Source: a virus
Taxonomy: Duplodnaviria; Heunggongvirae; Uroviricota; Caudoviricetes
Virus record (IMG/VR): IMGVR_UViG_3300007351_000001
Strand: one strand, 5' to 3'
DNA: 64,000 nt
The position numbers and the translations under genes were made by a program. The notes beneath the pieces are model-generated. The model saw only the letters and a list, made by a program, of their open reading frames with translations. It was not told the origin of the DNA and did no database searches. Positions 1 to 64,000 of this stretch are shown here, in pieces (position 1 is the stretch's first letter; every line of letters starts with the position of its first letter).

Positions 1-46
1 GCGCCAGGGCATCACGGCGACGCCGACGCAGCGCCACTTCGTCGAG

Positions 47-1531
47 GTGGCGCGCACGCTGCGCGAGGCGCACATCAACCAGGACTCGCGCAACAAGCTG
101 GTCCAGGCGTTCGGTCGGCACTTCAGCGGCCTCAACGAGCGCTACAAGCACCACGTCTTCCACAAAGCCGCTGGTGGGGTCGGGGATCCGATGGCCGGGC
201 TGCACGAGGCCGGTGGGGTGACCCAAGGCTCAGTCATTCGCCAGCCGAAGCCGGTGACCGACAAGTCGGTCAAGGCGGCGACCAAGCCGCGGGCAATGGC
301 GTCGAAGATCGGGCAGACCGTCAAGACCGGCGGCACGGGCGGGGTCGTGGTCGGCGAAGAGAAGGGGCTGCTCAAGGTGCTGACCGACGATGGGCGGCAG
401 GTCTTCGTCAACGAGTCGGTGCTGATGGCGCCGGCCGGTGGCCAGGCTCGCTGGACCCCTCCGCAGACCGAGTACAACGCGCCGCCCATCGCGCTCGCGG
501 TCGGCTCGACCATCAACTTCGATGGCCGCTCGGGCGTCGTGGTCGAGGCCGGTCCCGCCTCGTGCCGCGTCCTGATGGACAACGGTGAGGACCTCCGTGT
601 CGCCACCCGCTCGCTCGCCCTCGCCGAGGGTGAGAAGCCGGCGTTCTTGAAGGACAAGGACGACGACAACGACGACTCGGGTTCCAAGAAGAAGGACGAG
701 AAGTCGGGGTCCAAGGACAAGTCCGGCTCCAAGGACAAGGACGACGACGAAGACGAGGATGAGGACGACGACAAGAAGGACGAGAGCGTCGGCATGATGG
801 CGCCGCAGTCGATGGGCCTCACCGCACCGTCGCTCGCACGTCCGGCTGGCGCCGCCCAAGCCCTCGAAGGTCAGACGATCGACGTCGCTGGGCAGCCGGC
901 GATGATCCTCGGATTCACCAAGTTCAACCAGGCCGGGCAACCGACCGAGGCCCGCGTCGCCTACGAAGGCGGCAAGGAAGGGCTCGTCACGCTCGCAGAG
1001 AAGCGCGTGGACGAGTCGATGCAACTCGCCAAAGGGCTGACTCGCCGGCTCATGCGGGCGGACAACGCTGCGCGTGTGAGCGCGCAGAGCGGCACGGTCG
1101 ACCGCCAGGTCGCCCAGGTCGCCGCCCGTCTGCGCCCAGTCAGCGAGAACAACCATCGCGCCCGCGCGGTCGACCTCGACCAGAGCAACGCGCTGGCGAT
1201 GTCCGCGATCCAGCCGAACGGCCAGATCGTGAACCCGGAGATGGCCCAAGCGCTCGCCATGGTGCAAACCAAGCTCGGCAACTCGCCGGCCGTCAAGCAG
1301 GCGGAAGGTGTCCTCGCTGGCGTGCGCCAGCCGGGCGCGGCATCGCCCAAGGCGATGAGCGAGGAGCAACTCAGCGAGGAGCGTCGCCGCGCGCTCACAC
1401 GCGGCCTCGTGCGCAGCGTGAAGGAAGGCAAGGGCTTCAGCCCCTCGCGGCCGATCGTCACCTCGACGGGCACGGCCGTCACCGAAGACGTGCTCGCCGG
1501 GGCGCAGTTTGTCCCGAACACCGAGATCTGA
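47..1531 (+). CDS. Hypothetical (probable virion/head-associated) protein with three SH3/KOW-like beta repeats and a D/K-rich linker; probably 5'-truncated
   Basis: Frame is open back to position 2. Repeats IGQTVKTGGTGGVVVG..VLTDDG, VGSTINFDGRSGVVVE..VLMDNG and EGQTIDVAGQPAMIL; low-complexity DKDDDNDDSGSKKKD block. Confidence 0.75.
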   Translation: MARTLREAHINQDSRNKLVQAFGRHFSGLNERYKHHVFHKAAGGVGDPMAGLHEAGGVTQGSVIRQPKPVTDKSVKAATKPRAMASKIGQTVKTGGTGGVVVGEEKGLLKVLTDDGRQVFVNESVLMAPAGGQARWTPPQTEYNAPPIALAVGSTINFDGRSGVVVEAGPASCRVLMDNGEDLRVATRSLALAEGEKPAFLKDKDDDNDDSGSKKKDEKSGSKDKSGSKDKDDDEDEDEDDDKKDESVGMMAPQSMGLTAPSLARPAGAAQALEGQTIDVAGQPAMILGFTKFNQAGQPTEARVAYEGGKEGLVTLAEKRVDESMQLAKGLTRRLMRADNAARVSAQSGTVDRQVAQVAARLRPVSENNHRARAVDLDQSNALAMSAIQPNGQIVNPEMAQALAMVQTKLGNSPAVKQAEGVLAGVRQPGAASPKAMSEEQLSEERRRALTRGLVRSVKEGKGFSPSRPIVTSTGTAVTEDVLAGAQFVPNTEI

Positions 1532-1589
1532 TCACTCGGCCGCTCACCCGCGGCCAACAGCAACCCCTGATGTGGGGAGGAGGTGGGTC

Positions 1590-1967
1590 ATGTTGAAGGC
1601 CACTCGGGATCGCTCACTGGTGGCGGTCCTCCTGGTGCTGCTGGCGTTTGCGAACGCCAGCTGTTCGGCCATGCCCTCGTGGCTCGGCGGCACGACGCCG
1701 CAGACGCTCGATGAGGGGATTGCCACCGGCTACGTCACCCTGACGGCAGCCAATCGGACGTTCGCCACGCTGGTCCAGTCCAAGGTGTTCAGCCCTGAAG
1801 ACGCGCAGTCCGTGTCGAAGGAGTTGGACAACGCCGGCTTGTACCTGCGCCAGGCGAAGGGCGCGCTCGCCAACAAGGATCCGGACTCCGCAGAGGAGTA
1901 TCTGAGCCTGGCGACGCAGATTCTCCAGCTCGTGAACAACGAGCTGGCCAAGCGGTCGGCGAAGTAG
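1590..1967 (+). CDS. Putative lipoprotein
   Basis: GGAGGAGG SD before ATG 1590. Basic N-terminus, hydrophobic stretch and lipobox-like FANAS-C. Confidence 0.7.
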   Translation: MLKATRDRSLVAVLLVLLAFANASCSAMPSWLGGTTPQTLDEGIATGYVTLTAANRTFATLVQSKVFSPEDAQSVSKELDNAGLYLRQAKGALANKDPDSAEEYLSLATQILQLVNNELAKRSAK

Positions 1968-2004
1968 TTCACCCGGAACGTTGGGTGGTGGAGGAGGTGA
2001 GGTC

Positions 2005-2226
2005 ATGAATCCGGAAATGATCGCGCAGATCATTCAGTACATCCTGCTCGGGATCCAGGTCTCCGAGCAGCTGCTGAAGGCGTCCGCAGAGTTGAAGGAC
2101 GTCCTGGCAACCGCTCGCGCCGCGGGCGGGGTCACCGACGAGCAGTGGGCTGAACTGGAAGCCAAGCTCGCCGACGCGGAAGCGGCACGGCGCGCAGCCG
2201 TCGCACAGGCGGCGGACGGCCAGTAA
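2005..2226 (+). CDS. Small amphipathic/coiled-coil hypothetical protein (possible lysis accessory)
   Basis: GGAGGAGGTGAGG SD before ATG 2005; MNPEMIAQIIQYILLGIQV followed by a helical Ala/Glu-rich tail. Confidence 0.7.
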   Translation: MNPEMIAQIIQYILLGIQVSEQLLKASAELKDVLATARAAGGVTDEQWAELEAKLADAEAARRAAVAQAADGQ

Positions 2227-2228
2227 CC

Positions 2229-2837
2229 GTGTGGTTGCTGGGCCTCGCGGCCTGGTTCTTCCTGTGCGAGCCGGCGTGGGCACAAGAGCCTACGCCGGCT
2301 CCAACAGGTGCCGCCGCAGAATACGACCGCAGCGCGTGGCCGCTGTGGACTGATGAAGATCGAGATCGGGAGGACGCGCGCACGGAGGTGCTGATTCGCG
2401 ACTCACTGATCCCGCCGCGCGTGTTCGTGAACAACCGCGGCAACCGATTGGTCAGCGAGGGCGTGTGGGTCTGTCCCTACACTGGACAGGTCATGACCGA
2501 CCCGCGCCAACTCGACATCGACCACATGGTACCGCTCGGCTACGCGTTCCACGCGGGCGGCAAGGACTGGACGCGTGAGCAGCGCCAGGCCTATGCGAAC
2601 TGGCTCCAAGATCCGAATCACCTGAAAGCGGTGAGCGCCTCAGCCAATCGCTCGAAGAGCGATCAAGGTCCGGCCGAGTGGAAGCCGCCGCTGAAGACGA
2701 CCTGGTGCGAGTACGCGATTGCGTTCGCGGAGGTCGCGACCACGTGGCACTTGACGTTGCCGCCGGCTGATGCGCATGCGATCGTCGAGATGATCGCGAC
2801 CTGCCCGCTCTCCAACCGGTGGGATCTCCGCGAGTAA
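2229..2837 (+). CDS. Secreted HNH-type endonuclease (DUF1524/GmrSD C-terminal-like)
   Basis: Signal peptide MWLLGLAAWFFLCEPAWA; motifs LDIDHMVPL, ANW...LKAVSASANRSKSDQGPAEWKPP...C.YA typical of DUF1524 nucleases. Confidence 0.8.
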   Translation: MWLLGLAAWFFLCEPAWAQEPTPAPTGAAAEYDRSAWPLWTDEDRDREDARTEVLIRDSLIPPRVFVNNRGNRLVSEGVWVCPYTGQVMTDPRQLDIDHMVPLGYAFHAGGKDWTREQRQAYANWLQDPNHLKAVSASANRSKSDQGPAEWKPPLKTTWCEYAIAFAEVATTWHLTLPPADAHAIVEMIATCPLSNRWDLRE

Positions 2838-2921
2838 CACGATCGACGAAGTGCCGGCTCTAGCTACGCCGCCGGCAAGCAGGTAGAGCAGAGCAGAGAC
2901 GTCGCTCGGCCAGATGGAGAC

Positions 2922-2999
2922 CGGGGTGTAGGGCAGCCAGGCCAGCCCACCTGCCTTGGGAGCAGGTTGCCGCAGGTTCAAATCCTGCCACCCCGACCA
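2922..2999 (+). tRNA. tRNA-Pro(TGG)
   Basis: CGGGGTG acceptor pairs with CACCCCG; anticodon arm CCTGC-CTTGGGA-GCAGG; TTCAAAT T-loop; encoded CCA. Confidence 0.95.
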
Positions 3000-3000
3000 T

Positions 3001-3795
3001 CTAGGCGACGACCCGATCGACGCGCTTCACGGGCGCATCAACGGCGTAGAGCGGTGACAAGTGCCGCGGCTTCATGGTCGCGATGAAGTGCTCGCGCCAG
3101 CCGCGGGCAAACGCATCGAGATCCTCGATCGACTGCACCACGAGCTGTCCGTGCGCCGCGTGCCGGATGCTGGTGCGCACCACCTGCTGCGCCAGCTCGT
3201 GCGCTTCGCTCCAGGTCGCCGTGCGGCCGAGGTAGGTGTCGATGCGCTCCCAGAGCTGCTCGCGCTTCTCGGGGGGAATCACCCGAGCGTGTCGATCCAA
3301 GGCTGAGGCCGACCGGATGGCCTTGCCGCGGGTGCGGTCCTCCTCGGAGACGTCCTCGACCGGCGCGCCAGGCTTCGGGATGTTCAGTGCCGCGGCGATC
3401 TCACAGCGGCGCTGATGGGCGAGCTGCTCGTAGCGCTCGTGGCAGTCGACACAGAGCGCGACGACGTCGTACGAGTTTCGAGAGCCCAGGCGGTTGGGAA
3501 ACCACCGCCGGTAGCAGTACGGCACGATGTGGTGCTTGGTGAGCCGCTCAGTGACTCCACAGACGGCGCAGTGGTTCGCCCGCGGCAAGAGCATGTAGGC
3601 GTTGCCCTTGTCGCCCGGACCGTTCGGCTCGAAGGTGAGCCGGATCTGCTTGTCGCCGACGTACTCGGCGAGGTTGTTGCGCAGGTAGAAGTTCACCTTG
3701 CGCTGTGATGCTCGACACAATGGCTCCCCCTCACGGGTGAGGATCAACCAGTTGTCGAACAGGACCCCCCGCCTCGCCTTCAACCGCCACCGCAT
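3001..3795 (-). CDS. HNH-like zinc-binding nuclease resembling the C-terminal domain of eukaryotic EXD2
   Basis: LFDNW.I...EGEPLC...RK..FYL, RLTFEP.G, CAVCG...LTKHHIVPYCYRR.FP....NSYDVVALCVDCH. Confidence 0.75.
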   Translation of the reverse strand: MRWRLKARRGVLFDNWLILTREGEPLCRASQRKVNFYLRNNLAEYVGDKQIRLTFEPNGPGDKGNAYMLLPRANHCAVCGVTERLTKHHIVPYCYRRWFPNRLGSRNSYDVVALCVDCHERYEQLAHQRRCEIAAALNIPKPGAPVEDVSEEDRTRGKAIRSASALDRHARVIPPEKREQLWERIDTYLGRTATWSEAHELAQQVVRTSIRHAAHGQLVVQSIEDLDAFARGWREHFIATMKPRHLSPLYAVDAPVKRVDRVVA

Positions 3796-3815
3796 GGCAC
3801 AGGAGAATAGGCACG

Positions 3816-4079
3816 ATGGCCGACCGCGTCCAGGTCCAGTCAGAAACGACCACCTCCGTCGGTGTTGGGCCTGGTCTGGTGCGCCCGTTGGCGCTGCAGC
3901 ACAGCGGCCTCGCTGACGAGTTCTTCCACCGCTTCGGCCGCATGCACCCCGGCGGCATCCAACAGGCCTTCTCCGACTTTGCCCACGCGCGCGACCTCTC
4001 CAGGGACGACGCCGAACAGTTGCGCACCCGGCTGCATCAGGTGTACGGTCTCACCGGCATTGCGACGCGTGTCTGGTGA
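3816..4079 (+). CDS. Hypothetical protein, first gene of the short-ORF operon
   Basis: AGGAG SD before ATG; 87 aa. Confidence 0.65.
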   Translation: MADRVQVQSETTTSVGVGPGLVRPLALQHSGLADEFFHRFGRMHPGGIQQAFSDFAHARDLSRDDAEQLRTRLHQVYGLTGIATRVW

Positions 4080-4088
4080 GGTGAGGGC

Positions 4089-4313
4089 ATGGGTGAGGGT
4101 GGGGACTTTTCCTTTGTCGATCTAGGAGAGCAGTGCACCAGCGACCGCGCGCTGGCGATCCGGTTCCTCTGGGAGAGCATGCAGGCCGGCCTCATGCAGC
4201 TAGACGAAGTGCGCGCCGGCCTCGACCTCCCACTGATCGGGCAGCCGCCTGGCCGTGTTGGTGACTTCTCGAAGAGCGGTCCAGCGCCGCTCAGCTTGCC
4301 AGGATACTGCTGA
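4089..4313 (+). CDS. Short hypothetical protein with shared C-terminal GRVG..GPA tag (copy 1, variant)
   Basis: GAGG SD; ends GRVGDFSKSGPAPLSLPGYC*. Confidence 0.75.
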   Translation: MGEGGDFSFVDLGEQCTSDRALAIRFLWESMQAGLMQLDEVRAGLDLPLIGQPPGRVGDFSKSGPAPLSLPGYC

Positions 4314-4663
4314 TGCTCACGCGCAAGCGTCTGCTCGCCGCGGTGAAGTACCCGACCCGGTACGATGACCGCTGGCGTGAAGAGAGCTGGCCGGTCATCC
4401 GGTTCACGACCGACCAGATGTCCGAGCTGAAGCTAGGGGATCGCATCAGTGTCGACGTCGGCAAGGCGAGACAGAGCCGCATCTACGTCGTCGACTCGAT
4501 CACGCACACCCCCGAGGGCGGGACCAACATCAGTGCCCACATGCCGATTCTCGGCGACGCACCAGGTGAGAAGACCTACGACGTCTTGCTCGGGCCACCG
4601 AAAGGGCGTGTCGGGTTCTTCTCGAACGACGGCCCCGCGCCGAAGACTGCGAGCTGTCCGTGA
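4313..4663 (+). CDS. Short hypothetical protein with shared C-terminal tag (copy 2)
   Basis: TGATG overlap with upstream stop; ends GRVGFFSNDGPAPKTASCP*. Confidence 0.8.
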   Translation: MLTRKRLLAAVKYPTRYDDRWREESWPVIRFTTDQMSELKLGDRISVDVGKARQSRIYVVDSITHTPEGGTNISAHMPILGDAPGEKTYDVLLGPPKGRVGFFSNDGPAPKTASCP

Positions 4664-4897
4664 ATGGGCGATCGCCTTCCAGATTTCTTCCACAACGGCA
4701 CGTTCGACTTCGAGCCGCTGACGCGGCATCTCGACGAACTCGGTTGGCAGACCGAGGCCGCAATGCGTCAGTTCGCGCGATTGGCGGCGCTCGCTTTCCG
4801 TATTCCCGAGGAGTACCTCGTGCCGCCGATCCCGACTGGGAGAGTGGGGTCGTACTCGGAGGGTGGACCAGCGGCGCGCACAGCACTGCGGCCATGA
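4664..4897 (+). CDS. Short hypothetical protein with shared C-terminal tag (copy 3)
   Basis: ATG abuts upstream TGA; ends GRVGSYSEGGPAARTALRP*. Confidence 0.8.
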   Translation: MGDRLPDFFHNGTFDFEPLTRHLDELGWQTEAAMRQFARLAALAFRIPEEYLVPPIPTGRVGSYSEGGPAARTALRP

Positions 4898-5124
4898 TCC
4901 CGAAGGGCGAGAAGCCGTTGACGCGCAACCAGCAACGCATCGTCAACGCGCTGAAGGTCATCGGTGAGAAGGGCCTCCTCGATCATCCAGTAGAAGATTT
5001 GACCGAGAGCGAAGACGTGCGCAGAGCTGTGGCAGTGCTCAAGAAGTTCTTGGTGCCGAAGAACGGCCGCGTCGGGTACTACTCGCAGCACGGACCGGCG
5101 AAGTCGACGAGTCGCTTCCCATGA
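4894..5124 (+). CDS. Short hypothetical protein with shared C-terminal tag (copy 4)
   Basis: ATGA overlap (MIPKGEKP...); ends GRVGYYSQHGPAKSTSRFP*. Confidence 0.8.
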   Translation: MIPKGEKPLTRNQQRIVNALKVIGEKGLLDHPVEDLTESEDVRRAVAVLKKFLVPKNGRVGYYSQHGPAKSTSRFP

Positions 5125-5393
5125 GCGGCAGCGGACCGGTGATGACGTGCGTCCAGTGCGGGAAGATCGGTCTGTTCCTACGCTCGGACAACCTCTGCGA
5201 TCACTGCTGGAAGCAGCTCATGCACGCTCGTAACTACGGGATGACCGGCAGGCAGTTCCGAGACATCATCGAGGCGAGCCACATCGCGATGCCGGCGCCG
5301 ATCCCTGACTGGATCACGGTGCTATTCCCAGCGGGGCGCGTCGGCTTCTTCTCGCAGTTCGGGCCGGCGCTGCGTACCGACACGCACCCATGA
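5121..5393 (+). CDS. Short zinc-ribbon protein with shared C-terminal tag (copy 5)
   Basis: ATGA overlap; CVQC...CDHC; ends GRVGFFSQFGPALRTDTHP*. Confidence 0.8.
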   Translation: MSGSGPVMTCVQCGKIGLFLRSDNLCDHCWKQLMHARNYGMTGRQFRDIIEASHIAMPAPIPDWITVLFPAGRVGFFSQFGPALRTDTHP

Positions 5394-5662
5394 AAGACGC
5401 CCCGCCACCGAAAGGGGTCGTCTGGGTCGACCGGGAGGGCGTCCGCGTCCAGAACATCGAGGACTTCGAGTGGTACCGTGAGCACATCGAGAAGCCGCTG
5501 AAGGCTCTCATGGAACGCTCCGGCCAAGAGGTCATCCCCCTACGTGGATGGACGTTCACGCCGGACGGCAAGTGGGCGATCAGCAAGAAGCTCCCTGTGC
5601 ACGGAAGCGCCGGTTCCTATTCGATCAACGGTCCGGCAGACTCGACGAAGACATGTCCTTGA
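5390..5662 (+). CDS. Short hypothetical protein with shared C-terminal tag (copy 6)
   Basis: ATGA overlap; ends GSAGSYSINGPADSTKTCP*. Confidence 0.8.
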   Translation: MKDAPPPKGVVWVDREGVRVQNIEDFEWYREHIEKPLKALMERSGQEVIPLRGWTFTPDGKWAISKKLPVHGSAGSYSINGPADSTKTCP

Positions 5663-5952
5663 TCGACGAGTTCCCAGCCTTGCGCGGCTGGTACAAGATC
5701 ACGCCACAGGCGGTCGAGTTGCGTGGCCGGGGAATCTCGCCGCTTGCGCCGATACATGTGTGTACCGGTCCGCCGGTGATCGAGTGCCAGTTTGACGACG
5801 ATCGCTTGAAGCTCGAAGAATACCTGCGCCGGCAGATGAACGAGGAAGCCTGGCGGCTCGACATGCAGCTGCGACACTTCCGTGGGCGGCTAGGAAGCGT
5901 CGGCTCGTTTTCGCTCCAAGGACCTGCGCCGCGAACGGAGAACTACCCGTGA
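5653..5952 (+). CDS. Short hypothetical protein with shared C-terminal tag (copy 7)
   Basis: ATG 5653 overlaps the previous gene end by 10 nt (MSLIDEFP...); ends GSVGSFSLQGPAPRTENYP*. Confidence 0.75.
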   Translation: MSLIDEFPALRGWYKITPQAVELRGRGISPLAPIHVCTGPPVIECQFDDDRLKLEEYLRRQMNEEAWRLDMQLRHFRGRLGSVGSFSLQGPAPRTENYP

Positions 5953-6137
5953 TGGACTCTGGGACGACCTATAAGCGTGGCCCTGCCCGCACCGGTGGTG
6001 AACAAGACGTGATCTCGCGCCGCTGGCGCAAGATGCTCTGCTACTGCGTCCGCACGGGCGTCACGGCGAAGATCAAGCGCGGCATCCGCCGCCGCGAACG
6101 CCGCGAGGGGCGGCACGAGGCACAGAGCGAATGGTAA
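5949..6137 (+). CDS. Small Arg-rich phage protein
   Basis: GTGA overlap; GEQDVISRRWRKMLCY...IKRGIRRRERR resembles a small basic phage family. Confidence 0.65.
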   Translation: MMDSGTTYKRGPARTGGEQDVISRRWRKMLCYCVRTGVTAKIKRGIRRRERREGRHEAQSEW

Positions 6138-6724
6138 ACGAACGCTTCTTCGATCGCTCCGGGCCAGATGGGCTCGAAGGTGGGCAGGGCGGGGTCGCTG
6201 GCGGCTCTCCTAACTCCGAGTTCTCCGGTGGTGGCGCGAACAGCCAAGCCGGTCGTTGTCCGAGCTGCAACGCCAACTTCCCAGTCGACGATCCGAACCG
6301 GACGACGTTCTGCCCTGAGTGCGGGCAGCAGCGGCAGGGCGTGGTGGCGACGGCGGCAGCCCAGCAGCGCGGCGGGTGGGGCGTCTACGGCACTGGCCGG
6401 CCGGGCTATCTGCGTGTACCGGGCGGGCCGATCTCGACCAATGAAATGGCCGGCAAGCTCCGGCTCAAGTATCTCGGCGGCAATCTCTTCGAGATGGAGA
6501 TGCAGGGCGCGACGCTCGAACACGCGCTCTCATCGTCGCACTCGGTGATGTCGCATCGCCTGCGGGCTCTTGGTATGAACCAGGATCGCGTGATGCAGAC
6601 GCTGATCCACTGGCTCTTCAACGAGGCCAAGGCGGGACAGGAGTACGTGTGGGATCTCGCAGGCGGCACGCGTATGGTGGTCGACGAACGCGGTTTTCGT
6701 CGCCACGTCGAAGTTTCGGAATAA
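6131..6724 (+). CDS. Hypothetical protein with zinc ribbon
   Basis: CPSC...FCPECG; Gly-rich N-terminus; overlaps upstream stop. Confidence 0.7.
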   Translation: MVNERFFDRSGPDGLEGGQGGVAGGSPNSEFSGGGANSQAGRCPSCNANFPVDDPNRTTFCPECGQQRQGVVATAAAQQRGGWGVYGTGRPGYLRVPGGPISTNEMAGKLRLKYLGGNLFEMEMQGATLEHALSSSHSVMSHRLRALGMNQDRVMQTLIHWLFNEAKAGQEYVWDLAGGTRMVVDERGFRRHVEVSE

Positions 6725-6957
6725 CCGACGACTTCGACGACGTCCCGGAGTTGAACAGCCTCCCGAAGCTCGACATCGAGTTCGCCCCGCCGGTGAAGCG
6801 CCGCTCGCGGCGACTCGACGGCTGGACGCACCAAGACAGACCCTTGCGTGTCGAGGGCGTCGCCCCACCAGCAATCGACCGGCGCAAGCCGTTGCGCCGC
6901 GGACAAGTCGGCTACGCCTCGCGTGGCCGGCGCAAGAGGACGATCGACGATGCGTGA
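6721..6957 (+). CDS. Possible small basic protein (start codon unclear)
   Basis: Fills the gap between coupled genes (ITDDFDDVPELNSLPKLDIEF...). The only coupled start is ATA in GA-ATAA. Confidence 0.35.
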   Translation: MTDDFDDVPELNSLPKLDIEFAPPVKRRSRRLDGWTHQDRPLRVEGVAPPAIDRRKPLRRGQVGYASRGRRKRTIDDA

Positions 6958-7465
6958 TGTCTCCGCGGCGATCAGTGCGATTCTCGACGGCGCGGCCGTG
7001 CCGGTGATCGCCGAGGCGATGATGCGCATGGGCATGGGTGCCCCGCCGCCGGTCAACACCGGCGCCACCGGCGAAGCCGAGGATCGCAAGCACGCCGCGT
7101 GGATCGAGCCCAACGGCCGTACGCACGTGCTCGGCAGGGAAGAGATTCACGGCGACTGGGCCACGGCACGGCCCGAGATGTGGCCCAAGCGAGCGTACGC
7201 GGTCTACCGCGCCGCGGCCGGCCGCGGCGACGACACCTACCACGACGAATCGCGGCAAATGAGCCGCATGATGAAGGCCGGGTGGGTGCGCAAGGCTGGC
7301 GCCGCCGCGTACCACGTCCACGCCCGCGAGCAGATCCCACGGGTCCTCGCCCACGTGCGCCGCTGGCATCCAGACGTCGACGAGTTCCATGTCGACGTCG
7401 GCTCGCCGAAGATCAAGACGACGGTCACGATGAACGCGCACACCGGGTGGCCGGTGCGGAGGTAG
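6950..7465 (+). CDS. Hypothetical protein
   Basis: ATG 6950 MRDVSAAIS...; codon usage consistent with neighbours. Confidence 0.65.
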   Translation: MRDVSAAISAILDGAAVPVIAEAMMRMGMGAPPPVNTGATGEAEDRKHAAWIEPNGRTHVLGREEIHGDWATARPEMWPKRAYAVYRAAAGRGDDTYHDESRQMSRMMKAGWVRKAGAAAYHVHAREQIPRVLAHVRRWHPDVDEFHVDVGSPKIKTTVTMNAHTGWPVRR

Positions 7466-7473
7466 ACTGACTC

Positions 7474-9024
7474 ATGCCCATGGACGCTTCGCCCTACCAA
7501 GCTCAAGGACCGGGTGACCCGAGCGCAGGCGCGGGGCCTCCGGCGTCGCAGAATCCGCCGCCGCCAGGCCCACCACAGGTCCCTGGGGCGCCGGATCCGC
7601 GCATGCAGCCGTTTGGGCAGCAGGCGTCGCCCGGCAACTTCCTGCAGCAGATCCGACAGTTCTCGGCGGACTGTGCCCAGGTCGAAGAGATCGTCACCGA
7701 GCTGCAGAAGCTCCTGCTGCAGATCAAGATGTCGATGCCGCCCGATCGCGTCGAGGCCACGACCCAGGCGATGGGGCAGCTGCTCGCGGCGCAGTCTGGG
7801 CTCACCGGTGCTCGCATGGTGCTGGAGATGGCCACGATGCCGCAGCAGCAAGCCGGTGCCGGCGGTGGCGGTGTGCGAGAGGACAAGACGCCCGAGCCGA
7901 CGACGTTCACCGCGCTTGTCGAACAGGCGGGCAAAGCAAAGTTCGGCCTGCCTCATGCGCCGCGGCGCTACACCTGCCAGGACTGCGGCCAAGAGCAGAA
8001 GATCTCGACCAACCACACCGACGACGTATCGGACTACTGCCGCGGCTGTTCGTGGAAGCCGTCGTTCGGCAAGACGGGCCACAACATCCCCGCGCTCGGT
8101 GGGCATACCTACCGCCGCTTCTCCTACGTCGGTGAACTGAAGGAATCCGCCGATGACATCGAGCGCACGCTCGGGGTTGGTCGCTACGCTCGGCCGCAGA
8201 CCGCCGCTGATCGCAAGCTCATCCGCGACTTCCTGGCGCCGAACACGACGGCAACGGCAGATGCATGGGCACGCCGGCCGGCCGGTCCGGTGACCACGCA
8301 CGCCCGCTCGCCGTTCCAGCTGTCGATCCAGAAGACCGCCCTCGGGAAGAAAGGCGGCGTGCACGAAGCGCTCGCGACGACCTCGCACCACATGAGCGGG
8401 GGCGGTGGCACCGCGACGCAGACGCTCACCATCCCTGAGCGCGAGTACCAGATCCGCGAGTTCACTGACGGGCCGGTCACCCGTTACGAGCTGTCGCGCA
8501 TCGGCAATGACCTACGGGCGCAGGTGCCGATCTACGTGTTCCATGACCAGAAGACCGGCGCGTGGAAGTCGACGCTTTTCCAGGAAGACGACGGAGGCGG
8601 CGATCGCCACGCCGAGCTGGTGAAGCGCTGGCTCTTCCAGGGCCGGCCGGCACGCATCACCGACGCCATGGAACCGGTTGGCGGCTCGCCGCCAGCGTGG
8701 CCGTTCATGGACAACGACGGCTACGAGCGGCCAGGCTTCCACTCGACCCAGCGGCCGGTGGGAATCCCCGATCCAGGTCCGGGCCAGGGGCACTATGCCG
8801 AGTCGTCGTTCGGCGCGCTTGTTGACGAGACCAAGCGGTTCTCGAAGAGCGAGGTGGTGGCGTCGCTGCGCCAGCACGCACAGGACATCCGCGACGGCAA
8901 GATCAAGACGCGCTCGCCGAACGATGAGCCGCACACCATCATTGGCCCCGACGGCAAGCCGCACATCCCTCGTGGCCGTGTCGGGGCTGCCTCGCGCGTG
9001 CGCGTGAAGAAAGGCCGCGTATGA
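7474..9024 (+). CDS. Hypothetical Pro/Gln-rich protein with internal CxxC zinc ribbon
   Basis: 516 aa; P/Q-rich N-terminus; YTCQDCG...YCRGC. Confidence 0.75.
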   Translation: MPMDASPYQAQGPGDPSAGAGPPASQNPPPPGPPQVPGAPDPRMQPFGQQASPGNFLQQIRQFSADCAQVEEIVTELQKLLLQIKMSMPPDRVEATTQAMGQLLAAQSGLTGARMVLEMATMPQQQAGAGGGGVREDKTPEPTTFTALVEQAGKAKFGLPHAPRRYTCQDCGQEQKISTNHTDDVSDYCRGCSWKPSFGKTGHNIPALGGHTYRRFSYVGELKESADDIERTLGVGRYARPQTAADRKLIRDFLAPNTTATADAWARRPAGPVTTHARSPFQLSIQKTALGKKGGVHEALATTSHHMSGGGGTATQTLTIPEREYQIREFTDGPVTRYELSRIGNDLRAQVPIYVFHDQKTGAWKSTLFQEDDGGGDRHAELVKRWLFQGRPARITDAMEPVGGSPPAWPFMDNDGYERPGFHSTQRPVGIPDPGPGQGHYAESSFGALVDETKRFSKSEVVASLRQHAQDIRDGKIKTRSPNDEPHTIIGPDGKPHIPRGRVGAASRVRVKKGRV

Positions 9025-9389
9025 GCTTCCAACGGCTCGTCGACCAAGTCATCGAGTCTGACAAGGACCCGTCGCACGCCAAGGCGCCGTCGCTCGGGCA
9101 GATGAGCAGTCAGTTCTCCTCGCGCTTGCGGATGCCAGGGAAGATGCCACGGCTCGGCAGCCTCCGGCCTGGTACGGGCCGCGCGCTCCCGCTCGCCAAC
9201 CTCCGACCACAGTTGCACCAGGGCCAGCACGCGATCCACGGCCCTGGGGACCTCAAGCCGAAGTTCCGTTTCCACTCGCAAGCGATCGCCGGGCGCGTCG
9301 CGCAACTCCTCTCGATGCGCTCGAAACAGAAGCACGAAGTCCGGTTGAGTCCAGTGGCGCAGCGCCATCCTTTCGCGCCAACGGGCTAA
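9021..9389 (+). CDS. Hypothetical basic protein
   Basis: ATGA overlap; MSFQRLVDQVIE start typical of phage virion-associated proteins. Confidence 0.6.
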   Translation: MSFQRLVDQVIESDKDPSHAKAPSLGQMSSQFSSRLRMPGKMPRLGSLRPGTGRALPLANLRPQLHQGQHAIHGPGDLKPKFRFHSQAIAGRVAQLLSMRSKQKHEVRLSPVAQRHPFAPTG

Positions 9390-9526
9390 CCACCAGCCGA
9401 CGGCCTGCTCTGCCCAGCTCGCCGACCCGGCGCGTCCTGCGGGAGCGCCCTCCCCCGGCGCTCCCGTAGTCGACCTGTTCAGCACGGGAGGCTTACCCGT
9501 GCGGCAGCACCAACGGAGACAAGCAC

Positions 9527-10420
9527 ATGGCGCTGCTGGACATCTTCCGTATCTACGATCGGCACGTGGTCGACTTCGTTCGACACACCGTGAATCCGAT
9601 CATCACGCAGTTGGACGTCGATGTCAGTGACGACGTCTCCTTCGCTTCGCCCGAGCGTCCCTACGCGGCTCGCGGCAACAATCCCCAATCTCGTGAACAA
9701 GCAGAACGCACCAAGCACGTCTCCGGCCTGATCGGAGACTTCCAATACGACGACCTGGTCGGCCAGACCGAGACGACGATCGACGAGCAGCGCGGCGTGC
9801 AGACCTTTGCCACGCCACGAGTGTCAGTCACGCGGCTCACCTGGCAGTTCTCCTCCGCACGCAACAACACCGTGCCGGTCCGCCGGCTCCGGGTGTGGGA
9901 TGCGGACGGCAAGCAGAACTTCTACCTGCAGACCGCCAAGGGCATCCGTCCGTGGGATCTGCACTACCAGCTCGACTTCCAGACGCGCTTTCGCGAGGAC
10001 ATGAACCAGCTCCTGCGCTGGTACCTGTACCACCCGGACCAGACCTACTCGATCCAGGTGGACTTCCGGTACCCGTGGGGCTTCAAGTCCATCCCGCTGC
10101 AGTTCGATCAGATCGTCGACAACTCCGACATCGAGACCGGCGAGAAGGAACGCGCGATCCGCTACACCATCCCCATGACCGTTGAGGGGTGGATGCTCGA
10201 AGCGTACGAGACCGAGCGGGACATTCCGTTCGACTCGGTCGCGCCGAACTTCTGGCTCACGCAGAAGACCCGCATCGCCAAGACGGTCTGCATTCAGCAC
10301 GCGCTGGCGTCGTTCGACGCCGCCGGCAACGTGCGCTCCTCCACCATCATCGAGCTGCCCGAGACGTGTTTCTCCGGAAGCACCATCGCGCTCCAAGGCA
10401 GTGGGAGCACGACGATCTAA
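9527..10420 (+). CDS. Tail terminator/sheath stabiliser, T4 gp15-like
   Basis: PRVSVTRL.WQF...R; PWDLHYQLDFQTRFREDMNQLL; IRYTIPMTVEGW matches the gp15 pattern (Y.L.I.TR..DD..QI.EQ; R.I.W...F.V.GW). Confidence 0.7.
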   Translation: MALLDIFRIYDRHVVDFVRHTVNPIITQLDVDVSDDVSFASPERPYAARGNNPQSREQAERTKHVSGLIGDFQYDDLVGQTETTIDEQRGVQTFATPRVSVTRLTWQFSSARNNTVPVRRLRVWDADGKQNFYLQTAKGIRPWDLHYQLDFQTRFREDMNQLLRWYLYHPDQTYSIQVDFRYPWGFKSIPLQFDQIVDNSDIETGEKERAIRYTIPMTVEGWMLEAYETERDIPFDSVAPNFWLTQKTRIAKTVCIQHALASFDAAGNVRSSTIIELPETCFSGSTIALQGSGSTTI

Positions 10421-10920
10421 TGCGCCCCTCCGATCTCACCAAACAGGTCCACCGTGCGCTCAAGGAAGAGTGGGACCGGTTGAAGGAGCAAGAAGGGAAG
10501 AAGCTCGCGCGCGAGTTCAAGAATGACCTGCGCACGCGCATCAAGCTCCAGGCCTTCACCAGCTGGGTGCCTCTCTCACCCGAATACAAGAAGCGCAAGG
10601 AGAAGCTCGGGCTCGACCCGCGCACGCTGATGGCACGGGGCGACTACGTCAACTCGATCCGGATCCGCCGCACAACCGAGAACACCTACGTCGTCGACGT
10701 GCCGCAGACCGTCAAGCACTACTCCGGTCTCACCTACAAGGAGCTGGCGGCGGTGCACGAGTACGGCAGCAAGAAGGCGCACATCCCGGCTCGGCCGCAT
10801 TGGCGTCCCACCATCCGTCGCTACCAGGCTCGCAAGCGCGAGCTGGAGAAGGCGATGCAGGAGAAGCTCGTGCAGCGGGTCGAGAAGCGCGTGAAGGCCT
10901 CGCTCAGCGGTGGGAGCTAG
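10420..10920 (+). CDS. Virion morphogenesis/neck (tail completion) protein
   Basis: TAATG overlap; LAAVHEYGSKKAHIPARPHWRP motif (HEYG..IPARP). Confidence 0.7.
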   Translation: MRPSDLTKQVHRALKEEWDRLKEQEGKKLAREFKNDLRTRIKLQAFTSWVPLSPEYKKRKEKLGLDPRTLMARGDYVNSIRIRRTTENTYVVDVPQTVKHYSGLTYKELAAVHEYGSKKAHIPARPHWRPTIRRYQARKRELEKAMQEKLVQRVEKRVKASLSGGS

Positions 10921-11495
10921 AGCGCGACCAGGAGCCCGGTAGAGACGATCAGGATCAACACGAAGAGCATCACCCAACGGGTTGCAATGATCCGAATGCT
11001 GATGTCCTGGCCGAAAAACTCCGTGCTCTTCTTGCGACGACGCTGCCCGTCGACCGGCTCTAAGACGATGCTCTTGATCAGGCACATGCGCCGGAAGAAG
11101 TAGACCCACATCGGCACGAAGGTCGCCAAGAACAGGACGCCAATCACGACGTGCAAGATGTCCTCGCCCGCCACCTTCCAGACGATCAGGGCGAGCGTGA
11201 CCTTGCCGGTTGTCGAGGCTAAGAACTGGTCCGCGGCCACGCCCAACTCTTTCGCCACCGTGGTGAAAGCGAGAGCGATGTCCTTGCCGAGCTGTGCCCA
11301 GTCGCTCACGCGTTCAGGGGTCAGTGCGCCGAGCGCGTTGGGGTCTACAGTCGGGGTGGAACGCATCCGCTCAGCCTGCTGGGCCAGGTCCAGCTTCTGC
11401 ATCTCTGACAGCCCGCTCGTGTCAACGGTGACAGCAGCGAATGCTCCACTGCTGAACACCAGGGCTCCTACGACGATCGCCACCGTCATCCTCAT
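10917..11495 (-). CDS. Exported/membrane hypothetical protein
   Basis: Signal peptide MRMTVAIVVGALVFSSGAFA; further hydrophobic segments. Confidence 0.75.
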   Translation of the reverse strand: MRMTVAIVVGALVFSSGAFAAVTVDTSGLSEMQKLDLAQQAERMRSTPTVDPNALGALTPERVSDWAQLGKDIALAFTTVAKELGVAADQFLASTTGKVTLALIVWKVAGEDILHVVIGVLFLATFVPMWVYFFRRMCLIKSIVLEPVDGQRRRKKSTEFFGQDISIRIIATRWVMLFVLILIVSTGLLVAL

Positions 11496-12052
11496 CGCTG
11501 TCCTCCATCCTCTTCTCGGCGAAACGCTTCGATGTCGCTCTTCGTCACAAGCGCGGTGCAGGGGACGTCCAGCTCGTCCTCGATCCGGCGTCGCCCACCT
11601 TCCTCGCGGTCAACGCACGCGAGCACCATCAAGACCTTCAGTTGCGCGGCTTTGCATGCTGCCGCCGCTCGTAGCACGCTTCCACCGGTGGTGATCACGT
11701 CCTCAACGAGGATCACGCGGTCGTTCGGTCGTGTCGGGCCGGTGATGACGCTGGTGTCGAGCCCGTGGTCCTTGGGCTCGCGGCGTACGCTGAACCAGTA
11801 GAGGTCCGGGCACAGTGCGAGCACCGCAACTGCCATCGGGTCCGCACCGAGCGCCGGCCCGCCAACGCCATGGGCAGAGCCAGGGAGTGGACCAATCAGG
11901 TCGACCAGCGCCGGCATGATGTCCCCGCGGCGCAGCGCCTTGCTGGCGTCAATCAAGACGGGGCTACGTCCACCCGAGGACAGCTTGAAGTCGCCCGTGC
12001 GGTAGGAGAACGCGGCGAGTGCTGCCAGGAGTCGTCTTCGGCTCGGATTCAT
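11492..12052 (-). CDS. pyrE: Orotate phosphoribosyltransferase
   Basis: GAGGAG SD before ATG 12052; FKLSSG.RS...ID, GGPALGA, VRREPKDHG and PRPP-binding VILVEDVITTGGS. Confidence 0.9.
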   Translation of the reverse strand: MNPSRRRLLAALAAFSYRTGDFKLSSGGRSPVLIDASKALRRGDIMPALVDLIGPLPGSAHGVGGPALGADPMAVAVLALCPDLYWFSVRREPKDHGLDTSVITGPTRPNDRVILVEDVITTGGSVLRAAAACKAAQLKVLMVLACVDREEGGRRRIEDELDVPCTALVTKSDIEAFRREEDGGQR

Positions 12053-12064
12053 GGCTCCTCGAAA

Positions 12065-12137
12065 TGTCCCCGACGGGAATCGAACCCGTGTTGCCGACGT
12101 GAAAGGCCGGTGTCCTAGACCGCTAGACGACGGGGAC
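12065..12137 (-). tRNA. tRNA-Glu(TTC)
   Basis: GTCCCCG/CGGGGAC acceptor; CCGGC-CTTTCAC-GTCGG arm; TTCGATT; no encoded CCA. Confidence 0.95.
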
Positions 12138-12142
12138 TGAAG

Positions 12143-12224
12143 TGCGAAGAGGGGGAGTCGAACCCCCACGGATTGCTCCACTAGGCCCTCGACCTAGCGC
12201 GTCTGCCAGTTCCGCCATCCTCGC
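12143..12224 (-). tRNA. tRNA-Leu(GAG)
   Basis: GCGAGGA/TCTTCGC acceptor; CTAGG-TCGAGGG-CCTAG arm (atypical C33); long variable arm. Confidence 0.85.
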
Positions 12225-12230
12225 CAATGC

Positions 12231-12260
12231 TGTCAGAAAACTGTGCTGGTTTTTCTGACA
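12231..12260. other. AT-rich perfect 10-bp inverted repeat between tRNA genes
   Basis: TGTCAGAAAA-N10-TTTTCTGACA. Confidence 0.7.
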
Positions 12261-12265
12261 AGGAG

Positions 12266-12350
12266 TGCGCGGAGAGGGACTTGAACCCCCACGCCGTGTG
12301 GCCGGCAACAGGTTTTGAGCCTGCCGTGTCTGCGATTCCACCATCCGCGC
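12266..12350 (-). tRNA. tRNA-Leu(CAA)
   Basis: GCGCGGA/TCCGCGC acceptor; GCAGG-CTCAAAA-CCTGT arm; long variable arm; TTCAAGT. Confidence 0.92.
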
Positions 12351-12890
12351 TTACTGTCCATTCCACCCGGCCGCAGTGATCTCGCCGCGGTGTTCGTGCA
12401 ACATCTCGTTGAGCGGGAGGATCGGCTCTTCTCCCACCAGCTGCCGTTTCATCAGTCGATCGTACAACAGCACGTTCACCGCTGCACTCAAGTTCAAGCA
12501 GTGGAAGCTCGGGATGTGGACGAAGCGGTGACAGAGTGTGCGGTACGCTGGCGGCACGGCGCCGTCTTCCGGACCAAACACGTAGACTGGGCGCGCCGGA
12601 TGCTCGAAAGTCGTCAGCGGCTCTGAGTGCTCAAAGAGATCGACGCACACCGGCGTGCAGTCCACCGGCAAGGCGTCGAACGGCCGCTCACTACGCTGCC
12701 AGTTCACGGCTGCGTACCCTTTCATGCGTTCCTCACGTGGCAGGCGTTCGTACTCATCGCCGGTCACACGAGTGCCGGTCCAGAAGAGGGTCGATACGCC
12801 GAAGCACGACAGCGCGCGGATCGCTGCGCCAACGTTGTGCGAGTACTTCGGGTCGACCAGGACGACCGCAGGAACCTCCAACCGTTTCAT
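12351..12890 (-). CDS. SpoU/TrmH-family (SPOUT) RNA 2'-O-methyltransferase; alternative start 12917
   Basis: LVDPKYSHNVGAAIR...FG; VYVFGPEDG; HCLNLSAAVNVLLYD are the three SPOUT motifs. Confidence 0.85.
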   Translation of the reverse strand: MKRLEVPAVVLVDPKYSHNVGAAIRALSCFGVSTLFWTGTRVTGDEYERLPREERMKGYAAVNWQRSERPFDALPVDCTPVCVDLFEHSEPLTTFEHPARPVYVFGPEDGAVPPAYRTLCHRFVHIPSFHCLNLSAAVNVLLYDRLMKRQLVGEEPILPLNEMLHEHRGEITAAGWNGQ

Positions 12891-13071
12891 CGTCACACCA
12901 GCGGACATCGTTCGCATAGCTCTGTGTTGGTTGTCAACGCTGAGCTTCCGCCCGTCCCCTAACCTTCGCGCTCTCTCATTCGACTCCATGTGACCGAACC
13001 ATCCTTGGGCGGATGGGTCGGCCTGCCCTGATGGCGTTGGGAGAGGCGACCACCACAGGAGGGGTGCGCCT

Positions 13072-14826
13072 ATGGCCACCGCATTCGTCTCTCCCGGTGT
13101 GTTTGTCCGGGAGATCGACCAATCCCTGTACGTCCGGCAGCTGTCGGATACGTCTTTGGGAGTGGTCGGTACCGCCAGCTGGGGTCCGGTCAACGAACCG
13201 CAGCTGATCACCAGTGTCAACCAGCTGCTCAACACCTTCGGTCCACCACTCGGACTCGACACGAGCAACGCCTACGGCACCGCCGTCCACCCGATGATCA
13301 ACACGGTCATGCGCTACCTGCGCAAGGGTCGTCGCGCGTGGGTCGTACGTGTCGAGGGGTCGGGCAGCAACTCGGCCGTGGAAGCCAACGTCGATCTCTA
13401 CGCGATCGCCGGATCGGGCTCGGGGCCGTCGATTGCAGTGAACGCCAAGCACGGCGGCACCTACGGCAACCAGATCCGCCTGCGGATCTCGAACGGCACG
13501 ATCACTGGCCGCAAGAAGCTGACCGTCTACCTCGGCTCGCCGAACGACGCCGCGGTCCTGCAACAGGTCGAGACGTTCGACAACCTGAAGAAGACCAACG
13601 AGGCGGCCACCGCGACGACGTCGACCGACGTCGACTCATGGCTGACCAAGATCAACGGCGTCTCGGCGTACATCGAGGTCGCGCAGGGTGGTGACATCAC
13701 CAACCAGCCCGACAACGTGAACCAGTCCGAGCCGGCGTCGGCGGGTCTCCAAGACGCGTCCGATCTCACCAACTCGGCCGATCAGCTCGACACCAACGAC
13801 ACGTTCTACAGCTTCGCGAACGGCGCCGACGGTGTGGGGCAGGTCTCGGACTCCGACTTCATCGGCACGCCGACGGGCGGGCCGAACGGGCAACCGTCTG
13901 GTCTGCACTGCTTCGACAACGCGGAAGCGTTCGTCGTCAACGTGCTGGCCGTGCCGGGCGCCCAGAAGCACTTCAACTCGACCGAGCACATCCGGCCGGG
14001 GCACACGTCGGCCATCGTCAACGCCCTCCAGTCCGTCTGCCTGATCCGGCAGGACTCGATGGCACTGGTCGACCCACCGATCGCGCTCACGCCGACGCAG
14101 GTCGCGCACTGGCACAACGGCGACTTCAACCTCGACGGCACCGACGAGTCGGCGGCGTTCAACTCGAACCTCCTGGCGCTCCACTACCCGTGGGTCCAGG
14201 TGTTCGACGAGTTCACCGGCACCAACGTCTACCTCCCGCCATCGGCGTTCGTCGCCGAGGCGATCGCCAACACGGACTTCGTCTCGGATCCGTGGTTCGC
14301 ACCGGCTGGTCTCAACCGTGCCCGGATCGAGGCGGCGATCAAGGCCGAGCGCACGCTCACCCAGGGCGAGCGCGACTTCCTCTACTCGGGCGGCAACGTC
14401 ATCAACCCGATCGCCACGTTCCAGGGCACCGGGCTGGTGATCTGGGGACAGCGCACGATGCAGCGGCAAGCCACCGCGCTCGACCGCATCAACGTGCGCC
14501 GCATGCTGCTCATCCTCCGCAAGCTGATCGCCACGGCGTGTCAGTCGCTCGTCTTCGAGCCGAACGACGCGACGCTCTGGCGGCGTTTCCGTGGCCTCGT
14601 CTCGCCGTTCTTGGAGGCGGTGCAGAACCGCCGCGGCATCACGCAGTTCCGTGTGATCTGCGACGAGACCACCAACACCCCTGACGTCATCGAGCAGAAC
14701 CAGATGATCGGGAAGATCTTCATTCAGCCGACCAAGACGGCTGAGATCCTGGTCATCGACTTCGTGCTGACGCCACAGGGGGCGCAGTTCCAAGAGATCG
14801 TCCAGTCGCTCGGCGGCTCGGTCTGA
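13072..14826 (+). CDS. Contractile tail sheath protein
   Basis: MATAFVSPGVFVREID; A..YPWV; PWFAPAGLNR; NPI..F...G..IWGQRT; LDRINVRR; FEPND..LW. Confidence 0.97.
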   Translation: MATAFVSPGVFVREIDQSLYVRQLSDTSLGVVGTASWGPVNEPQLITSVNQLLNTFGPPLGLDTSNAYGTAVHPMINTVMRYLRKGRRAWVVRVEGSGSNSAVEANVDLYAIAGSGSGPSIAVNAKHGGTYGNQIRLRISNGTITGRKKLTVYLGSPNDAAVLQQVETFDNLKKTNEAATATTSTDVDSWLTKINGVSAYIEVAQGGDITNQPDNVNQSEPASAGLQDASDLTNSADQLDTNDTFYSFANGADGVGQVSDSDFIGTPTGGPNGQPSGLHCFDNAEAFVVNVLAVPGAQKHFNSTEHIRPGHTSAIVNALQSVCLIRQDSMALVDPPIALTPTQVAHWHNGDFNLDGTDESAAFNSNLLALHYPWVQVFDEFTGTNVYLPPSAFVAEAIANTDFVSDPWFAPAGLNRARIEAAIKAERTLTQGERDFLYSGGNVINPIATFQGTGLVIWGQRTMQRQATALDRINVRRMLLILRKLIATACQSLVFEPNDATLWRRFRGLVSPFLEAVQNRRGITQFRVICDETTNTPDVIEQNQMIGKIFIQPTKTAEILVIDFVLTPQGAQFQEIVQSLGGSV

Positions 14827-14834
14827 TCTCAGTC

Positions 14835-14870
14835 GGCCCCGGCGTCGGTTACCGCAACGACGCCGGGGCC
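14835..14870. terminator. 13-bp GC hairpin between convergent genes (bidirectional terminator candidate)
   Basis: GGCCCCGGCGTCG-N10-CGACGCCGGGGCC followed by TCTCCCTT. Confidence 0.7.
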
Positions 14871-14882
14871 TCTCCCTTCACG

Positions 14883-15407
14883 TCACGGTGTACAGAAGCC
14901 GAAGTCCTCGCTGCACTTCGCCTTCACGCGCCCACGGACCTGCACCTGACGTCCCAACCCGTCGCGGTAGGAGTAGAAGAAGTCACCGTCGCTGCTGGTG
15001 AAGCGAAGCGACGGCCCGGACCCACTGAATCGCCACTCTTCGGCCATGCCGCCGACGAGCACGTTCTGGGTGGAGAGATCGACGGTGTCACTGCCCAGGA
15101 CACCGGTGAACAGGAAGCGCCGCGTGAGTCCGGCTTCCTGCTCGCGGCCACGGAACGTGACCGTGTCCGCATCAGCATTGAGCGGGCAGTTCACGTCGAA
15201 GTCGATGATGCGCAAGGACTCGGGGTCGCCGCCGGCCGGCGGAACCCACTCGATCAGGTTCAGTCCGCCGTGGCACGAGATGGTCTCGCGGTTGCCGTCG
15301 ATCACCCGAGTGCCCTTGATCTTCGCCGTACCGATGAACTGCGCGCTGGCCGTGCTAGCCGCGGTCAGAACGAGCGCGGCGAGTACGAGTTTCTGCAGTC
15401 GATACAT
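14883..15407 (-). CDS. Secreted hypothetical protein
   Basis: Signal peptide MYRLQKLVLAALVLTAASTASA|Q; four Cys. Confidence 0.75.
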   Translation of the reverse strand: MYRLQKLVLAALVLTAASTASAQFIGTAKIKGTRVIDGNRETISCHGGLNLIEWVPPAGGDPESLRIIDFDVNCPLNADADTVTFRGREQEAGLTRRFLFTGVLGSDTVDLSTQNVLVGGMAEEWRFSGSGPSLRFTSSDGDFFYSYRDGLGRQVQVRGRVKAKCSEDFGFCTP

Positions 15408-15499
15408 TGTGGTTTCCCCCCACAAAGCTGAGGTGCATTGGCATTCGCACACGATAGCCCCCACGTGTGCGAGGGGGACCACGACAGTTCATCAGGGTG

Positions 15500-17071
15500 T
15501 CACTCGGTCAAATACGCACGGAAGCGTATGCGATCGCCGTACACCACTTCGAGTTCGTGCCCGTCGGGCCAGCGCTCTTCTGCGCGCGGTGCCCACGGCA
15601 GATACCGACCGAGGAAGAAGAACGCCGCTGGCGGGGTGACATCGCCCCAGGCGCCATCCTCGGCCGCACGAAACTCGCGCGATCGGTCCCGTGCATCCAA
15701 ATCCCCAGCAAGGAAGCGGAGCGTCTCGTAGTGCACGCTCCAGCGGTCGGAGAAGAAGTTGACCTGCGTGCCCGCCGGCAAGGTGACCACCTGCTCGGCG
15801 AAGAGCCGCAGTTCGGGTGCAAAGACGTGCTCGGCCTCTTCGGTCTTGAGCGACGCCGGGTAACGCAAGATGTCCACCGCGGCACTGAGAGCGAGAATCG
15901 CCCCGAGCGCGGCCGTCCACTGGTAGCGCTTGGAGTGCCACAAGGCGCCGAGCGGCAGCGCCGCCAGGAACGCGATGAACGGCGCGAGCGCCAGCGTGCG
16001 TCGGAAGTCGCCGTTGCCAGTGGTCAGGATCGCTCCCCACGGGAAGATCAAGACAGCTGCGCAGCAGACGGCGCACGCCCAGTCGAACCGGCGATGCCAA
16101 GCCAGCACGAAGCCGACAGCGGCGGCGATCGAGATCAGTGGGTTGATCGGTGGGAAGCCTGGACTGGACAGGCCGTCACCGAAGTCTGGGCGCCCGCCAG
16201 CGAGAAGCCCAACAACGAACTTCCCTAGCTCGGCGATGATGAGCGCCACGCGCTCCCACCAGTGCGCCGCGGCCAGCCACTCCTCGGACGTGAAGATCAT
16301 CAGGCCGGAAGCGCGGTTGAAGTACTGCTGTGGGTTCTCGACCGCATACAAGATCATCGGCACCACCGCGGTGCTCACCGCCACCGCGAAAATGGTCGCC
16401 CGCGCCAGGTAGCGATCAGACGGCTCACGGATTTTCGCCAGCACGAACATAGCCGCGTAGAGCGCAAAGGTGAGTGGATAGGCGTTGTACGTGTAGATCC
16501 CCAAGCCTGCGAGGAACCCCGCGGCCAGGGACAGCCCTGGGTGCGCACGGGTACGCAGCGCGTAGGTGAGCACGATGCAGGTCGCCAGCATCACCAGCGG
16601 CCAACTCGCCACCATGTAGCCGGTGCGGCTCAGGTGGAAGTGCCACGGCATGCACGCCAGCAGGAAGGCGGCGATGGTCGCCTGTGGGCGTGAGAACCAG
16701 AGCAACCCGAGCACGTAGGTGAGCACCACCGTGGCGATACCGAGGACCGCGATCGCCCCACGCAGCGTCGTCATCGAGACACCGAAGACAGAGAAGACGG
16801 CGGCGACCCAGTAGAGCGGCCCGGCCGGTTGCCCCAGTCCGCTGGGGTAGACGTAGGGACCGATCCAGCCTTCGTCGAGGATGCGCTGGGCATCGAGCCC
16901 GGTGAGCGCCTCATCGCCGTGGAGACCGAACGGCACGTCGCCGATCCCCACCAAGCGGACCAGTGCGGCGAAGACCGCCACCACCAGCCCCAGGCTGATG
17001 GTCAGCGCCCGCTCCCGCGTCGCCGTCGCCACCCCTGCCTGCGCCGGGGCGGCGGCAACCCGAAACATCAT
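15500..17071 (-). CDS. GT-C fold multi-pass membrane glycosyltransferase (ArnT/PMT-like, GT39/GT83)
   Basis: FAALVRL...P.GLHGDEA (DE acceptor motif), QPAGPLY, RLAIAVLG..TV.LTY, PWHFHLSRTG; many TM segments plus a C-terminal extracytoplasmic domain. Confidence 0.85.
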   Translation of the reverse strand: MMFRVAAAPAQAGVATATRERALTISLGLVVAVFAALVRLVGIGDVPFGLHGDEALTGLDAQRILDEGWIGPYVYPSGLGQPAGPLYWVAAVFSVFGVSMTTLRGAIAVLGIATVVLTYVLGLLWFSRPQATIAAFLLACMPWHFHLSRTGYMVASWPLVMLATCIVLTYALRTRAHPGLSLAAGFLAGLGIYTYNAYPLTFALYAAMFVLAKIREPSDRYLARATIFAVAVSTAVVPMILYAVENPQQYFNRASGLMIFTSEEWLAAAHWWERVALIIAELGKFVVGLLAGGRPDFGDGLSSPGFPPINPLISIAAAVGFVLAWHRRFDWACAVCCAAVLIFPWGAILTTGNGDFRRTLALAPFIAFLAALPLGALWHSKRYQWTAALGAILALSAAVDILRYPASLKTEEAEHVFAPELRLFAEQVVTLPAGTQVNFFSDRWSVHYETLRFLAGDLDARDRSREFRAAEDGAWGDVTPPAAFFFLGRYLPWAPRAEERWPDGHELEVVYGDRIRFRAYLTE

Positions 17072-17193
17072 GGTCGGCGCGTAGCATACCTCTTCAGCTT
17101 TTGTCCAGCACCACCTCACCACCCCACCACACTGACGGCACCGGTCGTCATTAACCGCGGCCTTTTTGTGAGCCGCGAAGCGAGGTCACCCGC

Positions 17194-17820
17194 ATGGGTA
17201 TCCATGTCTTGGCAACGAACCTGGCGCAGCAGAATGGGTTCTTCGAGCCCCAGCGCCAGCACAACTGGAACCTGGAGATCACGGGTATCGGCGACGGCAA
17301 CGACGCCGAGATCATCTCGCTCTCGCTCGCCAACGGATTCATTCCCCAGGTGGCGAACGAAGAGGTCGAGATCCCGTACGGCAACGAGCGCGTGTACGTC
17401 GCCGGCAAGGCTGTCTGGGCAGCCGGTACGGTGACGGTGCGCGACTGGGTGGACCGTCGCACGGCGGCAGTGCTCTACAACTGGCGTCTGCAGGTCTACA
17501 ACCCGGTCACCGGTCGCATCGGTCTGGCGAGCCAGTACAAGAAGAAGGCCTTCGTGGTCCTCTTCGGCCCGAACCAGGACGAGATCGGCGGCGTAGTTTC
17601 CAACCCGAAGATGGAACGGGAATGGGAGCTGATCGGCTGCTGGCCGCAGACGGTCAACTACGCCGCGAACGGACTCGACATGTCGTCCAGCGGACAGGTC
17701 ATGATCGAGCTGAACCTGCGCTACGACAAGGCCATCGCAACGCAGATCGAGTCGGCTGGATCTGGCGGCAACATCATCAACCAGATCCTCACCAACCCCC
17801 TCGCGGTGGTTGGTCTCTGA
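17194..17820 (+). CDS. Tail tube protein (T4 gp19-like)
   Basis: FEPQRQHNW; IPYGN...YVAGK..W...TVTVRD; QYKK; EWELIGCWP. Confidence 0.88.
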   Translation: MGIHVLATNLAQQNGFFEPQRQHNWNLEITGIGDGNDAEIISLSLANGFIPQVANEEVEIPYGNERVYVAGKAVWAAGTVTVRDWVDRRTAAVLYNWRLQVYNPVTGRIGLASQYKKKAFVVLFGPNQDEIGGVVSNPKMEREWELIGCWPQTVNYAANGLDMSSSGQVMIELNLRYDKAIATQIESAGSGGNIINQILTNPLAVVGL

Positions 17821-17960
17821 TGCACGTTGCCGAGCTGTTTGGGCCTCCTTGCAGCTCGGCTTCCGGAGCCCGGTGGACCATCACCGGCACCACCCACCAC
17901 CCGGCGACCCACCGGGCTCCGACCCATTAGCCGCGCCGCGTGTAAGGCGCAGGAGAAGAC

Positions 17961-18818
17961 ATGGACGACCGTGAAATCCTCGGTACGTCGGTGGAGCTGC
18001 CGTCGCACGGCCTCCCCTACGACGACAAGCTGCCCGATGGTGAAGTGATCGTCGCGCCGATGACCTCGCAAGAGGAGAAGGTGCTAGCCGGCTCGGGACC
18101 ACAGGCTGCACTGCGCGCGATGGACATCCTCATCGACCGCTGCGTGCCCAAGCTCCGTGAAGTCGGGCTCAAGGCCAGTGACCTGGTCGTGGGCGACCGC
18201 TTCTATCTCATGATGGTGATCCGCGCCGTCACCTACGGCGCGCAGTACCAGTTCCAGCTCACCTGCCCGAGCTGCAGTCAGCGCTTTCTGCACACGCTGG
18301 AGGTGCCTGACGACTTCACCATCTACAAGCTCGCCGACACGTTCAGCGAGCCGTTCATGGTCGACCTGCCGATGTGCAAGGGCAAGCTCGGCCTCCGGCT
18401 GCTGCGCGGCAAGGACGAGCACGAGATCATCAAGTACATGGATCGCGTGTACAAGAACGTCGACCGCCGCTTGGCCGGCGATCCGGCGTTCACCTACCGC
18501 CTCTCGCGCCAGATCGAGTCGATCGGTTCGGAGAAGGGCACGCTGACGCGCAGCGACAAGGGCGCCGAGGACAAGATCCTGGAGTTCGTCGAGCACCTGC
18601 ACGCGCGCGACACTGCGGCAATCCGCCAAGCACTTTCCGACAACGATTGCGGACCAGACCCGGAGGTTTCGACCGAGTGCCCGCGATGTGGCCAGCCGCT
18701 GGACACGTCGCTGCCGTACTCGGCCGAGTTTTTTCGTCCGGGAGGTCGACGCCGACCCCCAACAGCCCCAGCTGCGTCCGTGGAAGAACCGAGTGCAGCA
18801 GTGGCTGGGGGCGAGTGA
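17961..18818 (+). CDS. Tail/baseplate hub assembly chaperone (T4 gp26-like, G-type)
   Basis: AGGAG SD; VELPSHG..Y...PMT..EEK.L; CPSC and CPRCG zinc knuckles; position between tube and tape measure. Confidence 0.75.
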   Translation: MDDREILGTSVELPSHGLPYDDKLPDGEVIVAPMTSQEEKVLAGSGPQAALRAMDILIDRCVPKLREVGLKASDLVVGDRFYLMMVIRAVTYGAQYQFQLTCPSCSQRFLHTLEVPDDFTIYKLADTFSEPFMVDLPMCKGKLGLRLLRGKDEHEIIKYMDRVYKNVDRRLAGDPAFTYRLSRQIESIGSEKGTLTRSDKGAEDKILEFVEHLHARDTAAIRQALSDNDCGPDPEVSTECPRCGQPLDTSLPYSAEFFRPGGRRRPPTAPAASVEEPSAAVAGGE

Positions 18819-19146
18819 CGTCCAGCAAATCTACCGGGAAGAGTTCCAGCTCGAATACTTCCTCCACTGGACCAAGCGGGACGTCGAGCACTGCTCGGTG
18901 TTCGAGCGGCAGGAGCACATCCGCATGCTGGTCGATCAGTTCGAGAAGGAAAAGGAAGCCATGAAGGGTGAGAAGCGCGGTCAGTCGCTGCTGCGCAAGC
19001 CGATGCCTGGTGAGGCGCACGGTTCGACTGACATGGAGAAGCTGCACCCCATCATGGGGGCACGAGCACAACAGCGGGCCACCCGTGCGTCTTCGCTCCG
19101 CGCGACGGCGCCACAGGGACCGCTGCGGATCTCCACGCCTGAGTAA
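18688..19146 (+). CDS. Second tail-assembly chaperone segment (gp51-like/T-type), probably reached by frameshift
   Basis: IYREEFQLEYFLHWTKRDVEHCSVFERQEHIRMLVDQFEKE resembles gp51-like segments. No good start ahead of the conserved part; the frame overlaps TTT-TTT-CGT at 18729-18737. Confidence 0.65.
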   Translation: MASRWTRRCRTRPSFFVREVDADPQQPQLRPWKNRVQQWLGASDVQQIYREEFQLEYFLHWTKRDVEHCSVFERQEHIRMLVDQFEKEKEAMKGEKRGQSLLRKPMPGEAHGSTDMEKLHPIMGARAQQRATRASSLRATAPQGPLRISTPE

Positions 19147-22100
19147 TGGCACAAGACCGCAACGGCCGTCTGGTCGACGTCACCAACAAGGGCATCGAGT
19201 TCACGCTCTACTTCCGCGACCTCGCGACGAAGGCTGTCGAGGGGATGAGCGGCGCCATGGACAAGATGGTGAAGGGGCTGGAAACCGCGATGCGCAAGAC
19301 CTCGTCTGGTGCGCGATCAGCGGCCGATATGCTGCAGAAGCTCCAGGAGCGCCAAGACCGCGAGCGCGGGATGGTGACGCCCATTGGTGCGTCCAAGCAC
19401 GCACCGGAGTTCATCGAGAAGCTGCGGCTCATCATGGAGCGCTTCAGCACGCGGCAGATCGAGCTGATGCAAGAGCAGCGCTTCGAGCTGGAGCGGCTGC
19501 TGGGCAGCTTCACCGAGGTCAAGCACGAAGGCGAGGGCGTCGAGGAGCAGTTCAAGGAGACGACCGACCAGGTCGGGAAGTTCGTCGACGCACTCGGCAA
19601 GATCGGCGTCACGGCGTACGGCGCGAAGCGCCTGGCTGGCATGTTCGTCGACTGGACTGCGGAGATGGCCGACGCCCGTGGCGAGCTGGAGCGGTTGCAG
19701 ATCGCGATGACCGCCGGCACGCCGCAGATCAAGACGTGGCGTGAGGAAGCGCGAGCCGCGGCCGGCGACCTGATCAACCTCACGCTGCAGACGCGAACGA
19801 CCACCGAAGAGCAGCTGCAGGTCTACCGCCTGCTGATGCAGCAGAACATCGCCTTCGAGGGACTCGGCCGGCGCATCGCCGAAGAGTCGCTCAAGCTCGG
19901 CAAGTTCACGCAGCTCGGCGCCGAAGGGTTCGAGCAGATGTTCGCGTACCTCCACAAGACGCTGGAGGTGTCGGAGAACGACATGCCGCGGGCGATGGAC
20001 CGTATGTCCGGCGCGATGATCATCGCGCGCCGGAACGGGGTTGCCTCGTTCTCCGAGATCCAAGAGCAGATGAATCGTCTCTCGGACTCGGCGACGTACA
20101 TCTACAACCGGCTGCGCAACCTGGGGGTCGGCTTGGAAGAGGCGCAGCACCGCGCCATGAGCTTCACCGAGCGTGCAACGGCGATGGGCACGGTGCTTCG
20201 CGAAGTGGGTGTCAATGCCGACGTCGTGCAGTCGGCGTTCAACACGCTGACCAAAGTTGGCACCGACGAGTTCAACCGCTTGGTGACCTTCATTGCCGGC
20301 AACTCCGGCGTCGCCGCCGATCACATCCAGAAGATGCTCGACTCGGGCGATCCGACTGCGTTCATCGAAGCCCTGCTCACCACAGCGCAGAACTTCTCGG
20401 GCCGTATCGGAGATCTCACCGCCGAGGCGCAGCAGAAGATGCTCGGCTCGCTTGGCCAGGACATCCAGCACCTCACGCAGATCACCGCGGCGCAGAACGA
20501 CAAGATCCGTGACCGGATGCGCTCGACCTTCGCGGAGCTGGACGCTAACGCCAAGAAGCCGGTGGTGTGGCAACACGCGTGGGAGGAGTTCTCGAAGACG
20601 TTCGGTCAACTGTGGGAGCGGCTCACGGCGGTCGGGCGCGCGTTCAAGAACGATCTCGGGCTCACGCTCTCCGACGTCGTGCTGCCGGTCCTCATCAAGG
20701 TCGTCGACGTCATGGAGTACCTCTTCATCACCACCGACAAGGGGGAGAAGAAGCTCTCGACGTTCGGCCACGCGATGCAGCTCGCGTTCTCGGCTGCAGC
20801 GATCGCCGCCAGTGCGTTCTTCGGGTTCGCCACCGTGCATCGCCTCTGGAAGCTCGTCACAGGCATGGAAGAGGCAGCAATGGTCGCTCACACCCTCGGC
20901 CGTGCGTGGACGGCAGCGCGCACCGCTGCGATCGCTTTCGGCACCGCCCTGCGCGGGCTCACGCTCGCCAGTGTAGGCGCCGCGCTTTTGAACCCGTGGA
21001 TCGCCATCCCGGCGCTGATCATCGGCGCCACCATCTTGGTGGTGAAGTACTGGGACACGATCACGGAGGGCTTCGAGGGCGCGAAGATGTTCGTCGAGGA
21101 CCTCTGGCTCGGGATGAAGGATCTCTGGAACACGAGCCTCGTCGGTCAGTTCATCAACACCATCGTGAGCGGTGTCGGCACGGTGATCAGTGCATTGCAG
21201 GAAGTGGGGAAGGTGATCATCAAGGCGGTCATCTGGCCGTTCAGCAAGCTCTCGGAACTCGTCGGCGGCATCTTCGAGGAGATCTGGGCGCGCCTTCCTG
21301 ACTGGGGCAAGACCTTGCTGACGCTTGGCTCCAATGCGTTGCGGATGATGCCTGGCGTCGGCCCGCTGTTGCAGGCGGGAGATGCCGTTGCTGGTACGGC
21401 GAGCCATGGCCGCGACGTGCGAGCGGAACAAGATCGCCTCGCACACATCGAGCGGCTGGTCGCCGCCGGCTACTCGCGTGACCAGGCTGAACAGTTCAGC
21501 AAGAAGGCGTCTGCAGTCGCTGTCACGAGCAGCACCGCGCCGACTGACCAGGCCGGCGACATGGCGAAGGCGATCGGAGACCTGTCAGGTTCCACGCAAG
21601 AGCAGGCGTCGGTGTTGGAGAAGCAGCTCGCCGCCCAGCTGCATGCGGCCGACGCGCAAGGGCAACTGACCAGTGCGACCGATGCTTTGCGGACCACGAT
21701 GCAGGCCGGCCAGCAACAGGGGCAGCAGATCATCTCCGCGCAGATGCTGGCCTACCAGCAGATCCAGCGGGTCCTGCAGCAGTCGCTCACCAACGAAGCA
21801 ACGCAGCGCACCGGGCTCACGGACATCCAGCGGGCGATTCAATCGGTTGCCGCCGGCATGCAGTTCAAGTCGCCGGAGCAAGCCACGCCGGGCAATCCGA
21901 CCGCGGCGTACGTCGCCGGGGACGGAGCACCGCCGGTTGCGATCCCCGAGCCGCCGAAACAGGAAGACTTCGACACGCGCATCGACTACCGCAACGCACT
22001 CGATCAGTGGCAGAAGAACCGCGAGTCGCTGACGCAAAAGGTCGACCAGGCCTGGTCCGCACGGCAACAGACCACTGCCACGCCGCCGCCGGCAACGGAC

Positions 22101-22304
22101 CCATCCGCCCCCGGCACTGACACCACGCAGTCGATGCTCGGGCGGCAGCGCGAGCGCGTGCGCGTCGACAACACGGACGTCGTCGGCGCGATCAGCGCTG
22201 GCAACTCGCAGATCATCGCGCAGCTGGAGAAGCTGAACCAGACCGTCGACCGCCAGAATGCTGGAGGCGGTAGCGCCATCAACACGTGGAGGATGCAACA
22301 GTGA
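19146..22304 (+). CDS. Tape measure protein
   Basis: 1052 aa helical Ala/Gln-rich protein with central hydrophobic segments; directly after the chaperones. Confidence 0.9.
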   Translation: MAQDRNGRLVDVTNKGIEFTLYFRDLATKAVEGMSGAMDKMVKGLETAMRKTSSGARSAADMLQKLQERQDRERGMVTPIGASKHAPEFIEKLRLIMERFSTRQIELMQEQRFELERLLGSFTEVKHEGEGVEEQFKETTDQVGKFVDALGKIGVTAYGAKRLAGMFVDWTAEMADARGELERLQIAMTAGTPQIKTWREEARAAAGDLINLTLQTRTTTEEQLQVYRLLMQQNIAFEGLGRRIAEESLKLGKFTQLGAEGFEQMFAYLHKTLEVSENDMPRAMDRMSGAMIIARRNGVASFSEIQEQMNRLSDSATYIYNRLRNLGVGLEEAQHRAMSFTERATAMGTVLREVGVNADVVQSAFNTLTKVGTDEFNRLVTFIAGNSGVAADHIQKMLDSGDPTAFIEALLTTAQNFSGRIGDLTAEAQQKMLGSLGQDIQHLTQITAAQNDKIRDRMRSTFAELDANAKKPVVWQHAWEEFSKTFGQLWERLTAVGRAFKNDLGLTLSDVVLPVLIKVVDVMEYLFITTDKGEKKLSTFGHAMQLAFSAAAIAASAFFGFATVHRLWKLVTGMEEAAMVAHTLGRAWTAARTAAIAFGTALRGLTLASVGAALLNPWIAIPALIIGATILVVKYWDTITEGFEGAKMFVEDLWLGMKDLWNTSLVGQFINTIVSGVGTVISALQEVGKVIIKAVIWPFSKLSELVGGIFEEIWARLPDWGKTLLTLGSNALRMMPGVGPLLQAGDAVAGTASHGRDVRAEQDRLAHIERLVAAGYSRDQAEQFSKKASAVAVTSSTAPTDQAGDMAKAIGDLSGSTQEQASVLEKQLAAQLHAADAQGQLTSATDALRTTMQAGQQQGQQIISAQMLAYQQIQRVLQQSLTNEATQRTGLTDIQRAIQSVAAGMQFKSPEQATPGNPTAAYVAGDGAPPVAIPEPPKQEDFDTRIDYRNALDQWQKNRESLTQKVDQAWSARQQTTATPPPATDPSAPGTDTTQSMLGRQRERVRVDNTDVVGAISAGNSQIIAQLEKLNQTVDRQNAGGGSAINTWRMQQ

Positions 22305-22981
22305 CGCTGCCGACCGGACAGGTCCATGACGCGATGATCATCGACCTCTTGGAAACGCGCGTGCTGGAGTTCGTCTACATGCCAGCGGAGTTCTCCGAGT
22401 CGAAGGCTGCGGAGTGGGCGAACGTCAACATCCTCGGTCGCTCTGAGCCGATCGTTTCGTACTCGCACTCTGGCCCGCGTGTCTTCAACCTGAACCTCTG
22501 GTTCATCGTGCACGGTGAGCGCTCATACGCCCAGGAGATCCTCGAACCGATCCGCCTGATCCGTTCGTGGGTCTACCCGTACTACTCGACCCAAGAACGC
22601 GGGCAGCCCAACACTCGCCTCTCGACGCCACCGACCCTGCTGTTCGTGGTCGGCAGCTGGTTGCGTCAGCGCTGCATCGCGCAGCGCTACAACATCACCT
22701 ACCGCGCGCCGTGGGGCCGCGACGACGTCAACCTGTCGAGTGCCGCGACGGTGGAGAACGTCACCGACGCGTTCGGCAATGTCATCGGCCAGCAATCTGT
22801 GCCGGCGACCATCGTCGCGCGCGGAGACTCCATGGTCCCCTTCGTGGTCGAGGTGAATCTGCAGCTGCAGGAGGTGAACGAGAACATCCCGCAGCGCTCG
22901 CCGTTCGACACCTTCCAGGTCCGCCACGGCGACGACCTGATCAACCTCGCGGAGTTCCTGCGCGAGCGTCCAGGAACGTAA
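22301..22981 (+). CDS. Tail tube initiator/baseplate protein
   Basis: GTGA overlap; F.Y.P.E.SESK.AEW....ILGRSEP..SY..SGPR; PP..LF..G. Confidence 0.7.
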   Translation: MTLPTGQVHDAMIIDLLETRVLEFVYMPAEFSESKAAEWANVNILGRSEPIVSYSHSGPRVFNLNLWFIVHGERSYAQEILEPIRLIRSWVYPYYSTQERGQPNTRLSTPPTLLFVVGSWLRQRCIAQRYNITYRAPWGRDDVNLSSAATVENVTDAFGNVIGQQSVPATIVARGDSMVPFVVEVNLQLQEVNENIPQRSPFDTFQVRHGDDLINLAEFLRERPGT

Positions 22982-22982
22982 C

Positions 22983-23327
22983 GTGGCCGATCCACAGGGC
23001 ATCCTCTCGATTCAGCGAGTCCGGTTGCCGCGCACGTCGCGGTACCGGACGACGCTTGTCTATCCCGACTTGGGGCCGAGCTTCGGCCGCTTTGACCACC
23101 GTCCCCTCGACTTGCCATCGCACGAGAGCGACGACTACCACCGTGTCATCTTGGGAGAACAGTTCCGTCTCGATCTGGTGGCGTGGAAACGCTACGGCAC
23201 GCCGCGGCTGTGGTGGGTGCTGGCACTCATCAACGAGATTCGGAACCCGTTCGTTGCGCCCGCGGTCAATACGCTCCTGCGCGTCCCGACCATCGAGCGC
23301 GTGGTCTCACAGATCCTGAAGCAATGA
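22983..23327 (+). CDS. Baseplate wedge protein, T4 gp53/P2 gpX (LysM-like)
   Basis: RLDLVAWKRYGTPRLWWVLALIN.I.NPF. Confidence 0.85.
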   Translation: MADPQGILSIQRVRLPRTSRYRTTLVYPDLGPSFGRFDHRPLDLPSHESDDYHRVILGEQFRLDLVAWKRYGTPRLWWVLALINEIRNPFVAPAVNTLLRVPTIERVVSQILKQ

Positions 23328-25336
23328 GTACGCGACGCGCAGACGCTCAAACCCGACAGATCATCGAACGCGAGGCCGCTCAGGCGGGGATCGACCCCGA
23401 CCTGTTGGAGGCGATCTACAACCAGGAGTCGAGCGCGAACCCGTTCCAGGAAGCGCGGACCGACACCAACGGCAAGCTCTCCTACGGGCCGTTCCAGATC
23501 CAGCACGCGCGAGCGATCGACCAGGGGTTCTCCGGCAATCCGAATGAGCTGGTGCCCAACCCGCTCTACGGCAATCCGAACTACCCCGGCGCGCCGCAGT
23601 TCGTGAAGCGCCTGGACGCGTTGGATACGAACATCCACTTCGCGGCGCTCGCCATCAACGACAATCAGGCCCGGTGCAGCGGTGATCCGCAGTGCCTTGC
23701 GGCCGGCTACAACTGCCCGGCCTGTGCCCGTGGCGGGGCTGACGGCAACTATGGGGCTGCCCAGATCTACTCGAACAGCGTGATGAAGCACTACGCTGGG
23801 ATCAAAGGCGGCACGTACACCGCGGACAACGTCAACCCGCCCGGCAATCACCGGCGCTACACTCCGAATCGTCCTGGCGGGCCGGGTGACGAGCCGATCG
23901 ACCCTGCGCAGTTGGAGTTCGTCTGCAAAGCGGATCTTGACGAGGACCTCTTTCCCGACGGCGCGCCGCTGCCACCAAACCCGAACCACCCTACCTTCCA
24001 GTTCACGGTTGGCGCGCTGCTCACCGCCGAGGGCGAGCCCACCGGCGGCTTCGATCTCACCCCCACGCGCCCGCAGTACATCCAGTACTTCGAGTACGTC
24101 GACAACATCGGCGTGTGGTCGGACCAGTTCACGTTGCGGATCTTCGATCCGAGCTGGGACATTGTCGCCGAGAACGAAGTGCTCTCGGCGATCCGCACGG
24201 CGAACACCGAGAACCCACAGGTCGGTGGGGATTCGCGTACCACGCGGCAGATCTTCGGGTTCGAGAACTGCATCATGAGCTGGGGCTACACCGCCGCGCC
24301 CGAGCGCACGCTGAACCAGATGCTGCGCACTGACGGGCTCTGGTCGCGCAACCATGCCGGGGTCGTGCTGGAGTACTCGCCGCGCTTCCTCGGCTTTGGG
24401 GTCGAGATCACGCTGAGCGGCCAGTCGAACGAGTCAGTGCAACGCCTCACCGCGAAGTCGCGCACCTGGCCTGGGCAGATTCAGCGGTCCGGCACCACGA
24501 TCTCCGACATCGTACAGCAGCTCTGTGATGAGAACGGCTGGGGCTCGTGCATCTTGCCGACGCAGCCGCTCACCCTGCACAACGAGCCGCTCAAGTTCGA
24601 CCAGGCGCAGATGGATGACCTCTACTTCATCCAGCACGTCCTGCGTCCGTTGGCGGTCGCTGCGCAGAACCCTTCGTTGACGGGCTTCCTCGCGCACTAC
24701 GACTCGCGCAACAACGTCCTGCACTTCCACCCGCCGATGTTCTCCAAGCTGGCGCGTCACTACACGTACGCGCGGCAGCGGCTCGGTGCGGTGATCAGCT
24801 TCCAGCCGCAGGTGAACCCCGCGATGATCGTGGCCCTTGGTGGGCACCGCATCGACTTTGGGGGCCTCGATGACGAGACCAAGGAACCGTTCACGGACTT
24901 CGTCACCGATCGCGACCTGCCAGACGCGCCGATCCTCGGGCCAGTGGGACCGCCCGACGAGATCACGCTCAGCACGCAGAAGTTTCTCATGGGCCTCACC
25001 TCGTCCTACCCGAAGAAGGACCTGGCGAAGATCGAGGCGAAGGCCATGTACGAGACGATGCGGTGGTCGACCGTCGAGTCGACGCTGGTCGTCGTCGGAG
25101 ACCCGACCATCCGCGCAGGGCAGGTAGTGCGCGTGACGGTCTTCAGCAAGAACGGCGAGCCGCACTACACGAGCGGGCTCTACCTCATCAAGGAGGCACG
25201 ACACGTGATCCAAGGTGGTGAGTACACGACCACGCTCTCGCTCCTGCGGAACGCGTACACGGGAGAGGATTCGTCCACGGTCGGGAACCTCGGCCAGGTC
25301 CTCTTCGGTGACCAGGTCTTCAATCGGGTGCGCTGA
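23324..25336 (+). CDS. Baseplate hub protein with N-terminal lytic transglycosylase (SLT) domain
   Basis: A...GIDPDLLEAIYNQESS, YGPFQI, NIHFAA...LAAGYN; C-terminal VVGDP.I.AG..V...SG.Y.I....H.I..G.YTT.L (gp27/late-control-D type). Confidence 0.85.
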   Translation: MSTRRADAQTRQIIEREAAQAGIDPDLLEAIYNQESSANPFQEARTDTNGKLSYGPFQIQHARAIDQGFSGNPNELVPNPLYGNPNYPGAPQFVKRLDALDTNIHFAALAINDNQARCSGDPQCLAAGYNCPACARGGADGNYGAAQIYSNSVMKHYAGIKGGTYTADNVNPPGNHRRYTPNRPGGPGDEPIDPAQLEFVCKADLDEDLFPDGAPLPPNPNHPTFQFTVGALLTAEGEPTGGFDLTPTRPQYIQYFEYVDNIGVWSDQFTLRIFDPSWDIVAENEVLSAIRTANTENPQVGGDSRTTRQIFGFENCIMSWGYTAAPERTLNQMLRTDGLWSRNHAGVVLEYSPRFLGFGVEITLSGQSNESVQRLTAKSRTWPGQIQRSGTTISDIVQQLCDENGWGSCILPTQPLTLHNEPLKFDQAQMDDLYFIQHVLRPLAVAAQNPSLTGFLAHYDSRNNVLHFHPPMFSKLARHYTYARQRLGAVISFQPQVNPAMIVALGGHRIDFGGLDDETKEPFTDFVTDRDLPDAPILGPVGPPDEITLSTQKFLMGLTSSYPKKDLAKIEAKAMYETMRWSTVESTLVVVGDPTIRAGQVVRVTVFSKNGEPHYTSGLYLIKEARHVIQGGEYTTTLSLLRNAYTGEDSSTVGNLGQVLFGDQVFNRVR

Positions 25337-26016
25337 TGTCGTTGAGCAGCCTTTATCCCTACCACGTCGCGCTCACGCGCAACGTCCGCCAAGCGCTCGT
25401 ACCTGCTTCGGGTTCGACGGTGGAGATCTTTGTCTCTGGTACCGGCGTGTCCAAGCAGCTCTACAGCGATCCAGACGGGCAGATCCTGCTTGATCAGCCG
25501 TTCCCGGTCGACATCGACGGGGAAGCGAATCTCTGGATCCAGCCAGGGCGCATTCGCGTCGTCGCGCGCCTCGATCCCGTGCACGAAGAAGTGTGGGAAG
25601 ACGAGGTCTGCGACTGCGATTCGATCCCAAGCCAGCCGAGCCCGATCACCGGCCTCTTGAAGAACGAGGTCGAGGTCGAGATCGTCGGCACGACGATCAA
25701 CGTTCCGTCGCTGCTGGTCGCGAACACCCAAGGCTACGGCGTGACCTGTCTGGTGACCTCGCAGATCACCGGCACGCTCACCGGCTTCTACCTCGGTCTC
25801 GCGAGCCCGGCCGGCATGTTGCAGGCCTTCTCGAAGCTCGGACAGGTCGGTCTGGCATCAGGCCAGAAGACGGGCACCAAGGACATCGCGATCAACAGCC
25901 CCTGGAACCAAGCCAACGGCGGCGATGCCGTGATCACGGCCGTCAACGGCTCAGGAACCGGTGGGACGGTGCTCTGCACCTACTGGTACCTGCAGCTGGA
26001 AACCACGGTGGGGTGA
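25336..26016 (+). CDS. Structural protein with tailspike-anchor-like N-terminal domain (no signal peptide)
   Basis: TVEIFVSGT....LYSDPDG...L.QPF..D.DG...LW..PG resembles baseplate/head-binding N-termini of tailspikes. Confidence 0.55.
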   Translation: MSLSSLYPYHVALTRNVRQALVPASGSTVEIFVSGTGVSKQLYSDPDGQILLDQPFPVDIDGEANLWIQPGRIRVVARLDPVHEEVWEDEVCDCDSIPSQPSPITGLLKNEVEVEIVGTTINVPSLLVANTQGYGVTCLVTSQITGTLTGFYLGLASPAGMLQAFSKLGQVGLASGQKTGTKDIAINSPWNQANGGDAVITAVNGSGTGGTVLCTYWYLQLETTVG

Positions 26017-26019
26017 CGC

Positions 26020-26730
26020 ATGCGTACATGGGTGGCGGTGGTAGTGACGGTGGTGTTGGCAGCAGGTGCGTACGCACAGGACCCGCCGTGCCTGACGCCG
26101 TTCGGCTTCAACAACAACTGTCAGTTCATTCCGGGGGCTCCGCTGATCGCTGACTCGACCTCGTCGGCGCGGTTCCTTCCCGGTGGCGCAACGCACTCGA
26201 TTGACTTCGATGCGCTCTCGCTCTCGCACGACGGCTCGCAATGCACGGGGCCAACCGATGTCGAGCTGAACAGTGGGCCGCACGACTTCACGATCAACTG
26301 CAACGATCACGCAGACTCGATCGTCGGCGCGAGCATTGGCATGCCGACGGGATGGGATGGGGGCTCGGTCTCGTTCGAGATGTTCATCGTCTCCAACGAC
26401 CCGGTCCCGACCGGTGTGTACTACTGGGACTTCGTGTGCGGCTGCGTCGCAGACGGCGATGTGGTGAGCAGCTCGATCTACAGTGTCTCCGACTCGATCG
26501 ACGACTTCGTGCGCATCCAGCTCGACATCACCGACGAGTGGACGGTGCGCATGGGGCATACGGGGCTCGTGACCTGCGCCGGCACGTGTGAGGGCGGGCA
26601 GATGCTCTTCTGGCAAGCGCGGCTAAATGCGCCAGAGACGACCGCAACGCCCTGCGAAGACGTCGGCATTTTGAACATCAAGCTGCGCTACAACGTGTCG
26701 GGCGCATTCGATCCGATCCCGACGCCGTAA
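26020..26730 (+). CDS. Signal-peptide Cys-rich protein (exported island gene 1)
   Basis: MRTWVAVVVTVVLAAGAYA|Q; many Cys; ends PIPTP*. Confidence 0.8.
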   Translation: MRTWVAVVVTVVLAAGAYAQDPPCLTPFGFNNNCQFIPGAPLIADSTSSARFLPGGATHSIDFDALSLSHDGSQCTGPTDVELNSGPHDFTINCNDHADSIVGASIGMPTGWDGGSVSFEMFIVSNDPVPTGVYYWDFVCGCVADGDVVSSSIYSVSDSIDDFVRIQLDITDEWTVRMGHTGLVTCAGTCEGGQMLFWQARLNAPETTATPCEDVGILNIKLRYNVSGAFDPIPTP

Positions 26731-26759
26731 GCGCGGCTGGGCTGGTGGAGGTGGTGGTG

Positions 26760-27422
26760 ATGAAGCGATGGCTCATGGTGGCGCTCGTCCTCGCCTGGGC
26801 GAGTGTCGCCCAGGCGGGGCAGGTGCACTTCCTGCCGCTCGGCTCCTTTGTGCGTGCGGGGGTCTGCGCGACCGACGGTGTGACGTCGTGCGCGTCGGCC
26901 GCGGACTGCTCCAGCGGTACCTGCCAGCTGAACGCCGGGTGCAGCAAGCAGCGGGTGATCGGGACGAAGTTCCCGGTGGTCAGCATGCAATGCACCGCGA
27001 CAGGCATCCAGGAGTTCTTCTGGGAGTTCGTCACGCCGCCAGACATGCCAGCGAGCGTTGTTGCGCAGGTCTATTTCCACACGGCAGCCACCACCGGCGC
27101 GGTCTGTTTCGACGCGACGGTCACCATCATGGACCACAACCAATCAGTCCCGTTGCTGACCACGGCATTGGATCCGACCCCAGATGTCATCGCGTCAGGG
27201 TCTGGCAACCCGTCGATCTCGCTGCCGGCAAACCAGCTCTACCAGTACAGCCAGACGCTCACGCCGTACCGGCGCTCCAACGACGGCGACGGGAGCGGCA
27301 ACTGCTCGGCGACCAACTGCCGGAGCCGGTACGCGATTCTGCGCCTCGCGCGCAAGAACAGCGGCTGTGCCGGCAACGTCGCCAGCGACGTGTTCGTCGA
27401 CGGAGTGGGCTTCACCTACTGA
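26760..27422 (+). CDS. Signal-peptide Cys-rich protein (exported island gene 2)
   Basis: GGAGGTGGTGG SD; MKRWLMVALVLAWASVAQA|G. Confidence 0.8.
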   Translation: MKRWLMVALVLAWASVAQAGQVHFLPLGSFVRAGVCATDGVTSCASAADCSSGTCQLNAGCSKQRVIGTKFPVVSMQCTATGIQEFFWEFVTPPDMPASVVAQVYFHTAATTGAVCFDATVTIMDHNQSVPLLTTALDPTPDVIASGSGNPSISLPANQLYQYSQTLTPYRRSNDGDGSGNCSATNCRSRYAILRLARKNSGCAGNVASDVFVDGVGFTY

Positions 27423-27430
27423 GGTTGTTT

Positions 27431-30400
27431 GTGACGCGCGCGTGGTGGGTTAGCGTCCTGCTTCTGATCTCGGTGCAGGCGGCGGTGGCACAAACACCGA
27501 CCGCAACGCCAGGCGTGTGCCCTGGGGATTGCAACCACGACGGCGTGGTGACCATCGCCGAGAAGGACCAAGCGATTGCCATCATCAACGGCGCCGACCT
27601 CTCCACGTGCCCAGCGGCCGACGTCAATGGGGATGGGCGCGTCCGCGCGAACGAGATCACGATCATCATCAACACGATCACCAACGGCCAGTGCGGGCCG
27701 CGGGTTGGCCCCCAGCTGTTGCACAACACGCCGACGCCGACGATCGCCGTCACCTGTCCGTGCGATTGCGACAGTAACGGCATCGTCACCGAGTCCGAGA
27801 AGGACATCGCCGTCGACATCATCAACGGGATCCGTCCGCTCACCGACTGCCCGCAGGCAGACGTGAACCAAGACGGCCAGGTGCGCGCGAACGAGATCAC
27901 GCAGTGCATCAACGCGATCGTCAGCGGCCCGTGCGCGCTGCCGCGGTACCTTCCCGGCTGCGCCGGTGACTGCAACAACGACGGCCTGGTCGTGCAGTCG
28001 GAGATTCAGACCATGACGGACATCGTGAACGGTCTCCGGCCGTTCAGTGACTGCCCGAACGGGGATGGCAACGGCGACGGTCAGATCCGCGCGGCCGACA
28101 TCACGATCGCGATCAACGCGCTGAACTACAGCTGCGCCTACGACGACCCGCCGCGGCTCTATTTCTCGCTGCCGCCCCCAACCGGCACGCCGACGCCAAC
28201 CGTCGTGCCGACTGCCTACGTCGTCCCGGTCCTGATCGGTCACACGAAGACGCCGACGCCGTCCCTGGCAATCGTGGTCAGTACGCCGACACCGTTCTTC
28301 ACCTTGACGGGCACGCCGACTGCCACGAGCACGCCAACACCGACAGAGATCATCTGTGGCAGCTACAGCGACGTCGTCATGGACGACGACCCGCGCGTCT
28401 ACTACTTGCTCGACGAACCGAGCGGCGCGACGATCGCGAAGGACCGCATGCACCGGCATGACGGGCTCTACGCGGCGACCGACATCGCGTTCGAGGAACC
28501 GGGCTGTTGCGTGGGGCAGGCGACGCCAGAGCCCACGCCGACGCCCGGTACTCCGTTCTTCGCCCACGGCTGCTACACCGGCGACAACACCGATGACCGC
28601 GACATTGCGGTTGGCTTCCGCCCCTCGCTCGTGTGGCTCGGCGAAGCGACGGTAGCCAACGGCAACACCAACAAGATGTCCTACCGCGACCGGACTCACG
28701 CAGACGGCGAGTCGGGCGTCTTGCAGACTGGCCTCGGCAACGGAAACCAGACCAACGCGATCCAGTCCTTCGGTGACACGACCTTCCAGATCGGCACTTC
28801 GACGCTGGTCAACGGCCTCGGGCGTCCGTACTGCTGGGCGGCGTGGCAAGAGGCGCCCGACTACATGGAAGTCGGACAGTTCGCCGGTGATGCGGCTCCG
28901 AACCACCAGATCCCGACCGGCTTCACGCCGGATGTAGCGGTGGTGCATCCAGTGGTCAGCACCATCTTCAACCGCATCGGAACACCTTTCCTGCGCACGA
29001 CGGCGATGGGCACGGGAGATTTCTCCTGCGTGTGGGCGAACGCGAGCGCCATTGAGTGCAAGGACGGTGGCATCACCGCACTCCTCAGCTCGCCATTCAC
29101 TGGCTTCTCGATCTCGAACTTCGGACCGGTGTGGCCACTCAACCACATCGGCGGTGAGCATCACTACGCCGTCTTGAAGGAGCACACGAACTATCTCGAC
29201 TTCGGCATCTACACGGGCGACGGGCTGATCGGCGGCAACACGCAGACGATCACCACTGACTGCCCGGCGGTCGCCGCCGTCTTCATTCGCGGCGTGCCGA
29301 GCAACAACACCTGCTCGATGTGGCGCTCCTCGTCGATGGAGACGCCGTACGTCACGCACGCGGGCTTCGCGATGGGCGTGAACCAGCCAGGTGGGAACGC
29401 GGGCGGTATCCGTCCACTCGCCGGCAACACGGGCGAGTTCACCATCGAGAAGGGCAGCTCGTCACCGGACGCAGATTGCAACGTCAACAACACCACCTAC
29501 TTCTGGTGGGCGATGTGTGAAGGGCCGAGCCCGACGGCGACGCCGACCGTCACCATCACGCCGACGCCGACCCACACTGGCACGCCGACCGACACGCCGA
29601 ACCCGTCGTTCACGCAGGTCTGTGAATCGCGCAACAACGCGGCTGCGGCCGGCACGGGCTGGACCGTCGACACCGGCACCGGCACGGTCGTGACCGGGTA
29701 CAACACCACCGGCCCATCGAACGTCTTGAAGCTCCAGAACTTGGGCTTCGCGATCCCGCCGGGCTCGACCATCCTCGGCATCGAGGTCGACATGGGCGGC
29801 GGCGGGCCACGCAACGGGCTCACGTCGAGCTTCCTGCCGGTCACTACCGTCTGCGACTCGTGGACGACCTCGCCGCGCGACACGATCGTGCAGCTGCTCG
29901 ACGCAAATGGTGATCCGGTCGGGGACAACAAGGCCACCGGTTCCAGTTGGCCTCCAACCGGGAACAGCGTCCTCTTCCCAGATGGCTACGGCGGGGCCAC
30001 GGACCTCTGGGGCTCGACGTGGGACGCGGCCACGATCAACGACACGAGCTTCGGCGTACAGGTGCAGGTCGACTGGGCTTCGTCGAACGACGAAACCGAC
30101 TGCGACCAGTACTGGACGGTGGAGTTCGCTGACCCAGACGACAAGCCTGACATCAGCGCTGGCTTGGCGAACATCACGGTCTGCTACGAGGGCATCGCCC
30201 CCACGGCGACCGAGACCCCAACACCGTCGTCGACGCCTACGCCTACCCCGACCGGCATGGGCTGCTCGACCTACTCGTTCGACGTCGGGTTCGAGTGCCT
30301 GACCACGTTCACCACCACCGCCAGCGGCGGCTCGGTGGATTGGGGTGGTGACTGCTCGACGGCAATCTCGGCGAGCGTCAGCTCAGGGGCTGCTGGGACG

Positions 30401-30820
30401 ACCTATCTCTTGAAGATTGCCGGCGGCACGCTCACGGCCGGTGATCCAGTGCCTGGCAGCGCGACCATCGACGGGATCCGTCTGACCTCTGGCATGGGCT
30501 TCACGCACTCCGACGAGTTCTGCGAGCCAATCATGTGGGACGCGGCACCGCAGGATAACGTTGTACGCCTGGTCAACGCCGCCGGCACGGTCGTCGGCAC
30601 TGACAAGGGCAACGACGCGACGATCATCCAGGGGACGATCTACGGCGGGCTCGCAGACGACTGGTCCGCCAGCCTCACCGGAGCAGACTTTGCTGGTGAT
30701 GACTTCGGCTTCGCGTTCCAATCGACGTTCGATGCGACCACCAACACCGCTGACGACTGCGGCGGCACGCGTGGGGTCGTGTTCAGTACCACGACCATGG
30801 AGGTCTGTTGGCACGAATGA
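27431..30820 (+). CDS. Large exported mosaic protein: three dockerin-like EF-hand pairs, LamG fragment, YTG-repeat domain, two AIP..TI.GI/YGG..D.W domains, Thr-Pro linkers (island gene 3)
   Basis: GTG 27431 (MTRAWWVSVLLLISVQAAVA|QTPTATP); repeats C.GDC..DG.V...E...IING...CP.AD.N.DG.VRANEIT; PRVYYLLDE (LamG start). Confidence 0.85.
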   Translation: MTRAWWVSVLLLISVQAAVAQTPTATPGVCPGDCNHDGVVTIAEKDQAIAIINGADLSTCPAADVNGDGRVRANEITIIINTITNGQCGPRVGPQLLHNTPTPTIAVTCPCDCDSNGIVTESEKDIAVDIINGIRPLTDCPQADVNQDGQVRANEITQCINAIVSGPCALPRYLPGCAGDCNNDGLVVQSEIQTMTDIVNGLRPFSDCPNGDGNGDGQIRAADITIAINALNYSCAYDDPPRLYFSLPPPTGTPTPTVVPTAYVVPVLIGHTKTPTPSLAIVVSTPTPFFTLTGTPTATSTPTPTEIICGSYSDVVMDDDPRVYYLLDEPSGATIAKDRMHRHDGLYAATDIAFEEPGCCVGQATPEPTPTPGTPFFAHGCYTGDNTDDRDIAVGFRPSLVWLGEATVANGNTNKMSYRDRTHADGESGVLQTGLGNGNQTNAIQSFGDTTFQIGTSTLVNGLGRPYCWAAWQEAPDYMEVGQFAGDAAPNHQIPTGFTPDVAVVHPVVSTIFNRIGTPFLRTTAMGTGDFSCVWANASAIECKDGGITALLSSPFTGFSISNFGPVWPLNHIGGEHHYAVLKEHTNYLDFGIYTGDGLIGGNTQTITTDCPAVAAVFIRGVPSNNTCSMWRSSSMETPYVTHAGFAMGVNQPGGNAGGIRPLAGNTGEFTIEKGSSSPDADCNVNNTTYFWWAMCEGPSPTATPTVTITPTPTHTGTPTDTPNPSFTQVCESRNNAAAAGTGWTVDTGTGTVVTGYNTTGPSNVLKLQNLGFAIPPGSTILGIEVDMGGGGPRNGLTSSFLPVTTVCDSWTTSPRDTIVQLLDANGDPVGDNKATGSSWPPTGNSVLFPDGYGGATDLWGSTWDAATINDTSFGVQVQVDWASSNDETDCDQYWTVEFADPDDKPDISAGLANITVCYEGIAPTATETPTPSSTPTPTPTGMGCSTYSFDVGFECLTTFTTTASGGSVDWGGDCSTAISASVSSGAAGTTYLLKIAGGTLTAGDPVPGSATIDGIRLTSGMGFTHSDEFCEPIMWDAAPQDNVVRLVNAAGTVVGTDKGNDATIIQGTIYGGLADDWSASLTGADFAGDDFGFAFQSTFDATTNTADDCGGTRGVVFSTTTMEVCWHE

Positions 30821-32808
30821 GCTGGCAGGTGGCGGTAGCCGGAGTGGTGTGCTTTTGGGCGGCAGCTGTGGGCGCTGGGGAAGTGCCCCTGCTCGCCGCC
30901 CGTGCACAAGACCCGGTCAACACGCCGGCCCCGCGCGTCCTGCGCTCGAACCCCGATCAACGCTACTTGGGGGTCGAGTTCGGCGGCACGACCGACACGT
31001 GCACCATCTTCGAGTTCGAGCTGCCCCGCGCCTACGGCACGACGGTGGACGGCCAGTGGAGCGCCCGCCTCGGCTACTTCAGCTGCGGGACCAACTGCAG
31101 CACAGTGGGAGAGTCCATCGTCGACACGACCAACGTGCCGCGGTTCCAGTTTTCCTCGACTTGTATCGGCCCCGGCGACAACTACGAGAGCGCCACACTA
31201 ACGGCAGGAACTGCGTTCAACGCCGAGGCCGTCGCGGGCGAGAACCAGCTCGTCGAGTACACGGCGACGCAGACCAACTGGTTTGTCGAGACGGGCTGCG
31301 ACGAAGGCGACACGGTGCTCGTGCAGCTGTGCCGCCTCGGCAGCGTCGACAGCAACAACGATCTCTTCACGCTCACGGGCGTGTCGTTCTCGTTCGTCGA
31401 GAACCCAGATGCCACGCCAACGGTGACGCACACCTTCACGCCGACTAACACGGCAACCGCGACGCCGACGCACACCTTCACCCCGACGGCCACCGCGACC
31501 GTGACGGACACGGTCACTGCTACGGCCACCGAAACCGCGACCGACACTCCCGAACCCGTGACCGCAACGCCGACCGCGACGGTGGATCCGGAACAGGGTC
31601 AGCTGTTCTTCAAGGGACTGACCTGGACCACCGGCCAGGCGATCTTCACCACCGACGTACAAGGCTCGAACTCCGACGCCAATGCGCGCAAGTTCCTGCC
31701 AGTCGGGATTCGGGTGCAGAATCTCTACGTCTCGTGCGTGGGCGGGCCAGGCGTCGGCAAGACGCTGACGGTCGGGATCATGAAGAACAACGCGCTGATC
31801 ACTGGGTCGACGTGCGTTCTCGCAGGCGCTGGGACCGGTGACGGGGTCTCACGGTGCGATGTCACGTTCCCGAGCCCGGACTCGACCTTCGCGTTCGCCG
31901 CCGGAGACCGGATCACGATTGACGCGACACAGACCGACTCTGGCTCGACCAGTCAGTTGTGCAACGTGTCCATCTACTACAAAGACAACGCGGGGACCGC
32001 GGAGCAGGACGCGCTGGTGTCTGGTGGCGGCAACTCGTTGAACCTTGCCGCGTCCACGACGTACTGCGGGGCGTGGGACAACAACCCCGGCGGTCCGGAG
32101 AGCACGCTCTTCAAGTGCGGATCGCTCAGCGCGGACCACAGTCAGTGGCTCTTGGCTCGCGCAGGCACCTTGTCGGCGCTCAGCTTCAACGTCAACGGGT
32201 ACACGGAGACCGCCGACTGGGTTGCTCAGACCGACGCGGGGACGACCGACTTGAGCGGGCAGATCACCAGCGTCGTCCTCAACATCACCGACACGGCCTG
32301 CACGACCAACTGCGCGGTCGCGGCCGGCGGCTTCTTCCGGTTGCAGCACACGCAGAACACGAGCAACTCCAACTCCCGGTTCCGCAACTGGATGCTGGCG
32401 ATCAGCGGGATGGGGCAGACGTTCTGGTTCCAGAACAGCACCGTCAACGGCACAGTGTACGGCGGTCCGTTCGGAACCACGTCCAGCGCGAACACGATCT
32501 CAGCTGCTTGGCCGGTCGCCAAGCGCTCGACGATCCAGAACTTGATCTTGAAAGGCTGGGGGTCGTTCAACAACGCGGCAACCGCCACCGTGCTCACGGG
32601 GACGGACCCCGCCAGCATGAGCGCGACCGGATTGACGTGCTCGACCAGTGCGAGCGGGTCCGACCTGACCTGCACGAATACCTCGCGGCACATTGGCGTG
32701 GATGAGGGGGCCTACTTGTCCATCCAAGTGGATGCGGTCGGAACCCCGAAGCCGTTCCATGCGTCGTTCGAGCTGTCCGCTGATCCGACGGAGACGCCAA
32801 CTCCATGA
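30817..32808 (+). CDS. Exported protein with Thr-Pro linker and ~400-aa domain duplicated in 33998-38971 (island gene 4)
   Basis: ATGA overlap; MSWQVAVAGVVCFWAAAVGA|G; ends DPTETPTP*. Confidence 0.82.
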   Translation: MSWQVAVAGVVCFWAAAVGAGEVPLLAARAQDPVNTPAPRVLRSNPDQRYLGVEFGGTTDTCTIFEFELPRAYGTTVDGQWSARLGYFSCGTNCSTVGESIVDTTNVPRFQFSSTCIGPGDNYESATLTAGTAFNAEAVAGENQLVEYTATQTNWFVETGCDEGDTVLVQLCRLGSVDSNNDLFTLTGVSFSFVENPDATPTVTHTFTPTNTATATPTHTFTPTATATVTDTVTATATETATDTPEPVTATPTATVDPEQGQLFFKGLTWTTGQAIFTTDVQGSNSDANARKFLPVGIRVQNLYVSCVGGPGVGKTLTVGIMKNNALITGSTCVLAGAGTGDGVSRCDVTFPSPDSTFAFAAGDRITIDATQTDSGSTSQLCNVSIYYKDNAGTAEQDALVSGGGNSLNLAASTTYCGAWDNNPGGPESTLFKCGSLSADHSQWLLARAGTLSALSFNVNGYTETADWVAQTDAGTTDLSGQITSVVLNITDTACTTNCAVAAGGFFRLQHTQNTSNSNSRFRNWMLAISGMGQTFWFQNSTVNGTVYGGPFGTTSSANTISAAWPVAKRSTIQNLILKGWGSFNNAATATVLTGTDPASMSATGLTCSTSASGSDLTCTNTSRHIGVDEGAYLSIQVDAVGTPKPFHASFELSADPTETPTP

Positions 32809-33449
32809 TGCGTGCCATGTTGGTTCTCGCCTTTGTGCTCGCGGCTCCGGCCGCAGTGGCGGATCTCTATCTCCGTGGGGGTGAACTGCGGCCAATGACG
32901 CTCAATCCAGCCGCGGTGACGCTCGATGAGTCTGGCACCCACACGATCAAAGTCATCGACTTCTCCGGATCGGCGCAGACCTGCGCCATGACCCATGCGC
33001 TCTTGCCGGCGACCTACCCGAAGTTCGCCCGCTTGGGTGTGGAGCTGACGTTCGTGGCGCGATCGACCTCGACGGCGCTCTCGCAGTTCGTGATTGGTGG
33101 GGTCTGTCAGCACGAGCCGGCCGACTTCCCGTTTGCGACTTTCACCACCGGTGGGCTCACGTCGGTTGGGTTCACGAGCCCGTCGGTGGGGGACGTGTTC
33201 ACGCACGAGTTCACCTTCCCGGTCACCAACTGCCAGTCCGGCGACACGGTGAGCTTGGCGGTGTGCCGGCACGGGGAGCTGGACGACAACCCGGCCCTGA
33301 TTGGTCTTGTCGATGTGCGTTTTCGATTCCCGTACATCACGGCCACGCCGACGGTCACGTTCACGCCGACCAACACGGCCACGGTGACGGATACCCCAAC
33401 GGCCACGCCAACGGTGACCGCGACCGCGACGGCCACGCCGACGACCTAA
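32805..33449 (+). CDS. Exported protein with C-terminal Thr-Pro tail (island gene 5)
   Basis: MMRAMLVLAFVLAAPAAVA|D; ends TATPTVTATATATPTT*. Confidence 0.8.
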   Translation: MMRAMLVLAFVLAAPAAVADLYLRGGELRPMTLNPAAVTLDESGTHTIKVIDFSGSAQTCAMTHALLPATYPKFARLGVELTFVARSTSTALSQFVIGGVCQHEPADFPFATFTTGGLTSVGFTSPSVGDVFTHEFTFPVTNCQSGDTVSLAVCRHGELDDNPALIGLVDVRFRFPYITATPTVTFTPTNTATVTDTPTATPTVTATATATPTT

Positions 33450-33461
33450 AGGAGAGGCTTG

Positions 33462-33995
33462 ATGAAGTGGTGGTGGGGGCTGGTGGTGGGAGTCCTCCTG
33501 GCGAGTCAGACCGTCTACGGCACCATGGCGGTCACGCTCTATGCTGGGTCGGCGACGCTTCCAGCGACGACTGCAGCGACGATCACGACGATCACCGGCG
33601 CCGCGCGCACCTTCGCGCGCGTCGACTACGCCGCTGGTGCGACCTCGTGCGCGGATTGGCACTTCCAGCTGCCGCTCGAATACGTCGCCGGCAACGCGCT
33701 GGAGCCCGTGCTCGACTACTACACCGCGGCCAATGACGCGGACGTGAGCGTGCGCTACAGCATCATCTGCGCAGCCCAAAGCGAGGCGTACCAGTCGGCG
33801 TCGTTCGTCAACGGCTCGATCGAGGCGCTCACCTCGGGGCCGTCCGATGGTGTGGTACAGCGTGTGTTCGGCGGCTTCACCGAGATCAACGAGACGGGCT
33901 GTGACCCGCTCGATCACGTCGTGCTTCGCATTTGCCGAATCAGTGACTCGAACTCCGGTCGGTTCTCGATCGTGAAGGCTCGGGTGCGTTTCTGA
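33462..33995 (+). CDS. Exported protein (island gene 6)
   Basis: GGAGAGG SD; MKWWWGLVVGVLLASQTVYG|T. Confidence 0.8.
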   Translation: MKWWWGLVVGVLLASQTVYGTMAVTLYAGSATLPATTAATITTITGAARTFARVDYAAGATSCADWHFQLPLEYVAGNALEPVLDYYTAANDADVSVRYSIICAAQSEAYQSASFVNGSIEALTSGPSDGVVQRVFGGFTEINETGCDPLDHVVLRICRISDSNSGRFSIVKARVRF

Positions 33996-33997
33996 TC

Positions 33998-36900
33998 ATG
34001 CATCGAGTCGGCCCGCCTCCCATCATCTGGATTGTCGGTCTCGCCGTCCTCGCGGCGTGCTTCTACTTCTACCAGCCATCGGAGGGGCAGCTGGCCCCGG
34101 CGCAGTTCGTGTTCAACACCGACACGCCGACGCCGACCGTCACCAACACCCCCACGCAGACACCGACGCCGACGGCCACGCCAACGCCGGATCTGGTGAG
34201 CAATCTCCAGGCTCACATCCAGTTCGACGAGACGCCGGTAGTGACCACGAGCTTTGCCGACAGCTCGGGCAACGGGAACGCGGCGGTCTGCAGCCCGTCC
34301 TCTCAGTGCCCAGACGCTGGCTTCCCCGGCCAGTTCGGCTCAGGCGTGAACTTCAACGCTGCACAGAGCGACCAGCTCGCGATCGGCATCGCGGCCGATC
34401 CGTCGCAGTACACGATCGCGGCGTGGGTCTATCTCCTCAGCACGGGCTCGCAGGACATCCTCGTCCGGACCAACAGCAACGGGCCGGTGAGCGACTTCTC
34501 GCACTTCCTGCGCACGGACAGCTCGGGCAAGTTCTCGCACTACGTCGACACTGGCACGAACACGTACTCGGCGACGGCCGCGGGCGCAGCCGGGACTCAC
34601 CAGTGGTATTGCGTCGTCGGCACTTCAGACGGCACGTACGTCCGGCTCTACATTGACGGGGCGCTGGAGACCGAGACCTCGATCCCTGGCGCGTTCCAAG
34701 GCTTGTGGAGCGGGGGCGATCGCTGGGCCATCGGGCCGGCCGCAGGCCTCTCAACCAGCAACTTCGCCAGCCTCATGGACGATGTGCGGATCTACGATCG
34801 CGCGCTGCGGACCGATGAAGTGGCGCAGCTCTGCGCGGTGCCAGCGACGACGCCGACGCCATGGCCAGGCCCGCAAGAGATCCCAAATACGCCGGTGGGC
34901 ACCTTCACCTTCACACCAACCTTCACGGCGACGGTCACGCACACCCCCACGGTGACGGCGACACCAACGATCACGTTGACGCCGACCCCGACGCTCGCGA
35001 GCCCCGAACAGGGCCAGTTCTTCGGGAATGTGCGCTCGAACACGAATGAGACACCTCTCATCGGATTCTCTGGCCCGACGGCGTTCTCCAACCAGTCCAA
35101 TCCGAAGCGTCTCCCCCTCGCTGTTCGAGTGCGCAACCTCTACGTCAACTGCCGCGACGGAGGGCCTGGTGCATCCAAGACGCTGACCTTCGCGCTGCTG
35201 AAAAACGGGAGTGTCGTCACCGGCTCCGACTCGTGCGTGCTCGCAGGCGCCGGCACCGGTGACGGTATCTCGCGGTGCGACCAGACCTTCGCGAACACGT
35301 CGGACTTCGACTTCGCTGCCGGAGACATCATCGCCGTCCAAACCACGCAGTCGGCCTCGGCGTCCACCGGACAGACTTGCCACTTCGCGATGTACTACCG
35401 GCAGGCTGGTGATGCAGGCGAGCAGGACGCGATGATCATGGGACACGACGGGACCGGCAGCATTGGCGCGGGGACGTCGTATTGCGGCGGCTGGTCTGAC
35501 GCGACAGCGACCTCGCCTGTCAATCCCACGTACATCTGCGGGCAAGCGACGTCGGCGCACGCCCGGCACGTCATCCCGCGTGCAGGGACTCTCACTGGGC
35601 TCGCGATGCGCAGCCCAGCGTACAGCAACACGGGCGCGTTTACGATTTTGGTGAACGACACGGTAGATGCGACTGACCTCTCCGTCTCGTTGACGTCCGG
35701 TACCTTGTCCGTGTCGGATACGACGTGCACGACCAACTGCAGCGTTGACCAAGCGGAGTTGATGCATCTGGAGATGGTGCAAAGCGGCGGCTCCTCGGGC
35801 TCCACGAGCGCGCGTAACTGGATGATCTCGCTCGACGGCATGGGGCAGGTGTACCAGGGTAGCAACGACGTCTTCGGCAACACGGCCAACGTCAACTCGC
35901 ACATGGGACCATCCGGCGCTGCGGTGGCGGGTAGTGCACAAGGCGTGTGGCCAGTCGCCAAGCGCTCCACGATGCAGAACCTGTGCGTCCACATGACCAG
36001 CGGGGACAAAAACGGCCAGGTCATCGTCACTGCGCGCAAAGGCACTGATCCTGCCAGCCTGTCCAACACCGCCGTGACCTGCACGACGGGCAGCGGCACG
36101 GGCGAGCAGTCGTGCTGTGACACTACGCACCACGTCGGCGTGGAAGAGGGCGAGTACGTCGAGGTGCACGCGCAGTTCATCGGGACGCCGTCCACGCCGC
36201 GACCGATCGCCATGGGCATGGAAATGTCTGGGGATCCGACCGACACGCCGACGCAGACGCCGACACCAACTGGGACTCTGCCAACCTCGACGCCGACGGC
36301 CACGGTCACGCACACGTCGACGCCGACGTTCACGCCGGGCGGGACGCAGCCGAACTGGGCGAGCGGATGCTTTGACGGGAACGCCGCTGACAACCGGCAG
36401 ATCACGACCGGGTTCCAGCCGGACTGGGTCTTCCTGTCGTGGGACCACTCAATCGGTTCCAGCCGCATCCCGGTGTTCCGGTCGTCTAGCTCACCCTTGG
36501 GCGATGCCTCGTGCGACACGTTCACTCTGCCGGGAGATGATTGCGCCACGACGAACAACATCCAAGCGCTCAATGCGACAGGGTTCGAGGTCGGCACGGC
36601 CTCGAACGACGGCTCGTTCAACTACTGCTACTTGGCGCTGCAAAACCTGGCTGGCCATGTGCAGGAAGGGCGCTACGTCGGCACGGGCACGGACAATCGA
36701 GCCATCGACGTCGGCTTCGTACCTGACGTTGTCCTCGTGTACAACGTCACCAACGTGGTCGTCGACATCTGGAGCTTCCGGACGGCCGACATGCCGTCCG
36801 ATTTCTCCATGCGCTTGAACCAAGCCTCCGGCTTCGCCGAGACCGACCGCATCCAAGATTTCTTGTCCATCGGCCTCGGCGACTCGGTCGACGGGTTCGA

Positions 36901-38971
36901 GGTCGGGACGGTCATGAACACGAGCAGCCGAGTGTACTACTGGGTGGCTCTCAAGCAGCTCGACAACTTCATGGAGTTCGGCCACTACACTGCCACTGGG
37001 GCCGATGACTTCCACATCGACACTGGCAGCTGCTCACCGGACATGGTTCTCATCGCCGCGGACGAGTCAGGCACCGTGGCCGAGTGCCAGCGGCACGCCT
37101 GGGACGACGCGCTGTGGCCGATGCCGCTGTCGCAGTTGGTTTCGGGTTTTACGGTCGACAATCGGATCTTGAGCATCGACAGCAGTCCGGACGGGTTCAC
37201 TGTTGATGCCATCTGTAACGACACTGACGCGGTCAGCGACTACCACTGGCTGGCGTTCTGTGCCGAGGAAGACTTCCCCACCCCCACGCCGACCGGCACG
37301 CCCACCGTGCCGCCCGCGACCAGCACGCCAACGGTCCCGTCGTGTGTGACCGTGTCGAGTTCGACGATGGCCACGGTCTCGACCCTGGCCGGTCCAGGGG
37401 ACGTTGACTGGACCAACCAGGCGGATTTGAGCGATGGGTGTAATACCGAGACTACCGAGGCTACGTTCCCCCAGTTCACCAGCGGCAACACTGCGCAGCT
37501 GCGCGGGCAAGCATATTCTGGTCTCGGTGCCATCCCGGACGCAGCGTCGATCACCGGCATCAAGCTCGACGTCACGCGCCGGCTGGTTGGTCCTGGAGTA
37601 TCAGCCGCGACCGACCAGCTCATCAAGCTGATCCGGCCTGATGGGAACTACACGTCGACCAACAAGGCGGACCTGATCACGCAATGGCCGAGCACGTTGA
37701 CGCTCAAGAGCTATGGCGGGCTCGCGGATACGTGGGGGCAGTCGTGGACTGGTGCGGATGTGAAAGACCCCGACTTTGGTGTCGTCATCAGCGCCGAAGT
37801 CGCGCGTGACGATGGATCGAGTGCTGATGCGCTTGCCGAAGTCGACTGCGCGACGATCACGATCTGCTACGACAACTCGGCGTCCCCGACGCCGGCTGGC
37901 TTGGTCCAGTACCACGTCACACCGGCCCCGAGTTTCACTGGCTCTCCCACCGCAACGCCGACGCCACTGCCCACGCCGTACGCGCAGGCGCAGTACAACC
38001 TGAACACGCCGACGGACACGGCCGCGCCGACCGGCACGCCGACCCCTGGGCCGTACTACCCACCGCAGTACATGTTCAGCACTCCGGCGCCGACGGGGAC
38101 TCCGACGCCTGACATCCCGGACGATTACGACCTGCCAACGCCGACGGCGCTGCCGCCGTCCACGCCGTACGCGCAGGCCCAGTACCTGTTCACGATGCCG
38201 CCGACCGTCACGCCGACGGCGATTGGCTCGCCAACGATCTTCATCCCGCCGCAGATCCTCTTCCAGACGCCGACCAACACGGTCGGTGCGGCCCCGACAC
38301 CGACACCACTGGCCGAGATGATCTGCTCGGACGGTGGTAGCGTCGACCTCGGCGACAGCTACTGGACCAACCTCGCCGCGTTCGAGACGCAGCTGCAGCA
38401 TCCAGCCCCGGTCAACAATGAACTGACGCTGGAAGCCTGGTTGCGGTTCGACCACGATGAACTGAACAAGCCATGGATCGCACGCTGGAACAGCGACGAC
38501 ACGCAAGCCCAGTACGTGCTTCGCGTCTCGCCGACCACGGCTGGCGTCATCGAGTGCTGCGTGCACACCGACACCGGCACGCAGCCGCACTGTGTTGCCT
38601 CGCCGTCGGATGCGCTCCTGAACGACGGGCTGTGCCACCACGTGCTGTGCCGCTACAACGACAACGTGGCGACCGGCAACGGGCTTGCGCTCTGGGTCGA
38701 CGGCGTGAAGGTGGCGACCAACGCGACGGCAAAGGGTAACCTGTCGATCACTACACAGAAGACACGCGTCTTCTGCTACTCGGACAACCGCGACTGCCCG
38801 GAGAGCGAGATGTGTATCCAACACGTGGCGCTCTACGACTTCGCGGTCTCGGAGGAACGGATCCTGAAGCATGCCCGCGCGTGCCGCTCGGGCTGCGTGC
38901 AGCCGACGCCTACGGTGACTCCGGCCGTGACGCCGACTACCCGCCGTGGTGGCCCGGTCCTCTTCCCATGA
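33998..38971 (+). CDS. Very large exported mosaic protein: two LamG/concanavalin-like domains, duplicated domain, YTG repeats, AIP/YGG domain, Thr-Pro linkers (island gene 7)
   Basis: N-terminal hydrophobic IIWIVGLAVLAACFYFY; YTIAAWV...WYCVVGT...LYIDG...MDDVRIYDRAL; TLEAW...LWVDG...I.HVALYD. Confidence 0.85.
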   Translation: MHRVGPPPIIWIVGLAVLAACFYFYQPSEGQLAPAQFVFNTDTPTPTVTNTPTQTPTPTATPTPDLVSNLQAHIQFDETPVVTTSFADSSGNGNAAVCSPSSQCPDAGFPGQFGSGVNFNAAQSDQLAIGIAADPSQYTIAAWVYLLSTGSQDILVRTNSNGPVSDFSHFLRTDSSGKFSHYVDTGTNTYSATAAGAAGTHQWYCVVGTSDGTYVRLYIDGALETETSIPGAFQGLWSGGDRWAIGPAAGLSTSNFASLMDDVRIYDRALRTDEVAQLCAVPATTPTPWPGPQEIPNTPVGTFTFTPTFTATVTHTPTVTATPTITLTPTPTLASPEQGQFFGNVRSNTNETPLIGFSGPTAFSNQSNPKRLPLAVRVRNLYVNCRDGGPGASKTLTFALLKNGSVVTGSDSCVLAGAGTGDGISRCDQTFANTSDFDFAAGDIIAVQTTQSASASTGQTCHFAMYYRQAGDAGEQDAMIMGHDGTGSIGAGTSYCGGWSDATATSPVNPTYICGQATSAHARHVIPRAGTLTGLAMRSPAYSNTGAFTILVNDTVDATDLSVSLTSGTLSVSDTTCTTNCSVDQAELMHLEMVQSGGSSGSTSARNWMISLDGMGQVYQGSNDVFGNTANVNSHMGPSGAAVAGSAQGVWPVAKRSTMQNLCVHMTSGDKNGQVIVTARKGTDPASLSNTAVTCTTGSGTGEQSCCDTTHHVGVEEGEYVEVHAQFIGTPSTPRPIAMGMEMSGDPTDTPTQTPTPTGTLPTSTPTATVTHTSTPTFTPGGTQPNWASGCFDGNAADNRQITTGFQPDWVFLSWDHSIGSSRIPVFRSSSSPLGDASCDTFTLPGDDCATTNNIQALNATGFEVGTASNDGSFNYCYLALQNLAGHVQEGRYVGTGTDNRAIDVGFVPDVVLVYNVTNVVVDIWSFRTADMPSDFSMRLNQASGFAETDRIQDFLSIGLGDSVDGFEVGTVMNTSSRVYYWVALKQLDNFMEFGHYTATGADDFHIDTGSCSPDMVLIAADESGTVAECQRHAWDDALWPMPLSQLVSGFTVDNRILSIDSSPDGFTVDAICNDTDAVSDYHWLAFCAEEDFPTPTPTGTPTVPPATSTPTVPSCVTVSSSTMATVSTLAGPGDVDWTNQADLSDGCNTETTEATFPQFTSGNTAQLRGQAYSGLGAIPDAASITGIKLDVTRRLVGPGVSAATDQLIKLIRPDGNYTSTNKADLITQWPSTLTLKSYGGLADTWGQSWTGADVKDPDFGVVISAEVARDDGSSADALAEVDCATITICYDNSASPTPAGLVQYHVTPAPSFTGSPTATPTPLPTPYAQAQYNLNTPTDTAAPTGTPTPGPYYPPQYMFSTPAPTGTPTPDIPDDYDLPTPTALPPSTPYAQAQYLFTMPPTVTPTAIGSPTIFIPPQILFQTPTNTVGAAPTPTPLAEMICSDGGSVDLGDSYWTNLAAFETQLQHPAPVNNELTLEAWLRFDHDELNKPWIARWNSDDTQAQYVLRVSPTTAGVIECCVHTDTGTQPHCVASPSDALLNDGLCHHVLCRYNDNVATGNGLALWVDGVKVATNATAKGNLSITTQKTRVFCYSDNRDCPESEMCIQHVALYDFAVSEERILKHARACRSGCVQPTPTVTPAVTPTTRRGGPVLFP

Positions 38972-40365
38972 GCAACCTCCTGAACTCGTCCGTCCCTACG
39001 CAGCGACATCTGCGTGAGGTCGAACGACTCTTCCCGCATCTCTACGAGGGCACGGTCGAATACGTCAGCGACCCGATGAACCTCGGACGGATCAAGGTGC
39101 GCGTGCACGGCGTCAACGATCCCGACTCGCAGCGCACGCCGCCAACCTCCTTGCCCTGGTGTTACCCCTGTCACGCGCCAGGGTCGTTCCATGTGCCGGA
39201 AGTGGGCTCCACGTGTTGGGTCCTCTTCCGGCACGGGCTCTCGGACTACCCGGTCTACTTGGGCGTCTGGCACGGGCAACTGAAGAAGCCGGTGGTGAAA
39301 GGCCGGCTGCCGGTTTTCTCGACGCCGGAGGCAAAGCCGACCAAGAACAACGCGGCCGACCAGGTCCTCTCGACCTACCAAGGGCTTGGCGTGCCTGATG
39401 ACCTCCGCTTCCACAACGCCGTCGCACCGCCGGCCCTGCCGGTCTACCAGATCCTCTCGGCGAGCGGAGGCCTCGCCAACTTCGCTGCCGGCACCTCGAT
39501 CACCGTGCAGGACTCGACGTTCAACAACGGCACGTTCCGGATCCTCACTAACAACGGGTTCATCATGACCGTCGATGGGCCGCTCAACGAAGAGGACCTC
39601 TCGACGGCGACGATCGGGCAGATCCTCGTCCCACCAGCCTCGAACAACTTCACCTCGTACTTGGAGCCGCCGGGCAACGAGTCGCCGCGGGAGTCGTACG
39701 ATCTGAAGCAGTCGATCGACCCGACGGTGAAGGTGCACTGGCAGACGCCAAAAGGGGCGACCGCGTACAGCGTCGACGACGACGGGGAAGAACGCACGGC
39801 GATCGTCGATCGCATGGGGCAGGGGCTGCACCTGGTCGGGGCAGTCACCAGCTCTGCGAACCAGCACAACAAGGCACGGCGCCGCCGGCAAGAAGTGCGC
39901 GACGGTACCGGGCTCCCGGTCGACCAAGCCGTCGACGGCAAGGCGAGCGTCGAGCTGTACGACCTCCTTGGCCAGTTCGTGAAGCTCATGTCCGACGGTG
40001 GAGGTAGTTGCATCGTCGAGATTCACGGGAAGGACGGCGCCTCGGGATTCTTCCGCATCGCGCAGGATGGCATGCGGATCACAATCCGCTCTGATGCCGA
40101 CTCGCAGATGGTGATGGACGAGTCGATCGTCATGCAAGCACAGGTCGACGGCAGCGGGCCGAAGCTCTCCCTCCTCTCCTCGGGAGTGGCGAAGCTGGAG
40201 AATCAAGCGGGTACCGCGTCGCTGACACTCGATCAGTCTGGGGGCTACGAGCTGAAGAACAGCGCAGGCGCGCAGGTGACGGGGAGCCCGGCCGGCACGC
40301 TCGCGCTCAAGTCGAGTATCACCATCACGATCGACGCGCCGATCGTGCAGACCAACGGAGGATGA
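38968..40365 (+). CDS. Baseplate central spike (gp5/gpV-type OB fold plus beta-helix)
   Basis: ATGA overlap; GTV....DP..LGRIKVRV, LPWCYP, FHVPEVGS.CWVLF.HG...YPVYLG. Confidence 0.88.
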   Translation: MSNLLNSSVPTQRHLREVERLFPHLYEGTVEYVSDPMNLGRIKVRVHGVNDPDSQRTPPTSLPWCYPCHAPGSFHVPEVGSTCWVLFRHGLSDYPVYLGVWHGQLKKPVVKGRLPVFSTPEAKPTKNNAADQVLSTYQGLGVPDDLRFHNAVAPPALPVYQILSASGGLANFAAGTSITVQDSTFNNGTFRILTNNGFIMTVDGPLNEEDLSTATIGQILVPPASNNFTSYLEPPGNESPRESYDLKQSIDPTVKVHWQTPKGATAYSVDDDGEERTAIVDRMGQGLHLVGAVTSSANQHNKARRRRQEVRDGTGLPVDQAVDGKASVELYDLLGQFVKLMSDGGGSCIVEIHGKDGASGFFRIAQDGMRITIRSDADSQMVMDESIVMQAQVDGSGPKLSLLSSGVAKLENQAGTASLTLDQSGGYELKNSAGAQVTGSPAGTLALKSSITITIDAPIVQTNGG

Positions 40366-40366
40366 T

Positions 40367-40657
40367 GTGCCACCGAAAGCGCGCATGACGGACACGACGA
40401 TTGGCCGTTGCACCGAGCACGGACAGCAGTCCGGCGTCGTCATGCTCGCCTCGTTTGACGCGTTCACTGAAGGCCTGGGCGACGCCCGCATGACCGATAC
40501 CGTGATGGCCGCGTGCGGGGACACGGGCACCATCATCAGCACGTCGCTGACCTCGTACGTCAACGGGCTCGGCAGCGCCCGCCTCGGCGACACGTTCGTC
40601 GGCAAGTACTCGGGCACGATCGTCTTGGGGTCATTCACACATCTGGTGGGGGACTGA
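40367..40657 (+). CDS. PAAR-like spike tip protein
   Basis: ARMTD repeated; CG.TG.I; VNGLGSARLGD; G.IV.GS. Confidence 0.8.
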   Translation: MPPKARMTDTTIGRCTEHGQQSGVVMLASFDAFTEGLGDARMTDTVMAACGDTGTIISTSLTSYVNGLGSARLGDTFVGKYSGTIVLGSFTHLVGD

Positions 40658-41394
40658 TGGCACTTTCTGGTGAAACGCTCGGCAGCTTGTTCGGCGCTCA
40701 GAACTCCGCGGGGTTCATCAACCCGATGGCGACGGTACTGGGTGACGTGCACACGAACGCACAGGCGGTCTCCGCAATCATCCCCGCGGAGAACCTCGGC
40801 GTAGGGTGGACCGCGCAGATGCGCGACGACCTCGCCAATGCGATCGGTGCGGTCACAACCGCATCGGGCGGGAATCTCAACGAAATGTCCGGCTTCACGG
40901 GCGGACTCGCGTTCATGAACGGCAACCCGACCTACGACGCGCACACGACAGCGATGATCGCGGAGATGTCGGACAACATCACGCTCGCGCGCAGCTACGG
41001 GTCGGCTGCGGCGCAGCTCGGCGACAAAATCCCGAGTTGCACAGCCGCGGTGAAGAAGTTCTTCGGGCCGTTGCTGAAGGAAGCCCAGGAACTCTGGGAT
41101 GACGTGAAGAGCTTCCTGAACGACATCCGGGAGCTGATCCTGCAAGGCATCGAGTTCATCCGCGATGTGATCAACACCGTCGTGGAGAAACTCTTGGAGT
41201 ATCTCGCCAAGGCCATCAACTTCATTCGGGACTCGATCAACGAAGGGGTGCGCATGGCGAAGGACTTGCTCGACTATGTGATGGCGCAGATTCTTCCCGG
41301 CTCGTTCGAGGACGGGTGCTTGAAGGAAGTCGTTGAAGCTGTGGTCTCACCTGACACGTTGCAGATCCTGTCGAATCTGCCGATCCCAGCCTGA
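40657..41394 (+). CDS. Hypothetical helical baseplate-region protein
   Basis: TGATG overlap; 245 aa. Confidence 0.7.
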   Translation: MALSGETLGSLFGAQNSAGFINPMATVLGDVHTNAQAVSAIIPAENLGVGWTAQMRDDLANAIGAVTTASGGNLNEMSGFTGGLAFMNGNPTYDAHTTAMIAEMSDNITLARSYGSAAAQLGDKIPSCTAAVKKFFGPLLKEAQELWDDVKSFLNDIRELILQGIEFIRDVINTVVEKLLEYLAKAINFIRDSINEGVRMAKDLLDYVMAQILPGSFEDGCLKEVVEAVVSPDTLQILSNLPIPA

Positions 41395-41762
41395 TGGCGC
41401 TCTACTTCGGCCCTGGACTTCCCACCGCCGCCTTCTGCTTCCCCGCAATCAAGCGGGATGAGGCGCTCGTGCGCGACTCCATCGTCCAGATCCTCGGCAC
41501 ACGGCAAGGCAGTCGGCTGCACCAGCCGGAGTTCGGCTCCCGTTTGGAAGAGTTGGTGTTCGAGCCGAACGATGCGGCGCTGCGCACGCTGGTCGAGGAG
41601 ATGATCTTCGAGGCGATCACACGGTGGGAGCCACGCGTGGATCTCGTCGGCGTTGCCGTCAACCCTGACGAGAACCTGCTGCGTGTGTCGATCTCGATGG
41701 TGATCAAGCGGCTGAACATTCCGTTCGACTTGCCGCTCACCATCTCGCGGAACAACATCTAG
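41394..41762 (+). CDS. Baseplate wedge gp25/gpW-like protein
   Basis: SI.QIL.TR.G.R...PEFGS.L..L.FEPND; I.RWEPRV. Confidence 0.92.
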   Translation: MALYFGPGLPTAAFCFPAIKRDEALVRDSIVQILGTRQGSRLHQPEFGSRLEELVFEPNDAALRTLVEEMIFEAITRWEPRVDLVGVAVNPDENLLRVSISMVIKRLNIPFDLPLTISRNNI

Positions 41763-41932
41763 CGAGCGCGGCCCTGCTTCGGCCGCACGTACCGCGCGGT
41801 CGCCTTGTGTACGACCATGACGTTCCCGCAGTCACAGAACGGCACGTCATCAGGCTCGATCTCACCGGGTTTGATGTCGCGCGTCTTCTTGCACCGCACG
41901 CACCGCACCGTGACGAACCCTTCGTAGGGCAT
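41759..41932 (-). CDS. 57-aa zinc-ribbon protein (below ORF-track cutoff)
   Basis: MPYEGFVTVRCVRCKK...PFCDCGNVM; coupled to the upstream stop. Confidence 0.6.
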   Translation of the reverse strand: MPYEGFVTVRCVRCKKTRDIKPGEIEPDDVPFCDCGNVMVVHKATARYVRPKQGRAR

Positions 41933-42258
41933 CAAGCGACGCTGCGGCGCGCGGCGGCGTAGTGGTTGGCGCAGAAGCCTTTGGCGACGTACGCGCGGTC
42001 ACAGCCTGCCTTGGTGCATGTCCGCTTCGGTTTGATGAGCGGTTGGCGCTTGGGTTTGAAGTCGCGCAGCGTATCGGTGGACTTGTCGAGCCCTTCGTTC
42101 AAGAGCGCCACGACGACATCGGTCTTCGTGACGCCTAGCTCACGCGCGACGCGGTCGATTCCATCGGCCACGTTCGTCGGGATCTTCACGTTCATGAGCT
42201 TGCTGGTACTGGTGCTGCCTCGGCCTTTGAGGTCGATCAGCCGCAAGTCGGACCGCAT
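41932..42258 (-). CDS. Ribbon-helix-helix (CopG-like) DNA-binding protein with C-terminal CxxxxC..C..H zinc finger
   Basis: GAAGGAG SD; MNVKIP..V...IDRVARELGVTKTDVVVALL; CTKAGCDR...KGFCANHY. Confidence 0.75.
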   Translation of the reverse strand: MRSDLRLIDLKGRGSTSTSKLMNVKIPTNVADGIDRVARELGVTKTDVVVALLNEGLDKSTDTLRDFKPKRQPLIKPKRTCTKAGCDRAYVAKGFCANHYAAARRSVA

Positions 42259-42291
42259 GGTGTCTCCTTCCGCATATGGTGGATTGGTGAG

Positions 42292-42365
42292 TGGGCTGCC
42301 CGAGGGTCGAACTCGGAACCTACCGATTAAGAGTCGGTTGCTCTAAGCCATTGAGCTAGCAGCCC
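42292..42365 (-). tRNA. tRNA-Lys(CTT)
   Basis: GGGCTGC/GCAGCCC acceptor; ACCGA-CTCTTAA-TCGGT arm; TTCGACC. Confidence 0.95.
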
Positions 42366-42490
42366 ACAGGGACACGCGCATCTTGTCCACCACCACACCG
42401 TCCAGGCTGATGCTGCTTCACGCCCTTCGCATCCTGGTCCTGCAGACTGTCGTCTTTCTTCGAGTCACTGGCAAGCGGAGTTGACGAAAG

Positions 42491-42575
42491 TGAAGAGGGA
42501 CGGATTTGAACCGCCGCGGCGCACGCGCTTCCGCTCTACAGGCGGATGCCTTCAACCAGACTCGGCCACCTCTTC
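42491..42575 (-). tRNA. tRNA-Tyr(GTA)
   Basis: GAAGAGG/CCTCTTC acceptor; TCCGC-CTGTAGA-GCGGA arm; long variable arm; TTCAAAT. Confidence 0.9.
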
Positions 42576-42615
42576 AAGTGTGCGAGCCTAAGCACACTTC
42601 TTCGCAAGTTGTCAA
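42576..42615 (-). promoter_or_regulatory. Candidate sigma70-like promoter for the tRNA-Tyr/Lys/RHH unit with overlapping 8-bp inverted repeat
   Basis: Minus strand TTGACA-N19-TAGGCT (long spacing); AAGTGTGC-N8-GCACACTT at 42576-42599. Confidence 0.4.
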
Positions 42616-42662
42616 CTGCGTACTTGCGCGCATGACACGGCGTGAGACGAAGGAGATCCCTC

Positions 42663-44243
42663 GTGACGCTTCGCATTCCCTACACCAGCCGAGAGTTCGA
42701 GACCATTCTGTCCGAGATCCGTGATCGGATGCGGGCCGAACTGCCGGACTCGAACGACTTCCTCGAATCGAACGTCGGCCGGTTCATGATCGAGCTGTAC
42801 GCAGCGGTCGGCGACATGATCGCCTTCAACATGGATCGCCAGGCTGCCGAGTGCTACGTCGATACGGTCGAGACGCGCGAGCACCTGGTGGGCTTGCTGC
42901 GGCTGATCGGCTTCCAACCGTTCAACCCGGTGCCAGAAGAGACAGCTGTGCGGTTCTCGCGGGAAGCCGGCCAACCGCTCGACACGACGATCAACGTCCC
43001 GAAAGGGACGCGCCTGTTCTCGTCGGCGACCAGCCTGCCATGGGTGACCACGGCTGCGGCCGTGCTCTCCCCGTCGGTCAGCTCCGTGCTCGTGCAGGCG
43101 AAGCAAGGCGAGTACCGCACACTGAACTTCGTCTCCTCTGGGAACCCGTTCCAGGAGTTCCTCATCAACTCGCGACAGGTGGCTGAGGGCGAAGTCTTCA
43201 TCACCGTCGATGGTACAACGTGGAACCAGGCAGAGCAGAACTCGCTCGTGGGTGAGGGGCCGGACGCCCCCGTGTTCCAGGTCGTGCGGACGCAGGATCA
43301 GCGCACCATCGTGCAGTTCGGCGACAACATCGACGGCTCGATTCCAGCCAAGGGCAGCGCGATCGCGATCCAAGTGTTCCTGACCGAGCACGTGAATGGC
43401 CGCGCGACCACTGGGCAGATTGACCAGCTGGTGGACACGCTCACAGCGCCGGTCACCGTCCGCAACCCGGACCCGTCGCGCGGCGGGGCTGACTTCGAGA
43501 CGGTCGCCAGTGCGCGCATCCGGTTCCCCGAGGCGTTCGCGACGCAGAAGCGCGCCGTGACCCGTGGTGACTACGAGGCGCAGGCGAAGCTCGTACCGGG
43601 CGTGCTGCAAGCCAAGGCGGTCGACAACCAGCTCGACCCAACCGTGCCGCTGTTCAGCGTGCACGTCTTTGTCGTCGGCAATGACGGCTCAGTCTCCTCG
43701 ACGCTCAACGATGAAGTCGAGGAGCTGTTGAACGAGCGCAAGGTCAACGTGATGAAGGTCACGGTGAAAAGCCCCACGCCGATCGAGGTGCGCGTGCAGA
43801 TCGACGAGTTGTTCGTCTACCGCGACTTCGTCCCATCAGAGGTCGAATCGAACGTGCTGACGGCCATCGACAACTTCTTCATCCTGAGTGCGGATGACAC
43901 GGGCGAGATCGCCCTGGGCACCGACGTCGCGCTCTCGCGGCTCTTTGCGACGATCTCAGCCGTCGAGGGGGTCTCCTCGTTTCGCAAGACCGTGTGGGTG
44001 AACCCCTTGCCCTTGGATGACGACGGGCGCTACGACCCGCTGGGGACGCCAAGCAGTGGGGATGAGGGGATCGGAGTGATCGTCGACACAGACGATCCGG
44101 AGCTGGACGAGGTGAACACCGGCGGGGTGATCCCGGTCGGGGTGACGTCGTTCGCGCGCCTGGAGCTGGCAAGCATCGCACAGATCCCCATCAACCCGGA
44201 CGATCTGTCGCTGGGGACGAAGTCGAAGATCACGGTCGTCTAA
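42663..44243 (+). CDS. Baseplate J/gp6-like wedge protein
   Basis: AAGGAG SD; DF.ESN.G..MIEL.A..GD...F..DRQA.E.Y; F.SSG.P.Q; FGD...G.IP; GG.D.E...S.R; RAVT..DYE. Confidence 0.93.
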   Translation: MTLRIPYTSREFETILSEIRDRMRAELPDSNDFLESNVGRFMIELYAAVGDMIAFNMDRQAAECYVDTVETREHLVGLLRLIGFQPFNPVPEETAVRFSREAGQPLDTTINVPKGTRLFSSATSLPWVTTAAAVLSPSVSSVLVQAKQGEYRTLNFVSSGNPFQEFLINSRQVAEGEVFITVDGTTWNQAEQNSLVGEGPDAPVFQVVRTQDQRTIVQFGDNIDGSIPAKGSAIAIQVFLTEHVNGRATTGQIDQLVDTLTAPVTVRNPDPSRGGADFETVASARIRFPEAFATQKRAVTRGDYEAQAKLVPGVLQAKAVDNQLDPTVPLFSVHVFVVGNDGSVSSTLNDEVEELLNERKVNVMKVTVKSPTPIEVRVQIDELFVYRDFVPSEVESNVLTAIDNFFILSADDTGEIALGTDVALSRLFATISAVEGVSSFRKTVWVNPLPLDDDGRYDPLGTPSSGDEGIGVIVDTDDPELDEVNTGGVIPVGVTSFARLELASIAQIPINPDDLSLGTKSKITVV

Positions 44244-44246
44244 CCG

Positions 44247-45137
44247 ATGGCGGACCCGACGTTCGATCACACGCTCAGCGACGGGACAACCGTCACCAAC
44301 GACCAGGACACCGCGCACACGCTGCACGGCCGGGTCGTCACCGGCGACATCACCCAACGTGTCAAGGACACGTTCATCCCGGACTTCTACCGCGGTGATC
44401 CGAAGTACCAGTGCCTGGTCGACTTCCTGGAGATCGTTGCGCCGAGCTTCGACTACCTGCTGGAGCACGGCAAGGCACTCCCGTTCCTGACACAGATCGA
44501 ACGCTGCCCACCGGAGTTCCTGCCCCACCTTGGCGCGATGGTGGGCTGGCACTGGGATCCGACGCTCGACGTCGGGATTCAGCGTCGCTCGATCGAGCAG
44601 CTGGTCAAGCAGCACCACACCAAAGGGACGATCCCCGGCATCGAGCGCATCGTGCGCAAGCGCGGCGCGCAGTACGTGAAGGTGAACATCCTCTCGGAGC
44701 GCCTCTTCACCACGTCGGTGTCGACCACCTCTGGACCGGATCGGATCCCGGACGCGCTGACCTTCCGGTACGGCAGCTACGAGATCGTCACCGACATTCC
44801 TCGTTCAGCGTTCGAGGACGACCTGTTGCGCTATGCGCACCCGGCCGGCACCCGCTACCGCGTCGCACGCACGTCGATCGGGGATCCGATTGACAACCCG
44901 CGCGACATTGTCACGCCCGGCGATGAGGACCTTGATCTCGATTTCAAGGTCTCGGTGTCGGTGTACGTGTTCATCCACTTGCTCGAAGAGAACCACCAGA
45001 CGGACGACAGCGTGCCTGAAGTCACCATCATTCACGCGCTCATCACGCAGCCGCCGCAGGTGCCGGATCCGAACAGCAGCGACACGGATCCGCTGAGCCC
45101 GGAAGTGCACTTCCAAATCACCACGCAACCCGCATAA
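44247..45137 (+). CDS. Baseplate wedge/tail protein I (P2 gpI/gp7-like)
   Basis: CP.EFLPHL...VGW; KGT..GI; YAHPAG. Confidence 0.8.
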   Translation: MADPTFDHTLSDGTTVTNDQDTAHTLHGRVVTGDITQRVKDTFIPDFYRGDPKYQCLVDFLEIVAPSFDYLLEHGKALPFLTQIERCPPEFLPHLGAMVGWHWDPTLDVGIQRRSIEQLVKQHHTKGTIPGIERIVRKRGAQYVKVNILSERLFTTSVSTTSGPDRIPDALTFRYGSYEIVTDIPRSAFEDDLLRYAHPAGTRYRVARTSIGDPIDNPRDIVTPGDEDLDLDFKVSVSVYVFIHLLEENHQTDDSVPEVTIIHALITQPPQVPDPNSSDTDPLSPEVHFQITTQPA

Positions 45138-45160
45138 TCGGACGGCGGTGGAGGAGGCTG

Positions 45161-45739
45161 ATGGGGATCTATACGAACACTGGTCGCAACCTGCGCGGCG
45201 AAGACCTGATCACCAAGCGTGATTGGTTCGTCGTGCTCGGCCGGTGCCGCTTCATGAACGTCAACTTCCCGTGGGCGAACGAAGTCAGTCCGCCCGATGA
45301 GGAACTGCAGCCGACGATCTACAACGGGCAGGCGTGGCCGGACATCGACATGGATGCTCCGGCGCAGCTTGCTGTTGGGATCCGCAAGGCGGCAGTCGTC
45401 TCGCTGGTCACCCCCAACCCGTCGGGCGTCATCACCTTCGACGGCCAGCAGTGGTCGGTCACCACCGACTCGCAGGCAAAGCACGTCTACTGGAAGTTCT
45501 ACATCGAGCCCGAGGACTTCGTTGGTGACGCGCAAGGCGACAACATCGTCGGCTACCGCCGGTTGTCACTGCGCGCCAACTGCGTCCCGAAGTCCGACAG
45601 CAACAAGGACCCCAACACCCAGTCCCTTCGGGGTTTTGATCTGAGCGACCTGGGCACGCTGTTCTTCTACTCGAACCAGACCATCGTGAACCGGGCTCCC
45701 AATGAGCGGCACGTCATCGAGATCATCCTGCCGCAGTAA
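45161..45739 (+). CDS. Baseplate wedge/fibre-attachment protein (gp8-like)
   Basis: GGAGGAGG SD; TN.GR; FV.LGR; W..E..PP.E; position after gp6/gp7-like genes. Confidence 0.6.
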   Translation: MGIYTNTGRNLRGEDLITKRDWFVVLGRCRFMNVNFPWANEVSPPDEELQPTIYNGQAWPDIDMDAPAQLAVGIRKAAVVSLVTPNPSGVITFDGQQWSVTTDSQAKHVYWKFYIEPEDFVGDAQGDNIVGYRRLSLRANCVPKSDSNKDPNTQSLRGFDLSDLGTLFFYSNQTIVNRAPNERHVIEIILPQ

Positions 45740-45754
45740 GCTCAGGAGACAGCA

Positions 45755-48700
45755 GTGACGGACATCATCTACGACCGCTTCGCGGACGCACTCGACGCCG
45801 ACGGTGACCCGACCCCTCCCAAGGATTGGGATCGGATCGTTTGGCGCGCCGGCCTGGGTGTTCAGGCAGCTGAGCTGAACGAGGTCACCTCGATCTCGGA
45901 CTACTACCTGCGTCGTCTGGGACTCTCACAGTTCCCCGACGGGTCGTTGGTGAGTGGCGCCGCGGTGAAGGAGCGCGACATCGACACTGGCGTCATGGCA
46001 GTGTCCGATGGTTACTTCTTCATCCAAGGGAAGGTGCGCAAGGTCACCGGGGCGACGTTCGTCGTGCCGGCTGTTGGCACCTACCACTTCGGGCTGAAGA
46101 CCGAGATCGTGCTCGTCTACCCGACCAATGCGCCGAGCGGTGCGGAGACCGATCAGGACCTCGTCGACCCAGCACAGGAGTTGGAAAACGCCGGACTGCC
46201 TGGCGCGCTGCGTCAGAAGGTCAAGGTCTCCTGGGAGATGCATGCCGACGCGGACCCAGATGACGATACGCGGCACGTCTACGAGATCATCAACGGCATC
46301 CTGAACGAAGCGTTCCTGCCACCGTCGCGCTTCGACCTGACGCTGGAGGAGTTCGAGCGCCGCACCTACGAGTTCTTCGGGCACTTCAAGCTCTACGGCT
46401 TCACCGGCGCGTTCATCGGTCCATTCACCTCGACCGTGACGCAGTTGAAGGAAGCGGTGGCTGCCGGCTCGACCACCATCATCGTCAAGGACCGCGGCCA
46501 GCTGCTTCCGAACCAGACGCTGGTGGTGGGCGTGGGCGCGACCCAAGAGCAAGCCCTCATCTCCGGCACCTACACGCCCGCGACGGGCGAAGGCGCCGTC
46601 ACGCTCGCTGGTACGCTCGACGAGGATCACACCGCCGACGAGATCGTGGCGACGCACAAGACCGAATCGCTCGGCCTGAAGGTCGATGGTGGAATCGGCT
46701 ACGTGCGCGGTCGGCGCGTACAGATGGCCGACTCGCAGGTGATCGAGTACCCGCGGGCTCTTGATTCCAAGTTCCGCCGGCAGTCGGTCCTCATCACGCA
46801 GCCTGAAGTGCTGAGCGTCGGCGCGTCAGCCGATCTCACCAATCCGAGCGGCTCGTTCATCCCGACCAGCGCTGCGTCCATCACGGCCGGCGCCCCGTCG
46901 GCAACGGAGTGGGGCAACGAGGATAACGCGAAGATCCAAGATCAGAACCCCGCGGTTCTGCTCCTCAACAACGACTCGTCGAGCTTCCTGCGCGTGAAGG
47001 GTTTCGAGCGCGACGGCGAGACCTTCGGCGATGTGATCCCGAGCACGGCCACGATCCGCGGGATCGAGGTCACCATCGTCCGCGGCACGCTCACAGGCAC
47101 TGGCAAGACGTACGATCACACCGTGCGCCTACAGTCCGGAGGTGACGCCCCCGGTGATATGCTCGGTGAGAACAAGGCCAAGGCCGAGGCGTGGAAGAAC
47201 GTCATCTCCAGCGGCTACCAACAGATCACCTACGGCGGTCCAGAAGACCTCTGGGGCCTGTCGCCTGGGATGACGCAGGCGCAGCTGTACGCGGCGGTCA
47301 CCGACGCCGACTTCGGCGTGCGCTTGGCGATCAAGACGCAAGGCGACTCGGCGATGATCAGCCTTGTCGACGCGTTGCGTCTCACGGTCTACTACTCGCT
47401 CCTCGGCTCGAAGGCGGTCTACCAGCTCGATCAGCCGTTCGTGAAGAACGCGAGCCGCGTGGTCGCCAACGTCGACTCACCGATCATGCGCGCCCTGCAA
47501 GCAGCGTCGTCGGCGCTGCTCACGGAGTCGTCGGTCTACGACCCGTACTACGAGCCGCACCTGGTCGTACCGTCGCCGGATGCGCCGGCTTCAGGCTCGG
47601 CGTACGCGCTCGTCGTCGGCAACGTCGAGGTGTGGGACAGCTTCAGCAACGCCACGGGCTCGACGCCGACCTACGAGGAAGGGGTCGACTACACCCTCTC
47701 GTCCGGTGACCAGATCGAGTGGATCACCGGGCCGGGCATCGGGCAGCCGTACTTCGTCCGTTGGACGTACAACACTGACAACGGCAACTCGCAGGCGGCG
47801 CTCAAGCAGGGCAGCCGGATCCGGACCATCCTCGGCGACGACAGCCCGACAGATCTCCTGCCAGCTGTCGGTAGCATGCCGTCGTCGTACAGCGCCACGC
47901 AGGACGTGGCCGTGCCGCTCACGTTCTCGAACGGCTCGACGGTCCTGAAGGACGTCTTCAAGATCAACAAGATCAACGTCGGCGTCACCGTCTACGTCGC
48001 CGGTCGCGATTACGTGCTCGACTCCGGCCGGCGCTTCGAGTCGGTGGACCAGGCGCGCATTATCTGGAAGGCACACGGCAACCGGCCATCCACGTCCACG
48101 CAGTTCCAGGTGCACTGCGAGTACTGGGCGCACGCCCCAGAGGGCGACTACCTCTCGGCGGGTTCGTACTTCGACACCAACGGCATCACCCAGATCACCG
48201 ATCGTGCCATCCTGCGTGCGGCCGACGATCAGACCGTGGTCGACATTAGCGAAGACATCGCGGACGCCATCGACTTCCGGCCGCTCGGTCGCAACCCGGT
48301 CACGCCATTGGTCGGTGGGCCAAACGAGCTGCCCGACGAAGAGGGCGCCTCGACGGCGATCGTTGACTACGACTTCTTCCTCCCGCGCATGGATGCGCTC
48401 GTGCTGGCCATCGTCCCTGGCGGTGGCATCTACAAGCTCCTGCTCGGGTCGTCCTCGGCCTCGCCACAGTTGCCGGCAGTCCCGGACGACGTATTGCCAC
48501 TGCTCTACATCTCGTCGGATCCGGCTGCTACCGATCCCAAGCTCCGCGAGGCACCATCGACCCGTTTCACGGTTGCCGATCAGATCAACATCCTGCGCCG
48601 CTTGGAGAACCTCGAAGTGGCGGTGCTCACGAGCCTCCTGGAACAGTCTGGGGAGAACGCCTCGAACACGCTGATCAAGCGTGGGCTCTTCACCGACCCG

Positions 48701-51652
48701 TTCAAGGACTTCACGCGCTCGGATCTGGAGTTCAACCGCGCGGCCACCAACGGCCTCGAACCCGAGGACGGCGGCGGCGATGTGTCGTTCGACTGCGCGC
48801 TGCAACCGCTCGCGCAAGCGATCCGGATGCCGTTTGAGTTGGAGCCGTTCGCGCTCCAGCTGGACACGACCCTTTCGTCCAACGTCCACACCACTGGCAA
48901 CCAGCTCCTGATGCTCAAGCACACGGAGAAGGAACTGGCGCGCCAGCGCTACGCCACCAAGACGGTGCAGGTGAATCCCGGCCTCGTCTTCAAAGCGCCG
49001 ATGGTGGTGGAGCTGACCCCGTCCGTCGACTTCTGGCTCGACGACGCTGTCGACCCGATCATCGTCGTCCCGATCGAGGCGCAGGACCAGACGGTCAACT
49101 CGATCGCGGCCAAGCCGGCGCAGGTCCCCGACCGCAAGGCGATTCCGAACTTGCTGCGCAGCAAGTACCACGGCTACTGGAAGCTGCACCAAACCGGTGT
49201 GCGCAAGTCGGACACTGATCTGCCGTTGGAGTTCGCTCCCGCGGCGTACAACCGTCTCCACTCGGACGGCCGCACGGCCGACGGCGTCAAGCGCGGGCCG
49301 TCGATCGAGCAGGGCGGTGCACCGATCGCCGGCTCAGGCCTCACCGAGGCGTTCTCTCGGATGCGGCAGCGGTCCTCGCAGCAACCGGCCAACAACGAGT
49401 TCATCGTCAGTCACGACATCTTGCCGGCCATGCGCCAGGAGCTGGTGCAGTGCAGCGGCAAGCTCTTCCCGGCTGCGACGCCAGTGCGGGCGACGTTCGG
49501 CGGTGTGCCGATCTCGCTCACGCCAACCGGCTCGACGGCCGCGGGCACCACGCCCGGTACGATCGTCACGGACACGACCGGTGCGTTCACTGCCTCGTTC
49601 ACGGTGCCCTCGGGGCAAACTGTCGGCACCGTGCAGGTAGTGTTCTCGACCGAGACCGCTTTCAGCTCGCAGGGACCGGTCAGCGTCGCGATCGACCCAA
49701 CCACACCAGGCCTCTACATCGAGAACAAGACCGACCCGTCGGTGGGCTCGGTGATCTGGAGCAACAAGGCCAACGCCGAGACGTTGAACGGCATCGCGGC
49801 CGGTGCGGTTATCCCCGGTGGGCAGAAGTCGCAGTACTTGTTCTTCAAGCGCTTCAGCTTCGCAATCCCAACCAACGCCACGATCACTGGCGTGGTGGCG
49901 CGCGTCACGCGTGGCCACTTCACCACCTTCGGTAAGGTGCGCGATCTCCAGCTGCGTCTCTTCAAGAACGGCTCGCCGATTGGCACCAACAAGGCCGACA
50001 CTGCCACCGACTGGCCGCAGAAGCTCACTGCGCGCGACTACGGCGGGCGCACCGACACGTGGGGGGCGACGCTCACGCCGGCCGACTTCAACACCCAGGA
50101 CGTGATGGGCTTCGGCATCGCCGCTCAGTCGCTGTCGACGATCGAAAACGCACTCGTCGACGCCGTCGAGATCATCGTCTACTACACCAACCCCGATCTT
50201 CTGCAGGAGTTCTCGACGTCGGTCGCCTACGTGGCCCAGGGCCAGATCGCTCGCTCGACGGCGACCTACGCGTCGATCCTGAGCCTGCCGTACAACAACG
50301 CGCGACTGACCGGCCCGATTGCGCAGACGATCTTCACCCGCGAAGACACCTTCCTCACCTCGCTCGATCTCTACTTCGCGACCAAGGACGCCGAGCGCGG
50401 CCTAGTGGTCGAGATTCGCAACGTTGAGTCGCGCTCTGGCATCGGCGGGGCACGCCAGCTGTACACCGGCAATCCAGGCGGGCAGATCCTCGGCCGCGCG
50501 GTGCTCACACCGGCCGACGTCACCGCCAACGGCACCACGCCCACGCTCACGCGCGTACGCTTCACCGACCCCGTCTTCCTGCGTCGCAACGAGGCGTACG
50601 CCATCGTGCTCCAGACGGACTCGGACGCCTACCGCCTGTGGGTGGCACAAGAAGGCAGTCGCGACATCTCCAGCGGCACGCCGGTCACCAAGAACGCGAT
50701 CGTCGGCGACTGCTTCATCTCCCTGAACCAGTCGCTGTGGAGCAAGCAAACCGACACCGACCTCATGTTCACGCTCTGGGGCGCGCGGATCGACGCTGAC
50801 ACCACTGGGATCGCGGTGTTCCGCCCGGTCGACCTGGTCGACCGCGACGATGACCCGTTCTCCGTGCACGCGATCGTTTTGTCCGCCCCGCAGCTCCTGC
50901 CGGACAACACCAGCGCCCGGTGGGAGCTGAGCGTCGACGCCGGCCAGAACTGGATCCCGATTGAGCCGGGCGTCGATCTGTCCTTCGCCACGGTCTTCTC
51001 GAACGTGCGCTTCCGCACCCACCTCGCCACCACTACCGCTGGCACCTCGCCGGCCATCAACCGGCACGCGCCTGGCTTCGCCGCCTACGTCAACGGCGGC
51101 GACATCATCGGCGGCAATCGCCGCGTCGGCCAGTACATCACGTTCAAGAACGCGCTGTCGCAGACCTTCAACACGCTACGCACCGTGATCGACGAGCACG
51201 TACCAGCCGGTACTGATCTGCGCGTGTTCTACTCGGCCAACGACGGCGCCGCGTGGATCCCGTTCCCGATCTCGGGCTCGCTCGTGCAAGAACTCGATCT
51301 CGGCAACGACGTCATCCAACGTTCGCGCAACTCGATCGTGCCGGAGTGGGACTACGGTGTGGTGTACCTCCCCGGCCAGGTCACTCGTCCCAGTGGGAGC
51401 TTGGCCACCAACGGCCACTTCTACCGCGCCCTCAACAGCGGCTCCTCGCATCTCTCGGTGCAGCCGTCGTGGAACACGGTGTCGGCCTCGATCACCCAGG
51501 ATAACGGCGGCGCCTCGGGCTCCGGCCTCGACTGGGAGGAGGTCGGCCCGTACCCGTGGTCGGACTTCCGCGTCCGAATCTGGATGCGCACCGACGACGC
51601 GAGCGCGTCACCGCAAGCTGCCAACCTGCGCGTCATCGCCTACGACCAGTAA
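45755..51652 (+). CDS. Large distal tail/baseplate-fibre protein (DUF4815-like) with two inserted AIP/YGG domains
   Basis: F.AG..VQA.ELNE; V..G..Y..G; FLPR.D; G.F.DPF.DF; PIAQTIF...TS.DLYF..KD; V.IR.V..G.PG; Q..DLMF.L. Confidence 0.85.
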   Translation: MTDIIYDRFADALDADGDPTPPKDWDRIVWRAGLGVQAAELNEVTSISDYYLRRLGLSQFPDGSLVSGAAVKERDIDTGVMAVSDGYFFIQGKVRKVTGATFVVPAVGTYHFGLKTEIVLVYPTNAPSGAETDQDLVDPAQELENAGLPGALRQKVKVSWEMHADADPDDDTRHVYEIINGILNEAFLPPSRFDLTLEEFERRTYEFFGHFKLYGFTGAFIGPFTSTVTQLKEAVAAGSTTIIVKDRGQLLPNQTLVVGVGATQEQALISGTYTPATGEGAVTLAGTLDEDHTADEIVATHKTESLGLKVDGGIGYVRGRRVQMADSQVIEYPRALDSKFRRQSVLITQPEVLSVGASADLTNPSGSFIPTSAASITAGAPSATEWGNEDNAKIQDQNPAVLLLNNDSSSFLRVKGFERDGETFGDVIPSTATIRGIEVTIVRGTLTGTGKTYDHTVRLQSGGDAPGDMLGENKAKAEAWKNVISSGYQQITYGGPEDLWGLSPGMTQAQLYAAVTDADFGVRLAIKTQGDSAMISLVDALRLTVYYSLLGSKAVYQLDQPFVKNASRVVANVDSPIMRALQAASSALLTESSVYDPYYEPHLVVPSPDAPASGSAYALVVGNVEVWDSFSNATGSTPTYEEGVDYTLSSGDQIEWITGPGIGQPYFVRWTYNTDNGNSQAALKQGSRIRTILGDDSPTDLLPAVGSMPSSYSATQDVAVPLTFSNGSTVLKDVFKINKINVGVTVYVAGRDYVLDSGRRFESVDQARIIWKAHGNRPSTSTQFQVHCEYWAHAPEGDYLSAGSYFDTNGITQITDRAILRAADDQTVVDISEDIADAIDFRPLGRNPVTPLVGGPNELPDEEGASTAIVDYDFFLPRMDALVLAIVPGGGIYKLLLGSSSASPQLPAVPDDVLPLLYISSDPAATDPKLREAPSTRFTVADQINILRRLENLEVAVLTSLLEQSGENASNTLIKRGLFTDPFKDFTRSDLEFNRAATNGLEPEDGGGDVSFDCALQPLAQAIRMPFELEPFALQLDTTLSSNVHTTGNQLLMLKHTEKELARQRYATKTVQVNPGLVFKAPMVVELTPSVDFWLDDAVDPIIVVPIEAQDQTVNSIAAKPAQVPDRKAIPNLLRSKYHGYWKLHQTGVRKSDTDLPLEFAPAAYNRLHSDGRTADGVKRGPSIEQGGAPIAGSGLTEAFSRMRQRSSQQPANNEFIVSHDILPAMRQELVQCSGKLFPAATPVRATFGGVPISLTPTGSTAAGTTPGTIVTDTTGAFTASFTVPSGQTVGTVQVVFSTETAFSSQGPVSVAIDPTTPGLYIENKTDPSVGSVIWSNKANAETLNGIAAGAVIPGGQKSQYLFFKRFSFAIPTNATITGVVARVTRGHFTTFGKVRDLQLRLFKNGSPIGTNKADTATDWPQKLTARDYGGRTDTWGATLTPADFNTQDVMGFGIAAQSLSTIENALVDAVEIIVYYTNPDLLQEFSTSVAYVAQGQIARSTATYASILSLPYNNARLTGPIAQTIFTREDTFLTSLDLYFATKDAERGLVVEIRNVESRSGIGGARQLYTGNPGGQILGRAVLTPADVTANGTTPTLTRVRFTDPVFLRRNEAYAIVLQTDSDAYRLWVAQEGSRDISSGTPVTKNAIVGDCFISLNQSLWSKQTDTDLMFTLWGARIDADTTGIAVFRPVDLVDRDDDPFSVHAIVLSAPQLLPDNTSARWELSVDAGQNWIPIEPGVDLSFATVFSNVRFRTHLATTTAGTSPAINRHAPGFAAYVNGGDIIGGNRRVGQYITFKNALSQTFNTLRTVIDEHVPAGTDLRVFYSANDGAAWIPFPISGSLVQELDLGNDVIQRSRNSIVPEWDYGVVYLPGQVTRPSGSLATNGHFYRALNSGSSHLSVQPSWNTVSASITQDNGGASGSGLDWEEVGPYPWSDFRVRIWMRTDDASASPQAANLRVIAYDQ

Positions 51653-51655
51653 GCC

Positions 51656-51907
51656 ATGGAACGGCGGCGCGTCAGTCCTGGCATGATCGAGTACCGCCAC
51701 ACTCCGCAGGAGGAGGCGGCGATCCGCCACGCACAGGTCGAAGAACAACTGACCACGGTCGAGCACCAGCTGCTCGTCGAGCTGACCCGGCTCGTCGAGC
51801 TGCTGGTGCAAGATCGCAAGCAGCCCCCGATCGTCATCCAGCAGTGGAACAAGATCCAGCCGCTGGTGAACCAGATCCGCGCGCGTCGGCCCGGCTTCTT
51901 CAGCTAG
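51656..51907 (+). CDS. Small coiled-coil hypothetical protein (possible fibre chaperone)
   Basis: 3 nt after the fibre gene stop; IEYRHTPQEEA. Confidence 0.6.
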   Translation: MERRRVSPGMIEYRHTPQEEAAIRHAQVEEQLTTVEHQLLVELTRLVELLVQDRKQPPIVIQQWNKIQPLVNQIRARRPGFFS

Positions 51908-51970
51908 TGCTTCACCTTCCTACCGCGAGTTTGCTACGGTAGCGCGCGGTTGGTGGGGAGGTGCGGTGGG

Positions 51971-54211
51971 ATGAAGATTCTCATCTTCAGCGACTCGCCC
52001 TGGTTGCTGACAGGGCAAGCGCGAGTCGTACGCGAACTCGGACGGCGGTGGAAGGACAAAGGCCACCGGATCGTCAGCCTCGCGTGGAAAACGCGGTCTG
52101 ATGATTTCTACGATCGCGAGTGGCCGACACACGGCGTGGCTGGCTCGTACGGGATGCGCGACGACGCGACGATCGCCGACCTCGTCAGCCGCATCAAGTC
52201 CGAGAAAGCCGACGTGCTCTTCTGTGTTGGCGACATCCACCACTTCGTGCGCATGCGCGAGTTGCGGGAGCTGTGCCCGCACGTCTTGATCTACGGCTAC
52301 ATCAACGTCGATGGCACCCACATGCCGGCGAACTCGCGTGCTGTGCCGGTCGGGTTCGACCAGATCACCTGCACCTCGACCTTTGCCGCGCAGCAGCTGC
52401 AGCGGCTCGCCGGCAAGACCTACCAGGTCGTGCACCACGGCGTGGACCCCAAGGTCTTCCGGCCGCTGGATCGTTTTGTGGACGAGAATGAACCGTGTGC
52501 GCCCCAAGCGCTGTTCGATTCCCCGACCGGTGGGTGGAAGGATCACTTCTTCGCGATGTTCGTCGGCCGTAACATCGGCCGTAAGAATCTCCCCGCGCTG
52601 CTCGAAGCGTTGGCGATCGCCGTACAGGGCTGCCCCGAGATGCGGCTGATCATGCTCACCAATCCGCGGGACGGTCACGGCTTCCCGCTGGTCGACATCG
52701 CGCACCAGCTGGGAGTGCTACCGCACATCGGCTTTGTCATGAGCATGCTGACCAAGCAGAAGGCCGTGCCGTTCGTGAACGATCGCGACCTGAACGTGCT
52801 CATGAATCGCGCCACCGTGCTGGTCGAGCCGTCGTACGGCGAAGGCTTCGGCCTGCCGATCATCGAGGCCATGGCCGCAGGGTTGCCGGTATTCGCCGCC
52901 GACAACTCGGCGATGTCCGAACTGGTCCACGGCCGCGGCGTCACGATCCCGTGCAACTCAGCGATCTGGGCGACCGACAGCGGCGTGCGCCTGCAGCTGG
53001 TCGACGTGCCCCTGCTCGCGCAGGCGCTGATCGGGGCCTACCGCGATTGGGAGACCGGCGGCACCACCTTGGCCAAGTATCGCGCTGCCGGCCTCGACTT
53101 CACCAAGCGTCGCACCTGGCGCAACCAGGCCGACCAGTTGCTCACGCAGATCACGGACGCCGTGGCGAAGAAGCCGCCGCCGACGGTGCTGTCGAGCCAA
53201 GTACAGATCGACGAGACCGTACAAGCCGCGGTCTGCATGATCACCAGCCGTGCTCCGGACACGCCGACGATCTTCGTCGCCAAGTTCGGCGGGCTCGGCG
53301 ACTACGTGCAGCTGATGCCCGTGCTCGCTGGCATCCACCGCCGCCATCCGCGGCATCAAGTGTTTGCCGTCGTCGAGCAGGACTACGGCATCTTCGACAA
53401 CAGTCCCTTCGTCGACGGCACCACAGCAGTCGGCCCGCGCCCACAGTTCCGCGTCGTGCAGACAATCCGCCCCTACTGCGACATTCTCTACGACGTCCGC
53501 TACGTCTCGCGCGTCTACTCCGAGGTGGACCCGGCGGTGCAGTCGCCACCAGATGCGCCGTACGAGTGGTTCTACAATCACTGGGCGCACTCGAACGCGC
53601 GCGTGCACACCCTCGGCAAGCACGTCGTCGACCTCATGATCGAGTCGACTGGTCTCAGCGGCTACTGCTCGCGCGCCGACATGCTCATCGACCCGGTCGA
53701 GCACCCCCTGCACGCGCAGATCCCGCGCCCTTACGTCGTCGTCCACAACGCCGCTGGCAACGTCGGCCACTTGAAGACGTGGGACATGGCGTCGTTCCAG
53801 CAGGTGATCCGGTGGCTGCGGGGCCATGGCTATACCGTCGTGCAGACCGGGATCCCCTCTGAGCTGTCCCTGGGGCCAGACGTGCTCGACGTCCGCGGCA
53901 AGCTGCCGCACGTGCTGCACACCGCCGGCCTCCTAAAGGGCGCCGAGTTCTACTTCGGCGTCGAGGGCGGACTCTTCCACCTCGCCAAGGCAGTCGGCAC
54001 GCCTGGTGCGGTGCTCTTCTCAGTCACCCCACCGGTCTGCTTCGCGTACCCCGACACGGTGGTGCTCATGAACGAGCAGTGCCCGCCGTGCTGGTGGCGT
54101 CCGGGCACGTGGTCGGAGACGTGCCCGCTCAACTACCCACGCTGCGTCAACTTCCCGTCTGTTGAGCAGGTCATCACCGCGCTCAGCGCGATGACCGGAA
54201 AAGGTGCGTGA
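51971..54211 (+). CDS. Fused glycosyltransferase: N-terminal GT4 plus C-terminal GT9 (heptosyltransferase-like)
   Basis: MKILIFSD..TG.ARV; VGRN..RKN; EPSYGEGFGLPIIEAMAAGLPV (GT4). KFGGLGDYVQLMPVL; KTW; A..Y.GVEGGL.HLA.AVGTP...LF (GT9). Confidence 0.9.
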   Translation: MKILIFSDSPWLLTGQARVVRELGRRWKDKGHRIVSLAWKTRSDDFYDREWPTHGVAGSYGMRDDATIADLVSRIKSEKADVLFCVGDIHHFVRMRELRELCPHVLIYGYINVDGTHMPANSRAVPVGFDQITCTSTFAAQQLQRLAGKTYQVVHHGVDPKVFRPLDRFVDENEPCAPQALFDSPTGGWKDHFFAMFVGRNIGRKNLPALLEALAIAVQGCPEMRLIMLTNPRDGHGFPLVDIAHQLGVLPHIGFVMSMLTKQKAVPFVNDRDLNVLMNRATVLVEPSYGEGFGLPIIEAMAAGLPVFAADNSAMSELVHGRGVTIPCNSAIWATDSGVRLQLVDVPLLAQALIGAYRDWETGGTTLAKYRAAGLDFTKRRTWRNQADQLLTQITDAVAKKPPPTVLSSQVQIDETVQAAVCMITSRAPDTPTIFVAKFGGLGDYVQLMPVLAGIHRRHPRHQVFAVVEQDYGIFDNSPFVDGTTAVGPRPQFRVVQTIRPYCDILYDVRYVSRVYSEVDPAVQSPPDAPYEWFYNHWAHSNARVHTLGKHVVDLMIESTGLSGYCSRADMLIDPVEHPLHAQIPRPYVVVHNAAGNVGHLKTWDMASFQQVIRWLRGHGYTVVQTGIPSELSLGPDVLDVRGKLPHVLHTAGLLKGAEFYFGVEGGLFHLAKAVGTPGAVLFSVTPPVCFAYPDTVVLMNEQCPPCWWRPGTWSETCPLNYPRCVNFPSVEQVITALSAMTGKGA

Positions 54212-54345
54212 TGTTCAAGTGGATCCTCTTGCTCGTCGCGGTCGTCTTCGTCGGTTTGATCGTCGTCGTGCTCACCGGTGATGATGACGACTGGAACGGG
54301 GACGATGACGACGATGATGACGATGGGCTTCCACAAGCCGCCTAG
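54211..54345 (+). CDS. 44-aa single-TM protein with poly-Asp tail
   Basis: MFKWILLLVAVVFVGLIVVVLTGDDDDWNGDDDDDDDDGLPQAA*; TGATG coupling. Confidence 0.65.
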   Translation: MFKWILLLVAVVFVGLIVVVLTGDDDDWNGDDDDDDDDGLPQAA

Positions 54346-54364
54346 CTGGCTTGGGCGACGGTCC

Positions 54365-54664
54365 ATGTTTTTCGCCGGCTACGAGATCGACCGCCGCGGG
54401 CGCAACTACGAGCTGCACTCGCTCGGCGGCGAGTGGTACGCCTCACGCATGCACCTGTTTCTTGACCGCCGCCCGATGTGCCGGATCGGGGTGGAGTTCG
54501 CCTCGAAGCTCGAACGCGAGCCGTACATGGGAGGGCGTAGTACAACCAAAGGCGAGTGCAAGCTCTGCGCGCGTCGCGCGCTGGGCGGGTTGCCGCCACT
54601 GCGGGTGCCGTGGCGCGTAGGAGACGGAGCGCAATGGGAGAAGAGTGGGCCAACATCAGCGTAA
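54365..54664 (+). CDS. Hypothetical protein
   Basis: ATG 54365; C..C pair. Confidence 0.5.
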   Translation: MFFAGYEIDRRGRNYELHSLGGEWYASRMHLFLDRRPMCRIGVEFASKLEREPYMGGRSTTKGECKLCARRALGGLPPLRVPWRVGDGAQWEKSGPTSA

Positions 54665-55002
54665 GCTGGCCGGCGCTGCAGGACGTACGCGTGCTCGTGC
54701 CGAGCGAGCGCGAAGTGCCGCTCATTCTCGGGATCGCGCCCTCGCCGATCACCGGCACCGTCGGCACCCAGCCCGTGCAGATCACCGGCGTCGGCTTTGA
54801 GCCGCGACCGGCTCCGATCGTTGTCTTCGAGAACCTCACCGCGGGTGAGGAGCACCGCCTGCGCCCGCGGACGACCACAGCGACCTCGCTGCTCTGCATG
54901 CTCGACACCGACGTCTTCGCGTCGACCTGGACGGCCAAGGTCGTCAACGCCAACGGGACGGTCTCTTACCGCTTCCCGTTCACTGTCATCGCGCCGCCGT
55001 AA
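54634..55002 (+). CDS. IPT/TIG-like immunoglobulin-fold protein
   Basis: AGGAG SD; I.GI.PSP..G......ITG.GF; W..KV.N.NG.VS..F.FTV. Confidence 0.65.
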   Translation: MGEEWANISVSWPALQDVRVLVPSEREVPLILGIAPSPITGTVGTQPVQITGVGFEPRPAPIVVFENLTAGEEHRLRPRTTTATSLLCMLDTDVFASTWTAKVVNANGTVSYRFPFTVIAPP

Positions 55003-55010
55003 GGAGAGCC

Positions 55011-55406
55011 ATGACCGCCATCGACGCCTTCACCGAGCAGCCGGTCTACGGCCCGATCCCAGAGGAGTCGACCGCCATTGTGCGCGCCGTCGTGACCGAT
55101 GCGAACGGCTCCCCGCTGACGGCGCTCGACTCGCTTACGGTCTCGCTGTTCGATCGGCTGACCGGCGTCGTCATCAACGGCCGCAACAAGCAGTCGCTGC
55201 TGAACGCCAACGGCGGGGTCTTTGACACGGTCACGAGTGAACTGACATGGACGATGGCGCCGAAGGACAACATCATCGTCGAGCAGCGTAATGAGATGGA
55301 GGAACACCTGGCCCAGATCGAGTTCACCTACGCCAGCGGCGCCCTCGGGCGGTACGAGATCGTACTGCGGGTACGCAATCTTGCCCGTTTGAACGAGGCG
55401 CACTGA
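55011..55406 (+). CDS. Ig-like virion protein (BppU N-terminal-like)
   Basis: AAGGAG SD; beta-rich D.NG.P.....LT..L...F....ELTWTM.P.D. Confidence 0.6.
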   Translation: MTAIDAFTEQPVYGPIPEESTAIVRAVVTDANGSPLTALDSLTVSLFDRLTGVVINGRNKQSLLNANGGVFDTVTSELTWTMAPKDNIIVEQRNEMEEHLAQIEFTYASGALGRYEIVLRVRNLARLNEAH

Positions 55407-56041
55407 TGCGGGTCGCTGTGGTTGCCCCGCCGGAGGCGCAGGAACAGGTCCGCTGGATCGCTGAGGGCCTCCTGGCTGCGGGTCACGAGGTCTTCCAGCT
55501 GCAGGCACGGGACGTCACCCGGACGCTCACAGACGTCCTCCTGACGCGTGCAGAGGTGCTTGTCCCGTACCACGTCGAGCCGGCGCTGGTCGCCTGCGTG
55601 AAGGAGTTCGGCGTCGGGGTGGCCGGCGCCGACGCCCGGACCCGTCTCTACTGCGAGAACGAGCCCGAAGTGCGGCGCACGCTCGACGCGTTCAAGGTCA
55701 GGACGTCAGAGTGTGACGGAGAAACAATCCCGATCCTCGTGCTGGGCGATGGCGGCAGCCTGCGCTGCGTGCAGCCGCGGAACATCGAGTGGCGACTACA
55801 CCACTGGCTTGCCCGTGAGACCGTCGCCACCGAGGCCTATCGCGCGCTCGGGCTCACCGACTACGGCATCGTCGAGCTGACGCCCGACGCGGAGCCTGCG
55901 GTGGTGCGCGTCCGCTGCGACGCGCTGGATCTGCTGCACGAGGAGCGCTTCTGGGTGCAGTGCATCGCCGCCGGCAGCACGCCGGCCACGATGCTCGATC
56001 AGGTCGTGCAGCGCGCCCGCCAGCGCTCGCGCGAGATCTAG
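55406..56041 (+). CDS. Truncated/degenerate D-Ala-D-Ala-ligase-like ATP-grasp protein
   Basis: MRVAVV; GV.V.GAD; A.EAYRALGL.DYG.VEL; lacks the central ATP-binding PxxxKP/LVE.Y region. Confidence 0.55.
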   Translation: MRVAVVAPPEAQEQVRWIAEGLLAAGHEVFQLQARDVTRTLTDVLLTRAEVLVPYHVEPALVACVKEFGVGVAGADARTRLYCENEPEVRRTLDAFKVRTSECDGETIPILVLGDGGSLRCVQPRNIEWRLHHWLARETVATEAYRALGLTDYGIVELTPDAEPAVVRVRCDALDLLHEERFWVQCIAAGSTPATMLDQVVQRARQRSREI

Positions 56042-56418
56042 TCGACGTCGACGGTCTCTGGGCGCTCGCCCATCATCCACAGATACTGCCGCGTGGTGCC
56101 GGTGATCGGTACCCAGCGCATTCCCCCGTCGGCGTTGTGCACGACGATGTACTCGACGCCGTCTCGTTCCTGAAACGACACGCCCAGACGATCTCCGTCT
56201 GGACAATCCACCGGCAACAGCTCCAGCCCGTCAGGGTCAACGTGACGCACGAAGCGGCGGCGCCCACCAGCGGCCCACTCGACGTCGGAGATATTCACCT
56301 TCCCCCGCCAGTTCCCTCCGATCTCCACGAGATCGCCCGCCTGGAACGAATCGCCTCCCCTGTTCTCGATCCGCCAGCGAACGCGCGCGATGCGGCCTTC
56401 GTAGTCGCGTAGCTTCAC
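56038..56418 (-). CDS. Hypothetical protein
   Basis: Part of a coupled minus-strand run. Confidence 0.6.
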   Translation of the reverse strand: MKLRDYEGRIARVRWRIENRGGDSFQAGDLVEIGGNWRGKVNISDVEWAAGGRRRFVRHVDPDGLELLPVDCPDGDRLGVSFQERDGVEYIVVHNADGGMRWVPITGTTRQYLWMMGERPETVDVD

Positions 56419-56954
56419 GGCACCACCGGCAACACCAGTGGTGAGAAGTGCGTGTGGTACCCCGGCCAGTCGCTATCGAGCGGCGAACCGCTGTACGGCG
56501 CCTCTTCCGGCCGCGGCCCGTCGCCGCGATCCACGAAGCACCACCAGAGCTGATCGCCCATGTCCTCGTGCCACTGGTCCAACGGCCGCACCGTCTTGAG
56601 TGCCGCCAGTTCTCCCTCGGCCGCACGTAGGCGCTCACCGACGTGCGTCGCCGCCTCGGCCGCGGTCATCGACGCGTCGACGCCATACGTGCCGAACACT
56701 TGCAGGATCGTACCGAACTCACGCCCGGCACGCTCCGCATTCTCAACCAGCGCCTGCTCCAAGCGCTCGGCGAGCCGCGCCATGTGCTCCATGACGTTCA
56801 GCATCTCGACCCACTTCGCGGTGCCGCGTTCAAGCTGCTCCGGCATCCGGCCAAGATCGTAGAGGAGGCTCATGATCTCGGGGTGCTTGTGGAAGGCCTC
56901 GAACAGCTGCTGCTCGCGCCCTGCCCACCACGCAGCGACTCCAAGCTCGTTCAT
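56415..56954 (-). CDS. Hypothetical phage protein
   Basis: ATGA-type overlaps; C-terminal W.EDMGD.LWW...PY.GSPLD.DWPGYHTH..P phage motif. Confidence 0.7.
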   Translation of the reverse strand: MNELGVAAWWAGREQQLFEAFHKHPEIMSLLYDLGRMPEQLERGTAKWVEMLNVMEHMARLAERLEQALVENAERAGREFGTILQVFGTYGVDASMTAAEAATHVGERLRAAEGELAALKTVRPLDQWHEDMGDQLWWCFVDRGDGPRPEEAPYSGSPLDSDWPGYHTHFSPLVLPVVP

Positions 56955-57385
56955 TTACCGTACATCGCCCACTCGGGCGCGATGCCGATGATGCCGTAGG
57001 AGCAGCCTGGCGGGATGTGGCCCCAGTCGCAGTTGAAGAGGTACCACCCGAGGCCGTTTGAGCCGTCGTGGTCAGGCTCGGGCGGTAGGGGTGCGCTCTT
57101 CAGCCACTGCTCGATCATTGGCTGCACACCGGCCACATCAAGCGGCACGGGGAATGCGTTCACCGGCGAGCCCCACTCCTGCTCGGGGTGGTGCCAGAAG
57201 AGACACATCCACGGTTTGGCCGGCAGCGGCTCTCTGCGCTCGCACACGTCATGGATCTTCTTCGTGTCGATGATCGCCCAGTGACTCACCTTGCCGCCAG
57301 CTGCGCCGTGGTTGAAGGCGAGCTGCAGCGCCAGCCTCAGAGAGTCGCTGCCCTCAGCGACGACTCGAAGCGAGAAGTTATCCAT
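56951..57385 (-). CDS. Hypothetical phage protein
   Basis: GGAGGAG SD; MDNF...; W...P.PPEPDHDGS...GW..F...WG...WAMYGK. Confidence 0.7.
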   Translation of the reverse strand: MDNFSLRVVAEGSDSLRLALQLAFNHGAAGGKVSHWAIIDTKKIHDVCERREPLPAKPWMCLFWHHPEQEWGSPVNAFPVPLDVAGVQPMIEQWLKSAPLPPEPDHDGSNGLGWYLFNCDWGHIPPGCSYGIIGIAPEWAMYGK

Positions 57386-57842
57386 GGTGCTCCTCCACAT
57401 CGAGATGGATCCGGCCGAAGGTGTGGTGCGCGCCGATGCGCAACATCGGTGCGAGCAGTGCCCACTCTTCCTGGCTTGTCGTGAGCGTCCCGGCCCGCCC
57501 GAGGGAACCGGACTGCTTGCCGACGAAGATGTCGGCGGTGACATGCGACCGTTCGGACTGCACCGCCCCATCGTGGCGTACTTTCACAAGCAGCTGCGGC
57601 GTCTTCGGCGGCTTGCGCGGCGCACGCGTCACCTTGCCGTTGCGCTCGTCATAGAGCCCCGCCTGCGCCGAGCCGCGCTGAAAGATCCCGCCGTCGACGT
57701 AGTAGAGGCGCGAGGGTCCACCGATGAGACAAGCGTCGCCGTCGGCGAGATAGTGCCCCCAGGACTGCTCGCAGGCGCACTGCCGCAGTTCCCACGAGAG
57801 GAACACCGAATCGTGGCACTCGATGCAGAAGATGAACTTCAT
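57378..57842 (-). CDS. Hypothetical zinc-binding protein
   Basis: MKFIFCIECHD...RQCAC..S.G.Y..DG. Confidence 0.65.
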   Translation of the reverse strand: MKFIFCIECHDSVFLSWELRQCACEQSWGHYLADGDACLIGGPSRLYYVDGGIFQRGSAQAGLYDERNGKVTRAPRKPPKTPQLLVKVRHDGAVQSERSHVTADIFVGKQSGSLGRAGTLTTSQEEWALLAPMLRIGAHHTFGRIHLDVEEHHG

Positions 57843-58225
57843 GCCTCGCTCGACGGCGTGGCCGGCAAGCGCTGATCGACTGCCAACACCAGCAACATTT
57901 CGGGCTGGCCGTCGACGGTCGACTGGTCGAAACCGACATCGAGATCGTAGAGCCACTCGCCGTCGCCCCACTCGGAGGCGAGCACGACCGCGCGCTGCGC
58001 GGTGGCGCGGTGCTCGACGAGATCGCCGACGTTGAACTTCGGCTCGGTGGGCTCGTCGTCCTCTTCCTCACGCTCCTCACTCATCTCAGCGTCCTCATCA
58101 TCGTCAGCTGGGTCGTTGATCGTCTCGACGTGGAATGTCGTCTGGGGTCGCCCACGCAGCCACCGCATGAATGCAGCGACGAGCGCCAACCCAACCCCCA
58201 ACACCGCAGCATGCCACAGTTCCAT
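57839..58225 (-). CDS. Membrane-anchored acidic protein with YccV/HspQ-like SH3 C-terminus
   Basis: N-terminal TM; DDDEDAEMSEEREEEDDE; PKFNVGDLVEHR. Confidence 0.65.
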   Translation of the reverse strand: MELWHAAVLGVGLALVAAFMRWLRGRPQTTFHVETINDPADDDEDAEMSEEREEEDDEPTEPKFNVGDLVEHRATAQRAVVLASEWGDGEWLYDLDVGFDQSTVDGQPEMLLVLAVDQRLPATPSSEA

Positions 58226-58240
58226 GAGACGTCCTCAAAG

Positions 58241-58314
58241 CGACCGCGAAGGGACTTGAACCCTCAACCCCAGGATAGACAATCCTGTGCTCTGCTCTGT
58301 TGAGCTACGCGGCC
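58241..58314 (-). tRNA. tRNA-Asp(GTC)
   Basis: GGCCGCG/CGCGGTC acceptor, G discriminator; CAGGA-TTGTCTA-TCCTG arm (atypical U37). Confidence 0.9.
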
Positions 58315-58324
58315 AAGAAGAAGG

Positions 58325-58397
58325 TTGCGGGGACGGGACTCGATCCCGTGACCTCCGGATTATGAGTCCGGCGCTCTACCACCTGAGCTACCCCGCG
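58325..58397 (-). tRNA. tRNA-Met(CAT) with mixed initiator/elongator features
   Basis: CGCGGGG/CCCCGCA (C1:A72); CCGGA-CTCATAA-TCCGG; T-loop ATCGAGT. Confidence 0.88.
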
Positions 58398-58453
58398 CCA
58401 ACCTTCAGGCGTTCGCTATCATAGAACGCCGAGCGGTGTCTAGTTTGAAAGAG

Positions 58454-58545
58454 CGGAGGCGGTGCGATTTGAACGCACGAGACGACCACTGGTCGTCTGC
58501 CGGTTTAGCAAACCGGTGCCTTCGGCCTGACTCGGCCACGCCTCC
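58454..58545 (-). tRNA. tRNA-Ser(GCT)
   Basis: GGAGGCG/CGCCTCC acceptor, G73; CCGGT-TTGCTAA-ACCGG; long variable arm. Confidence 0.93.
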
Positions 58546-59193
58546 CTAGACGAGTTCGGCGCTGCGACGATCGGGGAACAGTGCCTCGGTCACGAGGCTG
58601 AGCTTGCGCGATTCCGCAATGGTTTGCGGCGTGTACTCGAACACTACCGCCTCGGTCTGCGGCGTGTGCGTGTGCCCGATCGTGAACGCGCGCTTGTTCT
58701 TCAGCTGCGACCAGTACTCCCCGGTCTTGCGTGGGTGGAAGTCGCCAAGGTCGTCGCTGGTGCCGGTCGAGGTGTTGACGAGATGAACACGCCCTGACGT
58801 TTCCGGGCCAGCGTAGACGACGAAATCTTGCTGGTACTTCTTCCCGAGCTTCATGGCGTGCTCGCGCGCGACGCCGTGCACAAAGACACTGGGCTCCTTG
58901 GCGACGGTTACCTCGCCACCATGGACCTCCTGGCCGTAGCCGGTGAGCTGGTTGTAGCCGAGCCCGGCCGAGCGGAGGTCGTGGTGCAACGAGGCCATCG
59001 CCTGCTTGTTCGCAGCCGGTGAGCGGTCGCTCTGACGCCAGGCGGTCAAGATGGCGAAGGACTTGTGCGGCGCGTTCTGGTGGTGCTGCCAGACGCGCGA
59101 GAGCGAGGCCTCGGTGAGGTTGGCGCCGTTCTCAGCGGTCGGTGCGAGCCGGAAGGCCTCGCGGGCGCGGACGTAGGTCTCGTACCAATCCAT
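58546..59193 (-). CDS. Conserved large-phage hypothetical protein (DUF3293-like)
   Basis: LTEASLSRV; FAILTAWR....N.....L..DLR..G.G...L.G...E...E.S.FV; KY.QD.V. Confidence 0.7.
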   Translation of the reverse strand: MDWYETYVRAREAFRLAPTAENGANLTEASLSRVWQHHQNAPHKSFAILTAWRQSDRSPAANKQAMASLHHDLRSAGLGYNQLTGYGQEVHGGEVTVAKEPSVFVHGVAREHAMKLGKKYQQDFVVYAGPETSGRVHLVNTSTGTSDDLGDFHPRKTGEYWSQLKNKRAFTIGHTHTPQTEAVVFEYTPQTIAESRKLSLVTEALFPDRRSAELV

Positions 59194-59271
59194 CGGCTCA
59201 ATCTCTCTGCGTGGTGAAGGTACCGGAGGCGTGCTAGAAGAGCAACGGAAATACGGTGGAGGAGGTGGAGG

Positions 59272-59655
59272 ATGGGGCACATCATCACGCCCGGCGCGCG
59301 GCAGTTGAAGGTCGTACATGAGCCGCCGCCAGGTCCCAGTATCGGTGAGGAACTTGGACTTGAACGCCTTGATGTCATCGAGATCGACCAGGTGCACGAC
59401 GCCACGGTTGCAGCGAACTACCGCCTGCGCTCCGGCACCAAGTGTCTCATCGTCCCCAACGACGAGTACTTCGAGGCCTTGGAGATCGACCGTGAGCGGG
59501 AGTCGATGATGGTCGGCGACCCGAAGCATCTGATCGCGGTGGCGATGGTTGCGCCTGGTGTACAGGAGCCGTTCGGGCTGATGGTACTGCGCAACAAGCA
59601 GGTCAGCTGGCGCAAGGTTGGCCGCGTGCGCGACATCCGGTGGACGAGTGTGTGA
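59272..59655 (+). CDS. Hypothetical protein
   Basis: Very strong GGAGGAGGTGGAGG SD. Confidence 0.7.
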   Translation: MGHIITPGARQLKVVHEPPPGPSIGEELGLERLDVIEIDQVHDATVAANYRLRSGTKCLIVPNDEYFEALEIDRERESMMVGDPKHLIAVAMVAPGVQEPFGLMVLRNKQVSWRKVGRVRDIRWTSV

Positions 59656-60728
59656 AGGTTCTGGTCCTCAGCTCAGCCGCGTTGGAGTTGGACACTGACT
59701 GTGTCCGCAACAACGTGATCCCTGGCCCGTACGCCAACCAGGCCGGGGAGACGGCGTACCACCTCCTGCACGAGCTGGCGCGCCGTGGCTACAAGTTCCA
59801 CGTCGACAACCGCGTGACACCGGATGACCTGCGGCTGCGCGGCGAGCACGGACCGGAAGTGCTGTTGAACCTCATCGACCCGCTCGGACTCAACTACGTC
59901 GGTAGCGCGCCATACTTCGAGCGGCACTACCAGGCGCAGATCGCCTCGTTGTGCGAGATGGCGCGCATGCCGTACGTCGGCTTCGGCCCGGCTGCGTGCG
60001 CGATCACCGCCGACAAATGGCACACCAAGCAGCTGCTACAGAGCCAGAAGATCCCCGTACCAAAAGGGATCAAGCTGTCGCGGCCGGAAGACCTGGCCAC
60101 GCTGCTGCGGGAGCCGGGTTACCTCGCCACGGTGCCAGGACCGTGGGTGGTGAAGCCGGTGATGGGCGCTGATCGCTTCACGATCTGTGACGACTCGTTC
60201 CAGTCCGAGCCGGCTGCCGTCGCCGAGATGGCCCACGTGCTGATGGAGCGGCTCGAAGCGCCAGTGCTGGTCGAGCAGTACATCGCCGGCCGGGAGATCG
60301 CGGTGTTCATCGTCGGCGATCTGGAGCTGGATGAGGAAGTGCGCGTCGTTGGCATGTGTGAGGTGCACTTCCCGCGCGGGGTCGGCAACGGTCCGTGGCA
60401 GTTGGTGCGCGATGTCCGCTTCCACACCTCGTCGCTCGGCGCGCTCGTGAAAGACGCCGCGCTGAAAGCCTACCGCGCGCTCGACTGTCGCGACTGGGCA
60501 CGCGTCGACATACTGCTTGGGGACGACTTCGTTCCGTACGTGCTTGAAGTAGATCAGATCCGCGGCGTGGGTGGGGCGGCTGGTCGATTCCTGACCGCAC
60601 TCGACAACAACTTGACGCTCCTGGGCGATCTCGCGGCACAGCGGATCTCCGGCGCGCAGGTGCGGGTGTGGCACTTCGTCGAGGAGAGCGATGGATCTGA
60701 CCGACCAGGAGTTGCTCGAAAGCAGTGA
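59640..60728 (+). CDS. D-Ala-D-Ala-ligase-like ATP-grasp enzyme
   Basis: MPYVG....A..I..DK..TK; PWVVKP; VLVEQYI.GRE..V.I.G; A.KAYRAL.CRDWARVD; PYVLEVD. Confidence 0.8.
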   Translation: MDECVKVLVLSSAALELDTDCVRNNVIPGPYANQAGETAYHLLHELARRGYKFHVDNRVTPDDLRLRGEHGPEVLLNLIDPLGLNYVGSAPYFERHYQAQIASLCEMARMPYVGFGPAACAITADKWHTKQLLQSQKIPVPKGIKLSRPEDLATLLREPGYLATVPGPWVVKPVMGADRFTICDDSFQSEPAAVAEMAHVLMERLEAPVLVEQYIAGREIAVFIVGDLELDEEVRVVGMCEVHFPRGVGNGPWQLVRDVRFHTSSLGALVKDAALKAYRALDCRDWARVDILLGDDFVPYVLEVDQIRGVGGAAGRFLTALDNNLTLLGDLAAQRISGAQVRVWHFVEESDGSDRPGVARKQ

Positions 60729-61467
60729 AGCCATCACCACGTTCCGCGTCCAGTCGACGCTGAACCCACGCGTGTGGTCGGGGAAGACGATCAAGCCGGC
60801 CATTCGCAAGCAGCTGCTCGCGATCGCCAAGGACTTCCTCGACGACGACGAGCTACCAGCAATCGGCACACCCGAGATTACGATGACGGGCTCACTCGCC
60901 AACTACAACTGGTCCTCGCAGTCTGATGTCGACCTGCACCTCGTCGCCAAGTTCGACGGCGCCGACGGGGCGTTGAAGCGCCAGGTCTGCCAGCTGAAGT
61001 CGGGCAACTGGAACAAGGCGCACGACATCCAGATCGAGAACTTCCCGGTCGAGCTGTATGTGCAGGACGCGAAAGAGCCGCACTACTCGACTGGCGTCTA
61101 CTCGCTCACGGCCAACAAGTGGATCCGCGAACCGTCACGTGCCGAGTTCGAGAAGGTGATCGACTGGAACAACGTTCACAAGAAGGCCGAGCGCATCATC
61201 ACGCAGATCGACCACGTGGCGGCGCTGGTGAAGCGTGGCGAGTTCAGCGCCGCGCAGATCGAGGCGACGCATGTCCGCGATCGCCTGAAGCGCCAGCGGG
61301 CTGCCGGCCTCGAAGCGGGCGGTGAACTGTCGGTCGAGAATCTAGTGTTCAAGACGCTGCGCCGCTCGGGGGACATCGAGCGGCTCTTGGCGCTCAAGCA
61401 ACAGGCCTACGACTGCTCCAAGTCATTGGCCAGCACATCGTGTGGAAAGGCGGGTGAGGTGGCGTGA
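60691..61467 (+). CDS. Pol-beta-superfamily nucleotidyltransferase
   Basis: GAGGAG SD; ITMTGSLANYNWSSQSDVDLHLV (GS..DxD); PVELYVQD; ENLVFK.LRR.G. Confidence 0.82.
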   Translation: MDLTDQELLESSEAITTFRVQSTLNPRVWSGKTIKPAIRKQLLAIAKDFLDDDELPAIGTPEITMTGSLANYNWSSQSDVDLHLVAKFDGADGALKRQVCQLKSGNWNKAHDIQIENFPVELYVQDAKEPHYSTGVYSLTANKWIREPSRAEFEKVIDWNNVHKKAERIITQIDHVAALVKRGEFSAAQIEATHVRDRLKRQRAAGLEAGGELSVENLVFKTLRRSGDIERLLALKQQAYDCSKSLASTSCGKAGEVA

Positions 61468-61931
61468 CGCGACGGATCGTGATCCCTGGAGACCCTCTCA
61501 ACGAGTTCGACAACGCTGAGGATCTGAAGCGTCTGCGGGATCCAAAGCTCACGCGAGCGCTTGCCGGCCGCGTGCTCTTCCTTGACGACAGCCACACGCG
61601 GTGGAAGACCTTCCGCTCGCTCCACCCACAAGCCGATCGCGTGGAGACTGCGCATGCTGCCGTGCGCGCCTTGGAGCGCTCGGTTGTGCTCGTGCGCCCT
61701 TTCCATGCTGTCTGCCTCGATCACGACCTCGGTGGCGAGCACTTCGTCGACTCGTCGCGCCGCGACTGCGGCATGGAGGTCGTGCGCTACATGGTGAAGA
61801 TGCGCCCGCCGGTCGGCCACGTCATCGTGCACACCAACTTCGCCGAGGCCGGCAAGACCATGCGCCACATGCTACGCGCCGCCGGCTACGACGTCGTGTA
61901 CTGGCCGTTTGGCTGGGACTGGTGCCGCTGA
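61464..61931 (+). CDS. Cyclic-phosphate-processing receiver-like (cREC) domain protein
   Basis: VLFLDD; V.LDHDLGG...; GMEV..Y; V.VHT.N..AG..M...L. Confidence 0.7.
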   Translation: MTRRIVIPGDPLNEFDNAEDLKRLRDPKLTRALAGRVLFLDDSHTRWKTFRSLHPQADRVETAHAAVRALERSVVLVRPFHAVCLDHDLGGEHFVDSSRRDCGMEVVRYMVKMRPPVGHVIVHTNFAEAGKTMRHMLRAAGYDVVYWPFGWDWCR

Positions 61932-62306
61932 GCGCGACGCATCACCGACTCGCGTCATCAGGCTCTCGATCATCTCCTGGTCGTGGATGTTCGCGCCCTG
62001 CGGCATCCCACACGCCCGGCACTCCAGGAACCGGTAGTCACGCCGCCCCTTGTACTTGTGTGGCTTGATGATCGTGTAGCGCTCTGGTTCCTGCAGGAGA
62101 ATCAAGAGCCGCTGCTCGATCGTGCCGCAGGCGGATCCGAAACCGGAGCACGCCACCGTGCGTTTCCCGTCGTCGTAGATGTAGATGTGCAGGAACTCGC
62201 GAGCGAGACTTCCTTCTCCGATGTACCGCATGAGCGCCCACCCGCGTTCGAGCGCGGCGATGAGGTCAGCGGCTGGTGTGGGCAGGCTTGGAGGCATCAC
62301 CGACAC
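61872..62306 (-). CDS. Hypothetical protein (overlaps the cREC gene end)
   Basis: Coupled to the upstream minus-strand gene; C..CG pairs. Confidence 0.45.
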   Translation of the reverse strand: MSVMPPSLPTPAADLIAALERGWALMRYIGEGSLAREFLHIYIYDDGKRTVACSGFGSACGTIEQRLLILLQEPERYTIIKPHKYKGRRDYRFLECRACGMPQGANIHDQEMIESLMTRVGDASRSAAPVPAKRPVHDVVAGGA

Positions 62307-62718
62307 GCGGGGTGAGTTTGGTGATGAAGTACGGCATGCCGCCGGGGAGTATCTCCCACATCGTGCGCTCGCCGGGTAACCACTCGGCCAGCCCCAAGCC
62401 TATCGAGAGGACGCAGAACGCTTCCATCACGCGGTGCTCGCCGGTCCACTGGTCGCCGTCTTTCGTCTGGCAGAGATTCAAGAACGACCAGCCGCCGCCA
62501 GCGGCGTTGTGGAACTCGTCGGGGAGCTGGCGCAGCCAACCCTTCACCTTCTCGCGCTGCGCTTCGAGGCGCTCGGGGTGAAGGCCGAAGTCTCGGACGA
62601 CGCCTTGGACAATGGTCGGTTGCGGCACGCCTCCGTGCGGCGTGCCTTGGGTGTTCAGTTCCTCGGGGCGATACAGGCACTCCCGTATCGCCCCGTCCAC
62701 GTCCTGGGGGTCGATCAT
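62266..62718 (-). CDS. Conserved hypothetical phage protein
   Basis: ATGA overlap; F.LHPERL; GGGWSFLNLC..KDG.QWTGEH; W.ILPGGMPY. Confidence 0.75.
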   Translation of the reverse strand: MIDPQDVDGAIRECLYRPEELNTQGTPHGGVPQPTIVQGVVRDFGLHPERLEAQREKVKGWLRQLPDEFHNAAGGGWSFLNLCQTKDGDQWTGEHRVMEAFCVLSIGLGLAEWLPGERTMWEILPGGMPYFITKLTPRVGDASKPAHTSR

Positions 62719-63935
62719 GCGTCGAGCCGGTCCGCGACGCCGAGCGCCTCGCCCGCCACGACGGTCTTGCCGCCTGCGCCGAGGGTCTTGTCGATCGCGA
62801 TCCCGGCGTACTCCGCGTGCTTGCCCGAGAAGTAGCCGCAGCGACGCAGGGTCACCGCGAGCAACGGGCTCGACACGATTACCCCGTGCACCAGCTCCGG
62901 CGTCGGCTCGTACTCGGCGACCGAGACCGGGCGCGGCTTCACCCAACCCTTGCCCTCGATCCCGTGCCGAGCGCACGCCGCCTCGATGTCCGCGCGCGTG
63001 CAGCGCATGCCTTGCATGACGTCCCACGGACGCGGCACCGCATTCCAGACGTTGGTGTCCGGCTCCAGCCCGCCCGAGCCATGATGGCGGTGCATCGCGA
63101 CGACGTCGGCAGCCATCAGGCGCAGCGCCTTCCCCGGACAGAACTTGTCCAGGACGGTCGCCATGCCCATCGCGTAGAGCGAGCTGATCCAGCCGTCGCG
63201 CGCCTTGGTGAAGGCGCCGGCTGCCTCGTTCCACGTCGAGCTGTCGTTGCCGCGGCTGACCACCAGATTGTGGAAGTCGTACCCCGGATCCTTCGCCAGC
63301 TCGCCCAAGATCTTCGCCGCGCGCTCCATGACGTCGAACCACTCACCGAGCAAGCGGCCCTTCTGCTCGTCGTTCAGCCGCTCGATCACTTCCGGCATCG
63401 GATACACGTGCGCGATCGCGAACCAGTTGGTCGACGGGCTCGCCACGCAGTGCTCCATCAGGCTCTCGCAGACGACGTCGTACGGCCGCGCCTGTGCACC
63501 CCAGGTGAACGCCGAGCGCACGCCGAGCTTGGCGGCGAAGTAGGCGCAGAAGTAGGCCGTGTACGGGTCGGTGAGGTCCGCCACGTCGATGCGCGAAGCG
63601 AGCCGCGACTTCGCGATCTGCGCGAGATCGGTCATGTTGCGCGTGTGCTGCCACTGCGTGAAACGCTCGGCCATGCGCGCCAGGAGACGGAAGCGCTTGT
63701 TGTACGCCCGGTGGCCGCGCGCGAGCCCCTGCGCCTGCCGCTTCTCGCGGTTCAGCCGCCCGTTCAGGAAGTCGCGGTTCTGCGGGTCGAAGTGCAGCGC
63801 CTCGTAGAGCGTGTCGATGTAGTTGCGCACGACCGACGGGTCCGCTGCCGACACCGCCGGCACGGCTGGGAAGAGATCCGCCGCGACTTTGAGCTGGCGT
63901 TCCATGCCGACCGCGCGCCGATAGTCGGTCGACAT
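62715..63935 (-). CDS. Conserved hypothetical protein (406 aa)
   Basis: Long ORF with typical codon usage; RLNR..R......R.YNKRFR; NDSSTWN..AGA..KARD.W. Confidence 0.75.
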   Translation of the reverse strand: MSTDYRRAVGMERQLKVAADLFPAVPAVSAADPSVVRNYIDTLYEALHFDPQNRDFLNGRLNREKRQAQGLARGHRAYNKRFRLLARMAERFTQWQHTRNMTDLAQIAKSRLASRIDVADLTDPYTAYFCAYFAAKLGVRSAFTWGAQARPYDVVCESLMEHCVASPSTNWFAIAHVYPMPEVIERLNDEQKGRLLGEWFDVMERAAKILGELAKDPGYDFHNLVVSRGNDSSTWNEAAGAFTKARDGWISSLYAMGMATVLDKFCPGKALRLMAADVVAMHRHHGSGGLEPDTNVWNAVPRPWDVMQGMRCTRADIEAACARHGIEGKGWVKPRPVSVAEYEPTPELVHGVIVSSPLLAVTLRRCGYFSGKHAEYAGIAIDKTLGAGGKTVVAGEALGVADRLDA

Positions 63936-64000
63936 CGACGAGAAGCTCCACCGCGGCCGAGCGCGCTTTAAGCGGTCAACGGCCCGCTTGTTCAGTGCGA

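What the first reader, a model, noticed from the sequence alone, without database searches (positions are those of the whole stretch)
4089..5952. Array of seven unrelated mini-proteins sharing one fixed-length C-terminal peptide tag
Seen: seven consecutive coupled ORFs (74-116 aa) with no similarity in their bodies end in GRVGDFSKSGPAPLSLPGYC, GRVGFFSNDGPAPKTASCP, GRVGSYSEGGPAARTALRP, GRVGYYSQHGPAKSTSRFP, GRVGFFSQFGPALRTDTHP, GSAGSYSINGPADSTKTCP and GSVGSFSLQGPAPRTENYP. Six are exactly 19 aa ending in Pro-TGA, and six have a Pro 2-3 residues before the first Gly. Gly10, Pro11 and Thr15 use all four codons, so selection acts on the peptide rather than the DNA. Each stop overlaps or abuts the next start. 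Inference: a modular cargo-plus-tag system. The tag could be (a) a sorting/packaging or docking signal for a set of effectors, (b) a conjugation or proteolytic-release site (RiPP-like core or C-terminal ligation substrate), (c) a Gly-patterned beta/amyloid-like co-assembly motif, or (d) a nascent-chain Pro-stop element tuning termination and re-initiation (C-terminal Pro is known to slow termination; TnaC ends in Pro-UGA). I recognise no described family with this tag.
Basis: partly seen in the sequence, partly recalled or inferred. Interest (0 to 1): 0.93.

Follow-up and report, generated by a model that had tools for sequence, protein, structure and literature searches.

The report
Shared C-terminal tag on phage mini-proteins
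Seven unrelated small proteins of an uncultured 241-kb phage, made as one coupled gene string inside the virion-gene block, all end in the same 19-residue peptide; it is most likely a docking tag that hands them to one common partner, probably the assembling virus particle, but its function is untested.

Summary
Seven back-to-back genes (window 4089-5952, + strand) encode small proteins with no detectable similarity in their bodies. Each ends in G-[RS]-[VA]-G-x-[FY]-S-x-x-G-P-A-x-x-[TS]-x-x-x-P, six of them exactly 19 residues before the stop.

A close relative (Logan contig L051) keeps the same genes and tags under purifying selection: dN/dS is 0.25 for the bodies and 0.14 for the tags. Synonymous codons vary freely and no RNA structure is present, so the peptide is what is selected.

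- The tag is not confined to the array. Two more small proteins elsewhere in the genome carry it. Its core, [RK]-[VI]-G-x-x-S, also recurs in larger proteins of the head-to-tail gene block (d516 C-terminus, p420). In a more distant relative it appears as PPE-R-I-G-D-V-S-G, three times.
- The phage has a T4-type head (Gp23 capsid protein, S77 protease fused to a scaffold-like tail).

No known family, solved structure or metagenome protein outside this lineage matches the tag.

The best reading, at about 40%, is a short linear docking motif that recruits a coupled set of cargo proteins to the assembling virion. This would be a C-terminal counterpart of the T4 capsid targeting sequence or the encapsulin targeting peptide. 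The rivals are a Ser-modification sequon, a co-assembly motif, a processing site and a Pro-UGA termination element. The partner was not identified.

The parts
3816..4079 (+). up87. An 87-aa ORF that heads the co-directional gene string and has no tag. It is related to the C-terminal end of the 440-aa protein of relative L052.
   Evidence: blastp E 8e-5; good Shine-Dalgarno sequence
4089..4313 (+). T1. A 74-aa acidic protein. Its tag is at 4251-4310 and is the 20-residue variant, ending GYC. It is the only array gene with a strong ribosome-binding site.
4313..4663 (+). T2. A 116-aa basic protein with its tag at 4604-4660. The start overlaps the T1 stop (TGATG).
   Evidence: the end of the tag is conserved in L051
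4664..4897 (+). T3. A 77-aa protein with its tag at 4838-4894.
   Evidence: ortholog P0009, 78% identity
4894..5124 (+). T4. A 76-aa basic protein with its tag at 5065-5121 and an ATGA overlap with T3.
5121..5393 (+). T5. A 90-aa protein with a CxxC...CxxC zinc-ribbon-like N-terminus. Its tag is at 5334-5390.
   Evidence: (DZR_2, E 0.0014, below the Pfam cut-off)
5390..5662 (+). T6. A 90-aa protein with its tag at 5603-5659 (GSAG variant).
   Evidence: ortholog P0005
5653..5952 (+). T7. A 99-aa protein with its tag at 5893-5949 (GSVG variant).
5952..6137 (+). d62. A 61-aa very basic protein (pI 11) that is translationally coupled to T7 and has no tag.
6131..6724 (+). d197. A zinc-ribbon protein coupled to d62. 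It is the most conserved gene of the block, with 95% identity and dN 0.012 over the part held in L051. Relatives were found in L052 and in an ENA contig.
7474..9024 (+). d516. A 516-aa protein with a Pro/Gln-rich N-terminus and a zinc ribbon. Its C-terminus carries a degenerate copy of the tag core (P-R-G-R-V-G-A-A-S at 8968-8994, 16 residues before the stop). This is the positional equivalent of the C-terminal E-R-I-G-D-V-S-G of its 773-aa ortholog in L052.

Best explanation
T1 to T7 are seven real, unrelated small proteins. They appear to be translated as one coupled string from the T1 ribosome-binding site, inside the late head-to-tail gene block of a complete 241-kb T4-type jumbo myovirus.

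Their shared C-terminal peptide is a lineage-specific short linear recognition motif. Its core, [RK]-[VI]-G-x-aromatic-S preceded by a Pro-containing linker, is read by one common partner. That is why the same core also sits at the C-terminus of d516, inside p420, on two more small proteins elsewhere in the genome, and three times in two large proteins of a more distant relative.

The most likely job, and this step is inferred, is addressing. The tag would dock a fixed-ratio set of cargo proteins onto the assembling particle, either the prohead core and capsid interior or the neck. The proteins would then travel with the virion and probably enter the host with the DNA. The logic would match the N-terminal capsid targeting sequence of the T4 internal proteins and the C-terminal targeting peptides of encapsulin cargo.

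Shown: the genes, the tag, peptide-level selection, the wider motif, and the T4-type head. Inferred: binding, the identity of the partner, and packaging.
For: 1. The genes are real and the tag is under peptide-level selection. Relative L051 keeps T2(end)-T7 in synteny with the tags intact. dN/dS is 0.25 for the bodies and 0.14 for the tags, with dS about 0.6 in both. Codons are varied, and Ser even switches between TCG and AGC in L052.

2. The motif behaves like a portable recognition peptide.
- It sits on nine unrelated small proteins.
- It sits at the C-terminus of d516 and of its 773-aa ortholog in L052.
- It is internal in p420 (N-R-V-G-D-A-S-A-G-G-P-P-T).
- It is internal in the 907-aa and 773-aa proteins of L052 and L053, always flanked by Pro.
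- All the C-terminal copies lie 14-20 residues from the end.

3. The context is the virion block of a T4-type head.
- The Gp23 capsid protein and an S77 protease with a 340-residue helical tail lie about 12 kb upstream.
- A head-tail adaptor lies in between.
- A gp15-like terminator and the sheath lie 3.5-7 kb downstream, all on the same strand.

4. T2 to T7 have weak or no Shine-Dalgarno sequences and overlapping stops and starts. This points to coupled synthesis of the whole set from one ribosome-binding site.

5. Copy #8 lies beside a polyvalent-type InPase protein. Iyer et al. 2017 (PMC5512222) predict that this domain class is packaged and injected.

6. Precedents exist.
- A 10-residue T4 capsid targeting sequence loads divergent internal proteins, and foreign proteins, into the head (PMC9026906; PMC7411985).
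- Encapsulin C-terminal peptides such as P-L-T-V-G-S-L-R-R bind an HK97-fold shell through hydrophobic-Gly-hydrophobic plus a Ser hydrogen bond (PMC7925596).
- Three of the tags read R/S-V/A-G-S-Y/F-S.
Against: - No partner was identified and no virion proteomics exists for this uncultured phage.
- The T4 targeting sequence is N-terminal and is cut at L/I-x-E. Here the tag is C-terminal and no Glu precedes it.
- The capsid protein of this clade keeps an invariant L-D-E site, so the protease is probably Glu-specific and would not remove the tag at the G|R junction.
- The central domain of p420 occurs in other phages as a small protein among early-type genes, so not every motif carrier need be structural.
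- Copies #8 and #9 lie outside the structural block.
- Several copies within one protein (the L052 773-aa protein) are more than a packaging signal needs.
- The resemblance to encapsulin peptides covers only 4-5 residues and may be chance.
Confidence: 0.4

Rival explanations
1. Modification sequon. The invariant Ser, with the invariant Gly three residues before it, is the acceptor site of a phage or host transferase, for example an O-glycosyltransferase. The tag would make each carrier a substrate.
For: - Ser7 and Gly4 are the only residues invariant in every copy of the motif in both phage types.
- Several copies in one protein, sitting in Pro-rich linkers, are typical of modification sites.
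- The genome is rich in glycosyltransferases: a GT4+GT9 fusion at window 51950-54211, a GT-C candidate noted at 15500-17071, and a GT2/GT4 island (earlier notes).
Against: - No transferase lies within 5 kb of the array.
- No Hanks-type kinase is found in the genome.
- The conserved second half of the tag (G-P-A..T...P) and the fixed distance to the C-terminus are not explained by a simple sequon.
- This reading is not exclusive of docking.
Confidence: 0.18
2. Co-assembly motif. The tags bind each other, or bind the repeated small beta-barrel domains of the neighbouring 882-aa protein. The seven proteins would then form one hetero-complex or decorate one scaffold, without necessarily being packaged.
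For: - Coupled translation suggests the seven proteins are made together as one set.
- Gly or Ser falls at every third position of the motif (G1, G4, S7, G10).
- The 882-aa protein lies 2.5 kb upstream. Its sub-threshold Pfam hits include four small beta-barrel families (KOWx, NfeD, Tudor_RapA; ProQ_C and PCB_OB in its ortholog), with two unrelated families among the remaining weak hits.
- Its L052 ortholog carries the motif itself.
Against: - The Pfam hits are below their cut-offs, and the AlphaFold2 model of residues 1-300 is unreliable (pLDDT 44).
- The match between domain count and tag count is numerology.
- The motif also sits on proteins encoded far from the array.
Confidence: 0.15
3. 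Processing or ligation site. The tag is recognised by a peptidase or ligase and is removed or used for coupling. Examples would be a polyprotein-linker remnant, a RiPP-like follower peptide or a C-terminal ligation substrate.
For: - In L052 and L053 the motif separates zinc-ribbon modules of a 773-aa protein and is preceded by Glu (P-P-E, G-M-E, A-P-E). This resembles the x-x-E cleavage sites of T4-type proteases.
- An indel between L052 and L053 begins and ends at motif copies.
Against: - In this phage the residue before the motif is Gly (Lys in copy #8, Asn in p420) and never Glu. The capsid protein nevertheless keeps an L-D-E site.
- No peptidase, ATP-grasp or radical-SAM gene adjoins the array.
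- No PDZ_2 or S41 peptidase is found in the genome.
- The bodies are 55-97 residues long and under purifying selection, unlike RiPP cores.
Confidence: 0.12
4. Nascent-chain element. The peptide acts inside the ribosome tunnel, slows termination at Pro-UGA and promotes re-initiation at the overlapping start. Its purpose would be to tune coupled expression.
For: - Six of the seven tags are exactly 19 residues long and end in Pro-TGA.
- The next start overlaps or abuts each stop.
- T2 to T7 lack good Shine-Dalgarno sequences.
- C-terminal Pro is rare in this genome (7%).
Against: - The motif core also works far from any stop. It is internal in p420 and in the L052 907-aa and 773-aa proteins.
- Copy #8 has no stop after the tag.
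- Copy #9 and d516 end in Ala and Val rather than Pro.
- Coupling continues through d62 and d197 without any tag.
- The three residues next to the Pro are the least conserved in the tag.
- TGA is simply the commonest stop codon (70%).
Confidence: 0.1

Closest known systems
T4 capsid targeting sequence (CTS) of internal proteins IPI, IPII, IPIII and Alt
   Same: - A short shared terminal peptide sits on otherwise divergent small proteins of a phage with a Gp23/gp21-type head.
- The peptide is portable.
- The protein set varies between related phages (PMC9026906, PMC7411985).
   Different: - The T4 sequence is N-terminal, about 10 residues long, and is removed at L/I-x-E. Here the tag is C-terminal, 19 residues long, with no Glu at the junction.
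- There is no sequence similarity.
- Packaging is not shown here.
- Here the genes form one coupled array.
Encapsulin cargo targeting peptides (for example P-L-T-V-G-S-L-R-R-G-G and the D-G-S-L-G-I-G-S-L-K-G consensus)
   Same: - It is a C-terminal peptide after a flexible linker, placed on unrelated cargo proteins.
- It has a hydrophobic-Gly-x-hydrophobic pattern with a Ser.
- The shell partner has the HK97 fold, as phage capsid proteins do (PMC7925596).
   Different: - The host is a phage, not a bacterial compartment.
- The motif is longer and has a conserved G-P-A..T...P half.
- It lacks the terminal basic residue.
- Binding to the capsid protein is unproven.
C-terminal targeting segments of prohead proteases (HK97 gp4, from my own knowledge: Duda et al. 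2013; SPN3US gp245, PMC7411985)
   Same: A C-terminal segment directs a protein into the prohead.
   Different: Only one protein per phage carries it, it is not a family of tagged cargo, and there is no shared motif with this tag.
N-terminal packaging signals of eCIS/PVC payloads (PMC9054023, PMC11495950)
   Same: Unrelated payload proteins encoded beside a contractile-tail gene set share a terminal, disordered loading signal.
   Different: The signal is N-terminal, about 50 residues long, and is loaded into the tube lumen with an AAA ATPase. Those are not phage genes.
TnaC / SecM-type arrest peptides
   Same: A conserved peptide lies at a fixed distance from a Pro at the end of the ORF, followed by a UGA stop.
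   Different: Those are short regulatory leader ORFs. Here the peptide ends 74-116-aa proteins whose bodies are under selection, and its core also occurs internally.

Membership tests
T4-type capsid targeting sequence / internal proteins | The phage has a Gp23-type capsid protein and a gp21 (S77) prohead protease. | tested here: met
   PF07068 at E 5e-59 and PF03420 at E 9e-13; PHROGs 138 and 207.
T4-type capsid targeting sequence / internal proteins | The tag is an N-terminal propeptide of about 10-20 residues. | tested here: not met
   The tag is C-terminal in all seven proteins. The N-termini share nothing.
T4-type capsid targeting sequence / internal proteins | The tag is removed at an L/I-x-E site. 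| tested here: not met
   The residue before the motif is Gly in all seven array tags (Lys in copy #8, Asn in p420). The capsid protein keeps an invariant L-D-E.
T4-type capsid targeting sequence / internal proteins | The proteins are found inside the head. | not testable with these tools
   The phage is uncultured and no proteome is available.
Encapsulin targeting peptide | A C-terminal peptide follows a flexible linker on unrelated cargo proteins. | tested here: met
   Pro-containing linkers precede the motif.
Encapsulin targeting peptide | The peptide has the G-S-L / hydrophobic-G-hydrophobic motif with a basic anchor. | tested here: inconclusive
   V-G-S-Y/F is present in three tags and V-G-F-F or V-G-Y-Y in others. 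There is no terminal Lys or Arg.
Encapsulin targeting peptide | The peptide binds the inner face of an HK97-fold shell protein. | not testable with these tools
   This needs binding or loading experiments.
Ribosome arrest peptide (TnaC/SecM type) | It acts only as a nascent chain at a fixed distance from the stalled codon. | tested here: not met
   The core motif is internal in p420 and in the L052 proteins, and copy #8 has no stop after it.
Ribosome arrest peptide (TnaC/SecM type) | The ribosome stalls at the Pro-stop. | not testable with these tools
   This needs toeprinting or ribosome profiling.
RiPP precursor | A short precursor is encoded next to its modifying enzymes. | tested here: not met
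   No enzyme family was found in the neighbours from 3816 to 9024. The bodies are 55-97 aa long with dN/dS 0.25.
Any described protein domain or solved structure | A significant profile match exists. | tested here: not met
   Pfam and PHROGs gave none. PDB gave none at E up to 10. Among 1.84 billion representatives, only the window's own seven matched.

The most novel reading that the evidence does not exclude
A tailed phage uses a C-terminal address peptide to load a translationally coupled, freely exchangeable set of small effector proteins into its T4-type capsid. The peptide would be related in logic, and possibly in binding mode, to encapsulin targeting peptides. The same motif would recruit larger virion proteins. 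This would be a natural C-terminal capsid-loading code in phages and a functional bridge between phage capsids and encapsulins.
Probability: 0.2. Interest if true: 0.85.

Novelty: new variant of a known kind. Interest (0 to 1): 0.6.

Why it matters
If the tag is an address label, it would mark which proteins of an uncultured giant phage travel in the particle, and so point directly at candidate injected host-takeover or anti-defence proteins that have no homologs.

It would also give a portable 19-residue handle for loading foreign proteins into a T4-type capsid from the C-terminal side. And it would show that the C-terminal cargo-loading logic of encapsulins exists in their phage relatives.

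Even if the function differs, the array is a clean natural example of one short linear motif grafted onto many unrelated phage proteins. The exact residues to mutate are already visible: Gly4, Ser7, Gly10-Pro11-Ala12 and the terminal Pro.

Tried and rejected
1. Degenerate DNA pattern for the tag, scanned against three collections:
- IMG/VR viral contigs: 5 loci.
- JGI metagenome contigs: 40 loci.
- GTDB genome contigs: 43 loci.
All were single hits, mostly in short or Arg-rich frames that look non-coding. None was a tagged array. They were rejected as chance.

3. Searches for relatives of the neighbouring proteins:
- The 516-aa protein against viral contigs gave nothing.
- T2 gave only two weak, unrelated loci, L006 and L007.
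- blastn of the region and tblastn of d516 against 50,697 phage records gave no match.

4. Complex prediction of the capsid protein (69-row alignment) with the tag region (12-row alignment) returned 'no answer', score 0.00. This is not evidence either way.

5. AlphaFold2 models were too poor to use or to search with. The 882-aa protein, residues 1-300, gave pLDDT 43.7. T6 gave pLDDT 45.5.

6. ESM Atlas look-ups of p420, d516 and d197 gave no usable hit.

7. The look-up of sequencing runs listed no run and no RNA holder.

8. Walking along more distant relatives by capsid-protein homologs:
- Several long contigs could not be read because no DNA was returned.
- The ones that could be read have 52% GC (L057) and 37-38% GC (L058, L059) and lack the motif.
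- In L058 and L059, three head-region proteins (76, 82 and about 410 aa) end in K-I-G-G-L-K, K-I-G-V-F-R-G and K-V-G-R-T-R-K. This is a weak post-hoc lead only.

9. A sigma-54-like promoter search around the array found nothing above chance. The sigma-70 and terminator scan was uninformative.

10. I considered and dropped L/I-x-E sites inside the T proteins as evidence of protease processing. About one such site per protein is expected by chance.

11. I considered and dropped clamp-binding, ssrA/Clp degron, sortase, CTERM-sorting, T7SS and integrin-like RGD readings. The conserved residues do not fit the motifs I recall for these systems (my own knowledge, not tested with tools).
Full report
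**What is there**

The window lies in a complete 241,426-bp virus record with direct terminal repeats (G000:C1:46243-110242). Its GC content is about 65%. It is a jumbo myovirus with a T4-type head.
- A Gp23-family capsid protein (PF07068, E 5e-59) lies about 12 kb upstream of the finding.
- Next to it is a Peptidase_S77 (gp21-type) protease fused to a helical tail of about 340 residues.
- A head-tail adaptor follows these.
- Downstream of the finding, on the same strand, come a gp15-like tail terminator (window 9527-10420), the sheath (13072-14826), baseplate J, a spike and large fibre-like proteins.

The finding therefore sits inside the late virion gene block, between the head-completion genes and the tail genes.

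Seven consecutive + strand ORFs (T1 to T7, window 4089-5952) end in G-[RS]-[VA]-G-x-[FY]-S-x-x-G-P-A-x-x-[TS]-x-x-x-P. Six have exactly 19 residues between the first Gly and the stop.
- Two starts needed correction: T4 begins at ATG 4894 (ATGA overlap) and T7 at ATG 5653.
- Every stop overlaps or abuts the next start.
- Gly10, Pro11 and Thr15 each use all four codons.
- The bodies have no detectable similarity to each other.
- No Pfam or PHROG match reaches significance. The best is a sub-threshold zinc-ribbon hit in T5.
- A core regex finds 11 matches in the six-frame translation of the genome, against 0.47 expected from shuffles.
- All seven stops are TGA, but 70% of genes in this genome end in TGA, so that is unremarkable. 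A C-terminal Pro occurs in only 7% of genes.

**They are real genes and the peptide is what is selected**

A profile search of 5.8 billion proteins found one relative, a 1,705-bp Logan contig (L051). It carries the end of T2, then T3 to T7, then the next two genes, all in the same order.
- Orthologs are 71-84% identical.
- Across the five gene pairs, dN/dS is 0.25 for the bodies and 0.14 for the tags. dS is similar in both, 0.66 and 0.55. There is therefore no extra constraint at the nucleotide level.
- The seven tag-coding segments have no common RNA fold (-1.7 kcal/mol).
- Rfam finds nothing there.

**The tag is lineage-specific**
- An exhaustive HMM search of 1.84 billion cluster representatives returned only the window's own seven proteins at E <= 0.001.
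- The PDB has nothing at E up to 10.
- Degenerate DNA scans of IMG/VR, JGI metagenomes and GTDB genomes gave only isolated hits that look like chance.

**The tag is not confined to the array**

This is the main new fact. Within the same genome:
- A small protein at 24.4 kb carries P-K-R-V-G-D-F-S-Q-H-G-P-A. It lies beside a polyvalent-type InPase protein. Oddly, there is no stop after the tag: the frame runs 56 codons into the next gene, a DHH/DHHA1 phosphoesterase.
- A small protein at 130.4 kb on the minus strand ends in G-H-V-G-A-Y-S-Y-G-G-P-P-P-L-E-A-A. Its stop forms a GTGA overlap with a possible GTG start of the next gene, which may instead start at an ATG further downstream.
- The 516-aa protein just downstream of the array (d516) ends in P-R-G-R-V-G-A-A-S plus a basic tail.
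- The 420-aa protein in the head-completion region (p420) has an internal N-R-V-G-D-A-S-A-G-G-P-P-T.

A more distant relative was reached through the conserved zinc-ribbon protein d197. It is L052, 13.2 kb, with L053 as a variant.
- It has the same flanking genes but no T array.
- It nevertheless carries the motif as P-P-E-R-I-G-D-V-S-G-G-[KR]. One copy lies inside the 907-aa ortholog of our 882-aa protein. Another lies inside the 773-aa ortholog of d516, and a third at the C-terminus of that protein.
- L053 adds an A-P-E-K-I-G-D-V-S-G copy.
- These copies differ at synonymous sites, including TCG versus AGC for Ser. Here too the peptide is what is kept.

The invariant core across everything is [VIA]-G-x-x-S, usually with a basic residue before it. 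The C-terminal copies all lie 14-20 residues from the end.

**How the array is expressed**

T1 has a good ribosome-binding site (-7.7 kcal/mol). T2 to T7 have weak ones or none (-4.1 to +1.2), and all of them overlap or abut the preceding stop. The seven are therefore probably made by termination-reinitiation from one entry point, as a set. The coupling continues into d62 and d197, which have no tag.

**What it most likely is**

A peptide with the following properties behaves as a short linear recognition motif read by one common partner:
- it is conserved at the amino-acid level;
- it is grafted onto many unrelated proteins;
- it is preceded by Pro-containing linkers;
- it is found both at C-termini and in inter-domain linkers;
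- it changes in concert across all copies between two phage types (G-R-V-G-x-F/Y-S versus E-R-I-G-D-V-S).

I put about 75% on that general statement.

The specific job I rank first, at about 40%, is addressing to the assembling particle. The reasons are:
- The array and most of the larger carriers lie in the late head-to-tail block of a T4-type phage.
- T4 itself loads a variable set of small, mutually divergent internal proteins through a shared 10-residue capsid targeting sequence. Reviewers describe that sequence as a possible evolutionary device for incorporating various proteins into capsids (PMC9026906; PMC7411985).
- The prohead protease of SPN3US is proposed to use a C-terminal segment for entry into the prohead (PMC7411985), and from my own knowledge the HK97 protease does so too.
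- Encapsulins have HK97-fold shells and load unrelated cargo through C-terminal peptides. Binding rests on hydrophobic-Gly-hydrophobic plus a Ser hydrogen bond, as in P-L-T-V-G-S-L-R-R (PMC7925596). Three of our tags read V/A-G-S-Y/F-S.

That last resemblance is a lead, not a test.

**What speaks against it, and the rivals**

The tag is not a T4 targeting sequence by membership. It is C-terminal, and no Glu precedes it. Meanwhile the clade's capsid protein keeps an invariant L-D-E at the expected maturation site. The protease is therefore probably Glu-specific and would not cut at the G|R junction.

The central domain of p420 occurs in Cronobacter phage CR3 as a small protein among early-type genes. 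Copies #8 and #9 lie outside the structural block.

- Modification rival. Several motif copies in one protein and an invariant Ser fit a modification sequon just as well. The genome is unusually rich in glycosyltransferases (earlier notes). No Hanks kinase, PDZ_2 domain or S41 peptidase is present.
- Co-assembly rival. The 882-aa neighbour has sub-threshold hits to small beta-barrel families, but the model was too poor to judge.
- Processing rival. The Glu before the motif in L052 fits this reading. The Gly in this phage does not.
- Nascent-chain rival (Pro-UGA). The fixed length, the terminal Pro and the weak ribosome-binding sites all fit. However, the core also functions far from any stop, copy #8 has no stop, other C-terminal copies end in Ala or Val, coupling continues without tags, and the residues nearest the Pro are the least conserved.

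**Novelty and verdict**

The array is real, coding, under selection and not described anywhere I could search. The principle has clear precedents: a shared terminal peptide that marks diverse small proteins for one destination. I therefore class it as a new variant of a known kind.

The C-terminal position, the 19-residue fixed format, the coupled seven-gene array and the spread of the core motif onto large proteins are the new elements. The partner and the function remain unproven. The single complex prediction I could run gave no answer (listed under Tried and rejected).

Noticed in passing
L008 4429-4863 (genome 24428-24862, outside the window): Tag copy #8 (P-K-R-V-G-D-F-S-Q-H-G-P-A) has no stop after the tag. 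The frame runs 56 more codons, out of frame, over the start of the next gene, a DHH/DHHA1 phosphoesterase whose ATG is at L008 4694. This may be a lost stop, an assembly error or a real extension.
   Followed up: partly
L052 7822-7900 versus L053 (start of the 773-aa ortholog): Two variants of one relative differ by an indel whose ends lie at motif copies. L052 reads P-R-V-S-G-K-V-D where L053 has a longer stretch ending A-P-E-K-I-G-D-V-S-G-K-V-D. The motif-coding DNA may act as a recombination point that shuffles modules.
   Followed up: no
window 6131-6300 (d197 N-terminus): The N-terminal 56 residues of the zinc-ribbon protein after the array are 95% identical in the relative (dN 0.012), far more conserved than any T protein. 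They begin E-R-F-F-D-R-S-G-P-D-G-L-E-G-G-Q-G-G, which faintly echoes the tag (E-R-x-x-D-x-S; F-F-x-x-x-G-P).
   Followed up: partly
L056 (genome 45125-47773; window up to 1531): The 882-aa protein is built of several short strand-rich units with weak hits to KOW, Tudor and NfeD-type beta-barrels. It also has a long Asp/Glu/Lys low-complexity stretch. Its ortholog in L052 carries the motif internally, while the equivalent site here is degenerate (G-G-V-G-D-P-M-A-G).
   Followed up: partly
window 3001-3795 (-) and 2229-2837 (+): An HNH endonuclease gene on the opposite strand interrupts the late gene string just before the array. A GH-E/HNH nuclease with a hydrophobic N-terminus lies next to it. 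A TGGCAC hexamer sits 20 nt upstream of the up87 start codon.
   Followed up: no
L008 582-2342 (genome 20581-22344): A 587-aa protein carries the polyvalent-protein-type InPase domain (PF18823, E 9e-51). Iyer et al. 2017 predict that this class is packaged and injected. In L052 the neighbouring 484-aa gene sits directly before the 907-aa protein, so this block has moved between relatives.
   Followed up: partly
L059 4335-5576, 17594-17824 and 18119-18367 (37-38% GC relative, capsid protein 67% identical; also held as L058): Three proteins of the head region (76, 82 and about 410 aa) end in E-L-I-K-I-G-G-L-K, Q-K-V-G-R-T-R-K and D-T-I-K-I-G-V-F-R-G. A [KR]-[IV]-G C-terminal ending may be more widespread in this capsid lineage, but the pattern was noticed after the fact.
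   Followed up: partly
alignment A6, residues 65-67 of the capsid protein (genome 36334-37860): An invariant L-D-E lies just before the conserved I-G-D-F-Q-K-Y segment across 69 homologs. This is the likely gp21-type maturation cleavage site.
   Followed up: no

Follow-up and report, generated by a model that had tools for sequence, protein, structure and literature searches.

Tailed-phage particles are thought to assemble wholly in the cytoplasm, and exported phage proteins are usually seen as small accessory 'morons'. The closest described examples are the Llp lipoprotein of T5, Cor of T1 and phi80, and Lom and Bor of lambda, exported envelope proteins encoded beside or within tail-fibre regions. 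Acting at the envelope of the infected cell, proteins of this group block receptors, which gives protection from superinfection and keeps progeny from being lost on debris. The island described here is similar in that genes with Sec or lipoprotein signals lie near tail and receptor-binding genes. However, Llp, Cor, Lom and Bor are single small proteins, often separately transcribed and without fibre-type domains, whereas the island is made of seven coupled genes (13 kb) that include giants of 1129 and 1657 aa, and two more clusters accompany it. Exclusion lipoproteins of the Llp/Cor type are small outer-membrane proteins that bind the receptor of the phage; of the seven island genes, only g7 has a lipobox, and its product is 1657 aa long.

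Other systems share part of these traits. In multi-tailspike or branched phages such as PhiK64-1 of Klebsiella and CBA120, and in the G7C adaptor system, diversified binding-protein genes with shuffled domains are clustered in the tail module behind an adaptor-like protein with a tailspike-anchor-like N-terminus. Their products are trimeric, are not known to have signals and bear conserved N-terminal docking domains. In the island proteins, by contrast, signals accompany conserved Cys and linkers of monomer type, and docking domains were not recognised. Comparable, too, are cellulosome-type cohesin-dockerin assemblies and cellular surface fibres that consist of phage-fibre modules, such as the MAT fibres of Bdellovibrio: the shared traits are secretion, several modules per protein with Thr/Pro linkers and jelly rolls of the CBM type, and dockerins for cohesin scaffoldins outside the cell. 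Unlike in cellulosomes, the genes lie in a phage baseplate operon, no catalytic modules are present, and the dockerins lack a cohesin of their own (a related phage, L022, has one). XepA of the defective Bacillus prophage PBSX is also a phage-derived exported beta-sandwich of unassigned role associated with late or lysis genes; it differs in being a single small protein in the lysis cassette of a monoderm host.

Organisation of the island

The window, a stretch of 64,000 nucleotides, belongs to the complete 241-kb genome of an uncultured jumbo myovirus with 65% GC. Gene calls, ATGA overlaps and short gaps confirmed the original prediction of seven co-oriented, tightly packed genes (g1 to g7), which fill the interval of ~13 kb between baseplate hub and central spike (Table 1). 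The junctions read TGATG between the hub and the next gene, and ATGA at g3/g4, g4/g5 and g7/spike; the remaining island junctions are gaps of 2-29 nt with GGAGG-type ribosome sites. Simple scans detected no promoter or terminator inside the block above shuffled background. A longer out-of-frame ORF covers g2; even so, g2 is a real gene, since a related phage encodes an orthologue with 38% identity and nine paralogues occur in this genome.

Table 1. Features of the window, with predicted properties of the products
Feature	Position	Strand	Description
GT-C glycosyltransferase	15500-17122	-	PMT_2-like membrane enzyme; Pfam PMT_2 E 1.3e-5, just under cut-off; antisense between sheath and tube
Baseplate hub	23324-25336	+	Pfam SLT lytic transglycosylase and gp27-type C-terminus (YQBQ-like); PHROG tail-protein families; upstream border
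Candidate adaptor	25336-26016	+	226 aa; signal-less; start overlaps hub stop
g1	26020-26730	+	Predicted exported, 236 aa; Cys-rich jelly roll
g2	26760-27422	+	Predicted exported, 220 aa; CBM6/35/36-like jelly roll; 1 of 10 genome paralogues
ORF covering g2	26768-30820		Out of frame with g2
g3	27431-30820	+	Predicted exported, 1129 aa; three dockerins, Thr-Pro linkers, DUF7483-like region, two copies of domain C; GTG start
Dockerins of g3	~27518-28135		Three modules
g4	30808/30817-32808	+	Predicted exported, 666 aa; jelly-roll domain A, Thr-Pro linker, domain B; two candidate starts
Domain B of g4	31579-32793		Three tandem jelly rolls (model)
g5	32805-33449	+	Predicted exported, 214 aa; domain A, Thr-Pro tail
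g6	33459/33462-33995	+	Predicted exported, 178 aa; domain A; two candidate starts
g7	33998-38971	+	Predicted lipoprotein, 1657 aa; stop overlaps spike start
First LamG of g7	~34397-34825		
Domain B of g7	34997-36244		
Central spike	38968-40365	+	gp5-type OB domain; Pfam Phage_base_V E 3.7e-10; PHROG baseplate hub/tail lysozyme; downstream border
DUF4815 protein	45755-51652		Baseplate/fibre protein, 1965 aa; Pfam DUF4815 E 1.7e-60
Domain C copy in DUF4815 protein	49745-50233	+	Signal-less, Cys-free

The protein encoded immediately after the hub had been put forward as an adaptor whose N-terminus resembles tailspike anchors. It is indeed signal-less, without a hydrophobic segment at its N-terminus, and it adjoins the hub in three relatives. 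Hub homologues in related phages are 46-48% identical to that of the window. The L022 orthologue is 49% identical and lies directly after the hub; the protein is also present in L023, and its ESM Atlas feature score to a viral cluster of 597 members is 0.95. In the same atlas, residues 1 to ~100 resemble modules at the N-termini of tailspike, Collar and Gp53-like proteins, with a TM of only 0.37-0.48, and for this reason the role of baseplate adaptor is a lead, not a result. The GT-C enzyme could possibly modify the Thr-Pro linkers; its gene is missing at the same position in L022.

Export signals and folds

Signals were called by a rule-based scan combined with inspection and conservation. 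A Sec signal of the signal-peptidase-I type was defined by a positive n-region, an uncharged hydrophobic core of 7-15 residues and small residues at -3/-1, and a lipobox by the pattern [LVI][ASTVI][GAS]C closing the hydrophobic core. Signals of the former type were found in g1 to g6, with a K/R n-region, a hydrophobic core of 11-16 residues and a small-x-small site, cleavage being predicted at AYA↓Q, AQA↓G, AVA↓Q, VGA↓G, AVA↓D and VYG↓T. In g7, a core of 12 residues closes in the lipobox L-A-A-C (residues 18-21), which we read as a predicted lipoprotein signal and not as a plain anchor. Hence, the earlier claim of a Sec-type signal or anchor on each gene stands for six classical signals and is amended for the seventh.

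Several observations suggest that these signals are real: they are kept in a syntenic relative, their A-x-A motif is conserved among paralogues, and they accompany conserved Cys that set the island apart from Cys-poor tail proteins. The related phages, whose examination had been suggested, include L022 (hub 48% identical), where the syntenic island contains five signal-bearing genes and keeps the signals, the Cys pattern and aligned cleavage sites; its orthologues with aligned sites are those of g1 (43% identity, ARA↓D) and g2 (38%). The g1 domain is also fused into a 1667-aa protein of L022; this protein, the first of the giants in the L022 island, has the lipobox L-G-A-C. A relative of g6 on a Logan contig (P0014) keeps the hydrophobic signal despite substitutions. 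When 11 paralogues of the g2 family were aligned, A was invariant at -3 and near-invariant at -1, and five Cys were invariant. The island proteins contain 1.9-3.8% Cys, versus 0-1.2% in the sheath, tube, tape measure, hub, spike, gp6-like and DUF4815 proteins; both this richness in Cys and the presence of Thr-Pro linkers had been foreseen.

One might object that these are ordinary cytoplasmic fibres with mis-called starts, whose signals are untranslated or chance hydrophobic stretches. High-GC DNA does offer many alternative starts, and g3, g4 and g6 start with GTG or TTG or have two candidate starts. However, each hydrophobic segment follows immediately on the stop of the preceding gene, and either a ribosome site or an overlap is present; segments and cleavage motif are conserved in orthologues and in the aligned paralogues, and co-occur with Cys that are missing from cytoplasmic relatives. 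In addition, 7/7 consecutive genes bear signals, compared with ~13% of ORFs genome-wide under a loose rule. An artefact is thus extremely improbable. With signals on all seven, the island proteins would have to fold outside the cytoplasm, the compartment where phage particles are built. That they are extracytoplasmic, made up of fibre-type domains and set within the tail operon is strongly supported by the sequence.

The dockerins and LamG domains that had been predicted were recovered by Pfam. The g3 product matches the type I dockerin family Dockerin_1 (PF00404; E 5e-10, 39.8 bits against a gathering cut-off of 22.9); a genome scan located three modules, and the translation shows their paired D-x-N-x-D-G-type loops for Ca binding. 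Its DUF7483 match is under the Pfam cut-off. The g7 product matches Laminin_G_3 (PF13385), of the LamG/concanavalin A-like type, in two stretches (113.7 bits, E 1e-32), and its modules are ordered as a Thr-Pro tether, LamG, domain B, a DUF7483-like region, domain C, a Pro-rich linker and a second LamG. Modules are shared within the island: BLAST detected similarity between g3 and g7, 39% identity across 412 aa between g4 and g7, and resemblance of domain A of g4 to g5 and g6. No catalytic domain was recognised by Pfam in any of the seven proteins, and no virion-attachment or trimerising shaft domain by Pfam or PHROGs; the sole tail-type match was the LamG similarity to a 'virion structural protein' PHROG. 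None has the combination expected of a virion tail fibre or receptor-binding protein (N-terminal attachment domain, trimeric shaft, no signal), all seven being signal-bearing.

The AF2 model of g2 (pLDDT 77, pTM 0.75) aligns with CBM35, CBM36 and CBM6 as a whole beta-jelly-roll module of ~120-130 residues (VIA-align: Z 10.2-10.9, rmsd 2.5-2.7 Å, 116-126 of 119-131 target residues). Identity to these structural matches is 5-10% and no Pfam family was found at E<=0.01; as modelled, the likeness is one of fold only. Matches of g2 in BFVD are fibre or minor-tail heads. In the ESM Atlas, the look-alikes of g1 are small viral proteins, some with collagen stalks, and those of g5 include viral fibre-head-type proteins, CBM6/35 and the ligand-binding jelly roll of ephrin receptors.

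Domain B, modelled from g4 with pLDDT 90 and pTM 0.91, consists of three tandem jelly rolls. The structural partners of the single subdomains, at Z 7-9, are TNF/C1q-family domains, the knob of a phage spike or the head of a cyanophage fibre. Foldseek ranked single-chain C1q, adiponectin and APRIL-BAFF constructs at the top with probability 1.0, but with a global TM of just 0.2-0.3. Taken one at a time, the subdomains of this single-chain triple jelly roll resemble those of TNF/C1q; with so low a TM, a mutual arrangement like that of a C1q trimer is conjectural. C1q/TNF, the BclA-like heads of collagen-like phage fibres, nepovirus and comovirus coats and engineered single-chain TNF-family trimers have comparable jelly rolls; unlike the C1q/TNF/BclA heads, domain B lacks sequence-level membership, and its clade has conserved Cys and signal peptides. 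Six Cys are near-invariant across 41 relatives. Among the 31 closest relatives starting with Met, 22 have a signal-like N-terminus, and 8 of the other 9 are gene calls that start inside the domain. Distant relatives that lack a signal contain half as much Cys (p 9e-10), and tail modules of siphoviruses also encode signal-less relatives of domain B.

Domain C also occurs in the DUF4815 protein, whose copy is 34% identical to that of g7 over 161 aa (tblastn, E 3e-10); in the alignment, the fibre-protein copy has other residues where the exported copies carry a Cys pair. The island modules as a whole (CBM6/35/36-like, TNF/C1q-like, LamG and domain C) have folds of the glycan- or ligand-binding kind, strung together by Thr-Pro linkers.

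Distribution in phages and bacteria

The same exported families fill two further clusters outside the tail module and take up a total of 23.6 kb, 9.8% of the genome, the g2 family having undergone tandem expansion to 10 paralogues. Cluster 1 also encodes a signal-bearing beta-helix protein (NosD/Beta_helix-like, a weak match) and a PQQ-propeller-like protein. Signal-bearing relatives occur in unrelated SU10-like podophages. One of them (L004) encodes three large signal-bearing proteins in the interval from the head genes to the adaptor, and the 22 kb examined showed no further gene that is obviously a fibre gene. In L001 and L003, which are also podophages, a gene resembling M15-type peptidases and small genes for membrane or lipobox proteins alternate with the homologues.

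No cohesin was detected in this phage at E<=1. In L022, a cohesin (24.9 bits versus a Pfam cut-off of 24.1) occupies the position equivalent to the g3 dockerins. Signal-bearing domain-B proteins also sit in ordinary chromosomal context in a bacterium. An LPS diderm (G001) encodes domain B four times, together with a scaffoldin of three cohesins and at least 18 dockerins, and it has LpxC and RpoN; its link to the true phage host, through GC content, protein style and sigma-54, is circumstantial. Full-length domain B is rare in the sampled bacterial class (2/61 genomes).

Possible roles of the exported proteins

In the best explanation, the island is a conserved gene cassette whose modular, lectin-like products are exported by Sec and stabilised by disulfides. 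Concerning their site of action, the original prediction offered two readings, exported virion appendages or a late coat of the cell envelope. The evidence leans to the coat because of the lipobox in g7 and in its L022 counterpart, the three dockerins that open g3 with a cohesin at the same position in L022, the failure of Pfam and PHROGs to reveal a virion-attachment domain, the architecture of monomeric beads on Thr-Pro linkers, and the two clusters outside the tail module. With somewhat less than even confidence, we tentatively favour a late, envelope-acting, lectin-like coat on the infected cell. The island would be transcribed and translated with the baseplate genes, yet its products would leave the cytoplasm and act on the cell envelope. 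At a late stage of infection they would cross the membrane and become oxidised, and their Thr-Pro linkers may carry O-glycosylation. Two things would retain them at the envelope, the lipid anchor that g7 carries and the binding of dockerins to cohesins of host scaffoldins; there, modules like those of the virion's own fibre (domain C) would bind surface glycans or receptors. The most likely benefit would be that receptors on the infected cell and on debris are masked or occupied; competing phages might be excluded, progeny kept off dead cells, or sticking to neighbour cells altered.

Several considerations count against a coat. To our knowledge, the exclusion proteins Llp and Cor are small and never embedded in baseplate operons. 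To spend 13 kb of a late operon on something accessory is expensive, and the seamless coupling to hub and spike, at a position kept through deep divergence, fits a virion-linked role at least as well. No onward secretion signal beyond Sec was recognised in the island proteins; in an LPS-diderm host, Sec by itself would bring the soluble ones no further than the periplasm, and a surface coat would therefore need a further step.

A virion-linked role would be that of true receptor-binding fibres that are exported, oxidatively folded and perhaps glycosylated outside the cytoplasm; once lysis lets the compartments mix, they would attach to the baseplate, possibly through the candidate adaptor. Such appendages would account for the placement between hub and spike, the ATGA coupling with no internal promoter or terminator found, and a position that is conserved in relatives, always after the adaptor-like protein. 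Also in their favour are the presence of domain C in the phage's own fibre protein, the siphovirus tail-module relatives of domain B, the L004 homologues located where fibres are expected, and the resemblance to branched multi-tailspike phages with binding-protein clusters behind an adaptor. We nonetheless consider them fairly unlikely, as the points listed above for the coat (beads on linkers with no recognised attachment or shaft domain, lipid-anchored look of g7 and its counterpart, clusters beyond the tail module) all speak against them, the dockerins have no cohesin partner in this phage, and a conventional signal-less baseplate/fibre set is already present. We know of no precedent for exported virion appendages in tailed phages, and a literature search found neither a precedent nor a description of such an island. 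The more specific proposal that appendages folded with disulfides, perhaps O-glycosylated on Thr-Pro, and attached outside the cytoplasm at or after lysis are common to the jumbo myovirus lineage and to same-habitat SU10-like podophages is, in our judgement, unlikely.

The peptidase-like and membrane genes around the L001/L003 homologues, and the beta-helix and propeller proteins of cluster 1, raise another explanation: exported modules and these proteins might act on the wall, S-layer or exopolysaccharide matrix to free virions at lysis, as accessory lysis-cassette proteins in the manner of XepA. CBM-type folds commonly accompany glycan-active enzymes, which fits. This role is quite unlikely, however, as the island proteins have no recognised catalytic domain and lie in the baseplate block, not in a lysis cassette, and the structural match to XepA is unreliable (Z 7.3, rmsd 25 Å). 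A very doubtful alternative is that secreted surface-protein genes were captured from a host and are carried passively or for host benefit. The chromosomal domain-B genes of a bacterium agree with capture, and so does the protein style, since dockerins, Thr-Pro stretches and richness in Cys are typical of bacterial secretomes of that kind; against it stand the conserved position and content in phages with hubs 48% identical, the translational coupling to essential genes, the ~10% of the genome spent on these families with their tandem expansion, and the rarity of full-length domain B in the sampled class.

Whatever the role, a conserved 13-kb exported block of fibre-type domains coupled into a baseplate operon is unusual. 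About one tenth of a jumbo phage genome appears as a predicted secretome of lectin-like modules with dockerins, and signal-bearing proteins of the same kind recur in unrelated podophages. Two sizeable uncharacterised protein families are defined, one of single-chain triple jelly rolls and one of small exported proteins with a CBM-like fold. Domain C provides a natural experiment within one genome, with signal and Cys pair in exported proteins and without both in a virion fibre protein. If the coat reading is true, phages of this habitat would systematically re-dress the surface of infected cells with copies of their own binding modules; if the appendage reading is true, part of the virion would mature outside the cytoplasm, adding an extracytoplasmic step to tailed-phage morphogenesis. 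Either would be new biology.

Organization of the hub-to-spike interval

The virus record is complete (241,426 bp, direct terminal repeats, 65% GC), and the window corresponds to its bases 46243-110242. A contractile-tail module was recognised by Pfam within the window (see the table). The closest cultured relatives of the sheath, found in Bacillus SP-15 (34%) and the Sinorhizobium phiM12 group (26%), are uninformative on the host. Between hub and spike lie one signal-less gene (25336-26016) and seven genes in one orientation, g1 to g7, hereafter the island. Gene g2 was hidden beneath a longer out-of-frame ORF, and the true start of g3 is a GTG at 27431, directly 3' of the g2 stop. A TGATG overlap was detected at the hub, and ATGA overlaps at the g3/g4, g4/g5 and g7/spike junctions; the remaining junctions have short gaps and GGAGG-type sites. 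In simple scans, no promoter or terminator above background was found inside the island: hits to sigma-70 promoters and to terminators did not exceed those in shuffled sequence. The sigma-54-type motif TGGCAC-N6-TGC is absent from the window. Because the junctions overlap or are close and no internal promoter or terminator exceeds background, the island reads as one coupled unit.

Features discussed in the text (window positions unless a genome or contig is named)
Feature	Position	Strand	Basis or remark
202-aa protein, signal-like N-terminus and GH-E/HNH-type nuclease domain	2229-2837	+	Pfam GH-E, E 3.6e-5, slightly below cut-off
Sheath	13072-14826		Pfam
GT-C / PMT_2-like membrane glycosyltransferase	15500-17122	-	antisense, between sheath and tube
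Tube	17194-17820		Pfam
T4_baseplate protein	17961-18818		Pfam
Tape measure	19146-22304		Pfam
Tube-initiator-like protein	22286-22981		Pfam
Hub with SLT domain	23324-25336		Pfam
g1	26020-26730
g2	26760-27422
g3	27431-30820
g4	30808-32808
g5	32805-33449
g6	33459-33995
g7	33998-38971
gp5-type spike	38968-40365		Pfam
gp25	41394-41762		Pfam
gp6/J	42642-44243		Pfam
P2-I-like protein	44247-45137		Pfam
Tail-fibre-network component	45161-45739		Pfam
DUF4815 protein, 1965 aa	45755-51652		Pfam
Domain C copy in DUF4815 protein	49745-50233		34% identity, E 3e-10
Cluster L025	genome 25730-31062		outside window; two g2-like, one propeller-like, one beta-helix-like protein, all signal-bearing
Cluster L024	genome 220351-225692		outside window; tandem array of seven g2-like proteins, plus a protein with two dockerins
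Gap in hub-to-island block	L022 12733-13193		~460 bp
Podophage cluster	L004 7250-14745
Podophage cluster	L001 8111-15207
Triple-jelly-roll protein	L028 8001-9257		3' of tape measure
Triple-jelly-roll protein	L026 789-2015		close to SPP1_Dit gene

Export signals and exported families

Six island N-termini combine a K/R n-region, a hydrophobic core of 11-16 residues and a small-x-small site, while g7 (1657 aa) has a 12-residue core ending in a lipobox, L-A-A-C. The original prediction of seven co-oriented, coupled genes with Sec-type signals or anchors is thus upheld, as six Sec-type N-termini and one lipobox. The Thr-Pro linkers, dockerins (three, in g3) and LamG domains (two, in g7) that it had listed were all verified. 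It had also described the proteins as Cys-rich, and their Cys content is indeed 1.9-3.8%, compared with 0-0.7% in the sheath, tube, tape measure, gp6-like and DUF4815 proteins and 0.9-1.2% in hub and spike.

Four independent lines (synteny, paralogues, this redox signature and a natural control provided by domain C) led us to judge the signals real, and the island proteins are very probably exported. Concerning synteny, signal peptides were sought in related phages and found in phage L022: its hub (48% identical) is followed by a 49%-identical homologue of the signal-less gene and then by five signal-bearing genes. Among these five are orthologues of g1 (43%) and g2 (38%), with predicted cleavage sites in register with those of this phage, and a giant protein (1667 aa) with a lipobox, L-G-A-C. 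The sole sizeable gap in the L022 hub-to-island block seemingly holds a small antisense ORF. Two further relatives carry the same small genes 3' of the hub. When viral contigs were scanned with one protein at a time, neither the hub nor g4 retrieved a relative.

The g2 family has ten members in this genome. In an 11-sequence alignment, A at -3 and five Cys are invariant, and A at -1 is near-invariant. The family model (pLDDT 77) matched whole CBM35/36/6 modules (Z 10-11, rmsd 2.5-2.7 Å), and its viral structural look-alikes are collagen-like fibre heads and minor tail proteins. In cluster L024, the g2 paralogues (~195 aa each) are signal-bearing, with overlapping stop and start codons. The next gene encodes a further signal-bearing protein (149 aa) that has two dockerins, one of them 89% identical to the first of g3. 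Cluster L025 includes, according to weak Pfam matches, a PQQ/BamB-propeller-like protein with a Thr-Pro tail (578 aa) and a Cys-rich NosD/beta-helix-like protein (540 aa); the latter might be a secreted glycan-active enzyme. Island, L024 and L025 add up to 23.6 kb, 9.8% of the genome. Elsewhere in the window, the 202-aa GH-E protein is possibly an exported nuclease.

Domain C occurs twice in g3, once in g7, in a signal-bearing protein of another phage (P0012) and in the signal-less DUF4815 protein. Its Cys pair is present in the exported copies and missing from the signal-less one.

The membrane glycosyltransferase gene is missing at the same position in L022, and was therefore considered a recent insertion outside the conserved island. 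As a conjecture, its product might be a putative modifier of Thr-Pro linkers.

Shared modules and the fold of domain B

Internal BLAST revealed module shuffling among island proteins. Domain A recurs in g4, g5 and g6; g4 and g7 share domain B (39% identity across 412 aa), and g3 and g7 share a DUF7483-like region and domain C. In their ESM Atlas models, g1 and g5 are similar to small viral proteins, to heads of fibres with collagen stalks, and to CBM6/35 and ephrin-receptor jelly rolls. Neither g1 nor g2 could be connected to domain A by hhalign, which thus gave no support for a shared ancestry of the small jelly rolls. A heterotrimer of the domain-A proteins was considered and dropped because domain A looks more like monomeric jelly rolls of the CBM/ephrin-receptor type.

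For domains A and B, word-index searches produced just a single outside relative each, a yield so small that an exhaustive profile search was needed for domain B; 163 relatives were found among 1.84 billion representatives. A tblastn search of 50,697 GenBank phages with domain B gave zero matches. AlphaFold2, run on a 41-sequence alignment, modelled domain B as three tandem jelly rolls (pLDDT 90, pTM 0.91). Each subdomain aligns at Z 7-9 with TNF/C1q-family domains, a phage spike knob, a cyanophage short-fibre head and exosporium proteins. Foldseek placed single-chain trimers (C1q, adiponectin and APRIL-BAFF) and plant-virus coats with three jelly rolls at the top, at a TM of just 0.2-0.3. In the model, the fold class is clearly that of a jelly roll, and a trimer-like arrangement of the three is at most a possibility.

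A signal-like N-terminus is present in 22 of the 31 closest relatives that start with Met; of the remaining nine, eight are gene calls starting within the domain. Thr-Pro linkers are found in half of the relatives that bear a signal. Relatives occur in SU10-like podophage contigs (L001, L003, L004, L012, L013) where several signal-bearing proteins are clustered, between head genes and adaptor in L004 and adjoining peptidase and small membrane genes in L001 and L003. In the unrelated podophage contigs L001, L003, L004 and L012 (47-68% GC), such a cluster comprises three to four signal-bearing proteins with Thr-Pro linkers, and one of the proteins has a perfect lipobox (L-A-G-C); the four consecutive proteins of L012 (680-1588 aa) occupy ~22% of a 52-kb contig.

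More distant relatives (~400 aa) lack a signal, have half the Cys (p 9e-10) and lie in siphovirus tail modules; hence, the exported clade appears to derive from a tail fold of virions. Signal-less, Cys-poor proteins of this size that consist of the domain-B triple jelly roll were seen in tail loci L028 and L026. This tail-protein family has no Pfam or PHROG model and is uncharacterised.

Possible role of the island

One domain-B relative (P0021) has ordinary chromosomal surroundings, in a soil MAG of 7 Mb (G001). This MAG harbors domain B in four copies, a scaffoldin with three cohesins, at least 18 dockerins, LpxC and RpoN. Alignment-based scans of genome contigs gave no confirmed match; the MAG recovered was exactly that of P0021. 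Full-length domain B was present in 2/61 sampled genomes of its class, and a bacterium of this type is a candidate host lineage. The NCBI label of the MAG (loci L014-L018; ~7 Mb, 64% GC), Candidatus Margulisiibacteriota, looks doubtful. This phage encodes dockerins, and no cohesin was detectable in it; in L022, a DUF7483 protein has a signal and then a cohesin above the Pfam cut-off, at the position of the dockerins of g3. As cohesin-dockerin pairs function outside the cell, the island proteins are again placed there, and this suggests docking to a host scaffold or among the proteins themselves.

Exported phage proteins encoded close to tail genes, such as Llp, Cor and Lom, are already known. 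In the papers searched, we found no baseplate operon described as containing a conserved block of several genes for fibre-domain proteins with signals, and no phage tail module described as encoding a dockerin or cohesin.

The original prediction offered two readings, exported virion appendages or an envelope coat. We lean, tentatively, towards a late-made, envelope-acting coat of lectin-like modules: the giants are predicted to be lipid-anchored by their lipobox, dockerins are present, the proteins look like monomeric Thr-Pro beads without a virion-docking domain, the same families also occur outside the tail module, and modules are common to the island and the virion's own fibre. Three points weigh against a coat. 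Its cost is heavy, its embedding between hub and spike is seamless and anciently conserved, and an additional route to the surface would be needed if the host is diderm.

Appendages that are exported and then belong to the virion are unlikely given the features that favour a coat, and egress factors slightly more so; no catalytic domain was recognised in the island by Pfam. Passive host cargo is improbable, and an artefact, set against the four lines that support the signals, very hard to sustain. Returning to the coat, the modules in common with the virion fibre fit a role in receptor occupation or masking: a lectin-like coat would mask or occupy receptors carried by infected cells or left on their debris.
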